64,000 nucleotides of DNA, taken from the NCBI GenBank assembly GCA_964187785.1, contig OZ076409.1:22508001-22572000 (forward strand). Reading direction: 5' to 3'. This DNA comes from Amphiscolops sp. MND2022 (taxonomy: Eukaryota). Positions 1-64,000 of this stretch are shown here, in pieces. Position 1 is the first letter of the stretch; each line of letters starts with the position of its first letter. The translations under genes and the position numbers were made by a program. The notes under the pieces were generated by a model. That model was not told the origin of the DNA and searched no databases. It was given only the letters and a program-made list of their open reading frames with translations.

Positions 1-700
1 AGTTGGACTCTTGGAGAAGGTTCAATACGGGGAGATTAGTAATTCTCCAAACTTCTACTTGTCTCATCATTGCGTGCAGAAAGAAGATATTACAACCACC
101 AAGTTTCGTGTTGTATTTGACGCTAGTGCTGAAACGACAACTGAATTTTCACTTAATGATCGTTTGCTAGTTGGTCCCAAACTTCAAGATGATTTGTTCA
201 ATACTATTATACGATTTCATTGCTTTATCAAAAAACGTATCAGCAAGTTGAGCTGAATAAAGCCGATCGAGATTTTCATCGGAATTTTTGGAGATTTACA
301 GCTGATGGTCCTGAAGAAAATCTTCCAGAAGAAGTACCCATTGACGTGCAAAAAGCTATATTGAGATATTTTTGTGTTGATGACTTTCTCACTGGAGCCA
401 ATTCAATCAATAAAGCTCGAATACTCCAAAAGCAACTAGTGAAAACTCAAACGAGGAATCGATTTCCGCAATTGGACTTCAAACGAATCAAGCGTTATTC
501 TCGACTTTCCGCCAGTGTACCGCGAAGCAAATGACAAGTTTTGAAGTTTTAGACGAACACCATACAAAAAAAACAAAGAATTGCCTCGTTTTCAAGGATT
601 CCCACATCAAAAAAGATAACTTTGACGAAATGGTTTTGACCAAAAGACAAATTCTCAGCGACATTTCAAAGAATTCTGACCCATTGGACAGACGCTCTAG
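1..700 (+). pseudogene. Degenerate BEL/Pao reverse-transcriptase fragment
   Basis: HHCVQKED..TTKFRVVFDASA..SLNDRLLVGPKLQDDLF, then in another frame DRDFHRNFW and YFCVDDFLTGA, and ttgaccaaaagacaaattctcagc (LTKRQILS) near 640. These are typical BEL RT motifs, broken by frameshifts and deletions. Confidence 0.85.
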
Positions 701-2317
701 TTAATTCCTTCCCTGCGAAATGCGAAATCAAGGCAGGCGGTGTTATGTTCTGACTGGAATTTCATTTGAAATTGATGAGTCATTGCTTCGAATGAATGAG
801 TTCATATATTAATTCAAAATTGTAAAAGATCATACACGTACCTTAGATGAATCTTTCCTCCCCGATTTTTGTTAATACTTTCACATGTGTTTTTAATTTT
901 CCCGCATCCTGTGTTTTAATTGTTAAGCACAAGCTCTTCGAAAATAATAATTTTTCCTTTTCAATGCTTTTTTGGCCGATGCAGCGACTGGTCCACTGTT
1001 AAAAAATTGTGGCTATCGGTGAGACACCGTTGTTTCTCTTCTGTTATATGGGTTACATTAATGGCCCGGGTAGCATTAAGGACGCTTCTTGGCACCGCGT
1101 TTTCCAAAATCGCTAGATGGGTAAGGTTTTCGATTTTGAGCTTTTTGGTAATTTTTCAATCCAAAAATGAATATTATGGACTAATTATATTCATAATTCA
1201 TCGGTTCTAGTGTATCTAAATATACAAATTTTTTTACACCAATGCAATTTCTTGATTCGGATAATCATTCTTTCCCGTCAAACCAACTTGTTCAATAAGA
1301 TTCATAACATTCTAATGTTGGGTACACAGTTGGGTACAAATTGAGAGATTTTTGGACGTGGAACTACAAATTTCAGTTGAACAATTCTCTATTTTAGGTG
1401 TGTTCAAGATCATCAGTAATACACAATATTTGATGCGTATGCATTTTCATTCATGATCATCAAGGACCCATGAACCAAGGATGGAAAGCCATTGCATGTA
1501 AACCTGGGGGATTGCATGTAAACCTGGGGGATTTTATATATGAAGATACAATAGTTAGTATCAATTCCCCAACTGGTTCTGAAAATAAATGATACATTTT
1601 AACACAGTTGGAAACGTACAATGAAAGCTTGTTCTTCTTTTGTTATATCCGTTAAATCGGAAACCGGTTTTTTAATATAATTCGTTTAAAGAAAATAAAT
1701 TTTCTACATTGACTTGATTCGACTCGCTACGACAAAACAAGAAAGATTTCGGATACAGCATCGAAATTTCGAATATTTTTGATCCTTGATTTTCAATGTG
1801 GAACGTTGACTTCAATTTGGAAATTTCATTTCGGAAAAAAATTCGAACTCGCACTCCTGCTTCCAAACGTTGCACCCTAACCACTTATCCAAAGAGCCCT
1901 GGAAATTTGAAAACTTTTGGTTCGTGCGGAATTTGTGCCAACTACGTCATGATTTAAAACTTCGCACCCTAACCTCTTAGGCGAACTTGCAAATGCTTTC
2001 TAGCTTTCCGGTAGTTCCAAGCAGAAACAGTTGGGATTTTTTTAAAAAAACAATAAGCGATCAAAATTTAAAGTTTCAAAATTTTTTATCGAATGAAAAC
2101 CAACACATTCGTTTACGATACCAAAATATAGTGATTGTTGAGAAAAATAGTTTTCGCTGCTGGTTTCATTGTTGCACTTACCTTTCAAATGTTAAAAGCA
2201 AAAAAACTTCACGTAGAGGTCAAGATTTGATGACATTCAAATCGGTGTTACTGGGGGAAGATAACGACTTTTAGTCAAATACTAATTCTTTGATGATGCA
2301 ACCATTTGATATTTCAG

Positions 2318-2813
2318 AACTCGCCGAACTATGTCTGACGCTCTTGGGGAAATGTTCTTTTTCGGGCCTCTGCGACAAACTTTGGGGGAAATAACAACCC
2401 AGCACAAAGATTATCCACTATTTGCGTACGTTTTTGACTACACAACAGATACCAGAGGAAAAGATGTTCTAAGTTCCTCGTATGTGCCTCTTGGGATTGG
2501 AAACTTCCACGGTTTTGATATAGCGTTTTTCTTCAACCATCTCGGACAAAATTCTCCTTATGTCGACAACTTAACCGAGGCTGACATTCGAGTGAACTCA
2601 GCAATGGCTGAAATGGTAGAAACCTTCATGACTCAAGATGTTGATAGCATTGACCTCGAGAGATACTCTGCGGAGTCACAAAAGGTCAATACAGTCACTA
2701 AAGATGGAATTGCTACAGATTGCTTCAATTTCAAAAACTCTGTACATCGCTTACCTATGCCTAAGCTTGTCTTCAGTTCTCTATTACTGAAACTGTTTCC
2801 CAATAAACTCTAA
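2318..2813 (+). CDS. Terminal exon of a type-B carboxylesterase/cholinesterase-family gene
   Basis: Acceptor atttcag ends at 2317. Translation MSDALGEMFFFGP..FAYVFDY..GNFHGFDIAFFF..EADIRVNSAMAEMVETF fits the C-terminal carboxylesterase motifs, including the catalytic His (HGxD). Upstream exons were not identified. Confidence 0.7.
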
Positions 2814-3287
2814 ATATCAGGAAAATCCAAACCGGATTCATAACAACTTGAACATGAGGGAAGGAAGATACTTTTCAATTCCTCATGCAACAGTAAATTA
2901 CGGAAAAATGACAAAAAAACAAATGGTCATTTTGGTGATAACTTTACAGTCTTCTTCTATTAAGATGAGCTAATTCTGACAAGAAATAACCAGACACTGG
3001 ATATCGTTCGTTTGTCTCAGCGTATTCCATAAATTCGAAAGTGGATCACACAAACGTTGTTATGTAGGTCCTATGATTCTGATATAACCCAAACAACAGA
3101 AAACTGACATATTACAACCAAACATATGCCTTCGTCTATCAAGAATTCCAATTACTATAGCAATAGTTTACTTTATCTCGATGTTATATTGCACATATTT
3201 CTTATGCTATGGCTGAAGATCAAATTTACAAACGAAATCGAAATTCATTTCTTTCAAACCTAAATCGAAAACAAGAAACCCAATTAA

Positions 3288-3835
3288 CCCTAATTAACCC
3301 GGGCGTTCTTGGAAAATTTCAAAAACAGGATTAAAAACTTTAAATCATTAATATCTCCACAACTACGCGTACCAGAGAAATGAACTATAGCGCGTATGAA
3401 ATGTCTGGTACTGGGCTTTCATTATGGTCAGGTGAGCCCTATCGCCACGCCCCATTCTTCAGAATTTTAGTTTCTTCTTCCGGTATTCCGGTATCGCCGC
3501 TTCGCGACCATCCACACTGCTTATCGTAACAACGAACTATTATTGAGGTTTGTTGCACTAGCTCTCGTTGTGGACGGGTATTGGATTGCTTTTTTCTATG
3601 CGTTAATGACTTTCAAGGAAAGTGGATTTCGCCAAAAACTGAATTTTGGAAAATTATTGAAAACTCTGTTTTGGAGACGTATTCATTTCCTCTGATGCTT
3701 CTGCCATTAAAATCTATCTAGGCACCAAAGAATTGTTGAAAAAAAAACCGCGCTAGAGAATATGGGCCATTGGCTAAACGAATCAGAAATTCGAAAAACG
3801 TGGGGTGCTTTAAGGTACCGCTGTGTTAATTAGGG
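3288..3835. mobile_element. piggyBac-like MITE (548 bp)
   Basis: TTAA at 3284-3287 and 3836-3839; perfect 11-bp TIR CCCTAATTAAC/GTTAATTAGGG; no coding capacity. Confidence 0.75.
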
Positions 3836-6800
3836 TTAAGACGTGATTGTTTTGTCAATTGCTTCAAAATCTGCAAAAATGTCAAAACAGAATAGTCGAT
3901 TCGGAAAACGTGCTTAGGTATCAAAAACTTTTTTAAAAGCAAACACATTATGTTTCAAGATCCTTTATGATTTCAAGTTTCAAAATACTGTAGCTGTGTT
4001 AATATCTTAGGGCAGTTTTTGGCCCATCAAAAACGTGAAAATTGAATGCTTCAAAAGTCAAGGTTCAAGTTTTAGCCCTCCCACTTAACAGTAGGTCTCT
4101 CTGACCATCTGAGCCATCGCTGTGCAAAATGACGAAACAATGACCCATTGAGGGCACAATTACGGAACGTTCTGTCTTTAGAAACACATTCCGAAAGATC
4201 TCACATTGCCAAAATTATCCAAACAGAAAAACGCGCAATTTCTCACTAACGCGAAAATCACACAGGTGAAGCGGACAAATTCAAGAATAAAATCGGAATT
4301 TAAAATTTTTTTAAAAAACCAAGGGCAGCCATTGCAATTGTTTACAGTAGCTATTTTTTCTCCTGAATAGTCAACTTTTTGTTCCCATGAGCACTCGTCA
4401 AAGAAAACGTATAGGCAAAATGAAACCCGCCCTCGATCTTTTTTGTTGTCTTGACACCATTTTATCGTTGATTATCAACACTTTCTGAATATGCTTTCTT
4501 GAAAATTGACCCTGAAATTTCAAATTTTTGCATCTGGATCTTTTTTGTCTACTGATTATCAAAAAATGTGACGCAATTTGGAATTCTTTGTCAGAGAAAT
4601 CATGTTTCTTTAGCCTATTGGTGTCCTAGTGTATCATTTTTAGAAGAAGCGAAGCCTATTGCCAATCAATTTTCAGAGGCAATTTCACTTTTCTTCAGTC
4701 AAAAAGTGTGATATTGACCAAATTTCTCAATTTCTCGTCCCATATAATGGGTACGCGTTTTCCAGTTGAAAATTCGACATGACTGGAATACTTTCCAATA
4801 GAAGAGGTTTTGTCGACGGACGTTCCAACATGAAGCTTGATAGGTCGAATCGCAACACCAGTTTCTACTCAGTTGGTTACTATTATCTTCGGAACCATTC
4901 GAGCTACTGGCATAATGGATTAAAATTTTTTCGTGGTGCACTCCCGGTGCTTTCTCATGGAACAACTTTCCACCCGCTACCGAACTCCTTGGTGTAATTT
5001 TTGACTGAAAAAATTATTTGATCAAAGGCGTTATTTTAGCTTATTTGTTTCTCTGAGGCATATATTTCCGAGATTGTTTGTGATTTTTCTCCGATAGTTG
5101 CCTGAGGCAATTGCCCATGTGCTAGTGCTCGACTGTTCAACCAGAGCAGGCTCCATCAGAATCAAACTTGTGAGAAATTTGGTAGGTTTAGCTTTATAAT
5201 CCCACTTCCGAACAGTTAGCTGAAATATCTCCAAAACCATTCGAAGTACTGGCATGATGAGTTCATACCTTTTCATATTTCACTTCTGATGCCCTCTCTG
5301 GGAACTACTTTCATTCCAATAAAGTAGCTAATCAACGCATTTTCGATAAAAACTGATCATTGATCAAATAAGACTTTTATCCAATCTACTTTTCTATCGC
5401 CTATCTTCGAGAATATTTGCCAAGCAGATGATTTATATCCTGAATTGATTCGGTGTCGCTTAGCATTCTTCGCAAACCTTGCGCTAAACACCTTCTGTTA
5501 ACTTCTCTAGATATGATTGACGTGCCACGACAATCACCAGTTGCCCTTCCGAGGTTGTTGCCTGTGAATGCCCGGGCGAGGAGTTCCGAGAAATTGTTCA
5601 GTAGCGATATTCATCTCCTGTCTGCAGACCTGTGTCAGAATGCAGCCAACTCCTCTCTGTCTGGTAGTGTGGCTAACGTGCTTGGCGTGCTCTTTTCTTC
5701 TCCAGGGAGCACCAACTTTCCAGGGGCCTTTGGGGCAACGTCTAGGAGACATTACAAAAAAGACGTGGTGCTATCAAGAAAAAGAAAGTTCATGACATCT
5801 AACGACACAAATTCGTTTGCCAGTTCTTCTTCTCGACATTTTACATTCTACAGTCTGTGCTCTGATTTTTATGGTTAAAATTTTTGAAAATTCAGTATCT
5901 ACTCGTATTTTGGCATTAGAGAATTTCAGTGAAAATTTTCAGGTGTTCTAGCCTCTGAACTTACCTTATGTTCGAATTCTGAGGAGATGCGCTTCCTTGA
6001 CAGAGGGTTTCAACAAACCTTAAAAGTATTCAAATGAAACGGGTTAATTTCCATTCAATGCAAGGATATCATTGGATGGGGCATGGTGCAATTGGCAACC
6101 GCTCAGTTAGACGACTGTGCAATTGATCAACTTTTACATGTCATCTTATTTCAGTTCCGCTCACTGTTGGTTACGATTACGTAATCGGAGTATGTCAGCT
6201 ACGCTTCCTCAACCAATAATGTTCTAGAAATAGCTGTTAGTCGTCCAATTGATCAGTCGGCTAGTTGACTAGTCCAATTGAGCTGCACTCAGTTGAATGT
6301 TAGTGTATTGTTTGTGTTTTAGGGGTTTGTTGACGAAGCAAGGCTACCAGTGCATCCAATGCACTCTAGTCGTGCACAAAAAGTGTCATTCACGAGTGTT
6401 GACCTGGTGCCCGGCAGTCTTCAAGCAACTTCTGAAGTTCAGGTTAAAACTAACACCGTGTCAATGAATTTTTAAGATTCGGAAAAAAGTTTTGTCTAAT
6501 TATCCACTCGTACCTTTTTTCAGCCGACCTTTCAATGAGAATTTCAAAGTTCGCAAAAACTGTCCATACGATTTTTATAAAATTTAGCAGTCGTTCTGCG
6601 CCTGCGTGCGCAATGACATCATTATTGTATGACTGATATCTAAGAACGATAGCCTGATTAAGTCCAAAAATGACCAGAAACGGCCATTTTTGGACTTTTT
6701 CAATTTTCTCGAAAACTGCCCATACGATTCGAACGAAATTTTTACGAATCATTCTACATCATATTAGCGTCCTATGTGTACAATGAAATCAAAATCGTAT

Positions 6801-7338
6801 GACTGGGATCCGAGAAACAGCCAAATATAGTCGAAAAAATGACCGAATGACAATAAAGTACGTAATTTGTTTTCAATATTAGTAGTTAATTTATATATTT
6901 GTTTCAATATTTGTTATTAATGTTTTTGGCAGGTTTGTGATGAAATTGGATCTAGCTGATCCCAATTTTGCTGATTTTAGATCTAATTCTGCAAATATAA
7001 TGTACTTTTCCTGAACACCTTTTTGGACCTCGGAAGTATGTAGGAAGTCGCAGGAATACGTTAGGAACCTAGGAATCGTTTTTACAGGCTTGTGGGGCCT
7101 GTCCGGCCTTTGAGAGTGCCGGCGCGTCGCCTCGGAGCTCTAATCTGAGGAGTCTCCTTAGACGTATGAAAAGTCCTCCTAGGAGACCATTTTGGGAGAA
7201 AAAATGATGCCTAGGGCTGTAGTAAGACAACGGTCTCCTGTTTAAGCACCCTAGGTATTGTCCCACTTCCTAGATGTGCGCCGCTAGCCGGACGTTACAT
7301 TTGCATTTTTTTAAAAGACACCTCACTCTTCTCGTTAA

Positions 7339-7928
7339 CCCCAATCGACCCTCGCTTTATTGCAAATTTTCGAAAAACTTGGATGAAAATTTTCAATGAC
7401 TGATATTTCCAAAACTAAACGGGGGCTTCATTACGAGACACATCCCGCAACAGGATCCTGCTAGTTCAATTTTAGTCCAATCAGAGCGCGAATATTTTTT
7501 TTGGAAGATTTACACTTATGACACATTACACGCATTGATAAGTCATTAAACTAGTTGATACAGCTTCGTAAATTGAACAGTTTACACCAGCAGAAATTAC
7601 AATAATTGACTAGTTTACGCCAAACAAGTTGTAGTTGCAACAGTGTAATATAAGGTTTTAAGGTTTTGTTTTTTAAGTGTAAAGGCTTTCAGTTTTTTAT
7701 GGGTCAAAGACTTTTGAGAAAATTTGTTTTTTGCCAAAAACGAATTGTGGAAAATTTTAATCTTCTTTGCTAGAATTCACTTTTTCTAAAGCTTGTGCCT
7801 TTCAAAACAAACTTCTACCAACAAACTGTGAAATGGAAAATGTGTTGAAAAAAAAACAAACTACTTGCAATACGATTCACAGGTTGAAAACTGTACGTTG
7901 CTTTAAAGCAATGCTAGGTTAATTAGGG
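7339..7928. mobile_element. Second, diverged piggyBac-like MITE (590 bp)
   Basis: TTAA at 7335-7338 and 7929-7932; right TIR GGTTAATTAGGG; degenerate left TIR CCCCAATCGACCC; the first ~80 bp align with the left end of the 3288 MITE. Confidence 0.65.
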
Positions 7929-8482
7929 TTAAGGAATATTTGGTCCCATCAGTTGATGACCCAATAAATTTCATTTGTTAAATGGTTTTAACAGTTGTTC
8001 ATTGTTTCCAAAGCAATCGAAAGTTTGGAAAAGCCATAAGGTTGCCCAAGGTATTGATTTCCTTGTTGATTTTTAGCTTGTGGATTTACGTGTCACAAGA
8101 AATGCGAGACTTTCGTGGCGAATATATGTGGAGTTCCGCAGAAGCTTCTAGCAGACGCCTTATCCAGTATAGATATAACTAGACAGGTCCTAACGAGAAT
8201 CTGTTATTGAGTTGAGTCAATTAATGGCCGAAGCTAAAAGTCCCTACTTGCCGTGTGTCTTCAGAGGGGTCCGTAAAATAACTATGTTCATACAATCTTA
8301 CGTCACCAGTCGGGGTCAGATACAGTTGGTAGATCAATACTAATTATATATGATTTGACAGTTTTGATCATCACAAGTGAATTTACATGACGTGGCATCG
8401 ACAAGTCTTTCAAGCAGTCTAAAGATCACGTTTCCATGTTTGATTGAGTTGTCGTCTGACATGAGTTGACGCTATGCCCAAG

Positions 8483-8883
8483 TGTGATGCCATGATGCAT
8501 GTCCTCAAAGATTCTATAAATTTGAAATACTCTGAACTCTTAACCAAAGCAATTAGTAAATGTAATCTAATTTAGAAGCTAAGAAACTTCATTTAATATA
8601 TCCTGTACCAAGCTCCCCTGATTCATCCTGTTGCTGTCACATTGTTAATTGATGTAACCTACCCTAGTTAATAGAATATATCTACTCGGAGAAATTGAGA
8701 ATTCATCTTAGCAATCGGTCTTCCTCCCATACTTCAAGAACTGAGATCTCAGAAATAGATTGTACTCAGAACTAGCTAGCTACAAGATATAAGACAAGAC
8801 GACTCTGCTGCTTAAATCTTAGATTTCTTATGTCAGTAATAAAACATCTAAAAGAAACCACCTCACAACTTTTCAACAGCTCA
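8483..8883 (+). repeat. Element A 5' LTR
   Basis: TGTGATGCC...CAGCTCA; about 7 substitutions relative to 33728-34128; AATAAA near the 3' end. Confidence 0.95.
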
Positions 8884-8885
8884 AT

Positions 8886-8897
8886 TGGTGCGACCAA
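8886..8897 (+). promoter_or_regulatory. Element A putative primer-binding site
   Basis: TGGTGCGACCAA begins 2 nt after the 5' LTR; cognate tRNA not assigned. Confidence 0.6.
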
Positions 8898-9955
8898 GAA
8901 AATTCTTTTTTCTCTCCCATTTATTTCACACATCTACAAATGTTGTACCTCTTTCCTCGACTTTCTCACACGCTATCTCTTTGTTCGACACACAGTTTCT
9001 CCACCTCTCAATATCGCCTATCGTTATTAACTTCAACGTTGCAACCAATTTCTATCTGAAATTGATTCGTGTTGCTATGGTTCTGACTGCGTTTCTCAAC
9101 GTAATTCCTGTCAGTCATATTTCTTGGTTCTGACTACGTTTCTTGACGTAATTACTGTCAGTAAAATTTTCGTTCCAACCACCACTGAGTGAATTCGTGT
9201 TGGCTTTCTCTCTTTCTTCCGTTCCAACCGCAGACGCGCGATACGTGTTGGCCCTTCTTCAGTGCTATCCAGCGATTCCTGCTAGTAGAAATCTCTTTGG
9301 TTCTAGCCGCTTGGATCAACTTTAAAGTTGGCACACCTATCTAACACATATTTTTTACATAACATAATTATAACACTTTTCTTGTTCTCGCTTCTATAGT
9401 ACAAATAACATACAAAACTCTTAAAACTAGCTTACGGATCCAAATACATAACAATTAAATTATATAACACATACATCACATATTTCTTTATATAACGTTC
9501 ATTTTTCATACACCTATATAAAACAAATTTTAAAACAACCTCTTGGACACATTCTTCATTGTACATGCCGCCTTCAGTAGACACTATAGTTAAACTCATT
9601 GTTTGCTTTTGGTTCTTTGTTGCTATTATTGCCGGTCTTGCACTTTTTCTGGACAAATTCTTAATTTCATTCATACCAAAACTTTGAAGTACAACCTTTT
9701 TCTCCTATGTTAACAAGTATAGTACTACCTCTGTTTGGACTACTCAGTATTTACCACACCTTTCATACACTTATTCAATATATACAAAACCCACTCCTTC
9801 TTTTTATAAGTATTGTACTTACTATTTTTTTACAAATTGTTTTCATAGATCAAATTTTACCATATAATTCACAATTCAATACAAAATATCTTCTTTTCCA
9901 ATACATCTATCCTTTATGGCAATCTTATTGTACTAACCAAACTTAATATCATATA

Positions 9956-10976
9956 ATGCTTCCCACTCCATTTACAGTCACTACTGAAAAAAGACAAAAT
10001 CGATCTCTTATACAAGATGTAACACCTTTTCTACAAAACAATATCTTTCAGTACACAAACCCACTTCCATTTGAAACAGAACCCCATACATTACATACTA
10101 TTCCATTAGTACGAGAACATTGTGATTCTTATCTATATTATATCCACTATAAAACACTTGACATTACACCATCACAGACCCCTTTTCAAGTTATTTTTAA
10201 CCCAGTTAAAGGAATAAACTCTGGAACATTTTATAGAACTATACACCCAAAAAATATTACACTTTCTATATAAGATGTTTTTCACACATACATGCAAAAA
10301 CTCATTGAATTCAAAGAAATCCAAGACACACCACCTTATCGTCCTTCTCATTTACAAGAATTAAAACACAGATCTGAATATTTCGAGGTCCCCGATCTTG
10401 ACACAAAAGTCCAAAGACATGATAATCCTCATTATTGGTTACAGCGAGATATCTTACAAATAAAACATTTTCAGTACAGATTCTTTAACAACATTATCCT
10501 TACAGATGACACTATACCTCAAGTCAAAATTTTCACACAATTCTTATTAAAGTTTCTTTGATTTAATTATCAACTAATTTGGGAACAAAAAAGATCAACA
10601 AGCTTATGTTAACTTCCCTCAAATATTAACACATATAGAACTCTTACCATACATCATAAAAAATGAAAACAAACATTTACATTACAGAGACCTTACTTCA
10701 TTAACTGTTACACATTTTGAACAAATAAACTTAGACCACAACTTTGTACTTGAACATTCTGAAACATCAGATAACAGACCTTTTACTACACCTGATACTT
10801 TTCATGAAACAACTCCTGAAGAACAAACCTCTAGCGTTGAACCTTCATATACAAGACAACAATCAGACCAATCAAAACAAGAATCCCCAGAACCAGAAGC
10901 CCTTGTTAATCTTTTTCAAAATCCTGATCCTCCTCAAGAACCACCATCATACCCACCATTATCACAAATTTCAGAT
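9956..10976 (+). pseudogene. Disrupted ORF upstream of element A gag (accessory ORF or gag N-terminal extension)
   Basis: Consecutive protein-like ORF pieces (9956-10273, 10292-10561 and further fragments) separated by stops and frameshifts; no recognised domain. Confidence 0.45.
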
Positions 10977-13900
10977 ATGCAACAACCAAATCCTTCTGAA
11001 ACAAATACAATTCACAATATATCAGAATTTTCTGAAGAAACAGTACAAAATACTCGAAGTTTTACAATAACCGATGATTCAAATCTTATAATAATTCCTA
11101 CCCACAATATCACACAAAATGAAATTACAAACCAAAATCAAGACAACACTTCAAATACAAACACAGACAATACCTCTATTTTATCTACATCTAATACTAA
11201 TATTACTCAATCCTCTCAGACACAAATACTATCTCCTCGAAATTATAATCCACCTTCTGTTCCACCTCAATTCTCAACTCAGATAAATACTCATGACTCC
11301 TCTCAACAAAGCTCATCAAATACACCCTACATTGCACAAAACAATAATACAGTACATTTTCAAACACCAACTCCACCATTATCTTCTGAAATACACACTT
11401 CGACATATACTCCAGCTCAAACCAACTCAGTACAAACTACACAAACTACCCTAAACATTAACACTATCCATTCCAACCCATCTACAAATTATACCACTGC
11501 CAGACATCTTTCTCGACATCCATTACAACCTATATTAACTAATCCATTATCATACAGTCTCACCAGTACTAATCCAAGTCATACACAACAATCTCAGATA
11601 AATTACAACACACCCATCCCATTAAATACTCTTTCTTCTCAACATACATCCAATACAATCATTCCTACTTTACAAACTTCTCAATTTCAATTACCAAATC
11701 CTCCTTCAACAACAAGTAGAACTAACCCTCACTTTTATAACACTTCAACTACTTCTTTACCTAATATTTCAAATAATCCTACGTACAATACAACACCCCC
11801 ATCTACTATATCTCATACCAGTATGTCACACCCAACATATATTAACTCTTCTACTTCTAAATCAGAACCCATTAAACCTTTTGATGGACTCGATCACAAC
11901 TATACACCTGAAGAATACTTACAACATATTGAGGCACGTGTTACATTTTCCTTAGGTTTACAACCTACATCAGAACATGAATATAAATTTTGGCACGCCC
12001 GTCGCATGGCTTTCATACAAGGCTCTTTAACAGGTACAGCACTCAGCTGGTACATTCGTTTAAATGACACTTATAAACATGATTGGCACGTTTTTGTACA
12101 AGCTTTCAAAAAACAATTCTCCTCACAAAAGAACGCTTACTATGCTCAAGTTGAAGCCTTTAACTTAAACAAAAAAGACAATGAAACAGTACGTCATTTT
12201 GCACTCAAACTCCAACAGCTGGTTGAAAAAGGCTGGTGTAATGAGAATGCATCCACTATAAACCTTAAATGTAATGAAATTTTTACAAAAAGATTTCCAA
12301 AAAATCTTGAAGATTTTGCAAATAAAAGGCAAGTAAAACACACCTCCACTGTTCTAGAACCTTCAATTCCTTTTCATACATTAGTAAAACTTGTTGACGC
12401 TGAAGATATAGCAAACGACAAAATCAGAACACATGATCTTGCACTTGAAATTAAAAATATTACAAAACAATTGAACACTCAAACTCTTGATCACTCATCT
12501 CAAGAACAACTAATGTATACACAACCCAAAGACCCAAATAACAAAAATAAACCTGCATATAAAAAATATTGCTCATACTGTCATAGAACAAATCATTCCA
12601 TTTCTGCTTGTTTCAAAAAACAACGAGATGATGAAGATAAACGAGAAGCATATGCCCGATCAAAATCTCCACAAAAATTATTCGTTCAGTACTTTCGTTC
12701 TCCTTCCAATGATAGAACAAAACACTATGATAATCGATACCGAAGTCGAAGTACTTCACGAGACAATTCTTACAACAAAAATTGTTCACAAAACCGATAC
12801 CGTTCTACATCTCGAGACAGAGATAGATTTCGTTACGACAAAAGTACTACTCCTCCACACTACTCTGAATCAAGATATGATACATACAAACGTGATTCTC
12901 GGTCTTACCGTTCTCCTTACAGATGTTCTTATAGATCCCCATATAGACAAAACTCTCGTCCTAGATACCGATCACGCTCCTATTCAAGAGATAACAAATT
13001 CACAAAGTACACAAAGTCATATAGACCACCATCAAGACCAAGAGATTTTAGATTTTCTAGATCTCGCTCACACTCAAATTCCAGAAATAAAATCAATATG
13101 ATACAACAACAAGACCAAACTGACCCTATCAAATTTGAAGTACACATGTATCACCCAACATCAATGGCAAATGCTGTCACACCTACAAGTTGGTTTTATA
13201 CACTATATGTACACACCCCATCAAGTATAGTACTAAGAGACAACCCATCTAGATTAGAAATTGCATTCCTTCTAGATAGCGGTGCTTCCATTTCTGTACT
13301 CAATTACCCAACATACATAACTCTTACAAAACTTTTAGATATCAGATCAAATCACACCTCTTATGTTGGACCAACTCGAAATTCCAAAACATTAACCGTT
13401 GCAAACCAAACTGAAGTTTCTATTTTACATTATGCCAATATAATTTTGAACACCACTATTGATGAAGACTCTCGTTTCTTTTCAGTACCTTTCCCCGTAG
13501 CTGACATCAAATACAATATCCTTGGCACACCATTCTTTGAAGACAATATACAAAACATAAACATACAAGACTTTACACTCGAATTTAAATACCAATCAAA
13601 AACACACCCAAATTATGCAAAATTTACAACACTCCTATCTAAAGATTCTCCATACTTCTCTTACATTTATAGAATTAACTCAAAAACTCAAATACGTCTA
13701 AAACCCAAATCTTCAAAAATTGCACACTTTCCGATTAAAAATTATCATAATCTTCATTTTACAACTACACCACAGAACCACTTCTTTCCTTCAGTACCTC
13801 ATACCTATTTTGCTACCAAATTCCGTACAAATTTCAATTTCATTGAAGTATTTACAGACGACAAGCCAGATATTTGTGCAACTATTATTCAGAACACTTC

Positions 13901-14294
13901 AAAACATATTGCAACCCTACCTACAGGACATATTGGATACATTGAAGTTCCAATTACTAATGAAAAACCTAAATTCTTCCAAGTTAACGACATTAATACT
14001 TTAATACATAACGTTACCCATACTTATCATCCTAATTTTACTGAACCACTTCCACAGACCAACTATATTGTACAATATGATGATCCTACAACCCCTCCTC
14101 CTCAATTCTCTCTACATCAAATTTATAAGACAAATAACGACATTCCAAATCAAACTTCTCCTTTATATAACGTTCAGCCTACTTCTCATACTTCCGAAAA
14201 ACGCATTTTCACTTCTCTACCATTTACTTCTGAAAATCTGAAATTTAATAATAAATTTAACTTCCAATTTTCTGACCTTACAGATTCAGAATAA
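10977..14294 (+). CDS. gag: Element A Gag-protease (low-complexity S/T/N/Q N-terminus, capsid, CCHC, RS-rich tract, aspartic protease)
   Basis: Capsid-like IKPFDG..SLTGTALSWY..FKKQF; zinc knuckle CSYCHRTNHSISAC; protease LLDSGAS..ILGTPF. The TAA at 14292 is in frame with the RT, so it is probably a mutation in a single gag-pol ORF. Confidence 0.9.
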   Translation: MQQPNPSETNTIHNISEFSEETVQNTRSFTITDDSNLIIIPTHNITQNEITNQNQDNTSNTNTDNTSILSTSNTNITQSSQTQILSPRNYNPPSVPPQFSTQINTHDSSQQSSSNTPYIAQNNNTVHFQTPTPPLSSEIHTSTYTPAQTNSVQTTQTTLNINTIHSNPSTNYTTARHLSRHPLQPILTNPLSYSLTSTNPSHTQQSQINYNTPIPLNTLSSQHTSNTIIPTLQTSQFQLPNPPSTTSRTNPHFYNTSTTSLPNISNNPTYNTTPPSTISHTSMSHPTYINSSTSKSEPIKPFDGLDHNYTPEEYLQHIEARVTFSLGLQPTSEHEYKFWHARRMAFIQGSLTGTALSWYIRLNDTYKHDWHVFVQAFKKQFSSQKNAYYAQVEAFNLNKKDNETVRHFALKLQQLVEKGWCNENASTINLKCNEIFTKRFPKNLEDFANKRQVKHTSTVLEPSIPFHTLVKLVDAEDIANDKIRTHDLALEIKNITKQLNTQTLDHSSQEQLMYTQPKDPNNKNKPAYKKYCSYCHRTNHSISACFKKQRDDEDKREAYARSKSPQKLFVQYFRSPSNDRTKHYDNRYRSRSTSRDNSYNKNCSQNRYRSTSRDRDRFRYDKSTTPPHYSESRYDTYKRDSRSYRSPYRCSYRSPYRQNSRPRYRSRSYSRDNKFTKYTKSYRPPSRPRDFRFSRSRSHSNSRNKINMIQQQDQTDPIKFEVHMYHPTSMANAVTPTSWFYTLYVHTPSSIVLRDNPSRLEIAFLLDSGASISVLNYPTYITLTKLLDIRSNHTSYVGPTRNSKTLTVANQTEVSILHYANIILNTTIDEDSRFFSVPFPVADIKYNILGTPFFEDNIQNINIQDFTLEFKYQSKTHPNYAKFTTLLSKDSPYFSYIYRINSKTQIRLKPKSSKIAHFPIKNYHNLHFTTTPQNHFFPSVPHTYFATKFRTNFNFIEVFTDDKPDICATIIQNTSKHIATLPTGHIGYIEVPITNEKPKFFQVNDINTLIHNVTHTYHPNFTEPLPQTNYIVQYDDPTTPPPQFSLHQIYKTNNDIPNQTSPLYNVQPTSHTSEKRIFTSLPFTSENLKFNNKFNFQFSDLTDSE

Positions 14295-17200
14295 ATTACT
14301 CTTTGCAAAATGTTACTCAAGTATAAGACATGCTATGCAACTCATAAAAATGATGTTGGAAAAATTTCAACACCCTTTCGTATACGACTTAAACCAAATG
14401 CTCAACTTATGACACAACGTCCTTCCAAAGTCCCTGTTCACTACCGAGACAAACTTAACGTACTTCTCAAAGAACTAGAAAAATATAACATTATCAAACA
14501 AATTGGTTCTTCTCCTCAAGACAAACGCGTTTATGACACAACTTATTTAAACCCCCTTATTATAATTCCCAAGGGAGATACAATAAAATGTGTATTAGAC
14601 GCTCGACACCTTAACTCCAATACAGAACATCCTGATGAATCTTGGCCTATTGAACCTCTCGCTCCACAATTAGCACGCGCAAATAAAAAGTACAAAGCTG
14701 CTATTGACCTTATGTATGCCTATGCACATACACCTCTTGACGAAGATACTATAAAACTTACTAGTTTCTCTTCCGGAGATAAACTTTTCGCTTTTATCCG
14801 AGGCTTTTATGGTCTCAAAGGACTACCAAACTTCTATACAAAACAAATGTCTACTTTCTTTAAAACTCTTATAGAACAAGGTTTCGCTCTTGTCTACATT
14901 GACGATATATTACTTTTATCTGATTCTAAAGAACACATGTTCCAACTCATAGAACAACTACACATTGTTAGTACAAAAAACAATCTTAAACTAGCCCCTG
15001 AAAAATCCTTTTTCATGCTTCTTAAAGTCAAATTCCTTGGACATGAAATTGATTACAATATAATTAAACCAATACATTCAAAAATTGCAGCTATCCATAA
15101 AATCCCTTCTCCAACTGGCAAAGTTGCCCTAATGAGTTTCATTGGCGCACTCAATTTTTACACCAAATTGTTTGAAAAACTACATATAAACCTCAAACCA
15201 TTTGACGATCTTTTACATGAAAACACTCCTTGGAAATGGACAGACGAACACGAAAGTCTATTCCAAAAACTTAAAATGTCTCTCACTTCTGAAACAGAAT
15301 TAACAATGACAAATACAAAACATAATTTTTCATTACAGTAGACGCTTCCCTTATTGGATTAGGCGCTGTCTTATTCCAATTAAATGAACAAAACAAAATG
15401 AAAGAAAGTCATATCGTACAACTCTCGTATACTTAATCCACAAGAACAAAAACTCTTCACACTTGATAGAGAACTTCTTGGTATAGTACACACACTTCAA
15501 ATCTATGAATTTCTCATCATAGGTTCTCCCCATCCAATACACATTTTTACTGATCACAAACCTTTATTACATTGTTTTACAAAGAAAGGTAATCTCAGTC
15601 CTCGTTTCTACAGAGCTCAAATGCAATTGACAAAATTTTCAAAACTCAAAATAATTCACACTCCTGGAAAAAATCTCTCTGTTGCCGATATGTTGAGTCG
15701 CTCCTTCACAAAAGCTGAATTACAACTAAACCAGTTAAAACATAAACACCTCCCACCACAAATCGATTTTGCACTTCTACAAGACAACACTCTTAAACCT
15801 GTACATTACTTAATTAAACATGAAGAATTTTTACCTCATCAAAAACATGACTCTCATCCAATCCTCGCTGATTATGGTACAGATCAATTCTCTATTCGTA
15901 TCAATGATAAAGGAAATGACATTGTTGTCAAACCGTTACAATCCTTCTCATTCAAATCCATAACTCCTTTTCAAACTAAGTTCAAGACACCTATAAAAAA
16001 GAACAATAAAACCCTTCATCAACAATCTCTCTTACTTAATGATACTGACGTTACAAGTGACGACGAAGATCATATATACACCAGAATTCCAAAATCTGAC
16101 TCTTCCTTCTTACAAGACACAACATTACAAACAGAAAATTATTCTACTCTTAAACAACCAACTCACACTACCTCACAAAAATCAGTTTCTGCAATAAATG
16201 TACAACCCAATTTACCCTCTCTAACACACTGTCAACAAATTATACCTTTCTATGATACATCATTTTTTAAGTACAAAAACTATTTTCAAGGTTTCTTCCT
16301 TCCAGATGATTACTCATTAGACATAAAAACTCTTCAACAACAACAATCCCAAGATCCGGTTCTTAGTATTGTTTATTCTTGGTTATTAAACAATGAAAGA
16401 CCCGAATTTGTAACACCTCTTATTCCTGGTACTCCATTTTTACATGTATATTACAAAAGATTTTCACAACTTTTCATTGACGAATCCATTAATCTTATTA
16501 GTCTATATATTACAAACCCTACTGTTATAAACCAATGCTCTACTCCAAATTTTATACAAGACACTATTCGTATATGCCTTCCTTTTCGACTGTTCAAAAC
16601 CGTCTTTAACAAACTCCATGAGCACTCTTATACTGGTATGAAAATTACAAACAATGCATTCAAACAATATTACTACATTCCATTTCTTGAAAAATGGCTT
16701 TCCATTTTCATACATGACTGTATTGAATGTCAACGTAACAAACACTTCAGTATGAAAATTCAAACTGCTCCTACACAATCGTTTTCAGAACATGCTCCAT
16801 CTTTCAACTATCGAATTTCAATGGACACTAAAGGACCTATTAATCCTCCTTCTCACAATAAATCCTATGTACATGTAATCATTGACGCTTTTAGTCATTT
16901 TGTTGTTACAGTACCCATTAAATCAAACAACGCAAAGACTGCTATCAAAACTCTCCTACACAATTGGATCATTAAATTTGGACCACCAATATATCTTGTC
17001 ACTGATCGTGGATCAGAATATGTTAATAAAGAAATGGCACACCTTTGCACACTTATGGGAATTCGTCATTCTCCTAGAACAGCTTACTCTCCTTGGACAA
17101 ACGGCCTTGTTGAAGTACAAAACAGAAATCTTGGTACCCATTTACGAATGTTCTTACATGACACACCTAAAGATTGGGCATTCCAAGTCCATATGTACGC

Positions 17201-18158
17201 TTATGCACACAATTCACAACCACTTTCAGAACTCAATATTTCACCTCACGAAATTGTTTTCCACACCCGACCCAGAATACCCCTTACATTTGATTTGAAC
17301 CTTACCCGAGACACCTCTAAAACATGTATTTCACGATATTGCTCTCAACTTCCAGAACACTCCCATTATGATAAATCAGATTTGAACCCATTTTTCTATA
17401 AAACACTTTCAAAACCCAACCCCCATTGGTTTCTCGCTGTAGAAACTGCTATGTTACAAATTTATTCTACAGTATACGAAAACACCCTACGAAAAATCAA
17501 TTCACACGCATACATTACAAAAACTTACCATGAAGGTAAACCCCTTCCTATTGGTACCTTTGTTTTAAAACGCAATTTTACACATGTTCATTTTTCTGAC
17601 AAACTCAAACCCCTTCGGATTGGACCATACAAAATTCTTGATAGATTATCAGTTGTTACATATGAACTACTTGCACAAGATGGCTCTACAGTACACGTCC
17701 ATAGAAATCATTTAATCCCATATTATCCAAAAGAACCACTCTTATATCCACATCTGCGTAGTTTTATGCGCTTTTCAGATACAACTCAATTCCATATTCC
17801 ACAACCTACCAAATATGCAAACAGTGATTCTTCCCCTTTTAACTCAGACGAATCCTCGTCAGAAGAAGATTCTCAAACATTTGCAACGCCACCATCATTT
17901 AGTACATCCAATCAAAATACACCATCTATAACATCCAATGACAAGTCTTTCACTCCCTCAACCAATGACAACTCCTTATATAGACATATAATTAATACCC
18001 CTCACACTAATGTCTCTAGTGACAGATCAAGACATTCATCTACTAACCAAACAACTTCACTTCCTCCTATAATTGACAGAACCACAAAAACTACTTATAA
18101 ACTACGACAACAACCTGAGTTAGATTATAGACTTTTTATTACACCCTCAAAACTGTAA
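14295..18158 (+). pseudogene. pol: Element A pol (RT, RNase H, integrase), with frameshift(s) near 15330-15410
   Basis: RT LDARHLN, IDLMYAY, YIDD; RNase H VDAS and FTDHKPL..NLSVADMLSR; integrase zinc-binding region HEHSY..CIEC, catalytic DTKGP / TDRGSEY / VEVQN, and GPY motif. Confidence 0.92.
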
Positions 18159-18289
18159 TCCCATCATTCTCTTCGTTGGCTCACTCAAAACTAGTCACTC
18201 CAATTGAATGAAATATAACCCATAACAAGTTATCTCAAAGATAACCTGTTGAAAACAATTCAACAATCCTGGATCCTCCCTCTGATATA

Positions 18290-19486
18290 TCTCCATCAGC
18301 TCCAAGTATTCCTTCCACACCTGAATCTTCAGTATCTAGCACTACAAACTCTAGTAATGTAACTCCTACTACTCCTTCTAAAGGACCAAGATCATACATC
18401 TCTGAAACCACCTCTTCATCACTTCTTCACAGACCACCTATAACTGAAATCCCTATAAACACTCGTCCTCAACAAACTCCTATTAACACTCCTATTATAC
18501 ACATACCAAACCCTGAAAGTGTTGAACAATACGTAACATACAAACATCCTACAGCTATCAAAACTGTTAGACTACAACCTCAACTTAATCTTGTACAAAT
18601 CCCTGATACTGAATATACAAAACTACCTTCACTAAAATTACCATCAGAACTTAGCACTACTTCTTCAAAACTTTATCCACCATTAAAACCTCTTCGAAAA
18701 CCTTCTACATCACTCTCAAATCTTTTAGACAATAATACTTCAGACTACGCTCCATCACAAGACAAAAGCTCACTTTTTGTACCTAAACATCGATATAATC
18801 TTCGTGAGCTCCCTTCACGTAGACTTAGTACAGACACTTCAACACTCAATTTTTCTGCTCTTTCTAGCAATTCTGCACTACGACTTGTAAGACAACACGC
18901 TCAACCCTTGTCCTCTGACGCACCATCTTCAGAACTCTTTCAATCTCCTCATTTTACTTCTGGTTTTGAAACCGCTTCATTACTCTCATCTAACCCTCAG
19001 ACTGCATTTTTATCAGGAGACCTTTTTTCACAAGTAGTAATCCCTACTCCTGTTCCTGCACATCTTAGACTACCCGAATATTATACTGCAGAACACTCTA
19101 GACCCCCAACTCCAAATTTTGCTGACTATCCACTTAGAGTCGATGGTATAACCATCTACGACCCACAAAACGATCCCCGATTTCCAATTCTTTCAGAACG
19201 TTTCATTAATAACAACGACCTCTTATCTCACAAACGCAAAGAAACAGAACTAAAACGCCTTCAGACATCAAATCTAGAACTTAAATTTGAAGTAAAAGTC
19301 AAATTTCAAGGATTAAATCCACATCCCATATTTCACGTTTCTAAAATAGAACATAAAACCTCTCCTGCTCCTTTTGAAGTAGTACATATTGAAATTGAAC
19401 GCGATCTTAATATACCCACTATCACCTATGGCAACATTGTCTTCTGTAACCCATATTCCGGTCTTAAATATACAACATCTTTTTAA
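18290..19486 (+). CDS. S/T/P-rich open frame between pol and env of element A
   Basis: The frame of ORF 18908-19486 appears open back to ~18290 (PSIPSTPESSVSST...). It stops in a T-run (19480-19484) and overlaps the env frame. Confidence 0.45.
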   Translation, partial: SPSAPSIPSTPESSVSSTTNSSNVTPTTPSKGPRSYISETTSSSLLHRPPITEIPINTRPQQTPINTPIIHIPNPESVEQYVTYKHPTAIKTVRLQPQLNLVQIPDTEYTKLPSLKLPSELSTTSSKLYPPLKPLRKPSTSLSNLLDNNTSDYAPSQDKSSLFVPKHRYNLRELPSRRLSTDTSTLNFSALSSNSALRLVRQHAQPLSSDAPSSELFQSPHFTSGFETASLLSSNPQTAFLSGDLFSQVVIPTPVPAHLRLPEYYTAEHSRPPTPNFADYPLRVDGITIYDPQNDPRFPILSERFINNNDLLSHKRKETELKRLQTSNLELKFEVKVKFQGLNPHPIFHVSKIEHKTSPAPFEVVHIEIERDLNIPTITYGNIVFCNPYSGLKYTTSF

Positions 19487-21059
19487 ACCCTACACAACCT
19501 TTTACATAAATCTAATACTTTATTTACATTTATTCAACTCTACCTTTTCCATACCCATAACACCCTCTGATACAGAAAACTATCTTCCATCGGATGACCC
19601 AAATATTACAAATCTCATGGTTTCTCATTATGACTGTGCAAAACAACACAATCTGAGACAATTTAATCTACTTAATGTAAAACAATGCACTGAAGCTCCT
19701 TCCGACATTAAACATGCCAGTGTTAAAGCCCGTGTATATGTCCGAGCAAAAGCTAAACGTATCAAAGCTTTCAAATGTGTTGCTTATGCAAAGAAAGAAA
19801 GGAAAATATGCTTTCAAGGTTCCGTAAAATACCGTCGTGTTGATAGAACCGTATGGAATCATAATACATTACCACTCCCTGTTACCCTTGACCCAGTAGA
19901 ATGTAAAAACATTATAAGACATTTAAATGGTACAAATGATAAAGTACTGAATAACCTTCAATACAACAAAACCTTTACACTCTTAGAAGACCATTATTTC
20001 CAAGAACGTTTAGAACAATATCAAACTCCTTTCACTGTATATCAATTGAACAAAATGTATACAGGTACATTTACATTTATGCCTGCTGATAAAAACTGGA
20101 TATATGACCCTACTCAAAACCCTTATCATAACTGTCCTGCTCATCACCAATTCGAAGTCAACTTAGTTAGTTGGCGACTAGAAATTTCTGAAGTAGAACT
20201 TACATATGATGACACATCTAATGACATGATAATCGATGGACATACATTACCCTGCTACTTCGCAGATGGTTTCTGTAAACCCACTACAAAAATTCCTTTT
20301 ACTCTTGTTTGGTTCAATGATGATTATTGTCTAATTTTTACCTTACAAGACTTTATTGGACGTATGACTAAAATTGAAGATAGATATTGGATTGAAAAGG
20401 ACTCTTTTGTACATTCTCCACACCCAATAAAATCTAAAACAGCTTCTGGTATCAAAGGTACAGATTATCCCTATGTTTATGCTCCTCATACACATTATCC
20501 AAATAACCCAAGCCTTTCAAGATTTGAAGTTTTTCCTACAGCACAAACCTTTTGTGGTAAACCAGACCCTCTCTATTCTACACAATATTCAGACCTTTTT
20601 GTTACATACACTGATGGTTTCAATATGCATACAGGACAACCCAATCCTCATTTCATGATTGATGAATATATTTCTGGTGAAAAAGTATTGGACACTTCAA
20701 ATAACAAGTTTGTATTCCCTGCATTAAATGTCTCAAACAATTTTGCTACCATTGATTATGATGCACATATAAACACCAAAATCGATTATACTATTAATCA
20801 TGTTTTCCGATCAATGACAGTACAAGAACTAAATACTCTTCATACAATATGTGAACTGGAACGAAACCAACTCCTTACAATACTCGCAATGTCAGTACAA
20901 AACCCTCAACTTGCTGGTTTTCTTTTAACCGGTAATAGAAGTAACTTCTTATACGTTGAAGGCTCAACCGCCTGGCTTTACGACTGTCCTCATTTTTTGT
21001 CTCCTTTATACAAAGCAGATAGATGCTTTGACCGTATACCCATACATTTTAAAGATACC
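19428..21059 (+). CDS. env: Element A env, 5' part: chuvirus-G-like class III fusion glycoprotein, interrupted by element B
   Basis: Signal-like FYINLILYLHLFNSTFS; YDC..NLRQFNLLNVKQC, TFCGKPDPLYSTQYSDLFV, IDYDAHINTKIDY, ICELERNQLL..NPQLAG..GSTAWLYDC, CFDRIP. The Cys/motif pattern matches chuvirus-type glycoproteins as I recall them. Confidence 0.8.
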
Positions 21060-21982
21060 TGTAACGGCTGCTTGCCCTTATCCTGCGCTGAGGCTTGACA
21101 AGCTTTACGCCGCCCTGATCCGTTGCTTAGTACTGTGGACCGTTACTAAACAATTCCTGGTTTTTCGTGTTTTAAAGGACTGTATCTTTTGGCTTGATGG
21201 GTCCGATGTGACCCGTGGAATCTCCTGCGATTCCGCTTTGCACTGAATTGGATCCGATGTGATCCTGCACTCACTTCCCTCACTGTATCTTCACGCGCTC
21301 CGGCTCTCCAACTATGAGAGTAGCTACTTAGTCGCTCTGACTCTAGCGAAAAGTTGTGAAGATTGAGAAGTTGATTAATTAGTCTCGCGGTTCTGAGACC
21401 CAACTTGACTATAGCTATACAGTGGAGAAAATTTCTATCTAATAATGGTATAAATGTGGTTTACAATTCTACAGTAACTATAAGCAAATATCAGTTGAAA
21501 TATGTTGTATAAATAAATGACATTTAAGTGAATTATTGAAGTTATTGGCTATATAAACAAAGCACATGGTGGTTTTGGCATGTTGGTCAGGTGGGTTAGA
21601 AAGTATGTTTACACTATGTAAATATCATTAATTTCAACAGAGTTACATTCTAATGTGGTCATAGGGGTAAATAGCAATGTTTACAATTTCGGTTCAATGA
21701 CCTTGAATACCACACATGTGAGGTGTAAAGGGGGTTACAATGGGTGAATGACCTTGAAACTTAGCCGGTGTGTTTGGGTTATGTACCTGCATATGTGTGC
21801 CAAGTTTCGTGGCTCTAGGGTTATTAGTCTTTGAGAAAAACCATTTGGGGGGGGGGTTTCCACTTTTGTCACACTTGATATTTCTTCAAAATTTCTTCTA
21901 AGTTTTCAAGAGTTTAAGTCTTGTTTCTCAACCAGCATGTTCTGAATCGAGTTTCTTTGCCTGCTGATGACTGGCGCCAACA
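21060..21982 (-). repeat. Element B 3' LTR
   Basis: Direct repeat of 27863-28782; the integrase ORF stops inside it (21928). Confidence 0.95.
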
Positions 21983-23450
21983 TTGCCGGCCCTGTTTTTC
22001 TCCCGAAAAACACTTTCGTAGAACATGGGTGCCAGTTTCACTACAGGTCTTTTGAGTTTTCCATCTTCAGTTTTCACCAGCGCTGATCTCACTCGCCCAT
22101 CACTTCCATGATAGACTTCTAACACACTACCCATCTTGTAATGTGCTCTTTTTACCTTTTCATCCACTATCCAAACCAAATCATTGACTTCTAGTTGTCG
22201 AACTTCTTCTTTGTTCCATTTAGATCTCTCATTCCATTGGGGTAAATATTCTCTATTCCATCTGCTCCAGATCATATCTGCGTATGCTTGTGATACTCTG
22301 AATACTCTTCTCAGATCTGTATATCGCTGAGCGTCAGAAATAAATGGGGTTGCTGGACTTGCACGTCCTAGCAGGAAGTGATTTGGAGTCAAAGCTTCCA
22401 AATCTTCAGGATCATCACTGGCACTAGTCAGAGGTCTCGAATTCAATATCTGCTCGACTAGACACATTGTTGTGGATAATACATCATCTGTCAGTGTTCT
22501 GTTTCCTACAATTGCCATCATAGTTTTCTTGCAGCTTCTGACCATTCGCTCCCAAACACCTCCAAAATGCGGAGCTCCTGGGGGGTTGAACTTCCATTTT
22601 ATTTGCTTTAGAGCCAAAGACTGCTCAATATCTGATTGATTCCAAGCTTCTATCCATTCTCGCATTTCTCTAGCTCCGCCCAGGAAATTTGTTCCATTAT
22701 CACTTAGAATGATATTCGGTTTTCCTCTTCGAGCGATGAATCTCGTAATTGCAGCAAGACATGCGTCGGCTTCCAGGCTGGGCACGACTTCAATATGCAC
22801 AGCTTTTGTTGTTAAACACGTGAACAGACAACACCATCGTTTCATTGATTTCCTCGTGAATTTCACTTCAAATGGTCCAAAGTAGTCCAAATTTCTTCCA
22901 ATCTTTCTTTAGGTAGGTCTGCCATGAAAGGTTGAACTCCTCCGACTTGTTGCTTTCTTCACTTAACACACTTCAGCTTCACATTTCTAAGCGCGTTTCG
23001 GAGTCCAATTATCCAATAATTCTGCTGCAAAATACTGCGAACATACTCTGTTCCTTCGTGGTAGTTATTTTCATGCGCATCTTCAATCAATTTCCTCACT
23101 ATTGGATGCTTCGCAGATAGCAAAATTGGATGTTTCATTTCATAACTGGCATCAGCGTGACGCAGTCGTCCTCTTAATCGCATGAGGTTCTGCTTGTCCA
23201 TAAATGGTGACAGTTTGTTTAAGTGATCAGATGCAGCCATTGGTTTACCTGCGGCCAATGCTTGATATGTTGGACCAAAACTTTCCATCTGGCTCTTCCG
23301 CAGTAACAGTCGCATCACTTGCTGCATTTCTTCTGTTATTACCACCTTTCCTTTGCTTTTTGATTTGAACCGAAGGCAATAGGCGAAGATGCGGGTCGTT
23401 CTTCTGAAAGAACCGAACTTCTCCCAATCAATGTCCTTTTCTTCTGACAC
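21928..23450 (-). pseudogene. Element B integrase
   Basis: HPILL..AHENNYHEG..YWI..C, DYFGPF, SDNGTNF, GGVWERMV, LTPNHFLLG, RPVVKL; stop and short deletion between 22890 and 22960. Confidence 0.92.
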
Positions 23451-23502
23451 GACTTCAAAGACTTGCTCTATGTCTTCTGTTTTCTGCTGAATGTTGGGAC
23501 TC

Positions 23503-26500
23503 CTATGCCAAGGGTTCAGCTTCGAATGTTTTACTTAGCGCGTCTGATCTATCTTCAGAAGGAATTTCTTCCATTACTTTCTCTGAGTTGCAGATCCATT
23601 TCGTTAGTTGAAAGCCACGATCCGCTAAGGATTGTCGCAAGCACTTATACACTTCCACAGCTTCTTCCCTCGAAGCTACTGACTTCACAAAATCGTCCAT
23701 ATAGAAGTTTCTGTTGATCAACTTTGCAACCATCCCATTGTCATCTCTGCTGTCTCGTCCGACTTGTTGCAAAGCGTAGTTGACACATGTTGGCGAACTC
23801 TTAGCTCCAAAAATGTGTCTTCCATATTCATACACAGAGATAGGGTCAGTGTGGTTTTCTCTCCACAAAAATCTCAGTACTCTGCAATCAGTAGGGGGTA
23901 CTTTCACTTGGAGAAACATTGCTTCGACGTCTGCTGTCAGGGCGATTTCCTTTTCCCTGAACATGAAGATAATTCCTATCAGCGATTGTAGGAGGTCTGG
24001 ACCGGCCATTAAGTTATCATTCAGCGAAACACCTCCAAACTTTGAGGCAGCGTTGCATACGCGTCTCACTTTGTCTGGCTTGTTCGGGTTCAGCACAGGG
24101 AGATGCGGAACGTACCACTGAAGGTCTGTTTTTGTGTTTTCAAGTTCTTCTTCCTCCGGAATTCTCACAAACCCCTTTTGTACGTCCACATCAATTGTCT
24201 CTTTGTAGCGTTGTTTCAAGTTCGCATCCTTCTCCAGTCGGCGCTCGAGAGACTTCAATTGGCTTACTGCTGAACTGTAATTGTTTGGCAAATGCAGCTT
24301 TGCATTTTTCCAAAGTAGCCCGACCTCGTACCTCTCTCCATCGAAATTTGTGGTTGCCTTGAGCATTTCGAGGGCTCGCTCGTATTCCTTGGACCTTCCG
24401 GATACGCTGCAGTTGGGAGCATACGATTCCATGCTCCACCAAGACTTCACTTGATCCGCTAACGGGTCCACTTCTGCTGCAACTAGACTTTCAGTTGCGA
24501 GCCTTGCTGTCTCTTGTTGAGGCAATGGTCCACTGAGCATCCATCCCAGTTTCGTTCGCACTGCCCAAGGCTTGGCGTTTCCACACTTTCTATAGTCGAT
24601 TGCTCTATGCAAGTGGTAGCAATCTTGGCACAAGATGACTTTCACATCTTTCAGGTTGATGGTGGAATCTTTCAGCACTGACAGGTGTGGATATTCTTCC
24701 TTCAATTTCTTGAGGTTGTACGTTCGATTTCCTGCATTTACGTCGGGATGACTATATGCCATGATATCTTTTTTGACTTTTCCGTCCTGGTCTCCAATCC
24801 TGACTCGAAGTCGTTTGCTACTAATATCTGACGTTCCATGAATCCCTGCAACATTCAAATCCACTGGCTGTCCCGTCAGATTTAGCGTTTTCATCAGGCT
24901 CTCGTCCACAAAGGACAGGCTTGCTCCAGAGTCGCACAAAGCGAACGTTTTCACAGTTTTGCTCCCACTCCCTATCGATACTGGAATGACTGGAAGCACT
25001 CCACTGCTTCTCATTGAGGACAGGTTGGAGACCTTATCGATATTTTCAACATTTTTCTTTTGTTCCACGTTCTTGTATGTTCTGTGTAGCAATCTGTGAT
25101 GAGGTTTTCCGCAACCATTCACATCGCAGAGTCTACCAGAGCAATTTCTCATCTGATGTGCGTCTGACAAGCATTTGAAGCACAATTTCAGCTCTTTCGC
25201 CTTTTGTCCTCTTTCTTCGACATTCATCTTCTTAAACTTCTCACATTTCCATATTGGATGTTTGCCATCTTTCAGCGCACACTCTCGCTGGTATTTTGAG
25301 TTGTCACTGGTTGTGTTTGTTGTTGATGTGGCAAACGTGGAGCCTTTGGCCTTTTCCTTGTAGTTCGACTTCGCGCGATCAGCATTCGGGTTTGAAGACA
25401 AAAGCAATTCGTCTTGAACATCTGCTATATCATTGAGTCATTCACTGAACACAGCGAGTCCAGGTTGACACAGGTTCGTTTGCTTGACATAAGTGAGCCA
25501 CTTCGTTTTCATGTCCAGTGTTAACTTCCTTGTGGCACTGCCCAGAACTCCTTCTGAGTTTAGGTCTCCCACGTAGTTGAATTGTGTCAAAACATTCACG
25601 CAACTCGACACTAGTCTCGCAAACTTGATCAATGCGGCTCCATCATAAGGTTTCATCGGAGTGAACGAATAGATTCGCTTCAACTGGGCGTTCACAACCA
25701 TTTGAGGTTTTCCAAAGTTCCACGCCACATTGTACATCTCAGCAGTGTACCCAAGGCCAGCAATCGCCTCCTTGGCTTTGCCTGTGACCATGGTTTTCAG
25801 GTGATTCATCTTTACACTGTCGTCCATATTGGCTGCGTGGACGGTTGCTGCTTGAAAGAGTTGTGACCACTCTGGCCACTCCAATGGGTCACCGGAAAAC
25901 TCTGCCAGCTTCAGTTTTGGCAAGCTAGATCTGATGTAGTAGTCATCTCTCGCATTTGACACTATGTTTGGCCCTTGACTTGGCATATACTGCTTCTGTG
26001 TGTTCTCAAGCTGTGGTACTTGAAACGCACTACTCGGGTTGCCTCCATTCGTAGGTGGTACCCAGCCTTGGCTTGTCATAAGGGTCGTTGACGGCTTCGA
26101 TGCGGCGAACTTCACCTCTGGTTGTACTGTTCCAGTTTGACTGACAGCACCTTTGACAGTCTTTGTTCCGTCCTTTCCAATATCTCGCACAGCGGCTTCT
26201 GTGGATATGGTCGGTCTCACTGAGGGTTTCAAGTCCCTCACAAGCGCGGAGCATTGTCCTCCTTGCATCGATTGTACTGTAATCACTGGTGCTGAGACGG
26301 ACGTTTGCTGGTAAACAGATGGCACGTTAATCGCCGAAGCCACGTTTTCAGCTTCTTCGGTCTTGTCCATCCATCCTGAAACTTTTGTCAGGTTGTCATC
26401 TGGAGTCCCGACTGGTGAGATACTTCGCAAGCTGGTGCCACAACTACTTGAAAATTTCGCCAGTTCTATTTCCTTTTCTGCAATTCTGGCCTTGCGGGCC

Positions 26501-27485
26501 ACCTCACCTTGCAAGTCTGCTATTTCCATTTCCTTTTGTTTTGTTTCTCTTCCCAGTTTCTCCAGGCGGGATTGCAGTTCTTCTTGCTCTTTCAGAGCTT
26601 TTAGCTCCAAGTGTAGAACTCGTCTTGCGCTTGATGTTTTTGAAATCACAGACGTCTTGTTGCTTTTGGTTTTGTCACTTCGCGAATGCATGCTCAATGC
26701 TTCAATTTGCAGTGATCTAGCTCTATTTCTTCGCTCTTGTCTATCATCCGCGTTATGACCATCATCGTGTCCTTTTTGCTCATTGTTTGATTGTGGTTCC
26801 TTTTGTGGCGAGGTACAATTTTTACTGGATTTGTCTGCTGCTGAGTTTACACGAGCGTCTGCCAGTCTTTGTTCAGCGTCTTCAAGACTTCGCAAAATGG
26901 CTCCCTCGTCTCCCGACTTCAGCAGAGTTTCAATTTTTGTTTTGATATCAGACCTTTTCTGGAGCAATTCTTGACATGAACATAATCTTCTTCGTTGGCG
27001 TCATTGCCATTTGCGATTGAATCTTCTCGCAACTTTTCGTTGCTAACCATTAGTCTATCAATAGCACGTTTCTTTTCGTCAAGGTCCAAGTAATTTATTA
27101 TCTGATTTCCATCTTGCAATGCTGACATCAGTGTTTTTACCCTTCCAACGCTAGAGCTTTGCTGCTGTAACTCAACCCATCGGCTCTGCATTGCTCTGTT
27201 CACTGCTGAGAACATTTCGGGAATCTGCGGTCGGTACTTGACTTTGATTGCATTTTCGACTGCCATAATGAGCCGATCTCTCCTGTTTATGGCATCTGTT
27301 CGTCTTAGCTGTAAATCTGCTATCTGCTTGTCGTCAACATTGCTAGTTAGGTTCTCATCAATTTCTTTAACAGTCTTACCGTGTTCAACAGCTGCATTCC
27401 AATAACTCAACGTTTGGGCTTTGTCAGCAGAGTTCTTCAGAAAGTTTTCGATTTTGTTGATATCGAACCGTTTTGGTTCTGCCAT
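23503..27485 (-). pseudogene. Element B gag-protease-RT, frameshifted and stopped
   Basis: BEL gag motif LPKLKLAEFSGDPLEWPEW; Cys/His cluster CALKDGKH..C..CFKCLSDAH..C..CGKPHHRLLH; protease ALCDSGAS; RT KVRRVCNAA, ADVEAMFLQV, FGAKSSP, FYMDD. No RNase H region follows the RT (deletion near 23500). Confidence 0.9.
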
Positions 27486-27527
27486 CTCTTCTCTTGTCGA
27501 TTGAACTCAGTTCCCAAAGTCACAGAA

Positions 27528-27743
27528 GCCCAAACTCCCAGAGACACAATAGCCCAATCTCCCAGAGACACCGTAGCCCAATCTCCCAGAGACACAAAAG
27601 CCCAATCTCCCGGAGACACAGTAGCCCAATCTCCCAGAGACACGGTAGCCCAATCTCCCAGAGACACAGTAGCCCAATCTCCCAGAGACACAGTAGCCCA
27701 ATCTCCCAGAGACACAGTAGCCCAAACTCCCAGAGACACAGTA
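27528..27743. repeat. 24-bp minisatellite, 9 copies, in the element B leader
   Basis: Unit GCCCAATCTCCCAGAGACACAGTA, lying between the PBS and the gag ATG (27485). Confidence 0.95.
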
Positions 27744-27843
27744 GAGACTCCAAGATCCAGACACTTGTTCTTCTTTGGAAATCTTCTCAGTTGTCCACCA
27801 ACGAGTCGTCTTCTTCTAGTCCGGGTCGTCCACCAACGAGTTG

Positions 27844-27860
27844 TCCGGGTCGGCGGACCA
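27844..27860 (-). promoter_or_regulatory. Element B primer-binding site, tRNA-Tyr-like
   Basis: Minus strand TGGTCCGCCGACCCGGA resembles the tRNA-Tyr PBS TGGTCCTTCGAGCCGGA common in BEL elements. Confidence 0.7.
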
Positions 27861-27862
27861 AA

Positions 27863-28782
27863 TGTAACGGCTGCTTGCCCTTATCCTGCGCTGAGGCTTG
27901 ACAAGCTTTACGCCGCCCTGATCCGTTGCTTAGTACTGTGGACCGTTACTAAACAATTCCTGGTTTTTCGTGTTTTAAAGGACTGTATCTTTTGGCTTGA
28001 TGGGTCCGATGTGACCCGTGGAATCTCCTGCGATTCCGCTTTGCACTGAATTGGATCCGATGTGATCCTGCACACACTTCCCTCACTGTATCTTCACGCG
28101 CTCCGGCTCTCCAACTATGAGAGTAGCTACTTAGTCGCTCTGACTCTAGCGAAAAGTTGTGAAGATTGAGAAGTTGATTAATTAGTCTCGCGGTTCTGAG
28201 ACCCAACTTGACTATAGCTATACAGTGGAGAAAATCTCTATCTAATAATGGTATAAATGTGGTTTACAATTCTACAGTAACTATAAGCAAATATCAGTTG
28301 AAATATGTTGTATAAATAAATGACATTTAAGTGAATTATTGAAGTTATTGGCTATATAAACAAAGCACATGGTGGTTTTGGCATGTTGGTCAGGTGGGTT
28401 AGAAAGTATGTTTACACTATGTAAATATCATTAATTTCAACAGAGTTACATTCTAATGTGGTCATAGGGGTAAATAGCAATGTTTATTATTTCGGTTCAA
28501 TGACCTTGAATACCACACATGTGAGGTGTAAAATAGGTTATAATGGGTGAATGACCTTGAAACTTAGCTGGTGTGTTTGGGTTATTTACCTGCATATGTG
28601 TGCCAAGTTTCGTGGCTCTAGGGTTAATAGTCTTGGAGAAAAACAATTTGGGGGGGGTTCCACTTTTGTCACACTTGATATTTCTTCAAAATTTCTTCTA
28701 AGTTTTCAAGAGTTTAGGTCTTGTTTCTCAACCAGCATGTTCTGAATTGAGTTTCTTTGCCTGCTGATGACTGGCGCCAACA
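27863..28782 (-). repeat. Element B 5' LTR
   Basis: Direct repeat of 21060-21982, followed on the minus strand by the PBS. Confidence 0.95.
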
Positions 28783-28787
28783 ATACC

Positions 28788-29862
28788 TTAATGTATGTTG
28801 ATCCTATTACAAGACAAACTTATGATTATGCTACACCAATAACATGTGATAATATTCCACGTAACATTATTGAACTAGATCCTGATTCAGACGACCATGA
28901 CTTTTACATTCTTGGACCTGAACCTATTAAACGCAAACCTCCACTAATGTTTACACCTTCACAAATCAAAACTACAATACGCCCTAATACTTTTACAGCC
29001 CAAGATGCTTGTATATATTCAAATGCAGAACTTGATCAATTTTGGAACCGTATTTTATTTTCTAAACATTCTGACTCTACACTCCAATTACTACGCAAAG
29101 CTCTTAGTTATTCCTTCATTTCATCTAATACTCCAAATTACGATGCAGATTCCCCTCAAGACTCTGGTAATCCTTGCAATACATTACGTATAGGACTCCA
29201 TGATAAACTCTTGAATTTAACTCCTCTTTTTACACCTACATGGTTTTCAGATGCTTTTATTGCACTTTTTTGATACCCTTGTTACATTCTCAAACAATGT
29301 GGTATATACATTTCTACATTTCTTTTCGTACAAGCTACTCTTACACTCATTGTCAAACTTTACAAAACAATATCTATTAAATATAATCTCAAAAATAATA
29401 TTACTTTATTTAGTTTTATAGCACATGGTTTTTTTTAATGTTCTTACAGCGCGAATGGTCAGTGACCTCCATGAGACTCAAAACAAAAAACCCAAAAGTA
29501 CACTTTTAAAATCCAAATCTTTAGATAATTTTATTGACACTTCTCCAAATCTAATTAATCATTCTACAGATGTTACTTCCCCTCCACCTTTCTATACTAA
29601 ACGTCCTATCAAAATTCAATTTCCTAAATTTAACTTGTGTCCGAAACGACACCACAATTCTCACCATAAAACAGCTCCACTTCCTTTCTCTCCTGTTCAT
29701 CATCCTCCACTTCCTAATTATACTCATAAAAACTTTCACCCGAATGACAATCTAACTGCTCAACATGACACTTTAATTAACAATCCTGTCACTTCTACTA
29801 CGGATACACCAATTAAAATCTATTCGCGGATAAACTATCCTTTCCCTCCTCCATCTTCTTGA
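28788..29862 (+). pseudogene. env: Element A env, 3' part (ectodomain end, transmembrane region, cytoplasmic tail)
   Basis: Removing element B and one TSD copy gives in-frame IHFKDT|LMYVDPITRQTYDYATPITC, then IYSNAELDQFWNRILF and hydrophobic segments. Premature TGA at 29271 and a T-run frameshift near 29430. Confidence 0.8.
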
Positions 29863-30127
29863 ACACTCTCTCAGTTTTTCTGTAACTCTCTTTCAGTACA
29901 ATTGCCTACTATCTCTTCACAATTGCTACTCCTCCACCGCTCGAAACTCTTGCAGAAGTTCATCTTCCTCAGCCCAACAATACTTCTCTTATAATAACCG
30001 TCTTCAAAAACTCTTCAACTAAAGTTAATAAATCCACTCGTTAGTGTAATTTATAGTATTTTCACTTTAAAGTGCCAAGGCCTCTTGGAATAGATAACAC
30101 TGTGCTTGTTGATGTTTTTAAAAAACA

Positions 30128-31454
30128 ATGACACAAGCACAAATTGACCTACAAACACAGCTTGAACAAGCAACCCCAACAGATCTTATAACTAGACCTC
30201 TTTCAAATGATTCTCCTGTTCTCTATATTGAGACTTCAGAACAAACACCTCCCATTTTTCTTGAACCAATGGAACACACAAAAGTTGAAAACGAAAATTC
30301 AAAACCTACTCCTCCACAAGATGACACTGATCATACACAATCGACACCACCTCCTCCAAAAAACGATATGAAATTATGAAAGATCCAATCTTTCTTTCAT
30401 CACCAATATATCCTCCTTCAATGCCTTCAAAAATTTCACTTTGCACGAATCGCGATGATCATTTGATCTCAATTCTTTCTACTAACGATTTCGTCTTCAA
30501 AGCACAGCTAACTTCTCTATATATGCATCCTACTGACTATTCATTTCGATTATATGACAAAAATCAAGACTTCTTCACATCCATTGCTTCCAAAATAATG
30601 GGTCCATACCAATATTGGCTCGATAATGGAGTTAAAATTTTCTCTCTCCAATTCAATTTTCTTCGACCGTCTATCTACGATCTCAAAACAGATGAGTCTG
30701 GTCCATCTTTTCTATCTATAGCACAAAAAGCTACTCATCATCAAACATATACTAAATTCCTGCAATACACGAAACCACAAAATCACATTTTTGTCAATTA
30801 CAGATATACGTCACCGTTCACAATGACAAATATGTACACTCTGGACCACTCCTGTATAACAGGCTACCTTCGAAACTATGACCCTATAAAACAATACTTC
30901 TGTTTGCTTCCATACAACAATACTTCACGCCCACTTATTGTACCTCAAGAATATCTCATACATTACGATGATTTTTTGTTGCCTTGCAACATTCCTACTC
31001 AAATTGCCAAACCTCTCACTGTTATTAAACACCTGTATCTTCTCCACTTGACGATAAAGATAGAACGTACTATACAGCACTCTACAAGCAAACGTATTCC
31101 TACAACGAACTTCTCTTTATCTCTGCCAAAACTATCTCTTTCATGGTACAAGCTGAACAAAAAACTGAACATAAATCACACGCTTCACCTATAAAAAACG
31201 CTCCTGACAAACTTTCCTCTGTATTAAACAACCGAACACTTCGCGACATAACAAAGTTACTCGAACCCTATAAACGAAACTCCTCTGAAACACCTATCAC
31301 AACACTCACACATATACTACACTGCTACGACAGAACACACAAACTCCTTCAGACACTCGATTTAGACTCTCAACGCATCACTCAATCATCCCAAGCAATC
31401 CAATCTGCTTTGGAAACTATAACTACTCTTTTTAACTCAACTAATCTTCATTAA
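30128..31454 (+). CDS. Accessory ORF(s) downstream of env in element A, probably one frameshifted gene
   Basis: Overlapping ORFs 30128-30379, 30376-31194 and 31143-31454 inside the LTR bounds; no recognised domain. Confidence 0.5.
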
Positions 31455-31873
31455 ACTCTTCTACAGGTAATATAAAGTTCTTAATTTTTCTTCTCTGGTA
31501 CACTCTATGATACATCTGTGGCACATTATAAAAGTTATTTTCATTTTTATCTTTTTATATTAAAAAAAATCCTTGCTTTTGAATGAAATCTCAGGACTAT
31601 TTTTAAAGTACACTAATTTTTCCTACAGTACATGTCAAAAAGGCTAACTATTTATATCAAAAAACTAAAATACAAGACATACAAGACAATATAACACAAC
31701 ACTACATATGATACATTATAGCACCCAATTTTGTTGTACATCTTTGCCTTGATATTGTCATTCTTCTTACACTTCCTTTGTTTTAGAGACATCCATTCTT
31801 CTTCCTCCTCCTTCCATCCTCTTTCAGAACATCTCCACTTCTCCTTTTTCATCTTCTACAGGACTCTCTCGCC

Positions 31874-32326
31874 ATGGCCCCCAACGCTGAAATAGAAGAT
31901 ATAATAACAATGACTTCCAGTCACTCAAAAGTTCATAGCTTAAAAGCAGCTATTTTTCACACAATGGCCTACAAACAATCACTGGAGATCAACAACAATA
32001 AAATAACGCCAAAATCTCTTATAGCCTTTCTGAAAGTCTTAAATAATGTCGCCCAAATCAAAAAGAATTACATCACATTTGAACAATATTCAAGGTTTCA
32101 TGTTGCCGCACCAAAAATTGCCATTTGTGAAACGGCTTCTAACGTCGTTTTTGTGTTAAACTCGGCATTCACGTCTAAAGACCAATATTTTCAAGCTGCC
32201 CTACACGAAGCCACAAACGCATTTAATGAGATGCTCCATAGTTTTGGATATACCCAGAAACTAGAACACTATGACCCTCATCAACATCAGGCACACCCAC
32301 CTCAACAACATCCTCTCTACAATTAA
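31874..32326 (+). CDS. 150-aa accessory ORF of element A
   Basis: Intact ATG-TAA ORF in a good start context (gccATGG), ~12 nt after a long pyrimidine tract ending in ttctacag (acceptor-like). Confidence 0.55.
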   Translation: MAPNAEIEDIITMTSSHSKVHSLKAAIFHTMAYKQSLEINNNKITPKSLIAFLKVLNNVAQIKKNYITFEQYSRFHVAAPKIAICETASNVVFVLNSAFTSKDQYFQAALHEATNAFNEMLHSFGYTQKLEHYDPHQHQAHPPQQHPLYN

Positions 32327-33727
32327 AACAATATTCTACTTACTTTTATCACTCTTCAACTCCATCTCTTCTTGAATCCATCATTCTTCTTCAGTGATGT
32401 TTGAGATGTAGCTGTCGATCACTCCTTCAAAAAACTCCTACACATGCTGAAACTCTTCACTTCACCCATCCACGATGGTCAACAACATCCATCTCCATTT
32501 TGGGTTCATCGACGTTCCCAAACTTTGTTCTCGTCACTGGTCTTCACACTTCCAATGATGACTTCTTGACTGGTCTTCACACCTCAAATGCTGACTTCTT
32601 GACTGGTCTTCAACCTCTAATGGACTATACTCCACTCCAAATTTCAAACATTATAATCAAAACTTGACTCAATTTTCAAACTGAACTGTATAATCAATTT
32701 TAACCAATATAACTTGTACCTTAATTTAATCAAATTATAACTTTAATATAGTATAGTGCTATATACCCTTATCTAATCTTTAGTGCTATATACTCTTATC
32801 TAATCTTAATCTTCTGTAATCGCATTATAATTACCCCATTATTGTAAAATTCCTTCAAAATTCTACCGATAATTATCTTTGTAACCACAATATTGTCTGC
32901 TCCTATTGTCTTGTGTATAGTACATTGACTTAATCTTATCTAATTATGTTGTTACATCTATAATACACTTCAAAAATATATCTCCAATACCCACCTTTTA
33001 CAGAACACAAGTCCTACTTACAGTACAAGAAATTTTCTAAGATTTTTGGACAAAAATTTTTCTTTTACAAAACATGTTCTACACTTTTGTTTTAATCCCC
33101 CAAAGCATTCCCAAAAATTTTCCAAATTTTTCTTTAGAACTCTTAAAAAATGTCACTTCTAGTTTTCCATTGTTTGAAACTTGAAATAGCCAATGTTTTT
33201 TTCAACTTTTGCTTCTGCTCTACTCTTCACTTTTGTTGAAAATGAACTCTCACTACAACCTTGACTTTTCGCAACTTCTTCACATTTGGTTCACATACCC
33301 GCCAATGTTGGTTCACAACTCATTGACAACTTCACGCTTTAGTTCTTCAACTTGAAAAGTTTTCAATGTTGACTAACTCATGTTGATGAAAGAATTTTTT
33401 TCAAACAAGCCGATGGCTGATACGAAAAAAGAAACATGAAATGATAAATAGTTGTCAACAAAAACTTCAAAGAACTTGTCAGTCAAAGAAACTGAAAGAA
33501 CTTGAACCTTGCTTGAACCTTTTTGCACCAATTGAATCGTCTATGACGTAAGAAGTCAAATCGTCTTAGGTTGTTCTCACTCCTTAAGTATGGTACACTA
33601 CAAAACGAAACTCATGCAACTCTAGTACAACACATATGAAACAAACCCATGCATATAACAAAAACTTCTAGAACTCCTCGAACCCAAAGTGCATATATGT
33701 AATTTTATTTTTAAATTCCCGGTTGAT

Positions 33728-34128
33728 TGTGATGCCATGATGCATGTCCTCAAAGATTCTATAAATTTGAAATACTCTGAACTCTTAACCAAAGCAATTA
33801 GTAAATGTAATCTGATTTAGAAGCTAAGAAACTTCATTTAATATATCCTGTACCAAGCTCCCCTGATTCATCCTGTTGCTGTCACATTGTGAATTGATGT
33901 AACCTACCCTAGTTAATAGAATATATCTACTCGGAGAAATTGAGAATTCATCTTAGCAATCGGTCTTCCTCCCATACTTCAAGAACTGAGATCTCAGAAA
34001 TAGATTGTACTCAGAACTAGCTAGCTACAAGATATAAGACAAGACGACTCTGCTGTTTAAATCTTAGACTTCTTATGTCAGTAATAAAACATCTACAAGA
34101 AACCACCACACAACTTTTTAACAGCTCA
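33728..34128 (+). repeat. Element A 3' LTR
   Basis: Direct repeat of 8483-8883, followed by TSD CAAG. Confidence 0.95.
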
Positions 34129-34562
34129 CAAGGCACTTGATTTTTTGAAATCGAAAACTAAGATTATTCAAGAAATTGAAATTGATATGCTGAAAATTCA
34201 ATCGTCGATAGTAATCACAATTTTATCGATCGTCAGGAATGGCTGGGCTTTATGATTAGTTGCTTCCGAAGGGTTGCTTCCGAAGTTGCTTGTCAAGGTT
34301 AATGCAGCCTTCCGTCGTGGTCTATGGCACTTATAGATGACACTGCCGTAGCTGGTTGTAGTAATTGTCAATTTAGCAACTACTTAAGGGCAATGCCTTG
34401 ATGTTCTTCTTTCTGAGGAAATTTTGAGAACAAGTTGTAATTAAATCATTGTGGAAAGAAGTCAAATCTAGCGTTGTTGTGGGTTAGAAATTTCTCCTCT
34501 AGAGAAATTTCACACTTCAATTTACTGTGAAGTGATGATCTTTGTTTTTTTGGTATTTGCAA

Positions 34563-34753
34563 TCACATCTTCACTTTGTGATGGTATACATCAATGGGGG
34601 TGACATGATGTTCCACATGGCATAAAATCAGTGATTCTCGTACTGAAAATTTTGCATGAACACAACGTCATCTACCGAGACTCCAAGTTGGACAATGTCA
34701 TGATCGACTCGGAGGGACATGTCGGACTCACTCCTGATTAAATGGCTTCTGAG
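34563..34753 (+). pseudogene. AGC/PKC-like protein kinase pseudo-exon (subdomains V-VIII)
   Basis: [46 protein letters not shown]|gt, compared with PKC FVMEYVNGGDLMFH..IYRDLKLDNVMLDSEGH..TPDYMAPE. Internal stops and deletions (DFG segment missing). Confidence 0.8.
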
Positions 34754-35690
34754 GTTCGCATCACAAAACATTGTCAGTGTTCCGAGGCTACATTATAACT
34801 GCTGATCATTTTAATGATCTACGTTATTTTTAGCTGAGTCAACCGGTAAATTTTTCTATTGTTTCTTCAACATGAAGAATTTTTCACGGGTTTGCAAGTA
34901 TAGAAGGCAAGAGATTTGCTTCAAGTATGCTTAAACAGTTCGAGTTTTTGCTGCCAAAGCATTATCTTATTAGGAAACGTTTATCGAATTTTTTAAAGCA
35001 CCCCAAATTGCTTTCAACTGTCGGACATTTTAAGTTGGCTGATTCGTTTTGAGTGAAGGGCCAGATTTATATTATAGGCTGTTAGAAGCTTGTCTTTCGC
35101 CTTCAAAAAGAGGCGCGTTTTTTGTACGTGCCCAATGTATTTTCAACTTGTCTGGAATTAAACTTTGTCGTATGTAAGTTTGCAGGAACAACCCTTGTCA
35201 TGCCAGCATGATGGAATTATAATCTACTAAATATCTGTAATGTAAATACTATGTCTTATGTACTTAGATATGGGCAATATGAAGTCATATAATACGAGCC
35301 ATGGTTGTGCACAACTCTACGTTACTTGTACTTAATCCCATTTCCCCCTCTTGAGTTTGAGCTACCTATTTAACTAATATTGAGCACTCTAGTTCCGGTG
35401 TCCGCAATTATGATCATGCTTACAGCTAAAAGTGCTACACTCAAAAAAGTGGGTTGTCACGACAAAGTGAGAATAGTTTTTCCGGCCATACTGGCCCGAC
35501 GGACAGAAAAGTGATGAAATTCTAAGTTACTTCGTAAGCTCCCGCCTCAGGGCGACCGTCGTGACAGATCCTCATCTCGTAATCATCGATAATAATTTAT
35601 GCGACCCGTAAACAGGAAAGTTCAACCTTTTCTCATCCACTAGACTAGTTACTGAAAAATCACGCATAAATTGGTGCCTTTAATGAAAGT

Positions 35691-35994
35691 TCATCGCAAA
35701 TCCATCAGCGGATTTTGTTGGTGACATCAGTTACCATTTTACTATAATTCATCGCAAATCCATCAGCGGATTTGCTAGCAGCATCACTCAACGAATTTCT
35801 ACAAGCTCATCGCGAATCCATCAGCGGGTTTGCAAACAATTTTTATATGGGACTTAGCTATCTATTTACATCGTGAATCCATCAGCGGATTTCTCGGGAT
35901 TTGAAATTTGTTAGAACTCATCTTGAAACCATCGCTGGTTTCTGATATAATGCTTTTTACACGAAACACATCGCAAGCTCATCAGCAAACTTGC
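35691..35994 (+). repeat. Array of six hairpin repeats with dissimilar spacers
   Basis: TCATCGCAAATCCATCAGCGGATTTG-like units at 35691, 35749, 35807, 35868, 35918 and 35968. Confidence 0.85.
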
Positions 35995-35998
35995 TTGA

Positions 35999-37726
35999 TG
36001 TCGCAGGCTGCCGCCTGTGACGGCACAAGTATTACAACAACAGCTGTAGGCCAGGATGTGGCCCCAGGAACTCTCCCTATCTATTAAAGTAAACTAAAAC
36101 TTTCTCTTAAACTTTTACGTTGCTCATGTATTTTGTTGCCATATTATTTTAGAAAATAGCCAAAAAGGGCCGTACTGGGACGTATTCCCTTATTACCAAA
36201 ACTTAGAATTATTGCACTTGTTGATTATTTATGGTCAACCTTAGTCTTGAATGTTAATTGTGTATTAGTCTGTTAACATAGATTGTGTTGTGTTGTTGTA
36301 TTATCAATGCAATGTAGTAATAATCAAAGATTATAGCAAGCAACTTAGAGAAAGTACGGAAACGAGTTCAAATGGACTCCTGTACTTTCTTGCCAACGCC
36401 ACTTGCGCTCACCCAATTAGCCAATCAGAGGCCTTCATTTTCGTGTGCTTTATTCTCTTTTGCCAATTACGGCCTTTGTACAAACCGGACGAAAGTGCTA
36501 TTAATGCCGTTCAGGCAGTCGGCCTAATCCGGCTATTCAGTCCGCCATAAACAAAGCACTTGTGATTGATGCTAATTTCATGTAATGATATTTAGTTAAT
36601 AGTTAGCTTTGTTAATCATGAAGTACCAATCTGAAGTGTTAATTGATGTTTTGTTGTACCATTAACAAATAGTTATCCAATTTGTTCTAAAATAGCTGTT
36701 GCATGAAATCTGATATTATTGCCTTATCAGACCTTTTGCCATTGTACCCATGAAAGGTATTTAGACTAAACATGTTTGTTATGCTGCCACGTGCTAAAGT
36801 ATGTGCACTTACATCAACAAATACCTGTTCAATGAAAATATTTTGCCAAATTTGTAAACGATGCTAACGGTTGAATGATTGTTCCTTTGATGTATAATAT
36901 TTGGAATGGATAGCGTTCATCCCGTGACCATCAAAAATGCAGTCATATGATATTGTCTTAGTCAAAGAATGTAAAGAATGAGAGTGTCACTCTTTCGGGG
37001 GTATAAATACCCGTGCCTTTAAGAGAGGAGACACTTCTTAATTTGCTCTCTTCTGAAAAAGACTATCATATTAGTACAAACGGTTTCACTGTTATTTTCG
37101 AGATATAATCTAATTCAATTTTATACTCGAAGTTTTCCTTATGCCTACTACAAGAAAACAAAAGAAGGCTAGAAAGTCCAGAGGACTAGAGATCCTTTCT
37201 GATATCGAAAATCTAGATATGATGTTAGGAGGCGATCGTTATAATGGAACTGAAAGCGAAAGGAGTTTAGACAGTAACTCCGTTAGAAGGAGAGAAAGTG
37301 TCATAGGTAATAACTTGGACAATGAGGGCGAAAGCCTATTTTCAAATTGCAGAAAAGATGAACCTAGGACAAGTGCCGATCTTGGCCAATATTCAGCTGA
37401 AGCAAACTCACTAGCTGAGATAAACAGGTTGTCTAGCGAATTGAACTCTAGGATATCCCGTGAGATGGATGAAATGATGAGTAATGTTGATACGCTGATC
37501 CAAAGGGCCATTAATGAGGCTATTAGCAGTCAAGTATTGCCTCAAATACAGAATGTCATAATGGCCGGATCAGGCCGGGAGACCAGAAGGGGATGGGAAG
37601 TCCCAGTTGAGAGATCGGAAGCAAATGCCGAGGAACAGCGAATTCCAAACGCTAAGGCCGACTGTAGAAATGAACAGAATGATGGATACCAATCCGGTGG
37701 ACCATCTGCCCGTCACGTTCATGACA
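35999..37726 (+). repeat. Element C 5' LTR
   Basis: Near-identical to 50286-52016; TATAAA at ~37002; contains the first ~195 gag codons. Confidence 0.95.
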
Positions 37727-38852
37727 TGGTGACAGGAGACAACGAATCTCCACTTCAAGTTCCGAGTTTCTCACGGGACAAGTCTCATCCAGAAACCATC
37801 TCGACAGGTCCTATGAGGACATCAACCTTGACACGACGATCCCAGCGCAAGAGAGAAATGCTCCGGCTGCTCAAACTGGCCCTATTACTCGACTGGCAGA
37901 TGTCTTGACAACGAAGCAGAATAGACCGACAGCCCAACAACTCACTATACGCTCAGTCAACTCAAACACAATGACTTTTGATGGCAACAGTGAAAAATTC
38001 GAGCTGTTCGAGGACCTGTTCCACACGATGATCAAGATGCAACCGGAAATGACGGAACAGATGGAAATAAATCACTTCCACTCACTGCTGAGGAAGAATG
38101 CTCTCCAAACCTTCCGTAACATCAGCTCGAGCAATAGACAGACTTTAGAGGACGTATTGGTAATATTCAGACGAAAATACGTCAAGCCCGAATCACAGGC
38201 GACTGCCAAACATAAATGGCACCGTCTAGTCTTTGACCCCAACACGATGAAACTGCCAGATTTCCTTGAAGAATTAAATCAAGGGGCAGAAAAAGCATTC
38301 GGGGATCACGCGCAGAAAATGATTGACAGTTTGCTCTACGCAAAACTGCCACCAAAACTGAAGCGGTCTGTAAACATGGCCAGACTCGAAAACGGCTCTT
38401 ATGATGAAATAGTTGCTCATTTAGAGAGAGAGTTAGAACTAAATGCCCTTGAGGAATCAGACGACCTACCAATGGCCACAATGACCTCCTCGACAACAAA
38501 ATCCAAGACTCCTCTAACTACTGGGCAAATATCGGACATCACTTGCAATTATTGCAAGGAGAAGGGCCATATAGTCAAAGACTGTGAAAAATTGAAGAAG
38601 AAAAAGGAAAAAGATGCCCAACAAGGCAAACAAACTCAGAAAAAGACGTATCCGGAGTGTGGCACTTGTGGTAAAAAGAACCACCCGGAAGAAAGATGTT
38701 GGCAAGGTGCTGGTGCGCTCCTCAAACCCAAACGCACCAGACCAGATGACGCTAATGACGGTAAACCCAATTCAAAGGCGCAGAAACCACAAAACAAATC
38801 AACATCTTCCAACTCACAGGTCTCATCTTCCAATGATGAGTCAAAAAACTAA
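37141..38852 (+). CDS. gag: Element C Gag (one apparent 1-nt deletion near 37762)
   Basis: Basic N-terminus and coiled coil encoded in the LTR; capsid-like TFDGNSEKFELFEDLF..FHSLLRKNALQTF; two knuckles CNYCKEKGHIVKDC and CGTCGKKNHPEERC. Confidence 0.88.
37727..37738 (+). promoter_or_regulatory. Element C primer-binding site (tRNA-Leu-like), inside the gag frame
   Basis: TGGTGACAGGAG abuts the LTR-terminal CA and has one mismatch to the tRNA-Leu PBS TGGTGTCAGGAG. Confidence 0.65.
38843..38849 (+). promoter_or_regulatory. -1 ribosomal frameshift heptamer A_AAA_AAC at the gag/pol junction
   Basis: tcA AAA AAC taa ends gag; the -1 frame (LTSPRLQY...) is open into ORF 38948. Confidence 0.8.
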
Positions 38853-41800
38853 CTTCGCCACGACTCCAATACAATCAACTAATATCCGTCCGTCAATACA
38901 TCAGGTCGGATCCTCCAACAAAAACTTTTCATCAATATACACAACAATTGATGGGCTATCCCTCTGTTGTCTGGCAGCAACAGATGGACAAAGCAGTAAC
39001 CATCACATATAACAACACACATTTGTTCCAAAAACCAATTCCTGTTTGGGATCCTGATTATACTACTACCTTCACTACCCGATTCAGGCCCATTTCCCTG
39101 GTTGACAATTACAACCCCACCTACATAGATCCAGACTACGGCAGAGACCCCTATTGGGACACAGAAATCTACAACCAGGAACAACTACAATTCCAATATG
39201 TCTTAGACGACATCGAGCACTATAATAGAACAGTCCACGAGAACCCTCCAATCACCCACAATAAAAAGACCAGAGCACTAGTTGAAAACTGGCAAATGAA
39301 TGATGGCACCAACCATCCAGTGTTCCCAAACCCATTGGGGACCGAGACCCATGAAGACGTTGCTCAACCCATACCACAATCACTATTAGATGAGAAGCAG
39401 TTCCAGAATGTCTTAATCACCAGGGACGGTGAACCAGACTGTATACCACTGTCAACCAACATCAATCTCAAATGCAAAAAACGCATGTTGTACTTCCCCA
39501 TGGACTTTGGGGAATTGACCATAGACGGACTTATTGACACTGGAGCGCTGTCCAGTGCAATTCCTGAAATGGACCTCCGGAAAATTCGACTTCTATCTCA
39601 CAATCTGTCATCCGGGAAGGTCCGCCTCCAAATTTCCAAATAATGGTCGCTAATGGGCAATTGGAAACTCCCAAAAGTACAATAGAGCTCAAATTTGAAG
39701 TTGGTGACATTGAGTTTCATGAGATTTTTATAGTCATGGAACACCTGACAGGTCCAATTATCGGCCTAATGTTCCTTCAACGAAATCATACAGTCCTGGA
39801 CATGAGACAAGGAATACTGAACTTCCCGTTCTTCTCAATGCAGCTCAAAACAGCTGACCATAAATACTCAAATGGCTTAGAACCATTTCTCAATCCCATT
39901 GAGATAACCATTCCGCCAAATGATAGAGTCCTAATTAGGACCAATTCCCTACTGTACCCTGAGAATGCTGTCACTGGAATTTTGCAACCGAGCGACCTTC
40001 TACATGAAGAAGGCGACATCACATTCTGCCCAGCCTTGGTCACTCTGAATGACGGCAATATATTGATATCAGTGAGCAATTTCACAGACCACCCTTATAA
40101 ACTCAAAAAGGGACTACATATTGCCAATTTCTCCGTCATGACACCAGAACAGATGAAGTATGTTAAACCGGTAGATCCAGCATCCACCTGGCACCTTTTG
40201 CAGAATGACCAGGAGCAAGCAGCCCATTATGTCAGCAGTCTCATCAAAACCAATAGAAATCCACAAAACTCCGAAAATTATTGGTTCCCAACTCCAGAAA
40301 ACCCTGGAAATCCTGAGGAACACACACCTATACAAAAACGAATCCTACGCGAATTACAGACCCTACAGGACCTGGAGACACTCGACCCCACCACAGATGC
40401 AGAATCGCGTGCAAAATTCTTAGAAAACTTCGACTGGAAAGATTCCACCCTTACTCCTGAAGAGAAGGAGAAAATAGAGGAATTGTTAGTGGAATTCCAC
40501 GACATCTTTGCACGACACCGATTTGATATAGGCATGAACGAGGACTTCAAGGTGAAACTGACGCCTAAGGATGATTCCCCGGCCTATAGTCAAAGCCTCC
40601 CAGCTCCTATCAATCTGAAGGAGGATATCCTAGTCGAATTAGCCATGTTACATAAATATGGCATCATCACCACCCTACCGTTCTCGAAATATGCGAGTCC
40701 AATCTTCGCACAAAAGAAACCGAACGGAAAACTCCGACTCTTGGTTGATTTGAGAAAAATCAACAACCTCATCTCAGATGCTTATATCAACAACAATCAT
40801 CCCGTCAGTACACTAGTTGACGCCGCCCAACACTTGGCAGGCAAAAAACTGTTCTGTAAATTAGACTGTTCGCAGGCATACCACTGCCTACCAATGGCTG
40901 ACCAACGTTCAATCGAAATGTTGGCTTTCAATTTTGCCAGTCGCACATTCGCCTACAGACGTTTGGCACAAGGCCTTAGCCGGTCACTATCCGCATTCTC
41001 AAGTTTCATGAGGGAATACCTCGACAAAGTCATTAAAGCGGATCAGTGTGCCCAGTATGTGGACGATATCGGCATTGCAGCCAATGATGCTGACCACCTC
41101 ATAACGAACCTGAGAGCTACATTCAAATGCATTCATGAAGCAGGCCTTAAGTTAACAATGCACAAATGTCATTTCGGTGCAAAAGAAATCGATTTTCTCG
41201 GACGGACTATTACCCCACAAGGCGTCAAACCCCAGAAACAGAATGTGCAAAACTTTCTGGAAAAGACTAAATTCCCGAAGTCGAAAAAGGCTTTACAGCG
41301 CTATTTGGGATTCCTAAACTACTACAGGAATTATGTCCCAAGACTCTCCGAACGCCTTGCTCCATTCTACAAGATGCTCAAAAGTGACGAAAAGGTCCTA
41401 GTATCGAAAGAATTAGTCCAACAATTCGAAGAAATCAATAGAGCGCTAGACAAATGTTGCAACTTGTCCCTACAACAACCCATTCCGAACAAACAAATAG
41501 CACTAATGACTGATGCAAGTTTTGGTGCAGCTGGATACGCGGTCCTAATCGAAGACGACCCAAGCCAGAAATATACGTCACTCAGGAAATCATATGCACC
41601 AGTAGCATATGGATCAAAAACTTTCACCCCAGCACAGATCAAGATGTCAATTTATGCCAAGGAATTCCTTGCAATTTATTTTGCATTCAAAGAATTCGGA
41701 CATACCTTCTGGGGTGCGCCGAAACCGGTCATCATCCTTACGGACAACAAAGCTGTCACGAGATTTTTCCAAACGAAAATAATACCCCCAGCCCTGTGGA

Positions 41801-44055
41801 ACGCGTGTGATTATGTCATTCAGTTCAATTTTGTCATAGCACACATCCCAGGGGCACAAAACACAGCTGCCGACTATTTGTCCCGATTAGAAGCAGATCC
41901 GAAGGACAAATTGGTGATGAAAATTCGTGAAGATGTACAGACACTACCAATAGAAATCAATGTCCAATCCGCAGGGGTGTCGCAAGAAGAACAAATCTTC
42001 TACACCAATGACGACGATGAGACAGAAGAACAGTTTTGGGCAAGAAAAGAAGCAATCAGGAAAAATCCAGCAACTGATGAGCCCACTGTTACTATACAAA
42101 CTCTGTCAACAAATCTGGTCAAACAACACCCCGATATACAAGTCCGATTGAGGAAAACGAACCAGATCATTATCGAGCAATCCAAAGATGCGGTACTACA
42201 ACAATTGAAAGCAAAACTGCTTCATGACGAGTATTCAGAAAATCTACTGCACCAGGATGCCCGATATAGACATTACGCAAACAATCTGGAACGAATTGTA
42301 CTAAAGGACGAAATCCTGACAAGGCAATATTTCGATGAAACAGGAAATGTTAAAAACCATCAAATTTTACTCCCGCAACATTTACTCCAGGAATTGCTCC
42401 AATCTCTTCACGGGACAGCGCATAAACATCCCGGGATTTCAAAAATGCTGCAGGAAATTCGACAGAGATATTACTACCCTAGCATGGCTAAACACGTCAA
42501 AAAGTGGGTAGAAGGGTGCGAACAATGTGCCAGAGACAAAAGAGTCCCTAATGCAACGATCACACCTGAGCTGCTCAACTTGCCCGAATGGGACCTTGGA
42601 CCTGAAGACGCCATGCAAATCGACCTATTGCCGAATCTTCCCCCAAGTGGAGGGTATGAAAATGTCCTAACAGCAATTGACGTGTTTTCCAGATACTTGT
42701 TCGCATATCCTCTTACGGACTCATCAGCGATCAATGTGGCGAAAGCGCTCATTGATATCATGACCAAGCATGTATATCTGCCAACAACCCTTATTACTGA
42801 TAAAGGAACTGCATTTACTTCTACAATTATCGCGGAGGTTACGCAGATTTTGGGCATCACACTCAAATGTGCAACGACAAAGCACCCGCAAACAATTGGG
42901 AAATTAGAGCGGACCCATGCCTCATTAAAGACGAATCTCAAAATGGCATGCGGGGAATACCGCCGACAATGGCATAAGTACTTGCCATTAGCAGTACTTA
43001 ATCATAATACTAAATATCATGCCAGCATTGGTTGTGAACCAACAAGGGTATTCCCTGGCAGAATTCCCTATAATATTCTAGATCACAAGCTTGGAAATAA
43101 TCCAAACGAAAAAATCAGCCCTACAACCGAATTTGTTGAAGAAATCCAAAACCGGACAAAAATCCTCTTTGACAAAACGAAGCAGAACATTATGCAGTCG
43201 TATATCAAGTACAAAGAATATTACGACCGTAAAGCAAAAGCTGCTCCACTAAAGGAGAACGAATACTGTTTTGTCTTACAACCGAAAGCGGACAATCAAG
43301 GATCAAAAATTCCTTTCCGTGATTACCGTTGGGTTGGACCATTTGTAGTCCAAAAAGTTTTGCCAAATGAAAACTATATAGTACGACGCATCAATACGAA
43401 CAAAACTCAAATTTTGCATCGCATTCGTCTCAAGAAGTTCGTCCCCAATCAACCGCTTGAGGATAATTTCCGAGAACAACAGCTGCAACCAGACGAAGAA
43501 ATCGTCATTCCGCAAGATGAATTATACGTCATAACGTGGGAAACAGATTTTGGCGAGCAGCTAATTACACGAGGCAACGAGCCTATTCCGACTAGCGTGC
43601 CGAATGGCGAACAACCGAATGCGGCGCAACCGAATACAAGTGACGCACACGAGAATGAAGTGGATTATGTAATCACGAGTGATAAATCAAATCTTGCCGA
43701 TCGTGCGTCGCATAGCCGGAATGAACGATTAATTGATGACGTCACTACAAGAAATGAAGCTAGTGAACAGTCTAGAAATGAAGAACCTGATTGGCCGAAT
43801 CCGGCCATTTCCCCAAAAAGCCACGAAAAATCTTTGCCGGATACGGCAGAAAGCCCAAAAGACAAGGAAATTTTCCCATATGAAAATTTGCGAACCGAAA
43901 CTGATGCACAAAAATCTCCAAGAAGGGGGGATGATATTATCGTGCCCGAAATATCTGAAAACGATGCTAGAAATGAAAGTCTGAGCCCTAGAGGAGGGAA
44001 ATATAACCTCAGGCCTAACCCTAACCCAAACTACTCAGAAGACTACAGATATTAG
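38849..44055 (+). CDS. pol: Element C Pol (PR, RT, RNase H, IN); one frameshift near 39600
   Basis: PR LIDTGA; RT LVDLRKIN, KLDCSQAY, QYVDD; RH TDAS, KEFLAI, TDNK, NTAADYLSR; IN HGTAHKHPG..CEQC, IDLL / TDKG / LERTH, GPF. Confidence 0.95.
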
Positions 44056-44298
44056 AGAAAATTAAATTCGGCTCAGGAAATCAGCCCTGAACTGTTTTAT
44101 TCTCTTCTCTTTTACTTTTCTTTTTACTAGTCCCATGCAGCAGTATCTTTTGAATAAATAATGGGACACTTGGACGATCCCTTACAAAGAAAATAAATAC
44201 GGGATCAGAAAAATCGAGAGCAACAAAATGAAATAAATAATACAAACAGAAAATCAACAAAGTTTACAGTCTGTAAGTACATAAATACATATGTACAA

Positions 44299-47200
44299 TT
44301 AGCTCTTAGAACCACCAGCAGAAGATTCACCAAGGACAGACGAAGCTCTACCCCGGGAACAACTCTTTTCCATCCGCCTCCGCTTACTATCACTGGGTGG
44401 CCTCACAGCAGGAGCATCAGGCACAGAAGAAGTATCAGCGAAAGTGGGACTTCTAAAATGGAATTCTGACCCGGCGAGAACAGAGCGATAAGAAGTGACG
44501 AGAGTCTTGTAAATTGCTGAACGGCCGAAGCTGTCTACAAAGGTCCACGGGTCGTAATCGGCAGTGAAGGCAGTCTGTCCAAACGTCGAAGACAATTCGA
44601 AGAATTTCTCGAGACGAGACTCAGAACAGCAGGCAACCAGAGAATCAGGCACTGTTGACAGATAACTTTGACAAGGCAAGATGACGTCCGCTAAACGAGA
44701 CTGAAGCCCCTTTGTGTCAATCTTGCCCAAAGAAACAGGAGGATACTCGGGACTCACAGAAGTGATGCAGAGGCAACTCAGTTTGAACAGATAACATAGA
44801 TGCTCATGTGTGTGGAGGAACTCCAATCCCATGAAGAAGTCAATGAGATCAGGAGGATCGCAGGAGGAGCCGAACTCAGAAGAATGGTTGGCTCGGAGGT
44901 AATCCAATAGGGCAACGTACTCGTCCCGGCAAACTGACTCATTGGACGCTGAAACCCAGGAACGCAGTTGGAAAGTGGAATACAGACGGTCAAAATGCCG
45001 CAAAGCAATTTCTACGGGCCTCCTGAAGAGGATATGCGGATCAAACGCAGCCAGTCCTTTGATGAGGTCAGATCCGAGCTCGGAGTGTTGGAGTACTCCG
45101 GACAACAAGAACTTGATGAACTCCCTCGCACTCTTCACAAAGTCTGATTTTGCACTTTCAGCAGTCTTGTCGATCGCTGCCTTACTAGACTTCTTGTTGA
45201 AATGAAGCCCCGCTGCCTTCAAGTTGCTTGCACTGGTCACTTTACTGGCAATCTTGAGCCGTACCAGGAAATCTTCATCACTCATAGGCTTGCCCTGACT
45301 GATTCGGAAGTCCATCAACAGGAACCAAGCGCTTTCCAGAGGCACAGTGTCAGGCTGGTAGATGCGGAAGCAAAGACGATTGATATACTTGCACATCTCT
45401 CCACAAAGGAAGAAGGTAGCATCTCGCCTCTGACCCAAATTGATGACGAAACTAGTGACATCTAAAACACAGAATCTGAAGGTCCCTAAAAGGACGGCAG
45501 ACCAAAGTGACCCTACCAAACTAGAAATACTCACAATCGCTGACCAGGCGTTGGAACAGCTCCAGTTTGACAGTGAAGAAACTGTCCATGATCAGGGACC
45601 ACTCGAAACTCTGGACCTGTGGAAAGATATGATGTAAATTTGAAACGATGACCCTACCTATGCTTATGAAAAGAGACGTCCTCTAGGACTCTCTTAAAAA
45701 GACAGATAGTTTTGTGAATAATAACCTTGTTATGGACCCCTTGATTCTCTTGTCGGCGTGAATGCACAGTGAAGTAGCGCAGGATCGACTTCCACTTCTT
45801 CAATAGATCGCGGCACAGATCAGGTATTTTGGTTATTTCCAGTGTGCAAGTTGTGATAGCCTAAACAAAACGATTTAAAAATGGGAGCCCTAACTGTCGG
45901 TGACTACCTCCGCCCTTCACCAATATTATGCAGAACAAATTTGCAAAATAGACTTACTCGGACAAGTTCAGTCGAATCGGTGACCCAGTCCTCAGATAAG
46001 CAACCTCCAAGCGAGACCAGAAGACATTGAAGGACAGAGAACATGTCTATGTGCCCGAAGACGCTGTAGTTTACCTTGTGCATCAAGGTCCTCAAGTCGA
46101 GCGACTCAAACCGGAAGCAACTTTGGATCCCACGTGGGTAGGAGGGATGCTGGTCCACTGTCCTTATCAGGTCAACGGCACATCCAGATATCGCGACCAC
46201 ATCGGGAGCGGTAGAAATGGCAGACAACAATCGTGATAGGGAGCCCATCTCCTCAGTGAGCCCGACGCCAGAAAGTCCACTTCGACAGACGAAGATGCGA
46301 CAAAGCTTCGCACCCTTCCAAAATCGGAGAGACATCAAGCGGTTGGCCCCTCTCTTCTCGAACTCAATCCCATAGTGCTGGGAAGCGATGATTTGCTCTG
46401 CCACGTCTTCCATCATGCAGTTGAAGACGTGTTGGAAAATGGCCTGAAACGGAACGAAACTCGGATGATCATACGGCCTTACCATTACAAGCTACCCTTA
46501 CGCTACGAATGGTTCTATGATGAAATAAACGAGTGAACTTACCATGATGTGGTCTTCACTCCAGTCGAAATCCTGGAAGACTGATTGGAATCCAGTATAG
46601 CTCCCTGCTCTATCCCACAACCTGCGGAGGATAGCTATGTTGCCTGAGTCCTGGACGAAATCTCCCAAGAGGCAAATCTGGGCCTGCAATCGCGATTGAG
46701 GTGTTACAGGAGCCGAAGAGTGTCCCTTCAAGTAATCCTCGTAAAAAGGATGTCTCTCGCCAACGTCAACAAGTACTGTATGGATGAATCTGGGAAGCTC
46801 TTGCGCAAGGTCGGATTTGTTGAGGATTTTGCCATCCCTTCCTCGAACTCTGTGCTGGACTTTCCCTGACACGTCATCAACTGTCTTGAGGTGCTCAAAC
46901 CGCCACCTCTGGTCTCGGCGAAGGTGTTTCTCGGTCCTGTGGTGACGTAAGATTTCCACAGTGCCTTTAGTCTTTATGCTAAAGTTTTTCTTGCACATGT
47001 GGCACCACACCATGTAAGGGTTATGTAACGGATCGGCTGGGCCAGAAATGAAGGATCTAGTCCATGCTATCTTGGAGAAGAACTCCTCACGCATAGGCAC
47101 ACCCCGCCTTGGCATCCTCTTGCTCTTACTTTTCCTGGCTGAGACAACTGCCTGACGGGACTTCTGGGTAGGAGATTGACCGCGAAGCTCAGACAAAGTA

Positions 47201-48558
47201 CAGTCCAGGCTGCTCTTCTCCTGCAATTCAGTCTCTCCCTCAGTCGTGTTATGTGGCAGCCCTGATTGTGAGGCTGTAGAGAGATTTTCAGGAGCAGTTT
47301 TATTATAAACTCTGTCAATCAAGAGCCTTTCCATGGAACTGTCACTATCTTCGAGATAGGAGAGACCACTGACATCCTGGAGTGTGCTCAGGTCAAGTTG
47401 TGGACTGGGCTGAGAACCAAGATCGACAGAAAGCTCGTCGGAGCTGGACCCAGCTTGGCGATTGGATCCTGGGGAAGGAGCTCGGGCTCGCGTCCGGAAC
47501 TTCTCAGTCCGTGAAGGGGCAGTCACGGGAGTTCCTTTTACTGCTCCAATTACCATTCTCTCCATGGTGGTACAAGTCATATTGATCGCTTCGTCAGTGA
47601 GAACCCGAAGCAGGTGATAGACCTGCGGCTCTGTGAAGGCTACAACCCTCTGTCCAACCGGGAACGTGTAGGGGTCTTCGGCCTCAAAATACTGTTTGAA
47701 GGTGGCTCTACTGCGTCCTGATAAATTTCGCAGAACTTCTTCTTGTGGCTGAGGATTAAACCGAGAAGTCCCTGGTGGTCCTGGATCGTGTATTTCTGAT
47801 CCTGAGTCTTCTTGAGTCTCTGACGCTGACCCCGTTCCAAAAGGGACGCTCGCGTACAAGAGGGGAATTTCAGACTGACTGGTAGTATCAACAGCCTGGG
47901 TGGTGTCACTGTGGTCCACTGGAGCGGTGAAATGTCCTGCTCCACCGAGGAGTGGAGGGGGCTCATGGACAGAAGATGAGGCTTCATCATCTGACTGCAG
48001 GAAAGAAACTGCAGATGTATCGTGGCTACGATTCTGGGCAAGTTGCAGCTCAGGGAAACGAGACTGCGACTGCGGCGCTACTGACAGTGAGGACTCAAGT
48101 TGTGAAATGCTGGTAACTTCTGTTCCAGGCTGCTCTAAGGGTGTCGGAGTGCTAGTTCTCACTTGAATAGGAACGTGATCCACGTCTGGGACAACTGGGT
48201 CTTGTGCCGGAGACGGCTCTTCTTCCGTAGGGCTGGCAGGATTTGTGTCAGTCAACCCCTGTGAGACTTCCATACGTTGGACCATCTCGTCTGCATACGC
48301 TGTGACATCAACGTTGCTTTCATTGCTGAAAGGAGAGTCAGCAGTCAACTGTTGCGCTTGGCCGAGGAATGTTCTTATTGGGGGAAACGGAGGTGGAGAA
48401 GGCGTACTGCTGGGCATTGAGATGGGTAAAGGACGTTGAGGAAGCGCAGTGGAATTACCAGTTGTGGTAATGCTTTGAATTTGTGGTTCGTCGACGTTCT
48501 GTTGTTCTAAACAGAAGGAGATGAAATTTGGCGGTAAGCTTCCTTGAAAGAAATCCAT
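44299..48558 (-). CDS. Antisense five-exon gene (~1293 aa): low-complexity N-terminus, BED/C2H2-like zinc finger and hAT-transposase-like body
   Basis: Exons 48558-46543, 46443-45958, 45860-45726, 45616-45535 and 45461-44299. GT-AG introns of 99, 97, 109 and 73 bp in compatible phases (0,0,0,1) give one stop-free ORF. Zn finger WCHMCKKNFSIKTKGTVEILRHHRTEKH; hAT-like LLKKWKSILRYF and LCYLFKLSCLCI. Confidence 0.75.
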
Positions 48559-49603
48559 TCTACCGCATTAGAAAACTTCCGGAAGTACTTTGAAAAATTG
48601 AACAAAACGTGTTATCACGTGTTTACTGATGGATACAGGAAGCATCTTGTGAACAAATTTAGCCCTGATCAAGTTAAATTAAGTTCAAAACCAAAGCAAA
48701 CCAACCTTCAACTGAAGACATTCTGTCCTGCTTTGCCTTTTACTGTCGAACCAATCAAGCTCAGGAGGTGTGGAATCTAGCCGGACTCGGACCAAGGACA
48801 GGTCCCGGGAATACTTCAAAGAGGAAGAAGGACGCTGTTGAAGAGATTAAGAAGAGTGGAGAAAACTGTCCGGTAGAGGATATCAGATGAAGAAGACAAA
48901 GTAAAATAATTGGAATTGAATTGGAATTAAAATGGGTTAATGGAATTAGAAGTTGGAGTTCGTGGCTGAAGAAAGTTTATCAGACTAATATTATTTAGTT
49001 ATTTACATATTTATTATGTACATGAAGTCTGCCAGCGAAATGTACAAAGAACTTTGTTATTTACAGCTTACTTAGTTAGTTGCCGATTCCGGCCGTTTGA
49101 CTTGTTGCACTTTTTTATTTCGTTCAGTTAACTTAGTTACCGCTAGTTAAAAAATCCGCCATTTTGAATTATTCAGATTTATTATTTTCGCCATTTTATT
49201 ATTTAATTTTTCATTTTATCAGAGCTTAACTCTGATTGGCTGAAGCCATGTTGAAAGAATTTAATGGCGCGTGTTATTAATTGATCCGAAGCAAGCCGTT
49301 AATTACCCACTTGAAGAGAAGATATTTGATATCAACAAATTAAGTGCTGCTTACACCCACTTTGATGATGGCTCGTATGAAGGGCAAACACCTACTTAAT
49401 CGGGGCCGCCAACCCCGTTTAGGAATTTCATTCAGGAAAGTTTACGATGAATCGGGGCAATCAACCTGAGATTCTCCCGCTAAATTGGAAACCTCGGGAA
49501 AAGGCCTAACTCGGAATTTGAGGAGGCAACAAGCTCATTCTGATTTCAAACTCGCTCACGACAAGTTGGCCGGCAAATCTCCAAAATTGCGAAAAAACTA
49601 ATA

Positions 49604-50383
49604 ATGGAAAGATTTAATAAAGCGAGACAACTCTTTGGTTCTTTGGAATTCAGTTCTGACTCATCGAGAGACTCTGTAATCTACATCAGCAGTGATGAAG
49701 AAACCTCTGACGGATGGGACTCAGACTGGTCTACGGACACAGAAGAGATGGTGAGGAGGATTGAAACTCAAGTCCAAGCTGAGCCAATTCCCATAGCCGG
49801 CAGAAGGATGACGACGGCGAGCGACGAACCTGGTCCTAGCTCTGTGCCTTCAGACGCGCAAACTACACCGAAGCTGGACAAAACCTACTTCGACGAGAAA
49901 CTATGCTATGCTCCGTCTAGAGGCAACACGAAGAGGAGAATAGAATTATGCAAGACGATTCTGCCTGTGTTAGAGTCGCCGCTTTCGCCCCCCTCTCATG
50001 AGAGAGGGCCGTCTATGGATACGCCGGTGATACAACCCGAAAGTAGTGGGTTCCATGCTTCTTTCCACATACAAAATGCGTTGCCTTACACTGATATCAG
50101 CTCCCAAAGGTGCACAAGCTGTATAGTTTGTGGAAAATCTGTGGACGAAATAAAGTCCATAAAGATAAACAGATACATGGAAGCCTCAACTCCAAAGAGC
50201 GAACCCGCTTACATCACAGCTCTCAGAAAAGAAGCCTACATCAATTGTCTTAATGCAGGCAGTCTTCTTTTCATTGCACCCGCTGTGTCGCAGGCTGCCG
50301 CCTGTGACGGCACAAGGATTACAACAACAGCTGTTGGCCAGGATGTGGCCCCAGGAACTCTCCCTACTATTAAAGTAAACTAA
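49604..50383 (+). CDS. Element C 3' accessory ORF (259 aa) ending inside the 3' LTR
   Basis: Intact ATG-TAA ORF; acidic Ser-rich N-terminus (VIYISSDEE..DSDWSTD); CTSCIVCGK cluster; the last ~32 codons are in the LTR. Confidence 0.6.
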   Translation: MERFNKARQLFGSLEFSSDSSRDSVIYISSDEETSDGWDSDWSTDTEEMVRRIETQVQAEPIPIAGRRMTTASDEPGPSSVPSDAQTTPKLDKTYFDEKLCYAPSRGNTKRRIELCKTILPVLESPLSPPSHERGPSMDTPVIQPESSGFHASFHIQNALPYTDISSQRCTSCIVCGKSVDEIKSIKINRYMEASTPKSEPAYITALRKEAYINCLNAGSLLFIAPAVSQAAACDGTRITTTAVGQDVAPGTLPTIKVN

Positions 50384-52016
50384 AACTTTCTCTTAAACTT
50401 TCACGTTGCTCATGTATTTTGTTGCCATATTATTTTAGAAAATAGCCAAAAAAGGCCGTACTGGGACGTATTCCCTTATTACCAAAACTTAGAATTATTG
50501 CACTTGTTGATTATTTATGGTCAACCTTAAATGGTCTTGAATGTTATTTGTATATTAGTCTGTTAACATAGATTGTGTTGTGTTGTTGTATTATCAATGC
50601 AATGTAGTAATAATCAAAGATTATAGCAAGCAACTTAGAGAAAGTACGGAAACGAGTTCAAATGGACTCCTGTACTTTCTTGCCAACGCCACTTGCGCTC
50701 ACCCAATTTGCCAATCAGAGGCCTTCATTTTCGTGTGCTTTATTCTCTTTTGCCAATTACGGCCTTTGTACAAACCGGACGAAAGTGCTATTAATGCCGC
50801 TCAGGCAGTCGGCCTAATCCGGCTATTCAGTCCGCCATAAACAAAGCACTTGTGATTGATGCTAATTTCATGTAATGATATTTAGTTAATAGTTAGCTTT
50901 GTTAATCATGAAGTACCAATCTGAAGTGTTAATTGATGTTTTGTTGTACCATTAACAAATAGTTATCCAATTTGTTCTAAAATAGCTGTTGCATGAAATC
51001 TGATTTTATTGCCTTATCAGGCCTTTTGCCATTGTACCCATGAAAGGTATTTAGACTAAACATGTTTGTTGTGCTGCCACGTGCTAAAGTATGTGCACTT
51101 ACATCAACAAATACCTGTTCAATGAAAAAATTTTGCCAAATATGTAAACGATGCTAACGGTTGAATGATTGTTCCTTTGATGTATAATATTTGGAATGGA
51201 TAGCGTTCATCCCGTGACCATCAAAAATGCAGTCATATGATATTGTCTTAGTCAAAGAATGTAAAGAATGAGAGTGTCACTCTTTCGGGGGTATAAATAA
51301 CTGTGCCTTTGAGAGAGGAGACACTTCTTAATTTGCTCTCTTCTGAAAAAGACTATCATATTAGTACAAACGGTTTCACTGTTATTTTCGAGATATAATC
51401 TAATTCAATTTTATACTCGAAGTTTTCCTTATGCCTACTACAAGAAAACAAAAGAAGGCTAGAAAGTCCAGAGGACTAGAGATCCTTTCTGATATCGAAA
51501 ATCTAGATATGATGTTAGGAGGCGATCGTTATAATGGAACTGAAAGAGAAAGGAGTTCAGACAGTAACTCCGTTAGAAGGAGAGAAAGTGTCATAGGTAA
51601 TAACTTGGACAATGAGGGCGAAAGCCTATTTTCAAATTGCAGAAATGATGAACCTAGGACAAGTGCCGATCTTGGCCAATATTCAGCTGAAGCAAACTCA
51701 CTAGCTGAGATAAACAGGTTGTCTAGCGAATTGAACTCTAGGATATCCCGTGAGATGGATGAAATGATGAGTAATGTTGATACGCTGATCCAAAGGGCCA
51801 TTAATGAGGCTATTAGCAGTCAAGTATTGCCTCAAATACAGAATGTCATAATGGGCGGATCAGGCCGGGAGACCAGAAGGGGATGGGAAGTCCCAGTTGA
51901 GAGATCGGAAGCAAATGCCGAGGAACAGCGAATTCCAAACGCTAAGGCCGACTGTAGAAATGAACAGAATGATGGATACCAATCCGGTGGACCATCTGCC
52001 CGTCACGTTCATGACA
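50286..52016 (+). repeat. Element C 3' LTR
   Basis: Direct repeat of the 5' LTR; accounts for the duplicated ORFs 50580-50840 and 51431-52021. Confidence 0.95.
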
Positions 52017-54023
52017 CTTGATATGCTTTTATTTAATCGGGTACTTCGAACCAATGTACTTCTCATTTTCTGAACGTAAAACACATCACCAATTCATCGC
52101 CATACTAGAGGAAGCAGAGAAAATAGGAAAGTACAACTCAAATTCATCAATAAAAGAGCGATTGTACTGGATTTACCTATATGAGTGTAAACACATCGAT
52201 TATCTCACCGTCAGATCAGATATGTGCTGGAAATAGCAGGTATAGGAGGAAGTCCATCCTACTTTCATCGTGAACCCAACTAGTGCTGAATTTGAATGAA
52301 TATAGTTGGGAATTCATCGTTTTCACATCGTATGCTAATTTGGTGCTAGATTTTAGTAGATACTGACTAGATTTCATCACTTATCCATCCGTGTACTTGA
52401 GATAGTGTCCAATATTGATTGCATTGCTTGGAAAATCATCGTTTTACCATCGTTTAATGCATTTTGCTTTAATTTGACTCAGTTTCAGTGCAATAACTAT
52501 CATTTTCATCTTGTTTCTATCTCCATAGTAACCATTGTTATGTGCAGGCAATTACAGAGCTGTAAAACTTGTGATTCATTGTTAATTAGTAGATTTAGCA
52601 TATGAGATGGCCATCCTGCGGCAATTCGCACCACTGGTAGTCACGTGACTTACCAATTGACACCAGCTGGTATAAGCAATGAGAACGAAGGTTGGTAAGA
52701 ATTGAGTTTTACCAACCAGCCAAAACGCGCGAATTGCTGTAGTTTGGACCGCCATTATTGATTAGTAAGAGAGAGATTGCGACTAGTTACAGTTCAGTTG
52801 ATATTTCTACGTTTAGAACTTCATCTAAAGTACATCCAAAATCATACAAACCAGCTAACCAGTGACTGGTCGCTTTTCTACAGCTTACCTCCAGTATACC
52901 GATGAGTTTGTGATGATTTCCTTGTAATCCTTTTCTGTTTCGCTTGTCTACTTGTAACTGATCAACTTTTGCTGGTTGTTCATCGAAAACCCATCTCTGT
53001 TCAAAATAGTGAATTAGAGATTCTAACAAACTAAAATTGAATCAAAATAATCTTCGAATAGACAATAAAATCCAGTCTCCGCTCAATTTCACCTTTAACC
53101 TTCTTTGTGAGTCTAAACTTCGAAACGGAAAAGTTATAGATTCTTGTTCTGAAGACAACATCTTCACACAATCCGTCATGACTGAGACAAATTTTTGTCG
53201 ATTCTGATTCCAACGATAACTCTGACATTTCTTCCCAGTTAACTGAAATAAAGGAAAATTATGAGAGGAAGATTAACGAATTACAATCAGAATTTAGTCA
53301 ACTGAAGGACCTTATGATGGCTATTATTAGTCGAACGAAAGATGACAACCCAACACGTAGCTCACAAGGTACTTCAAAGCAGCCTAGAAGTTGGCTCGAC
53401 AACACTACAAATACCACTACCCAAACTTTTAAATCAAAGGTTTCGCAGAAAGGAAAACTTATGTCAATTGAAATAAATTACCTCAATTTCCGTTCTTCAA
53501 TTCCTGAGAAAGTTGTATACTTCAAGCACAAAATTGTCTTCTTGGTTGTGCCAAAGAGTCACGAGGGTTGCAAATAAGTATATAAGTATTGCATTCAAAG
53601 AGAACCCTTTCTCTTGATACAAAATTATAAAACCTCACAAGGACGAAAAATATGAAAATATGATTTGTATATTACCGAGCGGTAAACAAGTATTTACAAA
53701 AGGTTTTACTCATTGAACTCTATACAATTTGATATTTTCTGAATGAATTTCAGATATTTTCTTGTATTATTTTCTTCAGGTAACGTGAATTGATTTTTTT
53801 TCAACCCCAAAACGATCGAAGTTGGTTGTGCAACATCTCAGCAAAATCAAATAGGATAATTAATTTGTGACTTAGTGGGCACATCAACTGTGATTAATTA
53901 ATAAAAAGTGAAAATAAATTTCACTTCCTATTTTTTTGAGAATTTTTGTCTGAAGCGAAGATTCAGACTTGATTGATGCTTTTAATTGGTGCCATCTATA
54001 GAAATCTCATATTACTGTTGTAG

Positions 54024-54178
54024 ATAATTTCAAGTCGGTCTCCGCGTTACATGACCAGCGTGGACTGGTGGGCACTTGGGGTGCTGCTCTACGAGATGGT
54101 ATGTGGCAGTACCCCCTTCAGAGCTCCCAAAAACGACGAGAAGACCCGCACAGAAATGATACTCAAGGGACGAGTCAG
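54024..54178 (+). pseudogene. Next exon of the same kinase pseudogene (subdomain IX onward)
   Basis: Acceptor ttgtag|, then IISSRSPRYMTSVDWWALGVLLYEMVCGSTP(frameshift)FRAP..EMILKGRVR, then donor cag|gt at 54179. Confidence 0.8.
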
Positions 54179-55312
54179 GTTGGCAACTCAACTTTTCATA
54201 ACATGCAAACATTGAATCTTGCATTAATTTCAGCTGTTGATGCATTAAATATTCCTCGTTGGCGTTTCGAATCCAGGGATAATGATGTGTCACAATGTCT
54301 GCTAATTATTGCTCAGTCTACAACCCTGTGACCAAGAAAACTGTCAGAATAGCTTCCGAAGTAAATCCAAGGTGTTGTAGAAACTGGACTCAATTTTTCT
54401 AGTTATCCAAGTTGTTCGTCCTCAATTCGTTTCCGATGTCTCACGTTTTCCCTCTCAAGGTATCAACATTAAAGAAGTTTAGTGCATTCTTAGATGTAAA
54501 AGTTAATGTATTTCCTTCTTTGCTCTGTATTATGATCGTCTCTTCACTATTTGTCAATACATTGTACAAAAATTTTAAACCTCAACTCACAATCTGAATT
54601 GTCACAGGTACAAAAAGAAGATTTTTTTGACTTCAAAAAACAAGAAAACTTTCAATCTAATGCATTTCCACGACAAAACGTGATCAAGTCAAGGATGTTT
54701 TGTCCTTTTTGAAGTGACATATTCTTCCTCCATTCTTCGAAAATACAAATAGCTCCAATTTGGATCTGGCATAAACTCTGTTTCAGACATATACAATCTT
54801 TGGTTCCTTCTTCATCTCTTCTTTAACATGTCTTCTTCTTCATTCCCAAACTCTCGAACTTCCCATCCACTCCTCACAGAGATGGTGACTGCCCCCATCA
54901 CCACTACTACTTTCACCACCGGTGCAACCTTTTCCATCTTCGCACACATCTGCGATTCAGTCTCTTCATCATCAACGATGACCGTCTTCACTCCTGTTCC
55001 CACAACCCTCCACAAGAAGCTGGTGCCACCACTACCCCTCTTCGGCACTAAAACACAATTCGTCAGTTGAGATCTCATCTTCATATTCGTAAGCCCCGTC
55101 ATCCGAAGCGCTATCAATTGCCCCCTGCTGAAGCTGGGTTGGTGACAAACAGAACCATCCACACAGCCGTCTACCAACTAACTAAATAAATTTACGCATT
55201 TAAACAATATGAACAATTTTTAGACTCTTTACTTTTAAAACAACTCTATGAACTTAATCAAATTGCTAAAAATAAAACTGATTTTTCTCACCTTTAATTT
55301 CTCGACGCCGCG

Positions 55313-57197
55313 TGTCGCGACCCCAAAGGTGTCACGGAATGCAAACAACAAGAGGAACGCCTGAGGAGAGAAGCAAGGAAATCGACCAGAGTAGGTCAGA
55401 AATGCCATAACAAACCTAAAAGGAAAAACCAACAAACAACCTAATATTATCTAAATAACATGTAAATGTACATTTACTACCATCGTGCTGTACCTGAAAT
55501 ACATTGATATGTAAATAATTATATAATAATAACAAGCGCAGTATTTGCTCAGTCAATCAGCCAGCGCGCTGACCGAAATTAATTCGATCAACACATCGAC
55601 TGGGGACTTGCCTCAGCGGCAGTGGTGATTTTAAATAATTCCGTCCGCATTGACCAATCAGAATCGAGCCCAGTTGATGCTATTAGTGAATTTGAGTCAA
55701 CGTCCCAGGCAGCGTAACAGTGCGACTGAAGCTGGGACGCACGCTCAGTCGCACTGCCTGAATATACTGATGCAACTAATCGATGCTAAGTTTTAAATGA
55801 AATTACACGACTTACCAAGAGTGTGTCCAATGAACACTAATTAATAAAAATTGAGTGTTATTGATGTAATTGATTCACCTCGGGTCTGAGTTGGTCTCCC
55901 AGGCAAAGTGCTAAAATTCGTAAGTAAAACGACAGCTTGGGTTGGCGACCAAAATATTTGAGTAATATATAACATTTGGTTATCTCATTTGCGAAGCTGT
56001 CCTCTTTAGACGTACTGATTGATAATATGATAGTGAAATAAACCCCCAGTGCTATTATTCAACCCCACATGCATCGTTTAGTTCAATTACTGTTGAGTCA
56101 ACCACCTGGTCAACTGGCCAGACGACCCAAAATGAAACGCGTTGCCTGGCGTTCATCCAAGATTTTAATTGTTTGTTTCAGCCTAAAACACCGATTAACG
56201 GCTATAGTTGTCTGATTAAAAGAAAATGAGCGCTGTTAATTTGTAATACCGAAGTATTTTCCAGATTTGTTTATTAGTAAAATTTGGGAACATTCGATGT
56301 AAATTTCACTTTCCTCTCCCGCTTCAGTAGCTAGATTCATGAATTTTCAGTGCCAACTTTGGTTCGGCGTCTTGAATTGGCGGGAAATGAAGAAGGAAGT
56401 AACGCGGAATCAGGACTTTGGCAGGAACTTGATTCCCACTTTTCCTTTAAATTGAGTTGACGCTGAAAGCCGAGTCCCGAGGAAGCGGACCTGATTTGGA
56501 TTTTCCTGCCTCGGATTGACGCCGAGCTGAACGAGGTGTGAATTCACGCGCGGGGTTTTTCCCGCGTGTCTAGCGGAAAGTATATATACCTGAGGCGGGT
56601 TAAGGAGAGGACCAGTTTTAAGTTGAGATTTTACGAACCGTTCACCTGTAATTTTGATAATTCTTTTCATAACGTTGTTTTTCCTAACAATTGTTGCTCT
56701 CTTAAATTGTTTGTCAATATTCACTACATTTGTACCGTCCGAAATTCGGTTACTATTTGTTTAATCAACTGTCCTTGGTTGGGGATAACTTGGAACTATT
56801 AATCTTCAAAAAATACTTAATTCAATTACTCCAAGCCTGAACACTTTCTTGAAAATGCCTGAAAAGACTCAAAAACGGAAATTAAGGAGTGATCAGAGTA
56901 CCATTCAGGAAGAGATTGAGAATTACAATCACCCAGATGACGAAAATGTCAGTCTTTCTGAACAGGATTTCTGAGATATTTCTAGCAAAATTGAAAAACG
57001 TTTGTCAAAACGGTTGAGAGATACTGAGTTCGGACAAAGAGAGATCTTGAAGTTGATCGAGAACCTCGCGTCCAAAGTAGATAGCCTTTCAGACCCAGCC
57101 TCTGAACAGTGTAGTTTCGCCTTGCGTTGCGCATTTGACACCGATCCGGTGAATGACTCAGAAAACGAAAATGCTATTAGGAACGTTGATTCCAACA
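55313..57197 (+). repeat. Element D 5' LTR (~1.9 kb)
   Basis: The first 114 bp match 63887-64000. The end is inferred from CCAACA followed by PBS TGGTGACAGAAG, as in element C. Confidence 0.75.
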
Positions 57198-58620
57198 TGG
57201 TGACAGAAGTTTCCGCGAACCAGCAAGACAACAACCACCAAAGATCATCAAGCCTGCCGCCTCCAAACCAGAGGTATCCTGATGACTTCATAGATAAGCT
57301 TCTACGATCGTTGCAAACGGCAACCACCCACAACACTGGAATTCCTAGGCTACCCAAAGCCATGTCCACCACGATGCCCAAATTCGATGGGAAAACAGAC
57401 AAATTCGAACACTTCGAGGATCTCTTTCAAACGAGCCTGAAAGTGTACCCCAACATCACAGAAAAGGAGAAGATCCACTACTTTCACTCCCTCCTCCGGT
57501 GCGAAGCCCTACAAACATTTAGAAATATGACTGATGCCACCTGTGAACACCTCAATGACATCCTTGCAGGTTTCCGCCGCCAAAATGTTCGACAACAACC
57601 TGTAGCAACGACTCGCTGCAAATTGGAAAACCTATCTTTCAATCCGAGCCAACAAACTTTCCTCGACTTCCTAGATCAGTACCAGAAGTTGGCCCAGGAA
57701 GCGTACGGAGAAGACGCCCCCTAGTTTATAGAAACCTCATTTTACGCTAAGATGTCGCCCCACCTCAAGAGGGACTTAAACCAAGCCCGACCCGAGACGG
57801 AATCCTACGAAACCATGGTACAACACCTCGAGAGGGAAATTGAACTCAACGGTTTGGCAGCGACCGACAGACCACCAATTACAGGGGTGAACAACCTCGA
57901 ACTAAGCCTACAACAACAACAAGAGAAACCTCCCAAATCAACAGGAACATGCTTCGGGTGCGGCAAGCCAGGACATTTGTTACGAAACTGTCGCAAAACC
58001 AACAGGGACAAACGATCCCAGAGAAACCAAAACCCAACTCAAACTACACCATGTGAAACATGCGGAAAAATGAGCCATGAAACCAAAGATTGCTACTCAG
58101 GAGCAAACTGGGCAAACCGCCCAACGTGGTGAAAAACACCCAAAACAACACCTCCAAACAATATCCTGATCCCTCAACAATCACAACCTACCCCAATGCA
58201 ACAGCCGCAAACTGCACCAATGTCCCAACCACCAACTGTAGCGCAATCAACAAACGAATCAAAAAACTTCTAGAGCCACGTCTTCGCTTCGGGGACTACA
58301 TCGACTACAGATATTACACGATATCTGAACCTCCGAAGAACCACGATTCTGAAATGTTTGCAGAGTGTTCCGGTGAACCATCTACCGACTGGCAGCGGAG
58401 AAGGCACATCCCGACGCCTCATAAAGTTTAACAAATCAACCCTAAACATGTAAAAATACTCGGAACGGTACTTAGAAAACCCCCAACAGTATAACTCAAC
58501 TAGACGCCCTCTCCCTCCCAGTTCCACTCCCGACACTTACATTCATGACCCAGACTACGGTTGTAACCCCTACCGCAACCCCAACTTCCCCGCGCAAAAA
58601 CAAATACAACCTTCGTAGCA
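56855..58620 (+). pseudogene. gag: Element D gag with stops, A_AAA_AAC slippery site (58261-58267) and a pol N-terminal remnant
   Basis: MPEKTQKRKLRS starts in the LTR; PKFDGKTDKFEHFEDLF..HYFHSLLR; knuckles CFGCGKPGHLLRNC and CETCGKMSHETKDC; ESKNF*; -1 frame LLEPRLRF.. and later DPDYGCNPY, homologous to element C. Confidence 0.85.
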
Positions 58621-59115
58621 ACCCACCTTCAAATTGGAAAAGAGATTATGCTTATTACGACTCTGTTGTCGTTGGCGCAAATGAATAAACTCTTAATTGG
58701 TGAAATGGTACACTTACTACCTACTTGATGGGTTACCTAAGACTAACTCAACTCCCCACAACTCAACTCCCCACAACTCAACTACAGACTCACAGGAAAA
58801 CTGAATCATGGAGCAAAGAGTATATTGATGACGCCGAATTTTGTTTTTATTTCGCTTTCTTTTTCTCTTTGTCACGCACACATAACAGCCAACGCTCTCA
58901 AAGGAGCCGTTACTATTTTTACTTCTGGAATTCAACTGTATTTTATCTGGCTGAATTTTTAACATCAATATCAACAAACCCAGTGAGATCAAGAATACAA
59001 ATCAAAATACATCAAGTCGTATAATGAAAATCAACTACAAGTTTACAATTCATGCACAACAAAGACAGAGACTATACTAAAGTTTGCAATTAAGTATCGC
59101 CAATGAAGTTTATCA

Positions 59116-62100
59116 TCAAACTCTGGGCCATCGCTCCTGAGACACACGCTTGCGAGACTTTCCAGAAATCGCCTTGCTTGAACTAGGCGAACGAGACGCG
59201 ACTTGCTGACTGCCCTTTTTCTCCTTCAGCCTTTGGGCCACATTACTGGATCCACTAACAGACGCAACAGCTTTTGATGACTGAACAGCAACACTGGAAA
59301 CTGGAGCATCAACAGAAGTCCCCTGGAGGACAGAAGACACAGCCCCAGACCCGGTTTCGACGTCTCCGACAGCAGGCAATCTATTAGTAGGAGAAGTGAC
59401 AGAGAAAACACATAGCCCAGCCCGTCGACGCCAATCGGCAACCTGCTCCATATAATAATCGTTGAAGCTGTCACGAAGGTTCCTGACACGTCCTGCCGAG
59501 TATTCACATGCAGAGAACGCCAGGGAGCAAAGGTAACATCAGACATGAAAACATGCCCGGATGGAAGATTAGCCTTCAACTCGTCGAGGCAATCCTTTGT
59601 CAACAGTTCTCCCGAGACGAAACCGCTGTCAGAGATGTACGATTCCACTGCCCGGATTGAAGACAACAGTACCTTCTCAGGAATCGCAGCTCCACTGAGT
59701 GAAACCTTCACCTCCGGATACCGAACTACCCCTGGCACAACTCCAACTGAAACTATGACGACCACCTTTGACAAATGCAGACGACACTCCAACAATCCAC
59801 TCTGCCACAGAAACGGAAACCGTCCTTGATGGTCGAGATCACTTGCCGGTTGCGTAGTCGCAAGTCAATTAACAACGACTTGAACTCGTTGGAAGCACCT
59901 TCTGCCTCCACAGAAGACAATCGCCCACACGTTTGCAGACAAGATATCAGGTCACGAAACAGAGAAACAGTATACGCCTCTTCCCCCATAGGAAGCATGT
60001 CCGGGGAAAAACAACTGAGGCTGGAAGGCAACTGAGAAATTGCGTAGGCAGACGTATTGAGAACTTTCAGGAATTCCATCAGAAATCCTTGGCATTCTCG
60101 CAGGAAACTCCGCTTGACAGCATCACCGCAACCACCCAATGCTTTGATGACTATCGGCTGACTTCTTAGGCAATCAATGTAGTACACATTAGCCCATGTC
60201 GACAACGGCCGACCAATGTATTCACTCCACTCTTCAATAGCAGGCAACTCGGACAACGTCCTCACCTTCCTCAGAAGGATCCAGTAGAAGAAACAGAACT
60301 CAGCATAATTCCGACACAATCACTTGACCCAAGTCGACAGGAGTCCTTCCACGGGGAGTAGGTGTAAGATTCTGACGTCTTCCCAATGATCTACGAGCTC
60401 CTCCAGTACGGCGCCCAAAGCAGTAAAGGGAATTTCCCGGCGTTGAACACACTGGCGAAACTCCACAAGCGCCCACAACCAGGGCTGATGAACAGCTTTG
60501 TCCAAGCGCAAAAGCAAGAACTCCAGAACTGCGAAAGGATCCAAATAGTGAGCACCGACTATACCTGCTTCCCGAACATGATCCGTGAAGACTGACGACG
60601 AATACTCCAGCAAAGAAAGAGGCACTGACCGACCATGCGACCGACACCACTCACTGAATCTATTGAACAAAGTTGAAGAGCAGCCGAACAAAGCAACAGG
60701 AGACTGCCCCTCAGCCAAGATAGATAAGACCCGCGACAGACAATGGATTTCTGCATCACAAATGCCAGCACTGTAAGGCTCCCACAAGAGGCACACCTCT
60801 CGAACACGTTCGCCAACTTGACATCGAACAATACAATTGTTTCCATTGCCCTCTTCGCGAAATAATGTACTGAATACCAAATCCTTACACCAGGACTGCA
60901 CTCGGCGAAGAATACGAGGATACAGAGTCTGACTGACAATACCAAGAGATTCAGTTTTACTCCACGTGGCCTGTGCATAGGTCGACTCGACTGGGATAGT
61001 AGCACGGAACTGGTTCCAAAGACGTCGGAGGAAGCTATGTGAACCACCACTACGGAGGAGCTCAAATAGCCCCCCACCAATGTTGCAGATGGCACATTCG
61101 AAACAACACCGACCAGAGCATCCACTTCGTCTTCTTTGAAAGGATTCTTCTTCCCCAGTGTGACAGGTGGAGTTTCTTCAATCTCGGCCTGCAATTCTGT
61201 CGAAATGGTTGCCACTTCCACAGCATCAAACCGAGGGGTGTAGAACACATCCTCATGATCCAGTCGATACCGCCGATCTTTCAAATAATGGCTCTTGCGG
61301 CTGAAATGACGCCAAATCTCAGGAGCACCACGACTCAGGAAACTGATGTCCTTCTGACATGTGGCACAATTGAAGCCATTCGGGTTCTTGTCCGACCTCT
61401 GACTCACGAATAGTTGAGGAATAGCATGAACGGCCATTTCTTTGCGCAACACGTGCCGCTCCGTCTGCCTCCTCCTTCTACGCTCATATTTTGCAAACAG
61501 TTTGCATTTCGTCTTTTCCTCATCGTCCAGTTGACCTCCTCGTCCTGGTAACTGAATGCCCTTCGATTTCAGCAACCGCACAACTTCGTCCATTTCTAAA
61601 CCACACAAACACATGACAAACCAAGCCCTACTCAGGCGATTGACGAACACAAACCAAACACATGACCGCCCACCCAAAATCACTAGACAAAAACTAAACT
61701 ACACACAATCCAACCGACCATCAAAAGAAGAGAAAACTGCACTTACGACGTGACAGAAACCTTTTTTCCACCCGCGAATGAGATCGGTCCAGTCGCACAG
61801 CTGCTTGACCATAAGCTAGAATCTGACTTGACGACAGACACAGTGCCCCGGTAGGCATTTCCGCCAGGCCAGCTAAACAACACAGGACAGTGAAAATAAC
61901 TAGCCACAGAAAACCCTACTGTACATGAAGCTCCCAGACACAAGACGACAACAATGCAATCCAATAAGGTGCAACTTTACTTTTAGCCCATTCGTTATGC
62001 AGAAAAGACTTCTCCAATCCTTCAGCAGGGCGACCATGTTGCGTGCGATCATGCTTCAACTTTGAATTACTGGACGTCATACCAGCCAGTTGGAACGGGG

Positions 62101-63008
62101 AAACATCAGACGACCCGCCAGGCAAATCACCCATAACAGTGAATACGTCCCCCTCCTGAGGTAAGGGAGTCTGCGCTAAAAACAACACGCAGTAACTACA
62201 AAGTTCTGGACCACAACAATGAAACCAATATACGAACTACCTACCTTCATCGTCTCCACCAAGGACGCCGGAGAAACCAAGTCCAGGACTGTCATCGGAG
62301 CTCAACACATCAGTGCGCACCCGCTTTGTTGAGCCACTCGGAACAGCTGAGAGCAGACGCTTAGTGCGACGTGAACCGACATTGCCAACAGCCGAAGAAG
62401 GGGTGAAATCCTCATCACTTGGATCATCTGAGAGCCCTAAGGAAACAGAGGTAGATGAAATGACGCATCTGCATCAAAACTGTTAACTAGCAAATAACAA
62501 ATAGCTAAGCAACCTACCTGATTGTTCCAATAGATAATCCAGTTCATGGCGAGCATCACAGCTGGAAGAATGGACAGACCCAGCATCGTCGTCACGACGA
62601 GCAGAACTGTCTCCAGGGGGAGCAACACCGGAATTCCTATCACTTTCGTCACCAGAACTGTCGTCTGTATCAATCTCGCCTAAACCAGCAACTTTACGGG
62701 ACACAGGAACTAGCAGGGACCACATCGCCCAATTCACCCTCAAACTGAATTTCTCTTCTCTCTTCCACAACGACCAACCGATCGTCAGGAGGCGACTCAA
62801 CACCAGCACATACCTCATCGACAGCCCTACTAACAGCACTCTGTTCTGTTGCCCCGGGGACATCAACAATTTGACTAGCCTCAGTTTCCACAGTCGCATC
62901 TCCTGTATCGACTCGCTTCCCTCCCAGAGACTCACCCTCACTTTCCAAAATTCCAATCTGCTGCTACTGAGCAAAACGGACAGCATCCTCATCAGTAGAA
63001 TCTGTCAT
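59116..63008 (-). pseudogene. Element D antisense gene, a frameshifted homologue of the element C hAT-like gene
   Basis: FNCATCQKDISFLSRGAPEIWRHFSRKSHYLKDRRYRLDH; FLRECQGFLMEFL..SSLSCFSPDML..LFRDL..NEFKSLLIDLR; YPEV..ESYIS..FAPW. These are collinear with the C protein. Acidic N-terminus from ATG 63008; probable 5' introns (donors ~62518, ~62245, ~61746). Confidence 0.7.
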
Positions 63009-63339
63009 TTTTATCCGTTCAAAGCAATCTAAAAAAGGAAAAATAATCACCAAGATAAACCAACAGAAGACGTGGCGTAAAACCAACGAAACTATTAATA
63101 TGAAGTATTATTATTATGACGTAATGAAAATCATTCAGTCTGCCAGCTGAAAACTTTCTCAATCACGCGAGCGGCGTGAACAATATACGAGTAAAGGAAT
63201 TACCAGTTAAACGTTTCAACTACTCCCATTGCAGTTGACTACACAACTACCTTTATTACACAGCTAACTCTTAAATTGCTAGCAGCCTATTATTTCACAT
63301 AAGTTACTACTATTCACGCAATTACAATCAGAAGAAACA

Positions 63340-63984
63340 ATGCAGACACCAGAATTTGATTTATCTAGCGACTGCTTTATTCTGGATCGCGATGAGGACG
63401 AATACCTGAAATTACCTTAAGCTCAATCTACTCCTACTTTCAAACTATCTCTGCAGAACGGCTCCCCCCAGCCGAAATACATGATCTATATGAGATTATA
63501 AAGACTGAAGAAGAACATTTGGTTTTGCATCATGATACAGCACCAGTGACTATTCTATCTACGGCAAACGAAGACGGCCCGACTATTCGACGGTATACCA
63601 GGGACAACCCTGTGATTCAAGACGGCATAGAGATCAGTCCACCCCGAAATTACCGAGAGATGGACTGTTGGTTATTCGCCCCTAATAATGGAACAGTCAG
63701 CCAGCCCCATTTCGAGCCATTCTAGCTCAATTGGCTACTTTTCGGGGAGCGATTGGACGACCGACTTGTCTTGGCTATCATACGACTCTTTGATACAATC
63801 CGTTTTCCAACCGCCTATTTCATCCCCGTTCAGGCCGATTTCTCCACTTCCTCCCATACCGGACGTCCCTCAAGAAAGCCGGGGACTGTCGCGACCCCAA
63901 AGGTGTTACGGAATGCAAACAACAAAAGGAACGCCTGAAGAGAGAAGCAAGGAAATCGACCAGAGTAGGTCAGAAATGCCATAA
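63340..63984 (+). pseudogene. Element D 3' sense accessory ORF, disrupted, ending inside the 3' LTR
   Basis: ORF fragments from ATG 63340 to TAA 63984 cross the LTR edge at 63887; motif SDWTTD compares with SDWSTD in the element C ORF. Confidence 0.45.
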
Positions 63985-64000
63985 CAAACCTAAAAGGGAA
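63887..64000 (+). repeat. Element D 3' LTR (start only)
   Basis: Direct repeat of the sequence starting at 55313. Confidence 0.9.

Follow-up and report, generated by a model that had tools for sequence, protein, structure and literature searches.

Antisense accessory ORFs located between pol and the 3' LTR (aORF-3R) are described for plant and fungal Ty3/Gypsy elements in sections of PMC7264820 and PMC11963269, the examples being Grande gene23, RIRE2, Retand TRP28 (PF04195) and Boty brtn. A 2020 review gave the origin of these aORFs as unknown, noted no similarity to other transposons and regarded a nested-transposon origin as unsupported (PMC7264820). ORF3 extras of animal LTR retrotransposons appear in parts of two further papers: GDSL and DEDDy in bdelloids (PMC5408684) and planarian Burro (PMC6431247). 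Modules that cross transposon classes include the plant mobile domain (PMD), common to Gypsy elements, MULEs and host genes (PMC5418596), and Fanzor1, captured by diverse DNA transposons (PMC3627910). Active hAT transposases use the catalytic residues D180, D248 and E572 in Hermes numbering, according to a section of PMC6027215.

The 64-kb window (the whole stretch of DNA analysed) contains two elements of one Ty3/Gypsy lineage, C and D; in both, an antisense ORF follows pol and precedes the 3' LTR. This cargo, left unidentified in the preliminary description, looks like a catalytically dead hAT transposase. It shares with aORF-3R genes the position, the antisense orientation and retention across diverged families, and also a proposed nuclear or DNA-binding regulatory role and non-autonomous derivatives that retain the ORF. 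In contrast to aORF-3R genes, the fold and domain order of the C/D cargo point to a hAT transposase; Pfam found no match to PF04195 (TRP28) in sets of 59, 61 and 25 proteins. The cargo also has several predicted spliceosomal introns at shifting positions, whereas the word 'intron' is absent from PMC11963269. The bdelloid and Burro elements are, in the parts of those papers drawn on, a comparable case among animals: Gypsy-like, with accessory genes other than env that lie after pol or within the polyprotein. Their extras are enzymes or env-like genes, however, with no antisense or transposase-derived cargo in those parts, and the text of PMC5408684 contains none of the words 'intron', 'transposase' and 'hAT'. 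PMD and Fanzor1 resemble the C/D cargo as modules that cross between classes of transposon and for which a part in silencing or anti-silencing has been proposed, but the C/D module would be a whole transposase scaffold that passed from a DNA transposon to a retrotransposon. The literature search, which lay outside Repbase, Dfam, subscription journals and supplements, found no case of hAT-derived cargo in an LTR retrotransposon.

Element C provides the reference.
35999-52016, + strand: element C, with 1728-bp LTRs and the TSD CTTGA on both sides
44299-48558, - strand: C antisense cargo gene, five exon pieces examined, stop-free

Its LTRs have TG...CA ends and are 98.6% identical over 1732 nt. 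Its pol has RT-RH-IN at 39568-44055, with a weak PR match followed by RVT_1, RT_RNaseH and rve matches in that order (Pfam). Element D is a decayed Ty3/Gypsy element that runs from 55313 to beyond 64000, so that the window ends inside its 3' LTR.
55308-55312, + strand: left flank CCGCG, candidate 5-bp TSD of D
55313-57197, + strand: 5' LTR, 1885 bp, TG...CA, holding the first 114 codons of gag
56855-58273, + strand: gag, with a DUF1759-like core and two CCHC knuckles
57198-57206, + strand: candidate PBS TGGTGACAG, in frame within gag and directly 3' of the LTR
58258-58571, + strand: pol N-terminal remnant including DPDYG (58546-58560), tblastn E 1.6e-6 and 0.004 to the C pol N-terminus
58261-58267, + strand: slippery heptamer A AAA AAC (ESKN)
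58572-58587: internal-deletion junction, PR, RT, RH and IN gone, about 4.8 kb relative to C
58587-58658, + strand: pol C-terminal remnant (integrase tail), 61% over 23 aa to C pol 1473-1495, E 1.9e-4
59116-63008, - strand: antisense cargo gene, hAT-transposase-like, five predicted exons
63341-63984, + strand: 3' sense ORF, broken
63872-63886, + strand: purine-rich (PPT-like) tract 5' of the 3' LTR
63887-64000, + strand: 3' LTR, cut by the window end

D is assigned to Ty3/Gypsy by its gag (37%) and by the two surviving ends of pol. Most of the layout first claimed for the two elements holds. Their LTRs show no similarity to each other (best blastn E 0.11), yet in both the gag ATG falls within the LTR, which encodes the first 114 codons in D and 195 in C, and the same candidate PBS adjoins the 5' LTR directly on its 3' side. 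Two-knuckle gag proteins are present in both (37.4% identical over 278 aligned pairs), as is an ESKN slippery site (58256 in D, 38838 in C); a -1 gag-pol frameshift would occur at the D heptamer. The PPT-like tract is present in D and absent in C. The 3' sense ORF is shared in position as described, but not in sequence, the similarity not being significant. A 27-residue match between the C 3' ORF and the antisense strand of the D LTR (z 5.6; 1 of 128 ORFs) was set aside as chance.

D was thought to have lost pol just after DPDYG. Pol is indeed interrupted there, but the loss is an internal deletion, since the last 23 pol residues persist at 58587-58655 (61% identical to C); nothing further in D matched pol better than E 0.37. 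Three premature stops in gag (56972, 57722 and 58130) and about 7 breaks in the cargo gene mean that this copy is dead.
62965 (near), - strand: stop in the D cargo
62700, 61070-61100, 60380, 59850 and 59540 (near), - strand: frameshifts in the D cargo
60317 (near), - strand: about 34 codons missing from the D cargo

Taken alone, the pol deletion of D is ordinary. D might nevertheless belong to a non-autonomous family mobilised in trans after pol was lost, a question that concerns the deletion alone and is independent of the origin of the cargo. D retains intact cis signals, namely a candidate PBS, a PPT-like tract and the ends of the LTRs, and pol-less gag-plus-cargo derivatives are known from sections of the papers on Retand (PMC11963269) and TelKA2n (PMC5408684). 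We nonetheless find this doubtful. The deletion is seen in one copy and may be private; most D-type clusters are small, and the four closest to D have 1-6 members. The LTR pair differs at 4 of 114 nt inside the window (110/114 identical), and this, with the gag and cargo lesions, is consistent with decay after insertion.

The cargo genes of C and D are homologous. The preliminary description held that the proteins align only in patches; this is not so, since the reconstructed proteins give a colinear alignment of 623 pairs, 138 of them identical (22%), with a score of 254 against a shuffle mean of 57.6 and maximum of 86 (300 shuffles). Profile comparison of C and D was significant for the finger block (probability 96%, E 2.6e-9), the core (E 1.6e-4) and the C-terminal part (E 5.6e-5). 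In the tree, D-type has a long branch that falls outside the full set of 42 C-type rows. With the common position and orientation, these data bear out the earlier proposal of an old shared cargo. The match was missed by plain tblastn run with the low-complexity filter and by the first C-type profile; a broader profile recovered the D cargo at E 0.0009. Three regions of the D protein can be located.
61288-61368, - strand: zinc finger C-x2-C-x16-H-x5-H, BED-like
60600-60890 (approximate), - strand: RNase H-like core, b1-b2-b3-aA-b4-aB-b5 in the model of homolog P0124
59852-60130, - strand: helical block, running into a hAT-dimerisation-like C-terminal region

Both zinc-finger strings quoted earlier were found, the C copy at 46924-47004. 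C and D have the same spacing, which recurs in 14 of 35 D-family ORFs; the zf-BED match is weak for the C finger (E 0.16) and absent for the D finger. The cargo family is a large one, with 662 representatives when clustered at 50% identity. Homologs form sets of 177 and 35 clusters. Constraint shows in clusters of near-identical members, with sizes of 125, 99, 84, 79 and 78, and in several C-terminal columns that are at least 90% conserved over 124-127 sequences. The element context is known for two copies, C and D; the metagenome and viral contigs searched gave no related locus.

Affinity to hAT comes from structure and from a language model. Evidence can be summarised as (i) a Foldseek search of 350,542 chains with the D-family model (P0124), in which ranks 1-10 were all Hermes (E 0.005-0.04, none at 0.001 or better; probability 0.38-0.94), with matches that span about 500 columns and extend past the core on both sides; (ii) the best viral fold match of this model, a hAT-family protein (E 0.016); (iii) the topology of the P0124 model, an RNase H-like core with a long helical insertion, found at moderate confidence (pLDDT 57); (iv) Atlas, a language model, where 23 of 30 neighbours of the C C-terminus carry PF05699 (best 0.93) and neighbours of P0124 carry FAM200/ZBED5 RNase-like and DUF4371 domains (best 0.84). 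The two Atlas searches count as one kind of evidence, and their shared-feature counts (152-154 and 131) are below the 170 typical of true family members. VIA aligned model residues 91-319 with Hermes 142-450 (168 residues, Z 6.3, rmsd 5.4); over all Hermes alignments (Z 6.3-6.8, rmsd 3.6-5.4, 111-168 residues) the scores are no higher than those of unrelated actin and kinase folds (Z 7.0-7.5). Both structure models are of low confidence (pLDDT 53 for the C C-terminal exon), and a fold search with the model of that exon gave no match. Pfam found no hAT domain, including PF05699, in the sets of 59, 61 and 25 proteins, and a PDB sequence search with three cargo profiles returned nothing under E 0.4.

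Like Hermes and the FAM200/ZBED5/ZNF862-type proteins, the cargo would have a BED-like finger, a helical domain, an RNase H-like core with helical insertion and a C-terminal dimerisation-like region. Unlike hAT transposases it lies below Pfam detection, is carried inside an LTR retrotransposon and lacks conserved acids at the positions inferred for D180, D248 and E572. These positions were derived from strand ends and range offsets rather than by residue-level superposition. D or E occurs in 0 of 16 at strand-1 columns 124-129 and in at most 1 of 16 at columns 186-187 after strand 4; column 130, which adjoins the strand-1 columns, has E in 8 of 16. After the last helix no E dominates (best column 31 of 124). 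The cargo is very probably of hAT origin with catalysis lost.

We propose, as the probable explanation, an old nested hAT insertion that the Gypsy lineage domesticated as a non-catalytic DNA-binding accessory gene. In the ancestor of C and D, a DNA transposon of the hAT superfamily would have inserted in reverse orientation after pol and before the 3' LTR, and the lineage would have retained the transposase gene after its catalytic acids and the transposon ends were lost. The resulting gene would encode, in order, a long low-complexity N-terminus, a BED-like zinc finger, a dead RNase H-like core, a helical insertion and a dimerisation-like C-terminus, and its antisense transcription would start at a promoter of its own close to the 3' end. 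What the sequence shows is the anatomy of the elements, the homology of C and D, the presence or absence of introns and the pol deletion; a single capture, antisense expression, splicing and a function for the cargo are what we infer from it. The likeliest role of the protein, at about even odds, is that of an oligomeric factor in the nucleus which binds specific DNA sequences in the chromosomal copies of its own element and activates them or counters their silencing.

Greater divergence of the cargo (22% identity) than of gag (37%) is also compatible with separate captures or module swaps. The cargo could be a nested DNA transposon that is still separate, either non-autonomous and hAT-like or having a different TSD length, and that entered C-type and D-type elements independently at a preferred site after pol. 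The entirely different intron sets of C and D would fit this, as would an inverted repeat around the D cargo, a possible relic TIR.
58820-58836: left arm of the D inverted repeat
63172-63188: right arm

The arms match at 15 of 17 positions and the flanking 9-mers at 7 of 9; shuffles gave such a repeat alone in 10 of 300 and with 7/9 flanks in 0 of 300, by criteria chosen after the repeat had been seen. The arms depart from the hAT TIR pattern (T/C)A(A/G)NG, and 9 bp lies outside the TSD range of 4-8 bp, both as given in a section of PMC6027215. A strict test found no TIR with adjacent 8-bp TSD around either cargo, and the young element C has no such repeat pair at 15/17. A looser TIR/TSD match in C was the product of a palindrome inside a repeat. 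In addition, the catalytic acids are missing from both cargos, which occupy the same position in the same orientation, and independent insertion is improbable.

Comparably improbable is a single old capture in which the source was a host gene of the ZBED/ZNF862/FAM200 type, domesticated beforehand from a hAT element and taken up together with its introns; the cargo would then act as a mimic or decoy of that regulator. The introns and the long low-complexity N-terminal region are gene-like, catalysis is lost in both deep branches, and Atlas neighbours include FAM200/GTF2IRD2/ZNF862-like clusters. Against this, C and D share no intron position, transduced host genes are usually sense-oriented (PMC7264820) and no homolog of 754-2150 aa was found, which is weak evidence. 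A zinc-finger protein whose RNase H-like or actin-like domain had another origin is very improbable: no sequence-level hAT match was obtained, the models are of low confidence and actin-like folds exceed Hermes in VIA Z on the 90-residue core, but Hermes tops Foldseek well beyond that core, the domain order is that of hAT and Atlas links two different cargo regions to hAT domains.

A domesticated hAT insertion would supply an origin for such antisense accessory ORFs and would suggest that transposases can be domesticated by another transposon class, not by hosts alone. A fuller version is tentative: the Gypsy lineage may have domesticated the whole transposase as an intron-bearing antisense gene, with the dead scaffold binding the element's LTRs sequence-specifically to activate them or counter silencing, hundreds of subfamilies diversifying in step with their LTRs, and introns being repeatedly and precisely lost through the element's own reverse transcriptase. 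The cargo introns would survive reverse transcription because they are antisense to the genomic RNA and hence are not spliced from it. Introns would be lost or gained singly, and recombination with a cDNA copy of the antisense mRNA after splicing is a plausible route.

The predicted introns are as follows.
62437-62517, - strand: D intron 1, 81 nt, phase 1, GT-AG
62176-62244, - strand: D intron 2, 69 nt, phase 1
61873-61980, - strand: D intron 3, 108 nt, phase 1, alternative donor 61919
61596-61746, - strand: D intron 4, 151 nt, phase 1
46542-46492, 45957-45861, 45725-45617 and 45534-45462, - strand: C introns, phases 0, 0, 0 and 1

Relative to the finger, the GT-AG introns are thus upstream in D but downstream in C, as the preliminary description had it, and the differences are real at sequence level. 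The exon preceding D intron 4 is conserved in the homolog P0140. Intron gain or loss inside the retroelement, also put forward there, stands for the four downstream sites of C, where the sequence is homologous and D-type ORFs cross unbroken; the upstream introns of D are not scorable, since the low-complexity sequence there is unalignable to C. A multi-intron gene held backwards in a high-copy retroelement, with subfamily-specific intron sites, makes RT-mediated intron loss testable in many replicates and, if the proposal is true, provides a natural test of cDNA-mediated loss. In P0050, a genomic C-type relative on a 539-kb contig (11 members), C exons 3 and 4 are joined with a gap of 0 and the insert at intron 4 is kept.

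The cargo genes of elements C and D, antisense zinc-finger genes lying between pol and the 3′ LTR of two Gypsy elements, are, on sequence comparison, homologous from end to end. With an X placed at each junction, their proteins align over 623 pairs, 138 of them identical (22.2%), and score 254, where 300 shuffles averaged 57.6 and never exceeded 86. The alignment is thus significant and runs through both proteins, which the preliminary description had considered alignable only in patches. Natural ORF pieces of C and D give z scores of 13.9, 5.7 and 7.8 and the C-terminal piece alone a non-significant 2.4 (200 shuffles); block-by-block profile comparisons agree (E 2.6e-9, 1.6e-4 and 5.6e-5). 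The family comprises 662 representatives at 50% identity (E up to 0.001). Relatives of the last exon of the C cargo fall into 177 clusters, the nearest of which (97%) has 125 members, and those of the middle piece of the D cargo into 35. In a midpoint-rooted tree of a short block (93 columns, 44 rows; 112 of 131 alignment rows cover the block and were thinned to 42, with two D-type rows added), the D-type pair stands apart from all C-type rows on a branch ~3 changes per site long. Statements on the family rest on protein ORFs, and the element context of the cargo on C and D.

Features of the window
8483-34128, + strand: element A, Gypsy-type, with an env-like ORF (19383-21095) matching Monjiviricetes fusion glycoprotein (E 4.7e-11)
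21060-28782, - strand: element B, nested in the env-like ORF of A; LTR identity 98%, ATACC at each end
35999-52016, + strand: element C; LTR identity 98.6% over 1732 nt, flanked on either side by the TSD CTTGA
54024-54179, + strand: host protein kinase exon between C and D (Pkinase, E 5e-9), spliced, with AG and GT borders
55313-57197: 5′ LTR of element D, whose 3′ LTR begins at 63887
59116-63008, - strand: cargo gene of D

The pol of C has RT, RH and IN domains in Gypsy order. The LTR pair of D differs by 4 mismatches in the 114 nt of 3′ LTR inside the window. As first described, the LTRs of C and D lack evident similarity (best E 0.11) and the layout is common to both, with a gag start inside the LTR (195 codons in C, 114 in D), a putative TGGTGACAG PBS directly 3′ of the LTR and, at the gag end, the slippery sequence A AAA AAC. 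Such long gag N-termini within LTRs (37141-37726 in C, 56855-57197 in D) are unusual. Because the gag N-terminus is LTR-encoded, an open ORF with the gag start (51404-52021) is present in the 3′ LTR of C as well. Premature stops interrupt the gag of D at 56972, 57722 and 58130. The 3′ sense ORFs of C and D have no relationship detectable by sequence comparison and match no Pfam family; that of C (49604-50383) extends into the LTR. Before the 3′ LTR of C, a pyrimidine-rich stretch (50256-50285) and no polypurine tract is found, despite a young element with a perfect TSD.

Pfam scans of 25, 59 and 61 proteins detected no hAT domain and PDB sequence searches with the cargo returned nothing. Three lines of evidence, weaker than domain or PDB sequence matches, nevertheless converge on a hAT origin of the cargo, which we regard as very probable: (i) among Atlas neighbours of the C-terminal part of the C cargo, 23 of 30 carry PF05699 Dimer_Tnp_hAT (best 0.93, 152-154 shared features), and FAM200/ZBED5 RNase-like and DUF4371 domains occur in those of P0124, a D-type homolog (best 0.84), which is no more than a lead; (ii) the P0124 model (pLDDT 57, from 18 sequences) has the strand and helix order of RNase H, b1-b2-b3-aA-b4-aB-b5, with helices after it, its best ten Foldseek matches are all Hermes transposase (E 0.005-0.04) and its best viral match is a hAT-family protein (E 0.016); (iii) the cargo order of finger, core, insertion and C-terminal region is that of hAT proteins in the accessible text of PMC6027215. 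VIA-align matched model residues 91-319 to Hermes 142-450 over 168 residues (Z 6.3, rmsd 5.4); Z alone is not decisive for Hermes, since actin-like folds reach Z 7.0-7.5 on the 90-residue core. The model of the last C cargo exon (pLDDT 53) matched no fold. Both C and D have the finger, C-x2-C-x16-H-x5-H, as do 14 of the 35 ORFs in the D family; the C finger matches zf-BED weakly (E 0.16).

Catalysis by the cargo looks lost, as the acid positions inferred from the model hold no conserved acids. Near model residue 129, the position of Hermes D180 inferred from the alignment offset (model 91-219 to Hermes 142-270) and not by superposition, D or E occurs in none of 16 sequences, with E in 8/16 at the next column. 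After strand 4 an acid is seen in at most 1/16, and after the last helix no column is dominated by E (best 31/124). Of 123-127 C-type sequences, 115-123 retain F226, L228, C230, L231, C232 and P241, and the five exon pieces of the C cargo contain no stop, from which we conclude that the fold is under constraint. On the best reading, the cargo has the build of a hAT transposase without being an active hAT, and in its working resembles the antisense accessory genes of Gypsy elements.

Predicted introns had been placed downstream of the finger in C and upstream in D, and GT-AG segments occur at both: four of 51, 97, 109 and 73 nt in C and four of 81, 69, 108 and 151 nt in D (61596-62517, - strand), the latter all phase 1. 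Each predicted intron keeps the frame, with 35-44% GC versus 49-55% in exons; the first splice model of C, whose acceptor has a weak pyrimidine tract, is the least certain. The accompanying proposal of intron gain or loss survives in part, in that D-type ORFs cross the C sites unbroken, whereas the upstream predicted introns of D lie in acidic low-complexity sequence not alignable to C. Unbroken crossing was seen in 19/35 D-type ORFs at site 1, 7/35 at site 2 and 5/35 at site 3, the remainder not reaching or not matching the anchor, and in 6 of 18 aligned D-type rows at site 4, which in D itself falls within a deletion of ~34 codons. Nine of 268 C-type ORFs reach exon 4; at intron 4, six of these carry an insert of 23-51 residues, two (P0161, P0227) carry none and one is unscorable. 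Exons 3 and 4 are joined directly in P0050 and P0204; P0050 derives from a 539-kb contig, whereas P0161, P0204 and P0227 could be transcripts. The exon before predicted intron 4 of D is conserved in the homolog P0140. An acceptor-like AG is found in 48560-48706 (- strand), one base ahead of the C cargo ATG and placed as at D intron 4; it may mark a 5′ intron.

We propose that an ancestor shared by C and D received a hAT element in reverse orientation downstream of its pol. The ends and catalytic acids of this insert would then have decayed while a DNA-binding and oligomerising scaffold was kept. Antisense introns are not removed from genomic RNA; the cargo gene is oriented against that RNA, so its introns would persist through every cycle of reverse transcription. 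Introns could be lost if cDNA made from spliced antisense mRNA recombined with the element. Separate captures by the C and D lineages also fit, as the cargo (22.2% identity) has diverged further than gag (37.4% over 278 pairs). A 15/17 inverted repeat (58820-58836 / 63172-63188) with 7/9 matches between flanking 9-mers brackets the D cargo and would argue against a single capture; the repeat alone arose in 10/300 shuffles and the repeat with flanks in 0/300. However, these criteria were chosen after the repeat had been seen, C has no such pair, and neither the arms nor the 9-bp length fit hAT as far as the accessible text of PMC6027215 describes it. Under the single capture, the cargo product would most likely be a nuclear factor that acts on copies of its own element, a role for which the chances seem evenly balanced; it could instead act as a decoy against hAT-derived regulators of the host, or in nuclear import or targeting.

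The accessible text on Retand (PMC11963269) reports TRP28 antisense ORFs in 97% of clusters, together with non-autonomous members. That on rotifer ORF3s (PMC5408684), planarian Burro (PMC6431247), PMD (PMC5418596), Fanzor (PMC3627910) and brtn (PMC8365987) describes no hAT-derived cargo. No case like the present one came up in the literature searched; Repbase, Dfam, subscription papers and supplements could hold one.

The pol of C matches D only at the pol N-terminus (E 1.6e-6, 0.004) and at the extreme C-terminus (23 residues, 61%, E 1.9e-4); the best match elsewhere has E 0.37. D therefore carries an internal deletion with a junction near 58572-58587, so that pol is lost after DPDYG, as had been noted, with its very end surviving. 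The deletion is ordinary unless further copies share it. Mobilisation of D in trans after pol loss finds no evidence here, D being a single copy whose lesions fit decay after insertion. One D frameshift sits in a G run and the homolog P0138 shifts likewise; mutational hotspots or errors in the assembly may thus account for some of the breaks.

The spliced protein kinase exon identifies the host as a eukaryote, which may be an animal; introns of this kinase gene probably house the elements. A profile search detected no hAT-like cargo in element A. Element B contains a 24-nt tandem array (27488-27768). Just left of C, degenerate repeats of ~58 nt (35690-35930) may belong to the end of another mobile element.
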